Assembly: GCF_001194135.2 (NCBI RefSeq)
Contig: NC_068995.1
Span: 13,514,112 to 13,560,750 of the forward strand
Source of the DNA: Octopus bimaculoides
Lineage: Eukaryota
Direction of reading: 5' to 3'
Length of the DNA: 46,639 nucleotides
The position numbers and the translations under genes are program-made. Each line of letters opens with the position of its first letter. Within the stretch, counting starts at the first letter, position 1. Below the pieces are notes generated by a model that worked only from the letters and a program-made list of their open reading frames with translations, had not been told where the DNA came from and did no database searches. Below, piece after piece: positions 1 to 46,639 of this stretch.

Positions 1-1
1 G

Positions 2-238
2 TGAGGTGGCACCGATACAGTCGTCGATATACCGACCGTATAGTTCGGGAGTGGGACCAGTGAAACTGGAGAATATTTGGGCCTCAACATAACCAACGAA
101 GAGGTTCGCGTAGTTGGGGCCCATTCTCGTCCCCATGGCCACTCCCGAGAATTGCTGGTAGATATCTCCCGCGAACGAGAAGCAGTTGAGAGATAGGACA
201 AGTTCGGCCAGACGAATGAGTGTGGAGGTGTCGGGTTG
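2..238 (-). mobile_element. Penelope-like element (PLE) reverse transcriptase fragment, continues beyond the window edge
   Basis: Stop-free minus-strand frame PDTSTLIRLAELVLSLNCFSFAGDIYQQFSGVAMGTRMGPNYANLFVGYVE...YGRYIDDCIGATS; QQ..GVAMG..MGP.YANLF and YIDD (31-20) are PLE RT motifs; ~55% GC and CpG-rich, unlike the flanks. Confidence 0.88.
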
Positions 239-239
239 T

Positions 240-455
240 GTGTCTGTCTGTATATCCCCCCTCACCATCTCTTTACAACTGATGCTGGTGTGTTTATGTC
301 CCCATAACTTAACAGTTTGGCAAAAGAGACCAGTAGAATAAGTACCAGGCTTACAAAGAATAAGTCTTAGGGTCCACTTCTTCAATTAAAACCCTTAAGG
401 CAGTGCTCCAGCATCGCTGCACTCAAATGACTGGAACAAGTAAAACAATAAAAGA
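240..455 (+). mobile_element. SINE family A, 3' half
   Basis: Matches the 3' half of the 28653-29028 copy (gcaaaagagacc..agaataagtac.aggcttacaaagaataagtc...gtgctccagcat...aaatgactg). Confidence 0.8.
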
Positions 456-617
456 ACTAACTCTCCATTTTTCAAAGAAGAATGGAATGGAAAATCCATT
501 ACTTGAGAAACAGGATCAACAACAGGAAGAGCATCCAGCTGTAAATCCATACCTCAATTATAATTATTTGTATGCCAGTGTGGAAGAATGTATGTGAAAT
601 GAAAACTCAAATGAATT

Positions 618-1160
618 TATTACCTCCGCCTTAGCGAAGGTGGAGGTATTGTTTTCAGTCATAAGAACCGCTGGATGGATTTGGATGAAACTTTCAGGGA
701 TTGGCACAAACTGATTAGATTTTGGCATCGATCTGGTTTTGGACAAGGATTCTGGATTATTTTCCCTGTTTTTTTGCTTAACCCTTTTGTTCACAACCCG
801 GCTGAAACTGGCTCTGGCTCTGTAGTACAAATGTCTTGTTTTCATAAGTTTTGAATTAAAATCTTCCACCAAACCTTAGTCACAATTTATGTTCCTAACA
901 CTAGCTTAATGATAATTAAGTTATTTTACTAAATTCTTTGTTATATTTAATATTAGTTGAAAGAAACACGGAGCATCTCGAAATAAATACGGTAACGAAA
1001 GAGTTAATTTTTGAGAGCAGTCAGGTTAATTTTTAGCATTCTCGTTTGTGAGAGCAGTCGAGTTTATTTCAGATATTCTCACTTTAAAAATCATCTCTAG
1101 CTAATCGTTGAGACAACGTTGGTGTTGCCTTGTCGGAGGTTTGCACTGAGTGCTCTTGTT
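618..1160 (+). mobile_element. HINE/DINE-1-like (Helentron-type) non-autonomous element, interrupted by a TTAA MITE
   Basis: 5' hairpin TACCTCCGCCTT-agcg-AAGGTGGAGGTA (621-648); 3' subterminal inverted copy CCTTGTCGGAGGT (1128-1140) followed by a short hairpin GCACT-g-AGTGC and a TT end. Confidence 0.55.
778..1007. mobile_element. TTAA-flanked (piggyBac-type) MITE family 1
   Basis: TTAA at 778-781 and 1004-1007; termini CCCTTTTGTT / AACGAAAGAG; diverged copy at 41839-42073 and right-end fragment near 32163-32247. Confidence 0.75.
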
Positions 1161-1264
1161 AATATTTATTTTTCCTTTATGCTTCAAAGTGATTCTGATA
1201 ACCATTTCCTGAAAATCCATTCCTGCATTCAAAGTTTTTATATTTTGTCTCTTTTGTTATTTAG

Positions 1265-1417
1265 GGAAGAAAATTGTATTTTGAAGATGGAAGGCGAAGG
1301 ATCGATTATATCATTGCATGGAATAAACACAGTAAGAAGATGACAGAATCACAGAACGCTCGCTCGACTTTTCACGATAACTTGAAGAAAGAGTTCCTAG
1401 AACTTGAAGTTGATACC
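1265..1417 (+). CDS. ANO: Anoctamin exon 1 in window (phase 0-0): [19 protein letters not shown]...FLELEVDT
   Basis: ttgttatttag|GGA acceptor, ACC|gtaagt donor; 153 nt; conserved F.DG.R.IDY motif of the anoctamin N-terminal dimerisation domain. Confidence 0.92.
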
Positions 1418-3180
1418 GTAAGTTATGTCTTGTTAAACATTACTCACACTATCACCACCATCACCACCACTACCAACACCAACACCACTATCACCATCAT
1501 CATCATCACTACCACTATCACCAAGTCACCAACACTGTCACCACCACCACCACTTTCACTATCACCATCACCACCACTCTCACCAATACTGCCACTCATC
1601 ACCACCACCACTCTCAGTACCATTATCACCATCCCCACTGCTCTCACCATCACCACCGCTCTCACCATCACCACCGCTCTCACCATCAGACGAATTTGAA
1701 CTCAGAATGTAAGGACAGACAAAATATTCTGAGTTCAAATTCTGCCAAGGTCAATTTTACCTTTCATCCTTTCAGGGTTGATAAAAAAAATAAGTACCAG
1801 TTGAACTCTGGGGTTGATGTAATATAATAATTATAATAACAAAAATTCATCTAAGACATTTAGACGTTTAATTTAAATCCTGTTTTTCTTATTGTTTCAG
1901 AGTGATGCCGAAATCCATTTTATGAAAGTCCATGCACCATTCAAAGTCTTATGTCGTTATGCAGAACTACTTAAATTGAAAGTTCCAATGAAAGAAGTAA
2001 ATATAATAATTTTATTGTCAATATTTTTAATGTTACAAGGCGGCGAGCTGGCAGAAGCTTTAGCACAGTGGACGAAATGCTTGGCAGTATTTTGTCTGTC
2101 TTTATGTTCTGAGTTCAAATTCCACTGAGATCAGCTTTGCCTTTCATTGTTTTGGGGTCGATAAATTAAGTCCCAGTTGCATACTGGGGTTGGTTTTGCT
2201 CATGGCAGCATCCTTGTAAGCTGTTTGAAGCATGACAACTGTTTCAGTCGCTGTTTTCCCCAGCAGAAAACAGAATCTCACGGAAGCATGATGTTTCTTT
2301 GTTTCAGCTATTATAAAAAAATCAAAGAACAAGGGAAAAGCACTGCAAAACAAAGACACACCACATGGCAGTACAACTTCACTCAATGACACTGGTCAGC
2401 AAACTGATGCCTGTGGGTTGCATCAAGTAGCTTCTAGCAGTGGAAGCCCGAACTACAATGAGTTTGTCCCATAGAGAATGTTTCTGGCTACTTTTGGGTA
2501 TCCCCTTGTATATATATGTGTATATATATATTATGTCTTTTTCACCTGCTAGTATTGAGTGATTGAGTGGATGATCCTATATTTGCACACCTTCTCAGCA
2601 TACACCTGGCTGTTCTCTGCACACTTTCTGCTTGTTAAATTTCATTCATAAACCTTTGGTCAACACAAGGCTATGGTAAAAGTCATTTCCTCAAGATGCT
2701 ATTGTCCAGTTGGATAGAACTTAGAACCACATAATTAAAAAAACAGACTTCTTAATCAAATAGCCATGCCTCTGCCCATATATATATATTCTATATTCTT
2801 TTATTTGTTTCAGTCATTTGGCTGCGACCGTGCTGGAGCACCGCCTTTAGTCGAGCAAATCGACCCCAGGTCTTATTCTTTGTAAGCCTAGTACTTATTC
2901 TATTGGTCTCTTTTGCTGAACTGCTAAGTTACAGGGATATAAACACACCAGCATCGGTTGTCAAGCAAAGTTGTTGGGGACAAACACAGACACACACAAG
3001 CATATATATATGTTTATATGCAACGGGCTTCTTTCAGCTTCCGTCTACCAAATCCACTCACAAGGCTTTGGTTGGCCCGAGGCTGTAGTAGAAGATACTT
3101 GCCCAAGGTGCTACACAGTGGGACTGAACCAGAACCATGTTGTTGGTAAGCAAGCTACTTACCACACAGCCATTTTTGCA

Positions 3181-3217
<37 letters not shown>

Positions 3218-6200
3218 GTTTTCCTTATTTTTTAAACATGTTTTTTACATATCTTATATATTTATAGTCATTAATCAATGAAATGTATTTCAAATGTTAT
3301 TTATTAAATTATTTCTGTTTCTTTTTAATTTTTAGACTCCTGAACTGTTACATTTTGCTAAACAGTATGATGAGCAGGTAATAACTGCATATTCTATCTC
3401 TTCCTTATTTTGTACCTGTTATTTGATAAAGTTAAAAAAAAACCATCTTGCTTATTGTAAAAACTTGTTAGACATCTAGCATTGGTGTGTGTGTGTGTAT
3501 GTGTGTATATATATATATGTATGTATAAGGAAAATGAGACAAGGTAGAAAATGCTAAAATAACTTTATCATGAAAAACATTTTAGTACCAGTTTCATTCT
3601 TTGTGACTTTTTCAGCTTAGAGTAAAGCATGAAAAACAATTAAATTGTGGAAAAATTAAATGAAATGTTTTTTTTAAAATATTTTTTACATAAAAGTAAA
3701 AAAGAAAGAGAGACAGACAGAAAAAAGGAAAATGTTCCTTGCGTTTGAAAACTATGGAAATATTTTAAAAGACATTTCATTTAATTTTTCCACAATTTAA
3801 TTGTTTTCATGCTTTACTCTAAGTTGAAAAAGTCGCAAAGACTGAAACCGGTTCTAAAATGTTCTTCATGATAAAATTATTTTAGCATTTTCTACCTTGT
3901 CTCATTTTCCTTTTACATATCAACTCGTGTGTTCCTTTTCAACCTTCTACATATATATGTGTGTGTGTGTGTATGTGTGAAGGTGTGTGGCTTAATGGTT
4001 AGGCTGTTGCACTCACAATCTCTAGATTTTTGGGTTCGATTCCCCAATTGGTTGGCATATTGTGTTTTTGAGCAAAGCACTTCATTCCACATTGCTCCAG
4101 TCCCCCTTAGATTGGGGGAGATTGTTGGCCTGCTGACCTAGCCAGTAGGGTGGCATCATTTGAAGGCTAAAACAGTACAAAAGCTCATTGTGGCTAGTGA
4201 TGTGTAACAACAGCTGATAACCTGGTTGATCATGTGAGCTATATATATATATTTAAATAGATGTTTTAATTTGGATATGTATATATGTATACATATATTA
4301 TTTTTAATGTGGAACTCGATGTAGATGATACTATAAAAAATAGCATATAAATATTGGTTTAAAGAATGAGTTCCTCCATTAAAAACAACTTATTTCACAT
4401 TTCTTGAAGTTTTTAAATTCTTATATCATAAATAATTTTTGCTGTTAAGAATAAAACCTCTAAAATAGATGAACAAATTTGAAGGATTTCTTTGGTCATG
4501 TGGTAAAACATCTGTCATGTCTGCCAATGATATGAATTCATATATTCATGTCCCATTGACAGCTTTCAACTTTTTTTTTTTCCATTGGAAGAGCTTTTTA
4601 ACTCAATATTTAAAAATTGCTGTTTATAGCTTTATCTACTTTGAGTTTCACCATTGAAAACAATTTATTTCATGCTGCTTGAAGTTTCTAAATTCTTATG
4701 TTGTAAATAACAAATATATTTTATCAACTGCACATTTTCGATGTATGTGTTTTGTTTGTTTGCCAGTGCAATAAGGGAGTCATTCTTTGGGGTTTTTTTT
4801 TATCATAGTGAACCAGGAAACAAACAAAACATATACACTGAATATGTGTGGTTAATAATCTTTTGCAACATGAGTGCTGCTTTTAATTCAATTTGCTATT
4901 GAAATATATACACATATATTTATTATTATTATTATAGAAGAGAGTAAAAAGAAAGAAAATAGAAAGCCTCTCACAATGCAGAAAGTTTTATAAAACCTTT
5001 ATACTTCAAGCGCAAGGCTCATCTTCAAAAGAAAATTGGTCTGGGAAATATCTAGTTATGCAGGTTCCGTTAACTGGAAATTTCTCAGACTGTTTTTCTT
5101 CTGAAGATGGGCTTTTACGCTTGAAATTAAAAAGGGTTTTATGAAACTTAAAACTCTCCGCGTTGTTAGAAACCTTCTAATCTCTCTCTTTTTACCCTCT
5201 TTGATATTACAATATTTCAAGCAAAATACAATGCCCATATTATTATTATAATTTTTTTATATCAGCATGGGTTAGACTATTGAAGCAGCAATGTACCTCA
5301 GAATGGTACCATATATATATATATATATGTATATAAGGATATAATTGTAAGCAAGCAGAAGAAAAGGAAGTTCTCAATACTGAGAGTAGAGTGGTATAAT
5401 TGATTGGAAGCCTGAAACTTCACATATGGTTACCATAGCTTTCTTGTTGCTGATCTAAAGATGATTATGCAAAAAAATAGAGCATGAAATTTGGTATACA
5501 GTGTGCATACAGTAAAAAGGTTTGAACACTGATTGGTGGATATCGAATGAGAAAGTGATGTTATTGGTTAATAATGTAACCATTGTTTCAAAAACACAGA
5601 AGGGAATCTAATACTTAATGAGATAAAAATAAGAATAAACTGTACAATCAATATTGCAAGCATAAGACTATATATGTGTGTGTGTGTATATCTGTATGTT
5701 AGTTGAAAAATATATGTATGTTGTCAACTGTATGTGTTAATAAGAAAAGAGTAGTAGTATAACAGAAGAAACTCAAATCAAGTGCCCTTAAAAGTGGAAA
5801 TTTTTTAAAAAATGATATTCCAATTTCTGTAAATTAACTGATTTAATCAACTATTTAGAAGTACATTACTGCTTCAATCAGCCATTTGGCTGTCCATAAT
5901 TATAAAGAACTTCAAAGAATGCCTGCAGTAATCTAACATTTCTGAACATTCGTTTAATATGTTGTCATCTTTAAATGGTATCACTAATTTTTGTGCTTAA
6001 ACAAAGCTTGCAACAGAAAATATATATGTGTACGTATGGAATGGCATGACTAAGCATCAACCATTAAACTTGAAAGAAAAATTAGATAAATGAGAGGAGA
6101 AAAGAAGGAAGAAAGCAGAATAGCATTGCTCGTTTATTTGTTCATCTGTGTCTAAGAAGACTTATTCTAGTTGAGAAGTGTTTGTCACAGATTGTACACT

Positions 6201-9200
6201 GATGTTTGCTTATACCAGGATTGTTATGGTGTAGATTGTGAGCTTCTCTTTTGGTCTCCACTATAGACATTTGTAAAGATTCAAAAGCCATTGTCCATAT
6301 GTATAAATATATATACGTGAATGTGTATGTGTGTATAAATTTAAAGATACAGACATGGGAAATATGTGTGTGTGTTTGTATGTATGTATTATGCGTTTTG
6401 CTCCATTTATTATTATTCTTCATATATATATATATATATATGTATACATATANNNNNNNNNNNNNNNNNNNNNNNNNNNNNNNNNNNNNNNNNNNNNNNN
6501 NNNNNNNNNNNNNNNNNNNNNNNNNNNNNNNNNNNNNNNNNNNNNATATATATATATATACTCAATACATTAGAACACTATAGACTCTGATAGATAGTTA
6601 TTCATGTGAAAGTGAAACAGGAATATTACTGTTTCATTCATTTGATGAGAAATAATGATGAGTAATGAAATGAAGTGCATTTTCAAGTGACCATGTGATC
6701 ATTCATTGAAATTTCGGAGAAAGAATTTGGGTATTTGTCAGCAAGTGAAAATTAGTTGGCTTCTTTTGTTTAAGATTGCAGGTGGCTAATGTTATCAAAT
6801 TGCAGATAAGGTACATTTGTACCTTAACTAATATTGTTCATGTCATATTGGTGATCTCTGTTTCATTATTTCCAAATATATGTTGAAAGTAGTATGGCTT
6901 TGATGACAAAATGAGCTATTTTACTGAAGCAGCTGAATTTTGAAGGAGTGGTTTGTGAGTCCTTTACAGCTTGTTTATGCATTACAGTACCTTTTTACTA
7001 TGCATTTGTTCTTTAGGTTGTAAAGGTCTATATTACAGTAATTAAATGTCTGATCCTTTTGCTCTTTGTAATATTTTGGCATTGTTGCTCTACTTATCAC
7101 TTGACATGTATCATGGAGCTCATTGTTATGTTCTTGTTCAACAACTAAGGAAATTTGTGGTTGCTCATGATGTATCTTCTGATTTGGGAGAGTAAACAAC
7201 ACTGGCTCCTAACATTGATGTTATATGGTGGGTTATACCATAAAATATTTCTCTTCATATTTTTAGGGTAGTTAGTAGTAATTGTTGGTAACTTCTTCGT
7301 TCCTTTTATTTTTTGAAGAAATACATGTTAGTGCCTCGTTGTAGCACACAGTGGCCTTGTGGGGGCTTCATTGGGGAAGCAGTACATTCATCCTCTTGTT
7401 AATGCTTATATAAGTACATGCTTTAGTGGATGGTTAGATTGTGTTTGGATATACAATGGGAGACTATGACATTTTGTAAATACATAATCATCTTCAGGTC
7501 ACTTTGTGTAATATTTGTGTATGTTCTGGTGAATTGGACAGATTTTAGAAGAGCTTAGTTTATGGAACAAAAACACTCAGTGACAGCATATTGGATAAAT
7601 CTGCATTTCCTTTTCTTTTTGACATCATAGAACATGAAATAACTGATGCAGTGTTGTTCCACAGATTAAAATTTGTAGGCTGTTTATGTCAGCATTTACC
7701 CTAATATCTCATTAACTATACCAAAATCACTTTTGGAAGGATTAATGAGTCTACTTTTAGGTGAGTTTTTGAAATTGTTTTAGTGGCTTTTCAGTTGGCT
7801 TAAGTTTCTTTTCTTTTTTCTTTATTTTCTTGGTGTGTCATTTAAGTTTGTCATGAATTTTATGCTTTGTGGTTATCTAGCTATTTGTGGTTTCTGCATT
7901 GGTTTCACTGTAAATGTCACCCTTGTATTATTTTTCATAGAAATTTGATATACCATTGTGTACAAGGTTCTTGATGGTACCAGTGCTTATCTTGTGTAAC
8001 TTATTTGTTTTGTCTGCAAATATGAACAGATGTTTAGAAAATATGATCGTGTTTAAATCTTGGTTTAGTTTGTTCATTAAAAAAAAAATTCTATTTCCTT
8101 ATTTGGTCTAGTGGTTAAGATGTTGAGCTCATAATGATTAGATCATTGGTTTGATTCTCAGGCTTGGCAGTGCATTGTATCATTAAGCAAGGTACTTCAT
8201 ATCACATTGCTCCAGTACACTTTGTTGAAAATGATTACCAATGGCTCTTAACACTGCTATGGACTGGCAACCTATTCAGTGGAGAGTCCTGAGCTTATAT
8301 GCTTTGAAAATCTGGAAATAAGCTTCAGCCTCACCAGTCTATGGGTTTGAGGCATGAAGAAATGTTCTTTTATTAAACTTATGGAGTTATTTTGAAATTT
8401 ATCTGAAATAATATATAGATTTAACATCTTCATAGTTTTAATCTAGAACCATTTTTTTTCTTTTATTATTTGTTTTGTTATTTTTGTTCAAATAGAAATA
8501 GATCATCTATTGCACATGTTTTATCATGCATCCTTGTACCCTCAATGAGTATTTTAAGTAGACATTCCCTGAAAGGAATTAAAATGTGTTTCATTGAGTA
8601 ATTTCCTTGACTTAAGCCCTTCACCTGCTATGGAGTGTAGGCCATTGACAACTTTTCTTCACTGTTCTTAACTTTGGGGCATCAAATGTGAATGTCCTCT
8701 CCCAGGTCTTGTTGGTTTTGAATTATCATCGATGGTTCTTTAACTTTGCCCTCTTTTAGGTAAGGGTGTTGGCCCTATGCAAACCCATTTTCACCTTTAC
8801 CATACTAGTCTGGCCCCTATCCTTCAGCAATGGAGGCCCTACCAAGAGCTTGCTATCACTAGCATATCTCTTAGTGTCATTTAGGTATACAAGCCACTAC
8901 ACCACAAGAGGTGGGCCTCATTAAGTAGTCTGTCTATTCTTTTCATTGTTTGCATTCCATATTCATGTAATGTCTGTGTATATTCACAACTTCTGGTCAT
9001 TATGGTATATATTGTTTGTTTATTTGTTATGTGAAGGCACATGGCTCACTGATTATAGCATCGGGCTCACAATCATGTGGTAGTGAGTTTGATTCCTGGA
9101 CCGGGCTATGTGTTGTGTTCTTGAGCAAGACACTTGTGATCATGAGTGCAACACCCTAACGACTAGGTCATGCATCCTCACTGAACAACCACACAGAGAA

Positions 9201-12200
9201 TCTTTTATTCACTTGATGCAATATATAGTCAGTGATGGTGTGAGGGTAGTTGCTATGGCATTGAGGTAGATCTGGCCACCCCCGTTAACGGGGACAAAAC
9301 CTGGATTTAAAACACTGGATGATGATGATGATGATGCCTCTTAATAGATACATTGTGTTGTCAGTGAACATGTCACAAACTGTGATGTATAAAGTTTAAT
9401 AACATTTATCTTTTGCTTGTTTCAGTCATTAGATAGTGGCCATGCTGGAGCACTAGTCTGAATGGTTTTAGTTGAACAAATCAACACTTGTACTTATGCT
9501 TTTTTTTTTTTGTTTCTTTGTCAGTCTGATAGTTACTCCATTGGTCTCTCTTGCTGAAGGTAGGAGAGTCATCCAGTCATAGAACACTGCCTCAGAAAAT
9601 CCAGCCAATGCTTACCAGCATGGGAAAAACGATGGTGGTGGTGGTTGTATTGATGATGATGGGTGAGGTGATAGTGGTGGTGAGGATTACGATGACAGGT
9701 GGAGGTGATGGTGATGATGGTTGCACTGGTGGTGCCACTACTACTGCAGCTGCTACCACCATCAATTGTTCATCATCATCATCTCTGCTCTATTTAAAAA
9801 TACATCACTGCAGGAGGAAAATGATACCAAAGTCCAATCTTTTACACTTATCAGTACTATAGATATTTAGAGTGATACCATGATGCCATATATGGTCAGG
9901 AATATATATAACAACTTTTTTGTGCTATAAGTTCTAAACACCTCCTCCCCACCAATATTCTTCCTCCAGTCCTATGTAAATTGCCATATCATGTTATAGA
10001 TAATGCATCTGATATCTTTATATATTTATGGTTGGCAGATGATTGAATTCAGTCTTTCTATTTATCGTATTTATGTGTTGTATGTGTATGTGCATGTGTG
10101 CTTTTAAATTAATTTCTTTTTTATTTTAATTTTTCACATGTTTTTCTTTGTCTCTGTTATTTTTTAAAAATTCTCAATGAATCTTTCAAAAGACTTCTAT
10201 ATTGCAATTCTTTTGCTACTCTTCTCTATAGTTTGTTGATTGCCCCCTGTATAGATCTTTCATTGATTTTTATCACTTTGTTGTCTAGAAATCTATAATT
10301 CTCACCATTTCTTTTATATCATTATTCATTAAATAACCTCTGCAGTATGGGTAACCGAGTCAATTGGGTATTGAGTGACCAACTGGGAGATTGATGGTTC
10401 CCTTCCTATCATTGGCACTGTATTGTGCCAAAGCCAAGAAACTGAAATTACATGAGGCAACTCCTTATAGCTCAAATTAAGTATTACTACATAGTGATGA
10501 GGGTGGTGATGGTGATGGGTGTTGGTGTTTAGCCCAGGTCAGTTATGACTGAGCCGACCTATGGTTAAAGACATTCTGGTCATGACCCTCCCATTTTATT
10601 TTAAGACTAGGATGTGATTTGAAGGAAATTTTGCTGATATTTCTACCACATAGAGACTCTTCTCAACGAATGCCTTGCAGGATGGTTATTGGCAATTAAC
10701 CTCAAATCAGCCTTGATCAAGCAGACATATGATCAGGGCTATCCCAGCCTTGACCATTCAGATTTTTTAAGAGTGACTAAAACTTTAATAAGTAAGCACT
10801 CTAGTTTTATGTCAAGCTCAGACTGACGTTGAGCTTGTGACATCTGGACTATTTATTATCAGGCACCCAGATCGGTAAAGCACTCAGTGGAATGTCCATA
10901 TCAATAGCGTCTGAAGTTGAGGTTGGTGGAGTGTGTAAGCACCAACAGCCAATGAACAAGCCTAGGCATCAATGAGGGCAGTCTGAATAAACTCTTCTAA
11001 TACACTTTCAGATTGGGTGGTGGCGGTGGCTGTTGGAGGTGGTCGTGGTGGTGTGGCACAGAACAATCCAAAATAAACTTTATAGACATGGCAGTGCACT
11101 CATTATGGCCTGTTTGAGACGCATGTAGAGCAGTGGTTCTCATCCAAGGTCTATATAGCCCTTGGGAGTCCGCATAAGATTTTGTTAGAATTTATGTGCA
11201 ATAAAATTGATTATGCTTCTACATAACACAAAATATTACGAAATTTTTTTAATACAATTCCTGATATTCAATTATAAAAATGCAATAGGATTTTATTTCA
11301 ATACCAAATGGCTATGGGGTTCCAGTAAAGTGAAATAGGAATCAAAGGGGTCCATAGATAAAAAAAAATAATATTTGAGAACCACTGATGTAGAGCAATA
11401 AAATTCTCTGTGTCCACTTGTTCAGTATCCAGACTTTACCAAGTTGTAGGGTTATGCCATACACCTGTTATTATGAATAGTACAAATCTAGCTGTCTGCT
11501 GAGTTTTAGACTTTTTGCAGTCTGGTAGCTAGAACAAAAGGGATTAGTGTAGTTGGTGGACAAGATTGTGTGGGACTAAGGACAAACATTTTCCTATCTG
11601 ACCAAACATGTTACCAACTTTTTCCAATGTCCTATTGAAAAGATGAGTGAGAGCAGAGAGTGAAGTGCTACCCTCCTGTAAAATTGCTGAAAAGTGGTTG
11701 AAAGTGGCAAGCATAGTATGCCTGGCTGATTTCTATCTCAAATTTCATATGTAATTTCCTAACAAGGAGAAGGCTTTAGTGCTGATGAACATCTGAATAT
11801 TCATGGGGTGCCATGCTTTGTTCTAAGTGTGTGCTCCACTTTTGAGATATATACATCGTCCAACCCATGCTAGCATGGAAAGCGGACGTTAAACGATGAT
11901 GATGATGATGATGATGATACACATTATATATTTTATATTTTTTTCCTTTTGATGCATGTGTTTATTCGTTTTTTTATTTGTTTCACTCTACATAAAACTC
12001 CCACTGTTTTTGCAACCTGTCTTTGTAATGTCTCCCATTCATCATCTTTGTGGCAAATAAAGAACCAGTAATTATTGGCAGGATTCTTAGAGCATCAGAC
12101 AAAAATGCTTTGTGAGATTTCTTCCAACTCATTATGTTCTAACTTCAAATTCTGCCAGGGATAACTGTCCATTTCATCCCTCCAGGGTCAGTAATATAAA

Positions 12201-15200
12201 ATACCAGTCAAATACTGGACTTGATGTAACTGACTTGCCCCTTCCTCTCAAATTATCAACTTTATGCCTGAATTAGTAAAAATTCTTGTTGTTATCATTT
12301 AGGTGTCAGGCTGGTAGAATTGTTAGTATACTGGACAGAATACTTAGCAACATTTTGTCCAGCTTTATGTTTAGAATTCGAATTCTGCTGAGATCAACTT
12401 TGCCTGTCATCCCTTTAGGGTTGATAAAATAAGTACCACTTGAGAGCACTGATGTCAGTATAATCAACAAGCTCCTTTCCTTAAAATTTCAGGCTTTGCA
12501 CCTACAGTAGAAAGGATTATTATTATTATTAATATAAAGTCAGTGAGCTAACAGAATAATTAGCATATTGGGTAAAATGCTTAGTGCCATTTCCTCCAAC
12601 GCTTTACGTTCTGAGTTCAAATTCCGCTGAGGTTGACTTTGCCTTTCATCCTCTCAGGATCATTAAAATAAGTATTGGGGTTGATGTAATCAACTTACCA
12701 CCTCCTTTGAAATTACTGGCCTTGTTCCCAAATTTGAAACTATTATTATTATTATTATAAATAATGAACCGAAATTATTTATGTTATTATTCATTTACCT
12801 GAGCTTGTGGTGGCAAGTTCACAGAATCATTAGCATGTCAGGCAAAATGCTTAGTGGCATTTTGTCTCTCTTTATGTTCTGAGTTCAAGTTCTGCTGAGG
12901 CCAACTTTATCTTTCATCCCATTAGGGGTTAATAAAATAAGTAGCAGTTGAGTGCTGGGGTTGATGTAATCAACTTACCCCTTCCCCCAAAATTTCTGGC
13001 TTTGTACCAAAATTTGAAATCCTTACATTTCTCTGGGTTGGTGGATTGACAGAATTGTTAAGAGGTTGGACAAAATGCTTTGTGGTATTTGTTCTGGTTC
13101 TTTACATTCTTAGTTCAAACTCCATCAAAGTCAACTTTGGCTTTCATCCCTCCAGGGTGGATAAAACAAAGTACTAGTGAAGTACTGGGTTTGATGTAAT
13201 CAACTGTTCTCCCACACATAGTTTGTAGCCTTGTATTTATGTAAGAAATTAATTATCATCATTATTATAGGCAGTGAGCTGGCAGAACTATTATTGTGCT
13301 GGGCAAAATGCTTAGCTGCATTTCATCCATCTTCACGTCCTGAGTTCAAATTCTGCCAAGGTCAACTTTGCCTTTTATCCTTTCAGGGTCGATAAGAGTG
13401 ACCCTGTTGAGCAGTGGGATCAATGAAATCGACTTACCCACTTCCCTGAAATTATTGGCCTTGCATCAAAATTTGAAACCATTATTTTTATTATAGGCAA
13501 TGAAGACTGAGTTGGCAGGATCATTAGCATGCTAGACAAAATGCTTTGCAGCATTTCGTCCATTTTTACATTCTGAGTTCAAATTCTGCTGAGGTCAACT
13601 TTGCCTTATATTCTTTCAGAGTTGGTAAAATAAGCACCAGTTAAACACTGGGGTTGATGTCATCAACTAACCCCATCCCCCCAAAATTTCAGGCCTTGTG
13701 CCTATAGTAGAAAAGATTATTATGGGCATCGGATCAGCAGAATTGGTAGAGCATAAGACAAAATACCTTTGGTATTAAGTTACACTATTTTACATCTTAA
13801 ATTTCAAATCACTCTAAGATCAACTTTGCCTTCCATCCTTTTTGGATTGATAAAATAAAGTACCAGTCAGATGCTAGGGTTGATTTAACCCTTCAGCATT
13901 CAGATTACTCTGTCAAAGGTAATACTCATTCACATCATTTAAAATTAATCTTGCATTATCTCATTGCTTTGAGATTTCAATGATGTGATTGCTTATTTTC
14001 AGAATAACATTATAGGGTAAATGTTTGAGATTGGATCTAGGTGATCTGAACATAATATAGTTAGAACATTTGAGCTGGATATGGGCAGTTTAATGTTAAA
14101 GAGTTAATAATTCAATCCCTTTCTTCAAATTTCTGACATGTACCTATCTAAAAATTCAGTTATGTTGTTTTTCCCATCATTCCTCTTTGTTCAGACATTT
14201 CATCCAAATGTTTATATTCAGTTCAATAACAAAAGGTTGCTTTTATGTAGGTGTTTTATCTGGATACAGATGGAACAGAGCAAGTGGTATGCAAATTATT
14301 TCATGAAAGTTTTGATTTTTTGCTTTTTTGTTGTCTTAGAAGATACAACTGGAGTGTTTTTTTTTTTTTAAATATTTTGTGTCTTTTTATCTTTTTATTT
14401 TGCATGTAGGCTGAGGTGAGTGTGTTCCGAATGACATTAATAAATACATTTAAATAAAAAAAATATTAACTACTAACCACTATTACTTATTATTGTAATT
14501 ATTATTGTCAGAAATCATCATCATCATCTTTATCATCATCATTGGCAGAATCATTAGCCCATTGGACAAAATGTTTAGCAGAACTTCTTCCGGCTATTTA
14601 CATTCTGAGCTCAAATCCTGCTGAAATCAACTTTGCCCTTCATCCTTTCAGGATCAATAAAATAAGATACTAGGGCTGATGTGATCAACTTGCCCCCCCC
14701 CCTCCTCCTCCTCCTCCCAAGCTGGCAGAATTATTAGTACGCTGGATAAAATGCTTACAGACATTTCTTCTAGCTTTATGTTCTGAGTTCAGAAACTGCC
14801 GCAGTAAATTTTGCCTTTCATCTTTTCATAGTCAGTTAACCTTTAGCATGCTTAGGCACGTCATGTCACCATACGAGTTTTCTCCCCTGTAACTGCAGGT
14901 GCACTGTATCACGTTGAGAAGGGAGAAAACTCATACAGCAACGTGATGTGCCTACAACATGCTAAGGGTTAAAAGAAGTACCAGCTGAGCACTGGGGTTG
15001 ATGTAATTGACTTTACCCTTCCTTTTAGTTTGCTGGCCTTGTGCCAGAATTTGAAATTATTATTATTATTATTATTGGCAAAATCCTTACAGCATCATAA
15101 AAAAATGTATTTGTTATAGCTCATTGCATTTTGAGTTCAAAATCTCACCAAGGTCAGCTTCACCTTTCATCCATGCATGGTTGATAGAAATAAAGTTCTT

Positions 15201-18200
15201 CTTTTCTTCCTTCTTCTCGAGTAGAAATGGTGAAGTAGCAGATTATTTTATACAGCATTTATCTTTGTCCCTCTTAGATCCTGACTAGAAGTCTTACCAA
15301 GGTTGACTTAGCTTTTTCATCATCCCCAGGGTTGATACACTAAGCACCTGTCAAAGAATGGTGTGGAATGGAGTAGATGATGATAGAAGGGTCAGATTAA
15401 TCAACTCTAATTTCATGTTCTGATTACATATGTGGCTATGAGACATTTTGTCACCGCCATCTTGGTGCCACTTATTTTGTGTTGCTAATTTGATGCTGAC
15501 TTACTTGACATCAGACATTTTGATGTTTCTATCATGCTTTTCCTACTCTCTCACTCTCTCTCTCTCTCTCTTTATTTGTATGAGCATCTATTTATGCTTG
15601 TATGTATGTATAATGTTTCTCTCTCTCTTTCTTTCTCTCTATTTGTATGTCTATATTTCTGCACACACATGCATGTGTATGTGTGTTTGCCTCTAGCACC
15701 AAAATATACTGTTGTCAAAATAGGTTGAGTGCCCAGTCAGCTGTGCCAAACCCTCAGCATCGAAACAGCTGTACCCAGTCATATCATTCAATTGGCGTTA
15801 GGAACAGCACCCAGCTGTAGAAACCTTGCCAAATCAGATTGGAGACTAGTACAACATCCCGGCTTATCAGTTTTCAGTCAAACCGTCCATCCCATGCCAG
15901 CGAGGAAAGCAGATATTAAATGACGATGACAATGATGATGATGATGATGATTACCATTAATAATGAGTTTATAACATGCATCTTTATTTAGCAGAGTAGT
16001 AAATGGAAATTCACTATGGGGCGAGTAATCTTCGGAAGAAGAATTCCTGTCAAGCAGGTGATTCAGCCCATTAATACCCAACACTCTAAGAGAGCCAGGC
16101 CCACTTAGGTCATGACTCCTAGGTGTCCTCCTGCTGTTTTTTGAAAAGACACTTTATCAAATGCCTCACTCATGACCCATCTTTGTTCCTGAATACAACA
16201 ATGCTGCTATGTATGCATTTTATTCCATTCTCTAAAATACTTGTGATCTCATAACTTCAATCAATTTAAGGGATTTATTTATTTTTTCTTTCATTAGTAA
16301 ACTCCTGCTTTTTCTGCCTCTGCTACAACAGCCTGTACTCCTTGCAAGTATCTTGTTGCATATCACCTTCACCAAACTCTACCCAAGTGGTACATTCTTC
16401 TCTTCTGTTCTTCTCCCCTGTTTTTTACTATGTCACATCTCCCCTGTTTTTTACTATGTCACATCTTCCCTGTCCTAAGTACTGTAGTAACCATAATGTC
16501 CATCCCTTTCACACCAGAACATCAGTTATTTGGAGTTCCCCCACTGTGTATGTTCTTCCTGTAGATGTCAACTTATTACTGTTCAAACTGAGCAGAGATT
16601 GGTTGAAATCAACATTAATATTAACCAATATTTTAGGGCCTGTAAGGCAGCAAACTGACAAAACTGTTAGCATGCTAGGCAAAATGCTTAACAGCATTTC
16701 ATCTGTCTTTACATTCTGAGTTCAGATTCTGTCAAGGTCGACTACACTTTTCGTCCTTTCAGGGTCAATAAAGTAAGTACCAGTTGAATTGCTGGTCTTG
16801 TGCTAAAATTTGAAATCAATATCTGAGGACCTGTGAATGTCATAAACACAGCCCCTTTCTCCTGAGTAATCCACCAAACCCTTCCTCCCCCAAAAAACAT
16901 ATTTTATCAAATAGATACAACACTTCTTTCTGTTATTATACCATTCATGTTACAATATCATTATCTGTACATGTTACTAATGAGGGAGATATTACACAGT
17001 TAGTTGCTGAACCTTCTTGAAATACAATCAGGTTTACTTCAAATCACACCCCTATCAAAAGATCACAGGGAACTATGTAGTCATTGATATATATAAAAAG
17101 ACATGAAGGCATAAATGTAACATATTTGATCAGAGGTACAAGGTGATATTAAAAAGTTCCTGGATTGGTTTTGTAGCACACCAACAGATGGCAGCACATG
17201 GTTGCGTGTGCAGTGACATCACTGTATTTACTTTGCAAGTTGTGAAATTTGTGTTTTTGTGATTGTGTGTGTGCTGTAGTCTGTGATTTTGTCATGGCCA
17301 GGAACAAAGAGCCAATGTGAAAGTTTGCATTGAACTCGGGAAGTCTGCTACAGAGACATTGAGCATGTTTTGGCAAGCTAACAGTGACAAGGCAATGGGT
17401 CGTACACCATATTTCAAGTGGCACGGATGCTTCAAAAGCAGAAGAATATCTCTGGAAGACCTGAGCATCATTGCCATGAGCATCATCGCCAGAAATGTAT
17501 AGTGCATCGAGAATTCATCCCTCAGGGCCAGACCATAAATTGAGAGCTCTAACTGAGCTGACATGTATTTCATCCATAACCACCATGTCTTTTTAGAGGT
17601 AACTAACCCTGGATGGTGCCATCATTGACATACAAAAAAAAAAAAAAAAAAAAAAAAAATGAAAATCATAGCTGTAACATCTTTGGTCATAGTTGTTGTT
17701 AAACCCCAGGGCAACCTTGTCTGAGCTTGGATTTGATCAAATGTATTCCTTCTTTGACCATCATGTCTTTTAGATGTAACTAACACTACATTATCCAACA
17801 TGTCTTTTTTTTCTTCTTTGTTTGAAATGGTGTTATTTGATTTGAACAAGATTTTACTGCTATTTCTAGCTAGGCATGTGACTACATTAAAAGCTCCTTC
17901 ATTGGCTCAATAAACATGTGGTTCATTTTATGGGACAAAAATTAGAACAGTGTTTCAAAATAACAGTTGTGACTCTGAAATTTATGACAAGTTGAAGTCA
18001 TTTGGTTGATGCTACATTATGCATGCTTGTTTTGAAACTGGGAAAAAAGAAAAATTAAGATCAAATGACCAGGTTTTAAGAAATTGGTGGAAATTCAATC
18101 AACTTGAATGATATGGTTTTTTATTTTAGTTCATTACTAAAACTTATTTTAGTTTATTTAGTTCATTACTAATTTCTTCCATTGCAGTCTTAATTAATTC

Positions 18201-21200
18201 AAGCAGATTGACTTTGTTATAAAATAATTAAATATTATAGTCACTAAAATATACTGATTTTCTTATAAATATCTTTATTAAATGAATGAAAAGAAATTAA
18301 ATTATTTATAAGTGAACTTAATTAAAAATATTAATTATTAATAGTTAACTTTTCATTTATATCAGTTTTTGATAAAAGTATTAACTTTTTATTTGGAATT
18401 AACTTGATTTTATGATTTTATTTTATTATTTTTTATTATTTTATTATTTTTTTTTTAGGTTTCAGAATAAATTGTGTCTATAAATAACATGTTTATAAAA
18501 AGTATAGAGATTTAATTTTATTTTCTTCTGCTTGTCCTGAATTTATTGTAATTTTCATGATTGGATTGTGTGTGTGTGTACATGTACACATTTGGCTTTG
18601 CTTGACACTTGTAATGTCTCTTTGTCCTTGTAATCTAGTTCGTTGCAGAAAATAATATTTCAGCTGAACTTAGTCCAGTATTCAGTGATAGGGTTGTTCT
18701 TCTATATGTTTAATCAATGGATGTTAGTATTTGCTTGTAACCTCTTTAGACCATAGGACACAATATCAGACTTGTAGTGTGCATCAAAAGCATAGTAGTG
18801 AATATTAATCGAGTGTGCGACATAGATGAGAAAGCATATAATAATAATAATAATAATAACAATAACAACAACAACAACACTAATCATTGAGTTAAAAGAA
18901 TGCTTGAGTTGGAGAAATGCAAGAATTTTGGAGATTTTCATAATCAAACAGATAAAAAGCTAGAATATAATAAACCAAACATAGCAATATTAGACAAAGA
19001 ATAGTGAAGTTGATTACTAATTGATCCATCATATCAGTCTGATTCCAGGATTGTAAAGAAAGGAGATGAAAAATTAAAAAAATACAATTCCTTAAAATTT
19101 GAAATTGCAAGATTTTGGAATATGAAAACTGTAAAGGTTGTACCTGTGTTACTTGGTGTATTAGGATCTGTGAGTAAAGATATAGACAAATGGTTGAAGG
19201 AGATTGGAATGGAATGTCCTCCAGAGCTTCTACTGAAAGTTTGCCTCGTAGGGACAGGAAAGATTATCAGGAGAGTTTTAAGCACTATCTAAGGTTTCCG
19301 GTAGTAACCCACATAAATTCTACCGGGAATAAGAACAAACCTGAATCAAATCACAAATAATAATTATAATACCTAATGAAAACACAAATAATGTACACAA
19401 AACAAGCCTCGAGAATAACGGCATTGTAAACATAAATTGTGAGGAGAGACCTAGCATGTGTGAAATAAAGTGTATAACAAGCCCCAGCCATGTACCTCTG
19501 AAGAACTCAATGGTAAAATAGCAACAAGAATAAAAAAGAAATTGCAAGCCTGGCTATCATGGACATAATGAAAACAGATAGAAACATCATTATCACTTAG
19601 TTAATTAATTATTATGTATGTATATGCTGCAGACACTGTAGCTATTAGAGGGAAATGGTTATAACCTCTGATCCACTCATATAGGACTATGAAAACAAAA
19701 CCCAAACAAATACTATGGAAAACAAATATACAGCAAAAGATAGAAAATTCAGAAAAAAGATCTCTCAGTTTTTAATGAAATAAGAGCACAAGTTTAAAAA
19801 GAAGACAACTACAAAAGACAACATTATCTGTGAAGTACAGAACTCAGAGCTGAAACCAAAGAATTCTTGATTGCAGCATAAGGTCAAAACCTTAAACCTT
19901 TTCACTGGAAACCACCAAAAGCATGTAATGAAACAGGATACATTGTTATGGCAGAATATGTGGCCTAGTCTTTATTGCAGTGTGGTGGCAACCTATGCAT
20001 CATATGCATGGTGAACATTATTATTACAATAATGTTCACTATGCTTATGATGATTTATTGGTTGGCAGATAAACAAAAGTCATCAACTCTTGTTCAATTC
20101 ATTAGGCAGGGTCAGCTTTACTTGAGGTGACACAACAATGTCGAAACAACACGAGTTCTAAAGTCCCCATACACTAATGAATCAAGTGTATTATAAACCT
20201 GCATTCATCTGAAAGGACAAGTTGTTCTCAATGAAATACAAGTGATTAGCATATTCATGTTTGAATTTGCTGCAATGTATTAAGAATGAATACGTATTCT
20301 TTTCTACTCTAGGCACAAGGCCTGAAATTTTTGGGGAGGGGGTCAGTCAATTAGATCAACCCCAGTATGCAACTAGTACTTAATTTCTCTACCCCGACAG
20401 GATGAAAGGCAAAGTCGGCCTCAGCGGAATTTGAACTCAGAACATACAGAGAGATGAAATACTTATTTCTTTATTGCCTACAAGGGGCTAAACATAGAGG
20501 GGACAAACAAGGACAGACAAAGGGATTAAGTCGTAACTGGTACTTAATTTATCGACCCTGAAAGGATGAAATGTAAAGTCGACCTCGGCGGAATTTGAAC
20601 TCAGAACGTAACGGCAGATGAAATACCGCCAAGCATTTCGCCCGGTGTGCTAACATTTCTGCCAGCTCCCTGCCTTAAGAATGAACATGTGTGTCATTGT
20701 TTTGATTCTCACTGTTCTGATTCTTATTGTGTGTGTGTGTGTGTGTTATATAATGTTATAGTATGTTACATAATATAGGTCAGGTACTCTGTCAGTTATG
20801 ACAAATGTTACAGTTGATTTGATCAACCTAATATCCTGTTCATGAAATTAATGTGCAGGTGGCAGAGCACTCCACAGACACACATACCCTAGTCCTCGGG
20901 GAGATTCAATATGACACAATTTAACAAGGCTGGCCCATTGAACTACAGGTGCAACTCATTTTTGCCAGCTGAGTGGGCTGGAGCAGTGCGAAATAAAATA
21001 TCTTGATGAAGGACAGAATGTGCCCCAGGAATCTAATTCATGACCTTAGAATCGTGAGCTAAATACAATAACTACAAAGCCACATACCTTCACATATATT
21101 ACATTATAAATGATAACAATCCTTTCTTCTATAGGCACAAGGCCTGGAATTTTGGTGGGGAGGGAGCTTGTCAACTATTGGGTTGGTGTATAAGTATTGC

Positions 21201-21702
21201 GGCTTTTTTTCAACAAATTTTATTCAACAAAAACAATAACATGTAACAAAAACATCTTTAAATGATTATTCCGGGGCATATTCACCATCTACTTCAATTA
21301 CTGCTTCCCATTTGCTTGGCAGATGGTCAAACCGTCATTTAAAGATGTTTTTGTTAAATATTGTTATTGTTTTTGTTGAATAAAATTTGTTGAAAAAAGC
21401 CGCAATAATTATGCACCAACCCAATACATTGACCCCAGTGCTCGACTGGTACTTATTTCATTAACCCTGAAAGGATGAAAGGCAAAGTCAGCCCCAGCAG
21501 AATTTGAATTCTTTTACTCTTTTACTTGTTTCAGTCATTTGACTGCGGCCATGCTGGAGCACCGCCTTTAGTCGAGCAAATTGACCCCAGGACTTATTCT
21601 TTGTAAGCCTAGTACTTATTCTATCGGTCTCTTTTGCCGAACCGCTAAGTTACGGGGACGTAAACACATCAGCATCAGTTGTCAAGCGATGTTGGGGCAC
21701 AA

Positions 21703-21751
<49 letters not shown>

Positions 21752-22123
21752 CGACAGGCTTCTTTCAGTTTCTGTCTACCAAATCCACTCACAAGGCTTT
21801 GGTCGGCCCGAGGCTATAGTAGAAGACACTTGCCCGAACATAAAGTTGGATGAAATGCTGCTAAGCATTTTGCCTGATATGTTAACAATTCTGCCAGCTC
21901 ACTGCCTTAATAATAATATAATGATAATATCAATACAGATTCTGCAAAAAAAATATTGAAGGAAACAACTACAAACCAATGATTTGCTTGTATTATTAGT
22001 GTGAGAAGGGCTCGTGTGTGCATCTTAGGCAGAAAAAATACAAAATATTCTTATTTAAAAGTAGTTTCATCAGTCTTCCTGATGATATTTACATTTTTCA
22101 TTATATCAGTGAAAGAAATGCAT

Positions 22124-22218
<95 letters not shown>

Positions 22219-25200
22219 TTTTCACAGAATTTATGTTAACCAAACTCCACTCACAAGGCATGGATAAACCTGAGGCTATCATAGGAAACCATTTGTCAAA
22301 GGTGCTATACAGTGAGATTGAACCTAGAACGATAGATTTGCAAGGCAAGCTTCTTAACCACAGAGACATGCCTACAACCAATACGTCCTTTTGCTGCAGA
22401 CTCACCAGAGACTAGTCTCAGGCCTATGATACAAACTTCCAGTTTTAAACTGATGTGAATTATAACATTCCATTACAATTTCATGTTAAGTGTTATGGGA
22501 GAATCCTGTACACCCCCACCTGACTGAAAGTGGACTAATGGATTTCAATAAATAAAGAACTGTGTGAACTGTCACGGGCAGTGGACAGTGTTGGTCGACC
22601 ATATTGATTATTGTTTTACAACCAGCATGTACATACACATCATAGCAGTAAGTAAAGTCTCTACCTGGTGACCAGAGGGGGAGGCTGTTTCTCAACCAAT
22701 ACATCGCTCTGGGTATCACTGGATGATGAACTTTGGTGATGATGTTATTCCACACTTTCCCATCTATGGTGCTGGTCTTGGCATGCTCAAAGTCAAGACA
22801 CTATGACCTCAGGTCTTCCTCAATTTATTTCACTCATGTCTTCTTTGGTGTGCTGCACTGGATTCTTTGGTGTGGTAGTCTTCTGGTGCTCGTCCTGCTG
22901 ATGTCAAATCACTGTAGCCTGCACTGCCGAACTTGATCTTCAACGGTCGACTGCTGCTACTGGCCTTGTTCTCGGATGTTGTTGTTTGAGATTCAGTCAC
23001 GTAGAGAGACTCCAAGGATCTGACAAAAGACACCACCTTTGGAACACCTCAAACTTGTTCAGGTCTTGTTTGAGGATGGTCCAGGTATCAGCACTGTGGA
23101 GGAGGACAGGCAAAACCAGCATGCAGAAAAGACGGCTCTTGATCTTTAGGGAGATGTTGGGCTTTTTCCAGACACAACATCACATTAATTTATGTTCCAA
23201 ACATCAACTTAATAATGAACGAACTTATTTTACTGAACTCTTCCTTATTTAGAAACTTTAACTGAATCAAAGACTGTATATTTCAACAGAAATAATTTGA
23301 TAACAAAAAGGATTAATGGTTTTTTGCCAAATATTTTTTTTTTGTGGTTATTTCAATTTGTCTTTTTCTTTCTTTTTTTTCTTTGGCAGGTTGTAAAAGG
23401 TGAAGGTCCTATAAAGAAGTTGCATAAATTACGGCGACAAGTGTCCAAGAAATTGAAATCTCCATTTTATTACGACAAAGAGGTGTTTAAACCAACACCT
23501 AAACAGTACAAATGTCCGTTCTCACGGGATAAAGATTATTTGTAAGTATTCAGGGCTTATATAAGACTAGCAGAGATACCCGGCATTGCCCGTGTTACAT
23601 GTAATTGAAGAATGAGACTTTTCTGTTATATTTTGTTTAAGGAACTGGAATACCTATGATTTGAATTTCATCAAAATTGCACATGAGGGTTCTTTCCCTC
23701 TTTACACACCCTAAAAAAATTCTAATCATGACACATGTATGTATCCCATACTATTGATCTTTATGCGCATATTCCAAAATTCCAGTCTACTGGAACCTAA
23801 AAAAAGGATTTTGCTCCTGAAGAATGGAGCTCTAAAATGTGGGAATGAAGGCCTCTATTGGGGGTGGGGGTGTTAATGTCAACCAGAGAAGAATGTTTTT
23901 AACTTGGGTCTTATAATATGCCTGTATATATGTGAGAGTATAGTTTCACTTGAAATTGAAAGTATTTAAGTGAAAGTATCTGACATTACAGTAGTGACAT
24001 GTTATTGTTTCACTTTTGACACGTAATAGTGAAATAGTGGAGGAGATATGATATTGCTGTGGGCTTGAACTATGCAAGAAGTTAAAAATTTTTTGGGCCT
24101 AAGACACTTTATGGACCCTAAGTAAGGGCATGTGTANNNNNNNNNNNNNNNNNNNNNNNNNNNNNNNNNNNNNNNNNNNNNNNNNNNNNNNNNNNNNNNN
24201 NNNNNNNNNNNNNNNNNNNNNNNNNNNNNNNNNNNNNNNNNNNNNNNNNNNNNNNNNNNNNNNNNNNNNNNNNNNNNNNNNNNNNNNNNNNNNNNNNNNN
24301 NNNNNNNNNNNNNNNNNNNNNNNNNNNNNNNNNNNNNNNNNNNNNNNNNNNNNNNNNNNNNNNNNNNNNNNNNNNNNNNNNNNNNNNNNNNNNNNNNNNN
24401 NNNNNNNNNNNNNNNNNNNNNNNNNNNNNNNNNNNNNNNNNNNNNNNNNNNNNNNNNNNNNNNNNNNNNNNNNNNNNNNNNNNNNNNNNNNNNNNNNNNN
24501 NNNNNNNNNNNNNNNNNNNNNNNNNNNNNNNNNNNNNNNNNNNNNNNNNNNNNNNNNNNNNNNNNNNNNNNNNNNNNNNNNNNNNNNNNNNNNNNNNNNN
24601 NNNNNNNNNNNNNNNNNNNNNNNNNNNNNNNNNNNNNNNNNNNNNNNNNNNNNNNNNNNNNNNNNNNNNNNNNNNNNNNNNNNNNNNNNNNNNNNNNNNN
24701 NNNNNNNNNNNNNNNNNNNNNNNNNNNNNNNNNNNNNNNNNNNNNNNNNNNNNNNNNNNNNNNNNNNNNNNNNNNNNNNNNNNNNNNNNNNNNNNNNNNN
24801 NNNNNNNNNNNNNNNNNNNNNNNNNNNNNNNNNNNNNNNNNNNNNNNNNNNNNNNNNNNNNNNNNNNNNNNNNNNNNNNNNNNNNNNNNNNNNNNNNNNN
24901 NNNNNNNNNNNNNNNNNNNNNNNNNNNNNNNNNNNNNNNNNNNNNNNNNNNNNNNNNNNNNNNNNNNNNNNNNNNNNNNNNNNNNNNNNNNNNNNNNNNN
25001 NNNNCACACACATATACAAACATGCACACACACACACACACATATACCAACATGCACACACACACACACACATGCAAACATGCACACACACTCATGTGCA
25101 AACAAGGGAAAATATGAACACATGCACACACACACACACACTCTCAGACATATGGATTCACTCATACATGCATGCATGTATGCATTCACATGCACACACA

Positions 25201-26917
25201 CACACTCTCATATGCTTACATACTCTCTCACACACACACACCAGGGCTGTGGAGTCAAGACAAAAAACTTCGACTCCTCTACTGTTGGCACCTCTGACTC
25301 TGACTCCTCTTTATGTAATTAAGTGATTGTGGTCTACATATCTAATAAAGTATATGTATACGCTTGTACTTTGAGCAGGCCTATATGTTGTAACTGGTTT
25401 ACATTAAAGAATAAAGACATTGTGAGTCAGAGTCGGTATAATTTTACCAACTCTGACTCCAGCTACCCCTTAATTGTTTCTGACTCTGACTCCAACTCCA
25501 CAGCCCTGACACACATCTGCACTCACTCACATGTGCATACACTCATACATGCATGTACTGAAAAGATGCTTGATATATACAAAATGCTTCTCTTCAGTTT
25601 CCATCTTCCAATTTTAGTCAACCCATGGCTATAAAAGAGAACTCTTACCAACAACATCCATACAACAGGAGTGAACCTCTAACCACATGGTTCCAAGGTG
25701 AACTTAACCATACCTATGCCTATTATCGTTAGCATACTGGACAAAATTCTTAGCAGTGTTCCTTTTGGCTTTACATTCTGAGTTCAAATTCCACCAAGAT
25801 CAACTCTGAGACATGTTACATTTGTTGGAAGCAGGTGAAGCTTGGCAACAGTAATAGCATCCAGCCATAGAAATTCTGCCTCAACAAATCTCATCTAATT
25901 CATACATACATCTCATCCATGCATAGATGTTAAGTTCAGGATGATGTGTTCCACCAGTAATTTTCTTTTTATGGCTATATCAGAGGTGAAAAGACAATAG
26001 TTATAGACTTTTTACAGAGTCTCTGTTTAAAGATGCACATGATACATTATCTTTTCTATTTTTATATTGTTTCACTCATTGAGTGCAGTTCATGAAAGGT
26101 TTATTCAAACAGATCAACTCCAGTACTTAAAGGCTGTCTTAATCTCCAACTTTACTTGGAGGTTGTTTTAGAACACAGAATATTACTTTATTTACAAGGG
26201 CGGCAAACTGGCAGAAATGTTAGCGCATCAGGTAAAATGCTTAGTGGTATTTCGTCTGTCTTTATGTTCTGAGATCAAATTCCACTGAGGCCGACTTTGC
26301 CTTTCATTCTTTCGGGGGTTGATAAATTAAGTACCAGTTGCATACTGGGGTCGATTTAATCAACNNNNNNNNNNTTAATCAACTGACCCCCTCCCCCAAA
26401 ATTTTAGGTCTTGTGCTTAGAGTAGAAAAGAATATTTTTAAGGTAGTGAGCTGGCAGAATCATTAGCATGCCGGGCGAAATGCTTAGCAGTATTTCATCT
26501 GTCTTTACATTCTGAGTTCAAATTCCGCCAAGGTCAACTTTGCCTTTCACCCTTTCAGGGTCAATAAATTAAGTACCAGTTGCGTACTGAGGTCACACCA
26601 ATCGGGTGACCCCCTCCCCCAAAATTTCGGGCCTTGTACCTAGAATAGAAAAAAATATTACTTTATTTACTCTGAGAGGACCTCGCATATAGACTCAAGA
26701 AAATAATGCAGTATTCCGTGTTCTAACACAACCCCCACATTAAGTTGGAGATCAAGATTGCCTTTTGGCCTTAATACTGCTTCTGTAGCTATTAATTATT
26801 TTTTAATAACCCTAGTGTTTATTTTTTAAGTCTGGCACTCATTCTTTTGGTACCTTTTGCCAAATAGTTAGGCTACAGAGATGTAAACAAATTGATACTA
26901 GCTGCCAAGCAATGGGG

Positions 26918-26962
<45 letters not shown>

Positions 26963-29900
26963 TTCCATCTATGGAATTCACTTACAGGGCATTTGTCATC
27001 CCAAGGCAATAGAAGACATTTTCCCAAGGTATCATACAGTGGGACTGAACCTGAAACAACGTGGTTGGTAAACAAAGCTTCTTAATCACTCAGCCACAGA
27101 AAGAAGAAAACTGAAAACTACAATAATGGGTTGTTTCAGAAGGAAACATTACATAAAGGTTTATTTTCAGACCTTTCTTAGAATTGAAGCAGAATTAATT
27201 CACCCAATAATGAAAAATGTGCCTGCATGGCTATGTAGTTAAGGAGTTTCGCTTTGTTACAACGTGGTTTCAAGTTCAGTTCCCCTAAATGGCACTTTGG
27301 GAAAGTGTGAAAGTATCGTCTGCAACAACTGCAGGCAGACCAATGTCTTATGAGTGAATTTAATAGATGGAGACTGTGTGGAAGCCTGTCATGCATATGT
27401 GTCTCTGTGTGAGTTTGTCTCCCCCATCACTTGACAACCAGTATCGGTTTGTTTACATCCTTCTGATTTAACAGTTCAGCAAAAGAGTCTGATAGAATAA
27501 GTACCAGAGAAATAAGTACTGGGGTTGATTTGGTTGATTAAACGCTTCAAGGCAGTACTCCAGCATGGCCGCAGTCCAGTGACTGAAACAAATAAAAGTG
27601 AAAGGTAATAATCAACAATACAGCCTGAAGTATTGAGTACTTTGTCTTGCATCTGTAAACCTTGTTCATCATCATCATCATTATCATTGTTTTTACATCT
27701 GTTTTCCCATGCTGGTATGAGTTAGATGAAACCTATTGAAGTAGATTTATGTTATGCATGGGATGCTCTTGCTGCTGCCAACACACACTTGGTTTTCACG
27801 AGAAAGGTGTGTCCTTTCCATTACTTCTCATTCATTGCTGAACCATAGGTTGCAGGATATTTGTTTACTGGTGAATGCAAACAATGTCAAGGTTTTTTCT
27901 TTGTTATATATATGTATGCATGTGTGTATATATGTTATTTATATTGTAACTATAATTTTTTTAATTTGATGTTGTTGCTTGAAGTAATAGATAGGTGTTG
28001 TAATGGACATAGTATGCTGATGTTTTGCTCCTGCTGATTACAATTGATTCCCAGATAGTCATTATCATCATCATCATTATCATTTAACATCTGTTTTCCA
28101 TGCTGGCATGGGTTGGATGGCTTGACTGAAAACTGGTAAGCTGGGGAGCTGCACCAGGTTCCAGTCTGATATGACATGGTTTCTACAGCTGGATGCCCTT
28201 CCTAGCGCCAACTACTCCAAGAGTGTAATGGATGCTTTTTACATGCCACTGGTATGGGAGCCAGTTATGAAACAACAGCACTGGCCACAGCTATTGTCTC
28301 ACTTGGCTAGACTGGTCTTCTCAAGCATGGTATATTGTCAGAGGTCTTGATCATTTGTCACTGCCCCCATGAAGCCCAACATTCAAAAGGTGCTTTTTAC
28401 GTTTCAGTTATGCAACACTCAACGTATATTGTCAATACTCTTGACACAACCAAATAGGAAGTGTTTGTAGATTCATGGTTTGTGGAGATTACATTGATAT
28501 TGGTTGTTTTTCTTAATAGATAATCTTATTAAGCTTGGAAAATGCTTTGATATTGGTGTTTAATTTGGAGAGCTTCTGTGTCACACATATATATGTACCA
28601 TAAATATGCTCAAACCTATATGCACATATATGCATGTGCACGCACTCACATAGGCGCAGGAGCGGCTGTGTGGTAAGTAGCTTGCTTACCAACCACATGG
28701 TTCCGGGTTCAGTCCCACTGCGTGGCATCTTGGACAAATGTCTTCTACTATAGCCTCGGGCCAACCAAAGCTTTGTGAGTGGATTTGGTAGACGGAAACT
28801 GAAAGAATCCCGTCGTATATATATATATGTGTGTTTGTCCACCTAGCATTGCTTGACAACTGATGCTGGTGTTTTTACGTCCCCGTAACCTAGCGGTTTG
28901 GCAAAAGAGACCGATAGAATAAGTACTAGGCTTACAAAGAATAAGTCCTGGGGTCAATTTGCTCGACTAAAGGCGGTGCTCCAGCATGGCCACAGTCAAA
29001 TGACTGAAACAAGTAAAAGAGTAAAAGATATATATATACCTTTATAGTTATTTAATATTTTTATACCTTTTAAAAATAAAAACGTGTTCTTGGTTTTTTT
29101 TTATTAAATTAATGTTTTATTTTCCAGATTTGCATATCCAGAAAATCCTGAAGATATTTTCAGTCAAGGCATGAGAACTCGAATCGTAGATTACATTTTA
29201 AGAAGAACTTCATTTGGAGATAAAGATGCAGAGTCATATTCTTGTGGTAAATATGTGGATTAATTTATGTGGAATTCAAGCAGGTGTAATTGCATAGGCT
29301 TCTGAAGCAATTAGGTTAGGAAGGAGATGTGTGTAAGATCTACATTGCTTTCTTTTTAATGCAATGGTGCAGGTGTGGCTGTGTGGTTAAGAAGTTTACT
29401 TCCCAGCCACATAGTTTTGGGTTCAATCCCACTGCATGATACCTTGGATAAGTGTCTTCTACTATAGCTCTCATTAGTATTTAATTAGTACTTATTATAT
29501 GGCCTTCAGAAGAATAAAAGGCAGAACTAAGAGGGGCGTAACTAAATACTGAAAAGTATCTTATCCTTTGTGTTTTCTATTTCGATTACCCCACTACCCT
29601 TCAATATAAATCTGTGATTTATACTACAGGCAAGAGTCCACAAATTCTTGGAGAAGAAGAAGTCTATTACTGTTATTTTCTAGCATATGAGTCGAATTTT
29701 TCAGACTAAAATTTACAGTCAACAATGGCTGATCAATTTATACACCAATACAATTTCAGACGACCAAAAATTTCATGTAAACTGCTGCAGGACTCGGAGA
29801 GATAGTGAGGATATTTGAATGTTTACACTTCGTATTTAATTTATACATCAAATTGCATGCTGGGAAATATGGTGTACTGATTCCAGTACTTGTCTGGTAC

Positions 29901-32900
29901 TTATTTTTATCAGTTTTTGTTTCTTCTCACTGGAGGTACATGGCTTAGTGGTTAGAGTGCTGGACTCATGATCATTAAGATTGTGGTTTCAATTCCTGGA
30001 CTATGCAGTACATGGTATTCTTGAGCACATTTCATTTCATATTGCTCCAGTCCCTACAGCTGGTGAAAATGAGTATTCCTGCGATGGACCTATGTCCCAT
30101 CCCGTGAAGAATATAAATTCCACAGAAACCAGGAAACTAGCTTTTATCTGTCTCTATGATTCAGGAGGGAGTTTTATCCTTTTTTTTTTTATCCATTTTT
30201 GTTTCGTCTTCCTCAGATTGATGAAAGTTGAAATTAAAGTAAGCCTTGTCAGGATTTGAACTCAGAATGTACGGAACTGTTACTAAATACTACTGCAAAA
30301 TATTGTGTTTACTATCTCAATTAATCCTACCAAACCACTGCTGTTTAAATAGAAATAAGAGATGAAAATGCAGAAAGATAAAAATAAATGAATTGATAAA
30401 CTAGACATGAAATGTAATATACTTATGAAGAAATAAAAAAAAACTGTAATTATCTTCTCTCTTGCAGGTATAAAGAAAATGATAAGTGATGGATATTATA
30501 TTTCTGCTTTCCCATTACACGAAGTAAGTATAAAATCATGTTTTGGCATTATGTTTCTAATGAAATACACATGTCTAAGTTTCAGTTAATCTTCAAAATA
30601 ATCAATAATCTGGAAGTGTTTAGTAAAGCATAGTGTTGCTATTATGTTAAACTGTCATATGTCCAAATTTGGCTAAATGCGTCTTTTTGAATATTTAATT
30701 TTGCTTGCAATAGCCAGTTCTTTTGGTCAAACTATCGTATCTCCAGCTGCTTCAGGATCCAAGATATGAAAATTGTCAAAATGTAGTACAACGGTTTAGC
30801 ATTTTTCAAAAGTGTAGTAAGTCCCACATATGACAGTTTTGCAAAAATATTTCTGACTAAAAATATATATGCATGTATTTACGATTTTATGCACCTAACA
30901 AAGTATTATTGTTAAGCTGAAACTTGCTAATGTAAAAAGAAATAGAATGGTGAAACTATTTTTCCGTTTTCTGAAAAAGCAACATTTTGGACTTACGACA
31001 TTTTTGCATAATAACAACAATATATATATATATAATCTTTATCTTATGATATTTACTTTGTATTATATTATACTCAATTATTGTGCTTTTAATTATTAAT
31101 TTTTCTATATGTGATAGTAGATTTTCATCGATGAGTTCATGAAACTTGGTTCTTTTCCCTAAAACTATATATTTATATGTATTTTAATCTGTAAAGCTCA
31201 ATTTAATTTTAATTTTTTATAAATAGATTTTAATTGAGTTTTCACCTGTAATTTTGGATTTTGTCCCTAATATTATTAATATTATTATTATTATTATTAT
31301 TANNNNNNNNNNNNNNNNNNNNNNNNNNNNNNNNNNNNNNNNNNNNNNNNNNNNNNNNNNNNNNNNNNNNNNNNNNNNNNNNNNNNNNNNNNNNNNNNNN
31401 NNNNNNNNNNNNNNNNNNNNNNNNNNNNNNNNNNNNNNNNNNNNNNNNNNNNNNNNNNNNNNNNNNNNNNNNNNNNNNNNNNNNNNNNNNNNNNNNNNNN
31501 NNNNNNNNNNNNNNNNNNNNNNATATATATATACATTTTGATATTGTCAAGAGCCAGTGAGGGAGCATCTAGATGGTAGCTTGAGCTTAATTTTCTAGAA
31601 ATAGATGCCAGCTCTCTCACAGAACACACCTGACCATGGTAAAACAATAAAAGAAAGCAAAAATACATTTGATACTGTAAAGATCCAGCACAGATCTTTG
31701 TTACGACATTTTGTATCCGAGATGTCAGATGTAAACGAACAATGAGATCAAAAATGAAAAAAAGGGTAATGGGTGTATATGCCATATTTCAGGGGGCTTT
31801 GCCCCCTTCATCAGCACCCATCTAACCCCTTAATCATCCATGAACACATTGCTTAAATAGCCCCTAAATACAAGAATGTGTTTAATATGTAAAATTGGCA
31901 TATCCATCTCCAAAGAAAACCTCGTGATAGCAAAGGAGAATAGACACCAGCAAGCCCAAAGGTTGGGGTGGGCTGCATCTGCCTACCTTGGTTGCTATGG
32001 CATTGAAGTAGATCTGGCCACCACCATTAATGGGAACAAAACCTGGATTTAAAACACTGGATGATGATGATGATGATGATATCCAATAATGTTATACCGC
32101 TGTATTTAGGGGCTTCCATACATTAATTGTAAATTGTAAACAAATGCCACTGTCATGATGACAAGTTATTTTACTAGATTCTTGATTATTTTCAAAAATA
32201 ATTGAAACAAAGGTATTTCAACAAATAAAAAAAAAGAAAAGGGTTAATTTGGAAAGCAGAATGTGATTGGCTGGAGTTCCAGTGAAATGTATCCTGGGGC
32301 AGATTGGTTCCCTTCAATTTAAAAGGAATAGACCAATAGCTACTGCTTTTTCCTATCATACATCACATAAAAATTGGCCTGGAGCCAGGAAGATATCAGT
32401 ATGTGGAGTCAAAAACAAAATTATTTCAATGAGGAAACTGGTTGTAGGAAATCTTACAAAATTTAAATATGCCACTGCTTCTGTGATATGTATTTCGCTT
32501 ATTGAGTTTCAGTAATATCAGGGCATTAGCACCAAGAGTGTAATACTCCTCAGATTGGAATCTATTTTGCAATCTCTATTTGCAAAAACGGTCAATGTGG
32601 GAGAATTTACATGGTTGATCGACCTGCTAGAAATAGCAACCAAATTTTCCTCTTAAATCATTCTCACCCCCAACCTCACTGTTTTAAAAAATAAAATGAT
32701 GTATTAGATAATATAGGTCTAACAACAGATAGGGTGGTCAGAGTTGGAATGGCTTTTGATCATATGACTGCTTAATCAGAGTAACCTGGAATTAAACATC
32801 AACAACATCTATTTGCACAACCAACAAATGCTCAGTCTGCTAAAAATAACTGTCAAATAGACAGCCCTTTCATTTGCTCCCTTTCTCCGCTTACTGCCTT

Positions 32901-35900
32901 TAATAAAGGAAGGACATTGGATAATGTTATCCTATATTCATTATGTATGAGAAAAAAAGGAAGGGATGGTCAAAGCTGGACCATTTCTGATTGTGACTGA
33001 CTTGGGGTTAAACAGTGTCAACAATATCTCTTTGCATCTGTCAGTGAGGGAAGTCCCTACATAGACACTTGATTCACTAGAAATAGTAACCAAATTTCAT
33101 TTTCCTGAAGTCACATCTGTACCATCTTAAAATTAAGTAGAATGGTCATGATGGGAATACTTCTGAAAATAGGTCTACTTGATAAAGGATGACCTAGGAT
33201 TATTGACAACAGCAACAACAACAACACTGTCTGCTTACAAAACACCCGTAAAACAATACTTTTATTATCAGTTTGAATTTCAGTTTTTGTTGTTTTTTTT
33301 AAATATTTATTTTTGGGTTGCAATACTTTCTTCTAAACTTTAGATAAAAAAATTAATTAATTAATACAGGGTACAATAGTGTTTGTTAGTGTGAGAAAGA
33401 TAAAATATAAGCTGAATACAACCATGGGGTGCAGCTATGGCTCTGTGGTTAAGCAGTTCACTTCACAACTATCTCATTCTAGGGATGTATTCAGATGATT
33501 TGATCAAATAATTGTTTGTTGGGAAATTAAACTTTCTTGTACAATAAATATGAAGCCAAAAAATAAATGTTTGTTAGTGTGGAGAAAAATAATGTTTGTT
33601 CATATGGGAAAGTCATCATTACCATCATCATTTAACATCCATTCTCTATGCTGGCATGGGTTAGATGATTCAGTATGAGCTAGCAAGTCAGAGGGCTGCA
33701 CTAAGCTCCAGTGTCTACTTTGGCATGGTTTCTGCAGCTGGAAACCCTTCCTAATGCCAGCCAGTTTACAGAGTGCTTTTTATGTGGCACCAGTGAGTTC
33801 ACCAAGTAACTCCCAAAACAAGACCCCTTTAACTGAGGGGATGTTGTACAAACTGAAAACAACCATTTGGGTGTTGATATGACTCTGTGGTTTAGAAGAT
33901 CATTTCATAACTACATGGTTTTGAGTTCAGCCTCTTGGTGCAGCATCTTGGTTTTCTAACCTAAGTTTGTTTTGAGCTTAGTTGTATGAGTGAAATTTGG
34001 TAAGCAGAAACTGTATGGAAGCCTGTCAAATGAGCCATTTCTATTTATTGGTGGTAGACTTAATCTGTCATTTGGTTCAAGACCATCAGCACCAACTTCA
34101 CCACCACCTTGTCTTTGAATGCAATTAGTGGAATCCATTTTGTTGCAATTGTTCTTCAGCTCTCTGGTCTATCAATTACTTCCTCCCATCTTTCTCACTA
34201 ATTTAAGAGGCCCTAAAATGGATCATGTTTTAAAATAATTAACAGCAACAGAAGCAATATTAGTACCAAATGGTAATCTTGATTTCCAACTTAACATGGA
34301 TACTGTGTTATCTGACAAGTTAACAAGTCTCTTAACCCCTTCGGGGTCATTGGGGCGCTGCAGCCATGCAGCATAGCTTGGACAAGAAAGCCTGGCGGAG
34401 CCCATCCCTCTCCAGGCTCGACTCATTTCTACTGCTGAGTGGACTGGAGCAACATGAAATGGAGAAGTTTTGCTCAAGAACACAAAGGATTACCCAGTCC
34501 AGGAATCGAAACCACAATCTTACGATCATGAGTCCAACACCTTAACCACTCAGTCATGTGCCCCCACTGCATTATTTACCTTGAGGAAATCAAAGTAAAT
34601 AACACAGTATTCTATATTCTAAAACAGCCTTAACATTAAATTGGAGATCAAGATTGCTTTATTATATTTTGTAAATTTAACTTTATATGTTCGCCATTTA
34701 AAATGAATGTGTACATTTTGTTCCAGGGCCACTGGAAAAAAGCGACAAAACCTAATATTCGAAAAGATCTGTATGACAACTGGGGGCATTGGAGTCAGTT
34801 TCTCAAATTTCAACCATTGCACTACATAAAGTAAGTCTTGCTGCTTGTTCTGACATTTTAACCATTAAAACCATTCCAACTATGTAAATAAAGTAAGTTT
34901 TAGAATCTGAACTGAAGTTATGTTAACAGATATTTCAACTCTTTAGCATTTAAACTGGCCATAAGCGTTCCAAATATTCTACCTGTTTTATATCCAAACT
35001 GGCCAGATCTTACCTCTCACACCTACCCTACAATATTATTCTAAAAATAAATTATGACATCATCAAAATTTTAAAGCTACAAGATAAAACGTGATAAACT
35101 TAAAACCATGTGAATAAATATGCATTACATTTGAGAGTAGTCTGAACTCTAACAGGTGAAGATAAATTTAGCATAGAATATTCACAAAACAACTGTCATT
35201 TGGTAGAAGAAAAACCTTCACCTTACAACAATATAACTTTATGACTTGAGTCAGTGAGGAAGTCTCTATGAGGTCAGTAAACCTGCTGGAAATAGCAACC
35301 AAATTACCACTAAACCACATACTACCATCTTGCAAAAAAAAAGAAAGGACAAATTGGCCCATGTAGTCAATGGTATACTATTCCTAAAAAGAATTAGAGG
35401 CCTGCCAGATGATCTTGAAGTGTTATATTTCCACATATACATGCACGCACATGTATACATAGCATGGCTATGTGGTCAAGAAGCTTGCTTCGCAACCATA
35501 TGGTTTCATGTTCAGTCCCACCGTGTGGCACTTTAAGGCAAGTGTCTTCTACTATAGCCCTTGGCTGACCAATGTTTTGTGAGTAAATTTGGTCAATGGA
35601 AGCCTGTTGTATGTATGTGTGTCTTTGTGTTTGTGTTTATCACACACCCCGTAACTTAGTGGTTCAGCAAAAAGAAACTGATAGTGTAAGTCCCAGGCTT
35701 TGATTAAAAAAAAAGTACTAGGGTCAGTTCGTTGAGCTAAAAAAATTCTTCAAGGCTGTGCCCCAGCATGGTCACAGTCTAATGACTGAAACAAGTAAAA
35801 GATAACATTTTAATTGAAACTGTCATTATTGGGTTTGTTTGTTTGTCTGTTTGTTTGTTTCTTGCCTTACCAAAAGCTTTTTCAAAATAATATACTGTTT

Positions 35901-36333
35901 CTGTTTTCAGAGAATATTTTGGTGAGAAGGTAGGAATTTATTTTGCCTGGCTTGGATTTTACACCCTCATGTTGATTCCAGCAGCAATTGTTGGCTTTGG
36001 TATAACGGTCTATGGATTAATCATTATGAGAGATAATTATGTCAGGTAAAAGTACCTTCATTTTCTTGAATTGTATTGGCTTTGTGTAATCATCATTATC
36101 ACTATTTTCGTCATCTTGTTATAATGTTTTGTTGTTGTTTTTATTGTTTAGTCCTGAGTAAACTCTGACTGAACAGACCCATTTCTTTACTTTGTGAGTA
36201 AGTTCACCGAGTGGTGGTAGAAGGATTGGTTAGGTTGCAGTTTGAATACTCCCTCTTTGGACGCTTTAAATTAGCTCATTCAGTGTGAGACAGACAGACA
36301 GAGAGACACAGAAACAGAGAGACAGATAGACAG

Positions 36334-36385
<52 letters not shown>

Positions 36386-37364
36386 TATATATATGTGTGT
36401 GTGTATGTATGTATGTATATATATATAGAGAGAGAGACAGACAGACAGATAGAGAAAGAGGAGAAACAGCTCCAGTACTCAACTGGTATTTGACAATTCT
36501 GAAAGGACGTAAGGCAAAGTCAGCCCTTGGCAGGATTTGAATTCAGATCACAGAAAGCTATGATATATACTATAAGACTTTCTATCCAATGCTTTAGTAA
36601 CACTGCCAGTTCACTACCTTTATAAACCCATGTTCCAAAGATATTGCAACCTTGGCCATCCCTTCTTTTAGCATATCAAGGACTACATTGTCAAAAATAT
36701 TTTATAATCATTCAAATATAACTGTACTCTCTGAATTTTCTTCTAAAAAACTTAATGTCTGTTCTTGGTAAAATTTACATAAAAAAATTAACTATATTTT
36801 AATTATTAATGACAGAAGGGTAATCTTTATATGCAACTTAATGTGAATGTCTTTTATTTTGTCAATTGATTATTTATTAAAATCTTATATTTTCTCTTTT
36901 TGGATTAGTTTGAAATCTTGACATTTTATTAAATAACTAAATATGGGAGTCATAGTTGATTGATTTATTTAATTTTTTTTTTTTTTCCAGTAATGAAATC
37001 TGTCAAAGCACTAACATCACTATGTGTCCTCTATGTGACCATCGATGTCCATATTGGAATCTTTCTGAAGCTTGTTCCCATTCTAGGGTCAGTGCTATTG
37101 TAGACAACGGAGCAACTGTATTTTTTGCAATTTTCATGTCTTTCTGGGGTAAGTTTTAATGATTGAAAACTATATTTTTATTTCTAAAAGTATATTTTTT
37201 TAAAAAATATTGTGTTGCAGGTATGGTTGTATGGTTAAGAAGTTTCTTTCCCAATCACATGGTTTCAGGTTCTGTCCCACTACATGGTTACTTGAGGAAG
37301 TGTCTTCTATCATTGTATCAGGCCTTGTGAGTGAACTTACGAGGTGGAAACTGAAAGAAGCTCG

Positions 37365-37408
<44 letters not shown>

Positions 37409-40400
37409 GTGTGTGTATTTGTATGTATGTATGTGTGTGTGTATTTGTATGTATGTATGTGTGTGTGTATTTGTATGTATGTATGTGTGTGTGTATTTAT
37501 ATGTATGTATGTGTGTGTGTATTTATATGTATGTATGTGTGTGTGTATTTATATGTATGTATGTGTGTTTGTGTGTATTTATATATGTGTGTGTGTGTGT
37601 GTATTTATATATGTGTGTATGTGTGTGTGTGTGTGTATTTATATATGTGTGCGTGTATTTATATGTGTGCGTGTCTGTGTAGTGTGTATGTTGTGAACAA
37701 ATATCATTCATATCCAATATTCCATGGGGAAATACTGCCTTGCTTGGAAACAGGTAAGTATTGGTACAAAAGGTGTCTGACCCTTTCAAGCATAGAAAAG
37801 TCGTTTGTTAAAATGTCACTGCCAACAACAATGTTGATTTCCTATGAAGCATGAAAGTGATAAGTTGACATCCCTTTGCTATAGAACCAACAGAGATTCC
37901 TTTGTCGTTGTTATGCAAAATATCTAACTGGTGCTATCTGTTAGTACATGTTGAACTTAACATAGAATGGGTCTGTATAGCATCTTAGCTGTAACATGCA
38001 ACCTGCAATGAGAACTTGGGACCAGATCCAATAAAAAACAAGGTAGATTGAGTGAATTGCAAAGAGACAGTCATACTTTATTTTCTCTAGATGCAGAGAG
38101 GGATTGAACTCAGTGCTATAAAGTAACATGGCATTCATCATCAGTGATATTTTGGGCAGTCATTCGCACAATCAGCAGAGCACTGAACGAAATACACTTT
38201 TTTATATGTTCTCTTATGTTCTGAGTTCAAACCCTGTCATGGTCATCCTTGTAGGTTGCTGAAGTACCAGCTGGACACTGGGGTTGATTTATTTCAATGT
38301 ATTCCACACATAAGCACACACTCAAAATATATTTAAAAAAATTAGAGTGGGCTTCAAGTTATGTTAAGAATCATTATTTCACATATGTACTGCTGCTGTT
38401 GTCTACTGCAGTAAACTGTTGCTTACTGCAGTAGGCTGTTGTCTACTGTTGTTTGCTGCAATAATCTTTTGTCTGTTGTAGTAGGTTGTTGTCTGCTGTA
38501 GTAGGTTGTTGTCTACTGCAGAAGGTTGCTGTCTGCTGCAGTAGGCTTTTGTCTGCTGCAGTAGGCTGCTGTCTGCTGCAGTAGGCTGCTGTCTGCTGCA
38601 GTAGGCTGCTGTCTGCTGCAGTAGGCTTTTGTCTGCTGCAGTAAATTATTCTTCCCTTGAAGATCCAGTTTAGTTATTTATACATCTAGGTCAACTGTGT
38701 CATCTGAAAGTTGTGTCATTTTCATATATAGAATAACTAGATATATTCTCCCATCTCTTGACTTGTTTTCCAACATCATATAAATATAATCACTTGCGTT
38801 CTTCTTCAATACAGCTTCTTTCCATGACTGTTCTTCTCCAGCTGAAATTTCTCTTCTTTACCTCTGGTTTGTCTCTTGTTTTGATATTATTTCAATTGAC
38901 TTTTCTTTCAGGTACATTATTTTTAGAATTTTGGAAAAGAAAGCAAGCTGTCATTCAATGGCAATGGAACCTTCATTATCAAGAAGAAGAGGTGCCCCAC
39001 TTTTTTTTTTATTAAATTTCAATAGTATTTTGAAATATTTTATTCATCATCATCATCATCATCATCATCATCGTTTAACGTCCGCTTTCCATGCTAGCAT
39101 GGGTTGGACGATTTGACTGAGGACTGGCAAACCAGATGGCTACACCAGGCTCCAATCTGATTTGGCAGCTTCTGCAGCTGGATGCCCTTCCTAACGCCAA
39201 CCACTCAGAGAGTGTAGTGGGTGCTTTTACGTGCCACCAGCATGAAGGCCAGTCAGGGGGTACTGGCAACGGCCACGCTCGAAATGGTGTATTTTACGTG
39301 CCACTTGCACAAGAACCAGTCCAGCGGGACTGGCAACGAACTTGCTCGAATGTCTTTTCACGTGCCAGGGAGGCGACGTTGGTAACGGTCACGCTCAAAT
39401 GGTGCTATTTACATGCCACCGACACGAAAGCCAGGCAGCTGGTGCTCGGACAGTGCTCTTAGTGAGTTACTGGTACTGGTGCCGATATATTTAATTACCC
39501 TATTAAGTTAGGATTGATCAAAAATATATATTTGCATATTTTAAAAATTAACGCAGACATTAGTTACAAGTAGACATTATAAGAGAGTAGAAAAAGGGGT
39601 GTGCGTGAAAATGACAATGATAAGAATTTGACTAAATAAGGGTTGGCCTCCCACTAATAACTCAGACTGGCAAAAAAGATAGGATCGCAGGATTGAAATT
39701 AAACTGATGGTAGACAGCTGGATTTGGGGATTGAATGAGATAAAAACCTGATCTCATATGAAATATGAACACATCTTTGAGGCTAAATACATTGGGAGTT
39801 CTAGCACTTTAGTTGATTAATGCTTAAACATGTTTATTGGAAGCTTTGGTTCATATTTCACTTATTACTCACATTTTTTTTTCTCTTTTTTTGGATCCTC
39901 TATAATATTTTTCTTGGAGAGAAAGTTTTTTTTTGTTTCTTTTTTGACATTATTTTCCATCTTACTGTTAGTTTTGTTCCTTTTTGAAAAATTAAAATTT
40001 AGTTTATGGTCTGTTATTGTTTATATTTTGAATTACATAAATATTGGGGCGTCAAAATATTTTAAGTACATGGGGCCTCTTATGGGTCTTAATCCAGCCC
40101 TGCTGCAACCTTACAATTATGAGCCCAACAATCTAACCAAAGTCGACCACACCCCTTCAGTAGTTGCATCAATTCAACAAGAATATTCCATCCAAAGTAG
40201 CATGGAACAATGAATATAAAACAACAAGTATTTTGTAAAATTAATTTTTACATGGTTATATTTTCTGATAATGAAAATGTTCAACAAGTATTAAAAAAAA
40301 AGTCTCGATTCCAAGCAAATATTATTTTATAATTTCAGGAACCGCCTCGCCCAGAATATCTTGCTAAGATGGCCAATGATAAAAAATATAGAAGAGATCC

Positions 40401-40636
40401 AATTTCACAGGTAATTAGAGTGCAACTTTTTTTTCTTTTTGCCTTTTTTCTTTAAAGAAAGGATATTTGATTTATGAAAATTTCATCACCTTAATTTTAG
40501 TTGGAAAGTATTAAATAGTGTGACTTGTCTTTACTTTTCTTTTTCCGTATTAATATTGTCATTTCCATCTTTCTATTTCTGTCTTTCTCCTTTCCCCTCT
40601 CTCATTCTCTCTTGGTCTCTTTTTAATCTGTCCTTC

Positions 40637-40668
<32 letters not shown>

Positions 40669-43600
40669 AAACCTTTCTTTCTTTCTTTCTTCAATGGTCT
40701 CTGCTCTATGAAACAACAATATCTGAATTACTAACCTCAAACAATCATCTCTTAAGCAAGTCAGGCAACTACATATGTTTTGTTTTTGCTTTCAAAACTA
40801 GTCTGAGAAAGGAATTCAATGCTCATAGCCCTTGCTCTCCTTCTCAACGAACTTGATGTGTTGATTTTAAGCAACCTCCAGGGACTTGTAATTTTGTACA
40901 GGAAGGAAGAAAGATGTTAAGTTAGAGTCCAGGGCATGAACCACAAATGGAAGGAAAAGTGGAAGAGGAGTGCATGTACATAAAGTGAGTTGAGGTGGAC
41001 CTAAGTAGAAAAATATATGAATCTTGTATGTTATTATTTAGTTCTAGGTTGGCAATAATCAAGCAGATTTATTATCAAAGGAATTCCAGCCATGACCACC
41101 CCATAAATAGTGTATCTAAAACCACATTATCTAATGTGTCTTACAGTTTTTTAAAGACAGGAGGATGTGATGTCTGAGAGTTTTGGGCTGTAGTACTTGT
41201 ATTTCAAAGAACCAACCTTGTCACATTCTTTTGTCATGCTGAATCTCCCTAAGAACTACATTAAAGGTATGTGTGTCTGTAGAATGTTCAACCACTTCTA
41301 TGTTAATTTCATGTGCAGACAATTCTGTTGATCAGATCAAATTGAGCACTCATTGTAACTGACAGAGAGCCAGTTAGTTAGTTACTCTAGGCTGCTTTTT
41401 CTAGCAGATTGAATAATGACATAGAGGCTTCCTCATTGGCTCATAAAAGAAAATGTTGATGGACATGGTAGAACAGACAAAGAGAGGAGATAAAATATGC
41501 TGGAGTAGTAGGGAGGAGCCAGCAGTGGTTGTTTGTTGAAGAATGAAAGCTTGTCTGTTATGCTGATTGCTTTTTTTTTTTACATATAGGACAGAATTTA
41601 GAAGTTTCTTGTTGGCTTGACAACGACTGAGTTTCAGTTATGTGTAAAAACATTTTGCAATATCTTTTTTTTTTTAAATGCAAACCAAACAATTATTAAA
41701 TCTCTTTAAAAATTTGTTTTCTTCTTTTTTGACTATTCTCTTAGATTGATGAACCATACCTCCCATTTTGGACTCGCCAGATACCAGTTATCTGTTTTTC
41801 CTATTCACTTATGCTGTTTATGGTAAGCTCATATAATGTTAACCTTTTTCAAACCAACCAACCTGAAATCACTCCTGGTTCTTTGATACAAAATTCATGT
41901 TTTAAAGTGAATCTTAGTTAAAAAAATTAAATTAAATTAAAAGACTTCATCAAAATTTCATGTTAATTTGTGTTCCAAGCACCAGTTATTTTACTAAAAT
42001 TTTAAATTATTTAAAAAATTAATTGAAACATAGACTGTGTATTTCAACAGGAATATGGTAACAGAAGGATTAAATACTCTCTTTTTTCATATATTGTGTG
42101 GTGGTGGGCCCAGGACAACGGTCCAGTATAGTAATTCACCTATCATTCCCTGAACATGGTTTTAGTGTGTGACAAATATTGATTCTTTTTGTAATATGTT
42201 GTCTCTTATATGCATATAGTCATCATTGTTAACTCTGCTATTCTTACCATGACCACCACAAATACTGCCATCAACACTATTACTAAATGCCATCAGTAAA
42301 TAAAAGAAGTTACCAATTTTAAACTGGTATCAACACATTAAAGTTTCAACATCCAGCAACTGCCTTGGTAGAAATCCATAAGATTATCCACCATCTTTCC
42401 TATAAGTTTGGCCACCTTTTTGAATCCAATACTACAACCACTTGTGGACATCTTTTATCTTTTTCAGTCATTTGACTGCAGCCATACTGGGACACCACCT
42501 TCAAGGGTTTTAGTCAAACAAATTGACCCTAGGACTTGTTAATTTTTGAAGCCTCATACTTATTCTAACAGTCTCTTTTCCAAACCTCTAAGTTGTGGGG
42601 ACGTAAACACACCACCACTGGTTATCAAGTAGTGGTGGGGGACAACACACACACACACATATATAACGAGCTTCTTTCAGTTTCCATCTACCAAATCCAC
42701 TCACAAGGCTTTGGTCAGCCTGAGGCTAGAGTAAAAGACATTTGCCCAAGGTGTCATGCAGTGGGATTTAACCTAGAACCATGTCGTTGGGAAGCAAGCT
42801 TCTTACCACACAACCACAACATGCTTATAAAATCAAAAAACACCATGACTTTCAGAAACATTTTATCTTTCTCAGAATTGTTGAAACCTGGAATAAACTA
42901 CCCATGTCCTAATCAGGGTACTGCATCTCTTAAAACTTCCATGCTTCTCAAAATCCACCAACACTACTAACTATGCTCCCTTATTCTTTAGAACTATTTT
43001 GATGTTCACTTATCTTGATTTTTGTGTTTTATTCTGTGTACTCTGCTTGTACTCCTAGCTTTCATTATTGTCTTTCTTTATTTGACTTCTACGTCTGCTC
43101 TTTGTCTCTCCTTTTAACTGTTTCCAGCAAGTTGTAATGCACCTGAGTATTGTATACAATAAGTTCATTATATTATTTAAAATACTTGACAAAGCTTACA
43201 GCTAAGGTTTAAAGTCCCAGTGCAGTTTAGCAAATAACACTTCACAATATGCAGATTATTCAGAATTCCTGACAAAGGCACCACTGTTTCACCGGACAAA
43301 CCTGTTTAGCAATGGGATAGATAGTATTCTTATATTAAATTATAAATAGTGTTTGTATTAAATCTTAGCAGAGTTTAAACATCCTGGTTTTAAGCTTTAT
43401 CTGATATTTCAGTGTAGAATGTAAAATGTTCACATACCGGTTACGTGATGGCGGTGGCTGTTGTTGTTGTTTTAGTTTCAACACTCAATGTCAGATCAAG
43501 TTACACATCAGCATTATTTAATGATACCTTTTCCCAAAGCTTGCATGGATCAAACGGAATATGTTGGGGTTGAGGCTGATTTTCTATAGCTCACTAGTTT

Positions 43601-43718
43601 CTAAGCAAGGTAATATTTCTCCGTAACTAGTTATGTTTTCCCCTGCAGACTGGAAACAAAATAACCTTGCTTGTATGATGGTGCTCATTTAGAACTATCA
43701 CAAGATGTTTAGACAAGG

Positions 43719-43753
<35 letters not shown>

Positions 43754-44156
43754 CATGATGAGCTTCTTTCAGTTTCCATCTATCAAATTGATTCACAAGG
43801 CTTTCGTTGATCCAAGGCTATAATAGAAGACATTTTTCCCAAGCTTCCATGTAGTGGACAGAAACCAAGACCACATAGTTGAGAAACAAGTTTCTTCGCC
43901 CAACCACGTCTGCACCTTGTTTATCAAACAAATGATATTCCAAAACCGAAATATTTCCTCATCTTTTTTTCTTTTTTCTTTCAAATTTTAGGTTAGCATC
44001 GCGATAGCAGCTGTTTTGGGTGTGATAGCTTTCCGAGTGTCAATGTTGGCAGCCCTTCAGTTACGAGAAGAGAACATCATTTACAAAAATGCTGGTTTAA
44101 TGACAACACTAATTTCTGCTTGCATCAATTTACTCATCATCATGATATTGAACATA
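1265..44156 (+). CDS. ANO: Anoctamin/TMEM16 family gene (ANO1-7-like group), partial; 13 exons in window, N-terminal domain to TM4
   Basis: join(1265-1417,1901-1996,3336-3377,23390-23541,29128-29246,30468-30523,34727-34830,35911-36045,36991-37148,38912-38991,40339-40410,41745-41822,43992-44156) = 1410 nt, one open frame, all GT-AG with matching phases. Family motifs: [66 protein letters not shown]...[18 protein letters not shown]. The paralogue cannot be assigned by eye, so the symbol is family-level only. Confidence 0.95.
1445..1690. repeat. Degenerate (CAC/CAT)n low-complexity tract in intron 1
   Basis: Runs of accaccatc/atcacc; explains the T/P-rich tail of ORF 1274..1699 and the antisense ORF 1444..1686. 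Confidence 0.9.
1901..1996 (+). CDS. ANO: Anoctamin exon 2 (phase 0-0): [32 protein letters not shown]
   Basis: ttattgtttcag|AGT, GAA|gtaaat; 96 nt; KVHAP..VL.RYAE.LKLK.P motif. Confidence 0.93.
2037..2191 (+). mobile_element. SINE family B (tRNA-like head GGCGGCGAGCTGGCAGAA, B-box GAGTTCAAATTCC)
   Basis: Same sequence recurs more than 20 times in the window (e.g. 26197-26655, 12070-15190, reverse at 20297-20676). Confidence 0.8.
2192..2510 (-). mobile_element. Mariner transposon 5' fragment (TIR plus transposase N-terminal HTH)
   Basis: Minus strand starts TA-CAAGGGGATACCCAAAAG; encodes [33 protein letters not shown], typical of the mariner HTH region. Confidence 0.85.
2797..3183 (-). mobile_element. 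SINE family A, near full length
   Basis: Reverse complement of the 28653-29028 copy, with an internal (TA/CA) microsatellite. Confidence 0.85.
3336..3377 (+). CDS. ANO: Short symmetric exon (phase 0-0): [14 protein letters not shown], probable cassette exon
   Basis: ttctgtttctttttaatttttag|ACT acceptor, CAG|gtaata donor; 42 nt, no stop, phase-compatible. No family motif, so support is splice signals and frame only. Confidence 0.65.
3521..3918. repeat. Long inverted repeat (arms 3521-3668 and 3772-3918), probable inverted PLE pseudo-LTR pair
   Basis: Arms are reverse complements over ~148 bp at roughly 90% identity by eye; each carries a hammerhead-like core. Confidence 0.9.
3818..3859 (+). 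ncRNA. Minimal type I hammerhead-ribozyme-like motif, U3-A8 core variant
   Basis: TTGAAAA (3824-3830), stem II AGTC-gcaaa-GACT, GAAA, palindromic stem III ACCGGT, triplet GUU (3851-3853); stem I weak. Confidence 0.5.
3960..4235 (+). mobile_element. SINE family E (tRNA-like head, cacttcattccacattgctccagtcc core)
   Basis: A-box-like TGGCTTAATGG, B-box GGTTCGATTCC; related copies at ~8105-8350, 9035-9135, 29930-30170 and reverse 34330-34565. Confidence 0.7.
4960..5179. repeat. Foldback inverted repeat (core arms 4983-5058 and 5071-5149, 12-nt loop)
   Basis: Arms are reverse complements at about 80% identity by eye; right arm contains CTGAAGA-T-GGGC-ttttac-GCTT-GAAA. Confidence 0.85.
6142..6297 (-). 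mobile_element. RTE-clade LINE ORF2 C-terminal fragment with zinc-finger-like motif
   Basis: WTMAFE...ETKREA...[20 protein letters not shown], resembling the C..C.+.F.SRIGL.SH tail of RTE ORF2. Confidence 0.55.
6453..6545. other. Assembly gap (93 N) in a TA microsatellite
   Basis: N run. Confidence 1.
8605..8920 (-). mobile_element. Bipartite non-autonomous RTE-derived element (5' UTR fused to 3' end)
   Basis: Minus strand begins with RTE-type 5' UTR motifs (ttgtggtgtagtggcttg...gctcttggtagggc...ggggccagac...gggtttgcatagggccaacaccctt) and ends with an ORF2-tail-like [19 protein letters not shown]. Confidence 0.5.
9249..9336 (+). mobile_element. 5'-truncated retroelement tail ending in (GAT)n
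   Basis: About 90 bp nearly identical to 31991-32080 (gttgctatggcattga.gtagatctggccacc...aaaacctggatttaaaacactggatgatgatg). Confidence 0.7.
11123..11395. mobile_element. hAT (Charlie-type) MITE, 11131-11387, with 8-bp TSD
   Basis: TIR CAGTGGTTCTCA / TGAGAACCACTG; perfect TSD ATGTAGAG at 11123-11130 and 11388-11395. Confidence 0.92.
13885..14107. mobile_element. TTAA-flanked MITE family 2 inserted in a SINE
   Basis: TTAA at 13885-88 and 14104-07; termini CCCTTCAGCATT / AATGTTAAAGAG; opposite-orientation copy at ~34935-35160. Confidence 0.8.
14251..14286 (+). CDS. Possible 36-nt symmetric cassette exon: [12 protein letters not shown]
   Basis: ggttgcttttatgtag|GTG...GTG|gtatgc; in frame, no stop; polypyrimidine tract weak. 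Confidence 0.3.
14410..14415 (+). CDS. Candidate 6-nt microexon GCTGAG (Ala-Glu), phase 0-0
   Basis: gtctttttatctttttattttgcatgtag|GCTGAG|gtgagt: long U-rich tract, TGC just upstream of the AG, perfect GTGAGT donor, frame-preserving. Confidence 0.6.
14836..14972. mobile_element. 129-bp TTAA-flanked MITE with ~54-bp TIRs, inserted in a SINE
   Basis: TTAA at 14836-39 and 14969-72; left CCTTTAGCATGCTTAGGCAC...GAGTTTTCTCCC matches the reverse complement of right GGGAGAAAACTC...GTGCCTACAACATGCTAAGGG; the host SINE resumes after the second TTAA. Confidence 0.85.
15720..15950 (+). mobile_element. SINE family C with (GAT)n tail
   Basis: ttggcgttaggaa..gca.ccagctgtagaaac...ccatgc.agc..ggaaagc.ga..ttaaa-(gat)n; reverse copies at 39045-39470, 28060-28400 and 33610-33830. 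Confidence 0.75.
17137..17590 (+). mobile_element. Internally deleted mariner (5' TIR, HTH region, fragment of the DDD region)
   Basis: TA-CAAGGTGATATTAAAAAGTTCC; [22 protein letters not shown]...[14 protein letters not shown]; then [14 protein letters not shown]. Confidence 0.85.
18912..19375 (+). mobile_element. R4/Dong-like non-LTR retrotransposon 3' fragment (restriction-like endonuclease domain plus 3' UTR)
   Basis: [23 protein letters not shown]...LLIDPS...[17 protein letters not shown]...[12 protein letters not shown]...[17 protein letters not shown], with in-frame stops; flanked by (TAA)/(CAA) runs. A further degraded piece [14 protein letters not shown] lies near 19850. Confidence 0.8.
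20297..20676 (-). mobile_element. Two SINE family B copies in reverse orientation
   Basis: Reverse complement of the family B unit, twice. Confidence 0.8.
21176..21426. mobile_element. Mariner (Hsmar1/cecropia-like) MITE with ~90-bp inverted arms, inserted at TA in a reverse SINE B
   Basis: TA-TTGGGTTGGTGTATAAGTATTGCGGC... / ...GCCGCAATAATTATGCACCAACCCAA-TA; interior encodes a mariner C-terminus [20 protein letters not shown] on the minus strand. Confidence 0.9.
21511..21836 (-). mobile_element. SINE family A, reverse, lacking the tRNA head
   Basis: High similarity to the reverse complement of 28740-29028. Confidence 0.85.
22126..22215. repeat. (CA)n microsatellite, ~45 units
   Basis: Uninterrupted CA run; source of the HT/VC ORFs. 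Confidence 0.95.
22760..23173 (-). mobile_element. RTE-clade LINE ORF2 fragment (post-RT region), degraded
   Basis: [49 protein letters not shown], then frameshifts and stops; matches the IW....S..TK.RL....VL.VLLYG.ETW pattern. Confidence 0.82.
23390..23541 (+). CDS. ANO: Anoctamin exon 4 (phase 0-2): VVKGEG...[11 protein letters not shown]
   Basis: long T tract ...ctttggcag|GTT, TT|gtaagt; 152 nt; PFSR.K motif. Confidence 0.92.
23566..23930 (+). mobile_element. Possible Helitron/HINE-like element 5' part
   Basis: Starts ACTAGCAGAGATACCCGGCATTGCCCG, resembling HINE 5' ends; 3' boundary not defined. Confidence 0.35.
24137..25004. other. Assembly gap (868 N)
   Basis: N run; exons 4 and 5 join in frame across it with no missing conserved segment. 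Confidence 1.
25242..25508. mobile_element. hAT-type MITE with internal GACTC(C/T) subrepeats
   Basis: TIR CAGGGCTGTGGAGT / ACTCCACAGCCCTG; flanks acacacac / acacacat (7/8 TSD match, within a CA tract). Confidence 0.8.
26150..26765. mobile_element. Inverted-repeat DNA element interrupted by two tandem SINE B copies (26197-26655) bounded by a 17-bp direct repeat
   Basis: Arms aaggctgtcttaatctccaact...ttagaacacagaatatt / agtattccgtgttctaa...agttggagatcaagattgcctt; direct repeat aatattactttatttac at 26179-26195 and 26654-26670. Confidence 0.75.
26365..26374. other. Assembly gap (10 N), probably a false gap
   Basis: ttaatcaac is duplicated on both sides of the Ns. Confidence 0.85.
28653..29028 (+). 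mobile_element. SINE family A, full length, tRNA-like head
   Basis: GGCGCAGGAGCGGCTGTGTGG (A-box-like), GGTTCAGTCC (B-box-like, 28706-28715), internal (TA)n, tail gtaaaaga; other copies at 35460-35803 (+), 37215-37366 (+), 42451-42824 (-), 43760-43915 (-), 26950-27100 (-). Confidence 0.88.
29128..29246 (+). CDS. ANO: Anoctamin exon 5 (phase 2-1): [40 protein letters not shown]
   Basis: ttttattttccag|A, G|gtaaat; 119 nt; F....R.RIV.YIL.R motif. Confidence 0.95.
30468..30523 (+). CDS. ANO: Anoctamin exon 6 (phase 1-0): [18 protein letters not shown]
   Basis: tcttctctcttgcag|GT, GAA|gtaagt; 56 nt; AFPLH motif. Confidence 0.95.
31303..31522. other. Assembly gap (220 N) between (ATT)n and (TA)n
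   Basis: N run; exons 6 and 7 join in frame across it. Confidence 1.
32595..33220 (+). repeat. Tandem cluster of three diverged copies of interspersed family F (gacctgctagaaatagcaaccaaat...gggtggtca.agttggaat)
   Basis: Unit recurs at 35255-35420 and in reverse at ~10500-10770, 16030-16190 and 17590-17870. Confidence 0.65.
34727..34830 (+). CDS. ANO: Anoctamin exon 7 (phase 0-2): [35 protein letters not shown]
   Basis: ttttgttccag|GGC, AA|gtaagt; 104 nt; R..LY..W.......K.QPL motif. Confidence 0.95.
35911..36045 (+). CDS. ANO: Anoctamin exon 8 (phase 2-2), TM1: [28 protein letters not shown]...
   Basis: tttctgttttcag|A, AG|gtaaaa; 135 nt; YFGEK.G.YFAWLG signature. Confidence 0.97.
36991..37148 (+). 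CDS. ANO: Anoctamin exon 9 (phase 2-1), Cys-rich extracellular loop and start of TM2: [28 protein letters not shown]...[15 protein letters not shown]
   Basis: T-run ccag|T, G|gtaagt; 158 nt; conserved loop cysteines; N-X-S/T sequons NIT and NLS. Confidence 0.97.
37368..37690. repeat. Compound (TA)/(TGTA)/(TG) microsatellite
   Basis: Repeated gtatgtatgtgtgtgtgtattt units; source of the VCMY ORFs. Confidence 0.95.
38391..38644. repeat. 20-bp minisatellite (GTCTGCTGCAGTAGGCTGCT), ~12 units
   Basis: Visible 20-nt periodicity, more homogeneous toward the 3' end. Confidence 0.9.
38912..38991 (+). CDS. ANO: Anoctamin exon 10 (phase 1-0): [26 protein letters not shown]
   Basis: cttttctttcag|GT; donor GAG|gtgccc is weak but required for the in-frame join to EPPRPEY; 80 nt. 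Confidence 0.92.
39045..39470 (-). mobile_element. SINE family C, reverse, with internal tandem subrepeats
   Basis: (CAT)n tail, then cgtttaacgtccgctttccatgctagcatgggttgg...; about three repeats of actggcaacggccacgctcgaaatggtg..ttttacgtgccac. Confidence 0.8.
40339..40410 (+). CDS. ANO: Anoctamin exon 11 (phase 0-0): [24 protein letters not shown]
   Basis: ttttataatttcag|GAA, CAG|gtaatt; 72 nt; RPEY motif. Confidence 0.93.
41745..41822 (+). CDS. ANO: Anoctamin exon 12 (phase 0-0), start of TM3: [26 protein letters not shown]
   Basis: ctattctcttag|ATT, ATG|gtaagc; 78 nt; EPY.P motif. Confidence 0.92.
41839..42073. mobile_element. Diverged TTAA MITE family 1 copy immediately downstream of the exon 12 donor
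   Basis: TTAA at 41839-42 and 42070-73; internal similarity to 782-1003. Confidence 0.65.
43992..44156 (+). CDS. ANO: Anoctamin exon 13 (phase 0-0), TM3-TM4: [17 protein letters not shown]...[14 protein letters not shown]
   Basis: ttctttcaaattttag|GTT, ATA|gtaagt; 165 nt; GVI..R and INL.II..L motifs. Confidence 0.94.
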
Positions 44157-44429
44157 GTAAGTATAACATCAGTCTTCTACTTCAGCATCACAACTCACCT
44201 GTAGTACAAGCAGAGTCTTTGATTGATTGCTGATGCATGATATTACAGATGAATCCATGATAAGCATAAGGGAGGCTCTCTATGGTTTCTCTATTGATGT
44301 ATATTTTTAATGGCTTTATCAGAAGAAAGAAAGAAAGAAAGAAAGAAACCAGAACTCATAGCTTTCCCTAGTTCAGAGACTTGGTTCTGATATTCACAAC
44401 AGATTAGACTCCACTAATGTCACCCAAGG

Positions 44430-44750
44430 GCTAGAGGTTGTGTATAAATCTTATAAACATTAAATACCAAGCATTACAAACCCCAAGATTCCAAGTTCGA
44501 TTCCAAGCAGTGACCTGAACAACAACAACAACAACAACAACAATAATAATAATAATAATGATAATAATAACATTGAAAAATACTTTAGGAATGAGAACCC
44601 AAGTTTGAAATTTCCCCCAAGACACCTGATGATGGCTGGAGGGTATATCAGCCGAAACATTGTGTTAACAACAAACAAGACGAGGACAAATATCCATCAA
44701 ATGTAAATAATGTACATAATTCCTCATCTCTTAAATATAGAACTGTATGA
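44430..44750 (+). mobile_element. Short non-coding interspersed element carrying a hammerhead core (PLE/retrozyme-like)
   Basis: B-box-like GTTCGATTCC (44495-44504), (CAA)/(TAA) spacer, hammerhead core at 44621-44666, AT-rich tail. Confidence 0.55.
44621..44666 (+). ncRNA. Minimal type I hammerhead ribozyme motif, probably inactivated by one substitution
   Basis: Stem I GACAC/GTGTT; core CTGATGA (44626-32) plus an extra T; stem II GGCTG-gagggtatat-CAGCC; GAAA; then C-A-T-T where the palindromic ACGT and a GUU triplet would be expected. Confidence 0.7.
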
Positions 44751-46639
44751 ATCTACCATGTTATTCCAGATCAATAATAAATGAGGTTACAGGCAACAAA
44801 ATTTTTGTCATATCCCTGTGATCTAGTCACTAACATTTCCACTATAGTTGTTTGAAACTGTGTCCTGTGTCAGTTACCAGGTTATTGTAGTGGTGTGACA
44901 AAAATTTTGATAAAATAGAGTACCAATCAAGTACTGGAGCCATTATAATTGACTAACCCTGACCCCTAAAATTGCTAACTCTATGCCAAAATTTGAAACT
45001 ATTACTTTGATCTTCCACTTTATTGGTTTCAAATTCTGGCTCAAGGCAAGCAATTTTGAGGGAGTGGTTAAGTTGCAATTACATCAACCCTAGTGTTCAA
45101 CTGGTACTTCTTTTATCAGCCCAGAAAGGATGAAAGGCAATGTCAACCTTGGTGGAATTTGAACTCAGAGCATCAAAGACAGACAAAATGCTGCTAAGCA
45201 TTTAACCCGGCAGTTTTTCCCTCTGTTGTTAATTATCTTTTTCATCATCAACATTATATGCCAATAATGTCTACAAAAATATGTTTTCAATTTTTCTAAA
45301 TCAGATTTACAGAAGAGCAGCTTTCTGGTTGACTGATTTGGAATGTTTACGTACACAAACAGAGTATGATAATAGCCTGACCTTCAAACTATTCGCTCTG
45401 CAATTTGTCAATTACTATTCATCCATAATTTATATAGCTTTCTTTAAAGGAAAGTAAGTATGTTCATGAAATTATAGACAGTTTCTCAATGTTTCAACTT
45501 GTTCAGTTTTTTCTATCTTCTTCACCTTATATTATTAAATATATATAATTCCACTATAATGCCATTATTCATATATACATAGTACACGTATACACACACA
45601 CACACACACATATCATCATCATCTTTTAACATGTTTCTCATGCTGGCATGGGTTGGATATTTCTGTTAGGAAGGTCCTTAGCGAACCAGCTTTATATCGA
45701 CCTCTTCTCTCAAGAGTGCCTTGTGGATAGCAGTGGTTGTACTTTAACTGATATGTAGTAACTTCAAGAAACAAGCATTGGAAGAGTTCTGTTTCCTGGG
45801 CTTGGAGCCCTGCAGGTAACTAGTAACAGATGTTGGTTATCCATTGACTTCCAGTATCTTCTGGAATTATGGTACTGTTAGTATGAAATGCTGTCTCACG
45901 GAATTTGTTCTGGATACGATTGGGTTTGTCTCATATGTACCTGCAGTTACCATCAGAGACTTAGACTGTAAAATTGGTAACCTGTAGAAGCCATTCCAAT
46001 CAAAACACAAAAACCAACTATCGACAAATGGTTTGAACTGAATGAAGCTCAGTGACTATTATATTTACCCCTTATCATCACCATAATAATAATAATAATA
46101 ATGAAATTATCGTGTATAATGCTCAGGTGTGCTACAACTCATCAAAGGTGTATGTATAGTACATAGAATTATGTACAAATGTCAGGAAAGTGAACAGTGT
46201 GTAAGTCATGATATACATGTGTGCATGCGTACGGAGGTGGGGGAATATCAGGTGTAGTGTTGGTGAATTTCAGGAAGCATGGAGGTTTTAAAGGATGCAA
46301 TATAACATTACTTAATATATACAGTGTGGAAGGACTTAATTCCTTGAACAGAAATTCGTAGATGGCCTAACATTTATTCCTAATAGATAGACACACCAAG
46401 GTAATGAGAATAAAATGTTCATCTAAGAAATACTATGAAATGGCTGCTGTGAATTCAAGTCAAAAGACATCCTTCCTTCCTTCCTTCCTTCCACCTGTCT
46501 TTATATTAAACTACATAGTTGTAAGTATATTTAAAGTAAAAAAAATTTTAATGAGTTCTATGTGCACAACTTTGTAGTTTGTAATCTTTATGTTGAAATT
46601 TTCTTTCTTAGATTTCTGCAATATATATATATATATATA

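What the first reader, a model, noticed from the sequence alone, without database searches (positions are those of the whole stretch)
14410..14415. 6-nt microexon candidate (Ala-Glu) with a neural-microexon-type TGC upstream, in the middle of a 20-kb intron
Seen: U-rich tract, then TGCatgtAG, GCTGAG and a perfect GTGAGT donor. Phase 0-0 matches the flanking exons, and it sits in a ~430-bp repeat-free island (14108-14540) inside a dense SINE array. Known: bilaterian neural microexons regulated by the SRRM3/4 eMIC domain have a UGC between the pyrimidine tract and the AG; vertebrate ANO1 gating is tuned by a 12-nt microexon (EAVK). Inference: a neural-specific 2-aa insertion in the cytosolic N-terminal domain that gene predictors would miss.
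Basis: partly seen in the sequence, partly recalled or inferred. Interest (0 to 1): 0.75.

Follow-up and report, generated by a model that had tools for sequence, protein, structure and literature searches.

The report
Probable chance splice-site look-alike in intron
The six bases flanked by splice-like signals are really there inside a 20-kb intron of an octopus-type anoctamin-1 gene, but such a pattern is expected by chance fairly often and nothing available shows it is ever used as an exon.

Summary
The literal observation is correct. At 14401-14421 the + strand reads TGCATGTAG|GCTGAG|GTGAGT behind a T-rich tract. It lies 55% of the way into the 20,012-nt intron (3378-23389) between a 42-nt exon (3336-3377, ...YDEQ) and the next exon (23390-23541, VVKGEGP...) of an ANO1-like gene. 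Both flanking exon ends are phase 0, so inclusion would add Ala-Glu.

It is the best-scoring 3-27-nt in-frame AG..GT pair on either strand of the window. However, Markov simulations give 0.3-0.6 equally good pairs per 46.6-kb strand, and 0.08-0.17 if a TGC within 20 nt is also required.

The 'repeat-free island' is real (13889-14499) but is only one of 16 unique stretches of at least 150 nt in the intron.

The only transcript I could recover across this junction, a decapod cephalopod RNA-seq contig, joins the two exons directly.

The vertebrate ANO1 EAVK microexon is not homologous; its position is the 38991|40339 junction.

Best reading: a non-functional pseudo-exon (about 0.8). A true 6-nt microexon is about 0.07. 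A recursive splice site (AG|GT at 14414-14417) is about 0.03.

The parts
3336..3377 (+). Upstream 42-nt coding exon ([14 protein letters not shown]), phase 0-0, ends ...GAGCAG|gtaata
   Evidence: Matches ELLKYAEQYDEQ and DLLEYAEQYDEQ in the decapod sequences P0001 and P0002.
3378..23389 (+). 20,012-nt intron that holds the candidate
   Evidence: Gene model. The decapod transcript L001 joins the orthologous exons directly.
13889..14499 (.). 611-nt stretch with no repeat elsewhere in the window (the 'island')
   Evidence: Self-BLAST. No Rfam match.
14355..14407 (+). 53-nt AG-free, T-rich tract (T13 at 14357-14369). The only yUnAy branch candidate at a usable distance has its A at 14389.
14401..14406 (+). 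TGCATG: contains the TGC at -9 and is also a UGCAUG Rbfox-type hexamer
   Evidence: TGCATG occurs 24 times on the + strand of the window.
14408..14409 (+). Acceptor-like AG (TAG|G), PWM 5.6 bits
14410..14415 (+). Candidate 6-nt exon GCTGAG (Ala-Glu). Its last two bases form AG|GT with the donor.
14416..14421 (+). Donor-like GTGAGT (GAG|GTGAGT, PWM 12.5 bits)
23390..23541 (+). Downstream coding exon ([10 protein letters not shown]...RDKDY), starts in phase 0

Best explanation
The site is a non-functional pseudo-exon. A near-consensus U1-type 5' splice-site sequence (GAG|GTGAGT) happens to lie 6 nt downstream of a TAG that follows one of the many T-rich tracts in this AT-rich intron. In normal splicing the whole 20-kb intron is removed in one piece and the two coding exons (...YDEQ | VVKGEGP...) are joined directly. 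The frame compatibility follows automatically, because both flanking exon ends are phase 0 and any stop-free 6-mer would fit. What is shown: the motif, its phase, its chance expectation, and direct exon joining in a related cephalopod. What is inferred: that octopus mRNA never contains the 6 nt.
For: Markov simulations of the window give 0.25-0.59 equally good in-frame AG..GT pairs per 46.6-kb strand. They give 0.08-0.17 for the full reader pattern including TGC. AGGTRAGT occurs 3 times on the + strand and once on the - strand, which is about the i.i.d. expectation.

Extrapolated to a genome of about 2.7 Gb (size from my own knowledge), that means thousands of such decoys. Against that stand a few hundred true eMIC-type exons in a well-studied invertebrate: 170 dependent plus 128 sensitive in Drosophila (PMC8797185).

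The acceptor is weaker than most real acceptors of this gene, with purines at -4, -6 and -8. There is no CTRAY branch site.

The decapod transcript L001 joins the orthologous exons with no insertion, and the spacing from DEQ to the conserved PF is the same in both.

The island is not unusual: there are many other unique stretches in the intron. There is no RNA family hit.
Against: It is the top-scoring microexon-like configuration on either strand of the window. It has several features reported for eMIC-dependent microexons: a very strong 5' splice site, a weak 3' splice site, a UGC close to the 3' splice site, a fairly long AG-exclusion zone, and frame preservation (PMC8797185). Real 6-nt neural microexons exist: TAF1 34' (PMC6948980) and APBB1/2/3 (bioRxiv 10.64898/2026.09.05.749416). 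The insertion point lies in a lineage-variable linker of the N-terminal domain, where 2 extra residues should be tolerated. The one transcript that lacks it comes from a distant cephalopod and an unknown tissue.
Confidence: 0.8

Rival explanations
1. A genuine 6-nt alternative microexon. In cells expressing an SRRM-type eMIC factor, the factor binds the UGC next to the weak 3' splice site, helps U2AF/U2 assemble there, and the strong GTGAGT donor defines the tiny exon. Ala-Glu is then inserted between ...YDEQ and VVKGEGP... in the cytosolic N-terminal (Anoct_dimer) domain.
For: The motif architecture matches: TGC at -9, a 53-nt AG-exclusion zone, a T-rich tract, a 12.5-bit donor, phase 0-0 and no stop codon. 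The features agree with those listed in PMC8797185. There is precedent for 6-nt neural microexons. The insertion site falls in the last turn of predicted helix 85-99, just before a Gly-rich loop, in a region of variable length among homologues.
Against: There is no expression or conservation evidence. The pattern is expected by chance at 0.08-0.17 per window. There is no strong branch site and no UCUC motif. The UGC is embedded in UGCAUG right at the 3' splice site, which would more likely recruit Rbfox as a repressor (general knowledge). The decapod transcript lacks any insertion.
Confidence: 0.07
2. A recursive splice site (ratchet point). The second AG (14414-14415) abuts GTGAGT, so splicing the upstream exon to this AG would regenerate a perfect CAG|GTGAGT donor. 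The 20-kb intron would then be removed in two steps of 11 kb and 9 kb, leaving no trace in the mRNA.
For: A juxtaposed AG|GT with a strong donor and 70% pyrimidines in the 30 nt upstream. The site is near the intron midpoint (55%), as reported for fly recursive sites (PMC6110457).
Against: The base at -3 is G (GAG), the least favoured acceptor. A better TAG lies only 6 nt upstream and would normally be chosen (general knowledge). No usable downstream donor exists for the cryptic RS-exon that recursive splicing requires (PMC8605326): the best candidates score 0.3-0.6 bits at +79 and +91. The intron is only 20 kb, whereas fly recursive sites are typical of introns longer than 40 kb. By chance, the probability that at least one of the three + strand AGGTRAGT sites has at least 70% pyrimidines upstream is about 0.2.
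Confidence: 0.03
3. An occasionally used cryptic site with no coding role. Either the strong donor pairs with a more distant upstream acceptor (for example 14250|14251, giving a 165-nt exon with an in-frame TAG at 14407-14409) to make a rare poison exon. Or it simply binds U1 snRNP and helps suppress the nearby AATAAA signals (14439, 14453) in the long intron.
For: The donor is one of only two on the + strand scoring at least 12.4 bits. The reading frame opening at 14251 runs into the TAG at 14407-14409. AATAAA occurs 23 and 37 nt downstream of the donor.
Against: AATAAA occurs 48 times on the + strand of the window, so the proximity is unremarkable. No transcript evidence exists. None of this is distinguishable from neutral sequence with the data in hand.
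Confidence: 0.05

Closest known systems
TAF1 microexon 34' (6 nt, SRRM4-dependent, mammals)
   Same: Six nucleotides adding two residues in frame, with UGC in the pyrimidine tract upstream of the 3' splice site (PMC6948980).
   Different: TAF1 34' has two UGC motifs at -18 and -29, shown by mutagenesis to be required. Its inclusion is documented and it is conserved. Here there is one TGC at -9 inside a TGCATG, with no expression or conservation data.
Bilaterian-ancestral 6-nt neural microexon of APBB1/2/3
   Same: Same length class. It shows that 6-nt neural exons can exist in protostome lineages; the comparison set included Octopus bimaculoides (bioRxiv 10.64898/2026.09.05.749416).
   Different: That exon is defined by RNA-seq and by exon orthology across phyla. 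The present candidate has neither, and ANO genes are not mentioned in that study's text.
Vertebrate ANO1 segment c (EAVK, 12-nt microexon)
   Same: Same gene family. The window's protein is closest to mouse anoctamin-1 among solved structures, E = 1e-77.
   Different: Segment c follows the ...EEEE motif after the second transmembrane helix (established knowledge). In this gene that position is the junction 38991|40339 (...LHYQEEE|EPPRPEY), about 270 residues downstream of the candidate site. The two are not homologous, and no strong microexon-like pair lies in that 1.35-kb intron.
Drosophila intronic ratchet points (recursive splice sites)
   Same: Juxtaposed AG|GTRAGT behind a pyrimidine tract, near the midpoint of a long intron (PMC6110457, PMC8605326).
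   Different: The -3 base is G, a competing AG lies 6 nt upstream, there is no downstream donor for an RS-exon, and the intron is shorter than typical recursive introns.
Intronic pseudo-exons (decoy splice-site pairs)
   Same: Splice-site-like sequences at chance frequency deep in a long, repeat-rich intron, with no evidence of use.
   Different: None found. This is the class the site fits best.

Membership tests
eMIC/SRRM3-4-dependent neural microexon | Length 3-27 nt, frame-preserving, no stop codon | tested here: met
   The 6 nt GCT GAG lie between phase-0 exon ends. This is trivially satisfied by most 6-mers.
eMIC/SRRM3-4-dependent neural microexon | UGC motif close upstream of the 3' splice site | tested here: met
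   TGC at 14401-14403, position -9. Among all AG dinucleotides in the window, 13% have a TGC within 12 nt upstream and 21% within 20 nt.
eMIC/SRRM3-4-dependent neural microexon | Long AG-exclusion zone, long pyrimidine tract with UCUC, strong branch-point sequence (PMC8797185) | tested here: inconclusive
   The AG-exclusion zone is 53 nt and the tract is T-rich with 77% pyrimidines. There is no UCUC and no CTRAY/CUAAY; only TTTAT sites with the branch A 20 or 12 nt from the AG.
eMIC/SRRM3-4-dependent neural microexon | Inclusion in mRNA, enriched in neural tissue | not testable with these tools
   No octopus transcript data could be reached. The single decapod transcript L001 lacks an insertion.
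eMIC/SRRM3-4-dependent neural microexon | Conservation of the exon and flanking intron in related species | not testable with these tools
   No DNA was returned for the cuttlefish gene because its range exceeds 100 kb. The metagenome scan was empty. No cephalopod genomes are in the collections.
Recursive splice site (ratchet point) | [quoted passage not shown] | tested here: inconclusive
   AG|GTGAGT is present at 14414-14421 with 70% pyrimidines upstream. However, -3 is G and a TAG lies 6 nt upstream.
Recursive splice site (ratchet point) | Cryptic RS-exon closed by a downstream donor (about 50 nt; PMC8605326) | tested here: not met
   The best downstream GT sites score 0.3 bits (+79) and 0.6 bits (+91); the real donors in the gene score 3-6 bits.
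Recursive splice site (ratchet point) | Splicing intermediates (ratchet junction reads, sawtooth pattern, lariats) | not testable with these tools
   No RNA-seq access.
Orthologue of vertebrate ANO1 segment c (EAVK) | Position directly after the EEEE motif of the first intracellular loop | tested here: not met
   The candidate lies in the N-terminal Anoct_dimer domain, between residues 97 and 98 of the window-encoded fragment. The EEE motif ends at residue 365, at 38991.
Anoctamin-1/2-like gene (host gene) | Anoct_dimer plus Anoctamin Pfam domains; closest solved structure is ANO1 | tested here: met
   PF16178 at 2.7e-66 and PF04547 at 1.1e-32. Mouse ANO1 at 1.1e-77, ahead of ANO6 at 9e-66.

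The most novel reading that the evidence does not exclude
A cephalopod-lineage 6-nt neural microexon in an ANO1-like chloride channel. It would insert Ala-Glu at the end of a helix in the cytosolic N-terminal domain and be controlled by UGC/eMIC, possibly antagonised by Rbfox through the overlapping UGCAUG. That would be an independent origin of microexon tuning in the anoctamin family, parallel to the vertebrate EAVK segment.
Probability: 0.07. Interest if true: 0.5.

Novelty: not a real feature. Interest (0 to 1): 0.15.

Why it matters
If real, it would be a gene-predictor-invisible exon and an example of recurrent microexon evolution in an ion-channel family. It would be testable by electrophysiology of the two isoforms. 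As it stands, it mainly illustrates a general point. In long, AT-rich, T-tract-rich cephalopod introns, near-perfect microexon-like motif sets arise by chance about once per 0.3-0.6 Mb of strand with the TGC included. Motif evidence alone therefore cannot nominate microexons. Junction reads or conservation are needed.

Tried and rejected
1. Protein searches with the exon translations, hoping to find octopus transcripts or isoforms with an AE insertion. These returned only one decapod RNA-seq contig and a truncated cuttlefish ANO1 model. Every hit in that collection was shorter than 500 aa, and no octopus sequence appeared. The exhaustive search of cluster representatives gave a 54%-identical 963-aa relative of unknown source (P0121) as its best hit and again no cephalopod full-length protein.

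2. Fetching cuttlefish genomic DNA to test conservation.

3. Exact look-up of an ORF in the island (14138-14371), to find other assemblies of this locus. It is not on record.

4. An exact 24-mer scan of metagenome contigs. No hits.

5. Rfam on the whole window and, more permissively, on the island. Nothing credible. The tRNA scan was empty.

6. Testing whether the island is a repeat or the tail of an antisense retroposon. Only T-run matches were found within the window. This cannot be tested genome-wide here.

7. The supplementary tables of the 2026 preprint on tissue-specific splicing that includes O. bimaculoides. These are not held.

8. Literature searches on cephalopod microexons and cephalopod anoctamin. 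Nothing relevant to this exon.

9. Homology to the vertebrate EAVK segment. Rejected on position.

Full report
What is in the sequence. The + strand at 14340-14425 reads aagatacaactggagtg-T13-aaatattttgtgtctttttatctttttatttTGCATGTAG|GCTGAG|GTGAGTgtgt. There is a T-rich tract, with T13 at 14357-14369 inside a 53-nt AG-free stretch at 14355-14407. TGC is at 14401-14403, the AG at 14408-14409, GCTGAG at 14410-14415 and GTGAGT at 14416-14421.

The host gene. I rebuilt the gene on the + strand from open reading stretches, splice signals and homologues.
- Exons: 1265-1417, 1901-1996, 3336-3377, 23390-23541, 29128-29246, 30468-30523, 34727-34830, 35911-36045, 36991-37148, 38912-38991, 40339-40410, 41745-41822, 43992-44156 and 45305-45453.
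- The first ten exons translate without a stop into 365 residues. These carry the Anoct_dimer (2.7e-66) and Anoctamin (1.1e-32) Pfam domains.
- Among solved structures they match mouse anoctamin-1 best (1.1e-77, against 9e-66 for ANO6).
- The nearest database proteins are a cuttlefish protein named ANO1 and a decapod RNA-seq contig. The window is therefore a cephalopod ANO1-like gene.
- The candidate lies in the 20,012-nt intron 3378-23389, at 55% of its length.
- The upstream exon is only 42 nt ([14 protein letters not shown]) and ends ...GAG CAG|. The downstream exon begins |GTT GTA. Both ends are phase 0, so the 6 nt would add Ala-Glu.

Is it more than chance?
- I scored all AG...GT pairs enclosing 3-27 nt (multiples of three, no in-frame stop) with simple metazoan splice-site weight matrices written from memory, so the scores are approximate.
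- The candidate (acceptor 5.6 bits, donor 12.5 bits) is the best such pair on either strand of the window. It is the only one on the + strand with donor at least 8 and acceptor at least 3 bits.
- That ranking is what one expects of a site hand-picked as the best in the window. The relevant question is how often a window of this size yields one.
- Sequences simulated from the window's own 1st-, 3rd- and 5th-order Markov statistics contain 0.25, 0.34 and 0.59 pairs of equal or better summed score per 46.6-kb strand.
It occurs 0.29-0.58 times per simulated strand, and 0.08-0.17 times when a TGC within 20 nt is added.
- AGGTRAGT itself occurs three times on the + strand and once on the - strand, close to the compositional expectation.
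- The full pattern is therefore a roughly 1-in-6 to 1-in-12 event per window.
- Scaled to a genome of about 2.7 Gb (size from my own knowledge), this implies thousands of look-alikes. A well-studied invertebrate has a few hundred eMIC-regulated exons: 170 dependent and 128 sensitive in Drosophila (PMC8797185).
- That puts the motif-only prior for a true microexon at a few percent. I raise it modestly because the host is an ion-channel gene and the site is the best in its intron.

The 'island'. A self-BLAST of the window shows 13889-14499 has no repeat elsewhere in the window. Multi-copy SINE-like elements flank it at about 12100-13888 and 14500-15200, with 5-16 copies each. It is not distinctive, because the same intron has 15 other unique stretches of at least 150 nt, including 9507-11854 and 16796-20277. 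More sensitive matching finds only T-run hits. Rfam finds nothing.

Comparison with the known microexon code. PMC8797185 lists these features for eMIC-dependent exons: very weak 3' splice sites, long AG-exclusion zones, UGC close to the 3' splice site, long pyrimidine tracts rich in UCUC, and strong branch points. Mammalian targets also have strong 5' splice sites.
- The candidate has the weak acceptor, the strong donor, one UGC at -9 and a 53-nt AG-exclusion zone.
- It lacks UCUC and any CTRAY/CUAAY. The only yUnAy at a workable distance is TTTAT, with its A at 14389.
- The UGC is part of UGCAUG, the Rbfox hexamer, sitting directly on the 3' splice site. From general knowledge, Rbfox bound upstream of an exon usually represses it, which does not fit neural-specific inclusion.
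- TGCATG is common here, with 24 copies per strand, so I attach no weight to its presence as such.

Transcript and homologue evidence.
- The only cephalopod transcript I could obtain is Logan contig L001 (SRR27666078). It is a decapod-type sequence, 70% identical to the window protein after I repaired its frameshifts from the other reading frames.
- It contains the 42-nt exon and reads ...TATGATGAACAG|GTGGTCACT..., with no extra codons. The distance from DEQ to the conserved PF motif is the same as in the window protein.
- This is one assembled isoform from an unknown tissue of a distant relative, so it is weak negative evidence.
- Across phyla this segment is a variable linker. The annelid Owenia and the JGI sequence P0004 lack the 42-nt-exon sequence, and the closest full-length relative in the representative library (P0121, source unknown) carries a much longer insert.
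- An AlphaFold2 model of the N-terminal 285 residues (mean pLDDT 89) places the junction in the last turn of helix 85-99, just before the KGEGP loop and helix 105-119.
- A two-residue insertion there is plausible but not predicted by anything.

A rival worth stating. The last two bases of the hexamer make AG|GTGAGT, the juxtaposed acceptor-donor motif of recursive splice sites. In flies these sites tend to sit near the midpoints of long introns (PMC6110457). Against this:
- the acceptor would be GAG, with a better TAG only 6 nt upstream;
- the intron is 20 kb, whereas fly recursive sites are typical of introns longer than 40 kb;
- the cryptic RS-exon with a downstream donor that recursive splicing requires (PMC8605326) has no candidate donor better than 0.6 bits within 160 nt.

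The ANO1 analogy. Vertebrate segment c (EAVK) follows the EEEE motif after the second transmembrane helix (established knowledge). The alignment to mouse ANO1 ends at that motif, at residue 365 of my model, which is exon end 38991. The next exon (40339-40410) starts EPPRPEY. The candidate is about 270 residues upstream, in a different domain, so the analogy is not homology. No strong microexon-like pair lies in the 38992-40338 intron.

What could not be done. Neither octopus RNA-seq nor any other cephalopod genome is reachable with these tools.
- The cuttlefish gene is too long for its DNA to be returned.
- An ORF from the island is not on record.
- The metagenome scan was empty.
- The supplementary exon tables of the preprint that analysed O. 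bimaculoides tissue-specific splicing are not held.

Verdict. It is within what chance supplies, has no supporting evidence, and has one weak piece of contrary evidence. I rate a non-functional pseudo-exon at about 0.8, a true 6-nt microexon at about 0.07, a cryptic, poison-exon or U1-binding role at about 0.05, and a recursive site at about 0.03.

Noticed in passing
window 3336-3377: A 42-nt phase 0-0 coding exon ([14 protein letters not shown]). It is conserved in the decapod sequences P0001 and P0002 but absent from the annelid, insect and vertebrate ANO1-like proteins aligned, so it looks like a cephalopod-specific small exon. It could itself be a cassette exon.
   Followed up: partly
window 38991|40339 (intron 38992-40338): This junction (...LHYQEEE|[10 protein letters not shown]...) is the position homologous to the vertebrate ANO1 EAVK microexon. 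The donor at 38992 is unusually weak (GTGCCC). No strong microexon-like AG..GT pair was found in the 1.35-kb intron.
   Followed up: partly
window 29246|30468: The junction ...SYSCG|IKKMISDG aligns with the place where rodent ANO1 (P0027) carries the 22-residue segment b insertion. The 1.2-kb intron was not searched for an equivalent alternative exon.
   Followed up: no
The hexamer occurs 24 times on the + strand against about 9 expected from base composition.
   Followed up: partly
window 14414-14421: AG|GTGAGT juxtaposition (the recursive-splice-site motif) at 55% of the 20-kb intron. There is no downstream donor for an RS-exon.
   Followed up: yes
window 37752-37760 and 7759-7767: Two other AG|GTRAGT strings on the + strand: CAG|GTAAGT in the 37149-38911 intron and TAG|GTGAGT in the 20-kb intron. 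Neither has a pyrimidine tract upstream.
   Followed up: partly
window 12100-13888, 14500-15200 and elsewhere (e.g. 26400-26650, 1700-1800): Many diverged copies of a SINE-like element of about 150-200 nt (...GGCAGAATCATTAGC...CATTCTGAGTTCAAATCC...TTTCATCCTTTCAGGGTCGATAAA...). It is often adjacent to tri- or hexanucleotide microsatellites. ARAGORN finds no intact tRNA head.
   Followed up: partly
window 2-385 (- strand) and 19014-19289 (+ strand): Open reading stretches that look like retroelement remnants. The first reads ...FSFAGDIYQQFSGVAMGTRMGPNYANLFVGYVE..., which is reverse-transcriptase-like. The second is ...[31 protein letters not shown]... Pfam gave no significant hit at E <= 0.01.
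   Followed up: partly
window 6453-6545, 24137-25004, 26365-26374, 31303-31522: Runs of N (assembly gaps). All lie in introns of the gene model. The 868-nt gap at 24137-25004 is in the intron after the 23390-23541 exon.
   Followed up: no
L001 (Logan SRR27666078 contig), about 840-960: The decapod ANO1-like transcript contig has frameshifts, so its coding sequence is split over three frames. They may be homopolymer errors; I did not locate the shift points. The called protein P0001 therefore ends in a spurious tail.
   Followed up: partly
protein searches: All 120 hits listed by the word-indexed protein collection were shorter than 500 aa, while the representative library returned full-length anoctamins of about 900-1,200 aa. 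The absence of full-length cephalopod proteins in the former may therefore be a property of the index rather than of biology.
   Followed up: no
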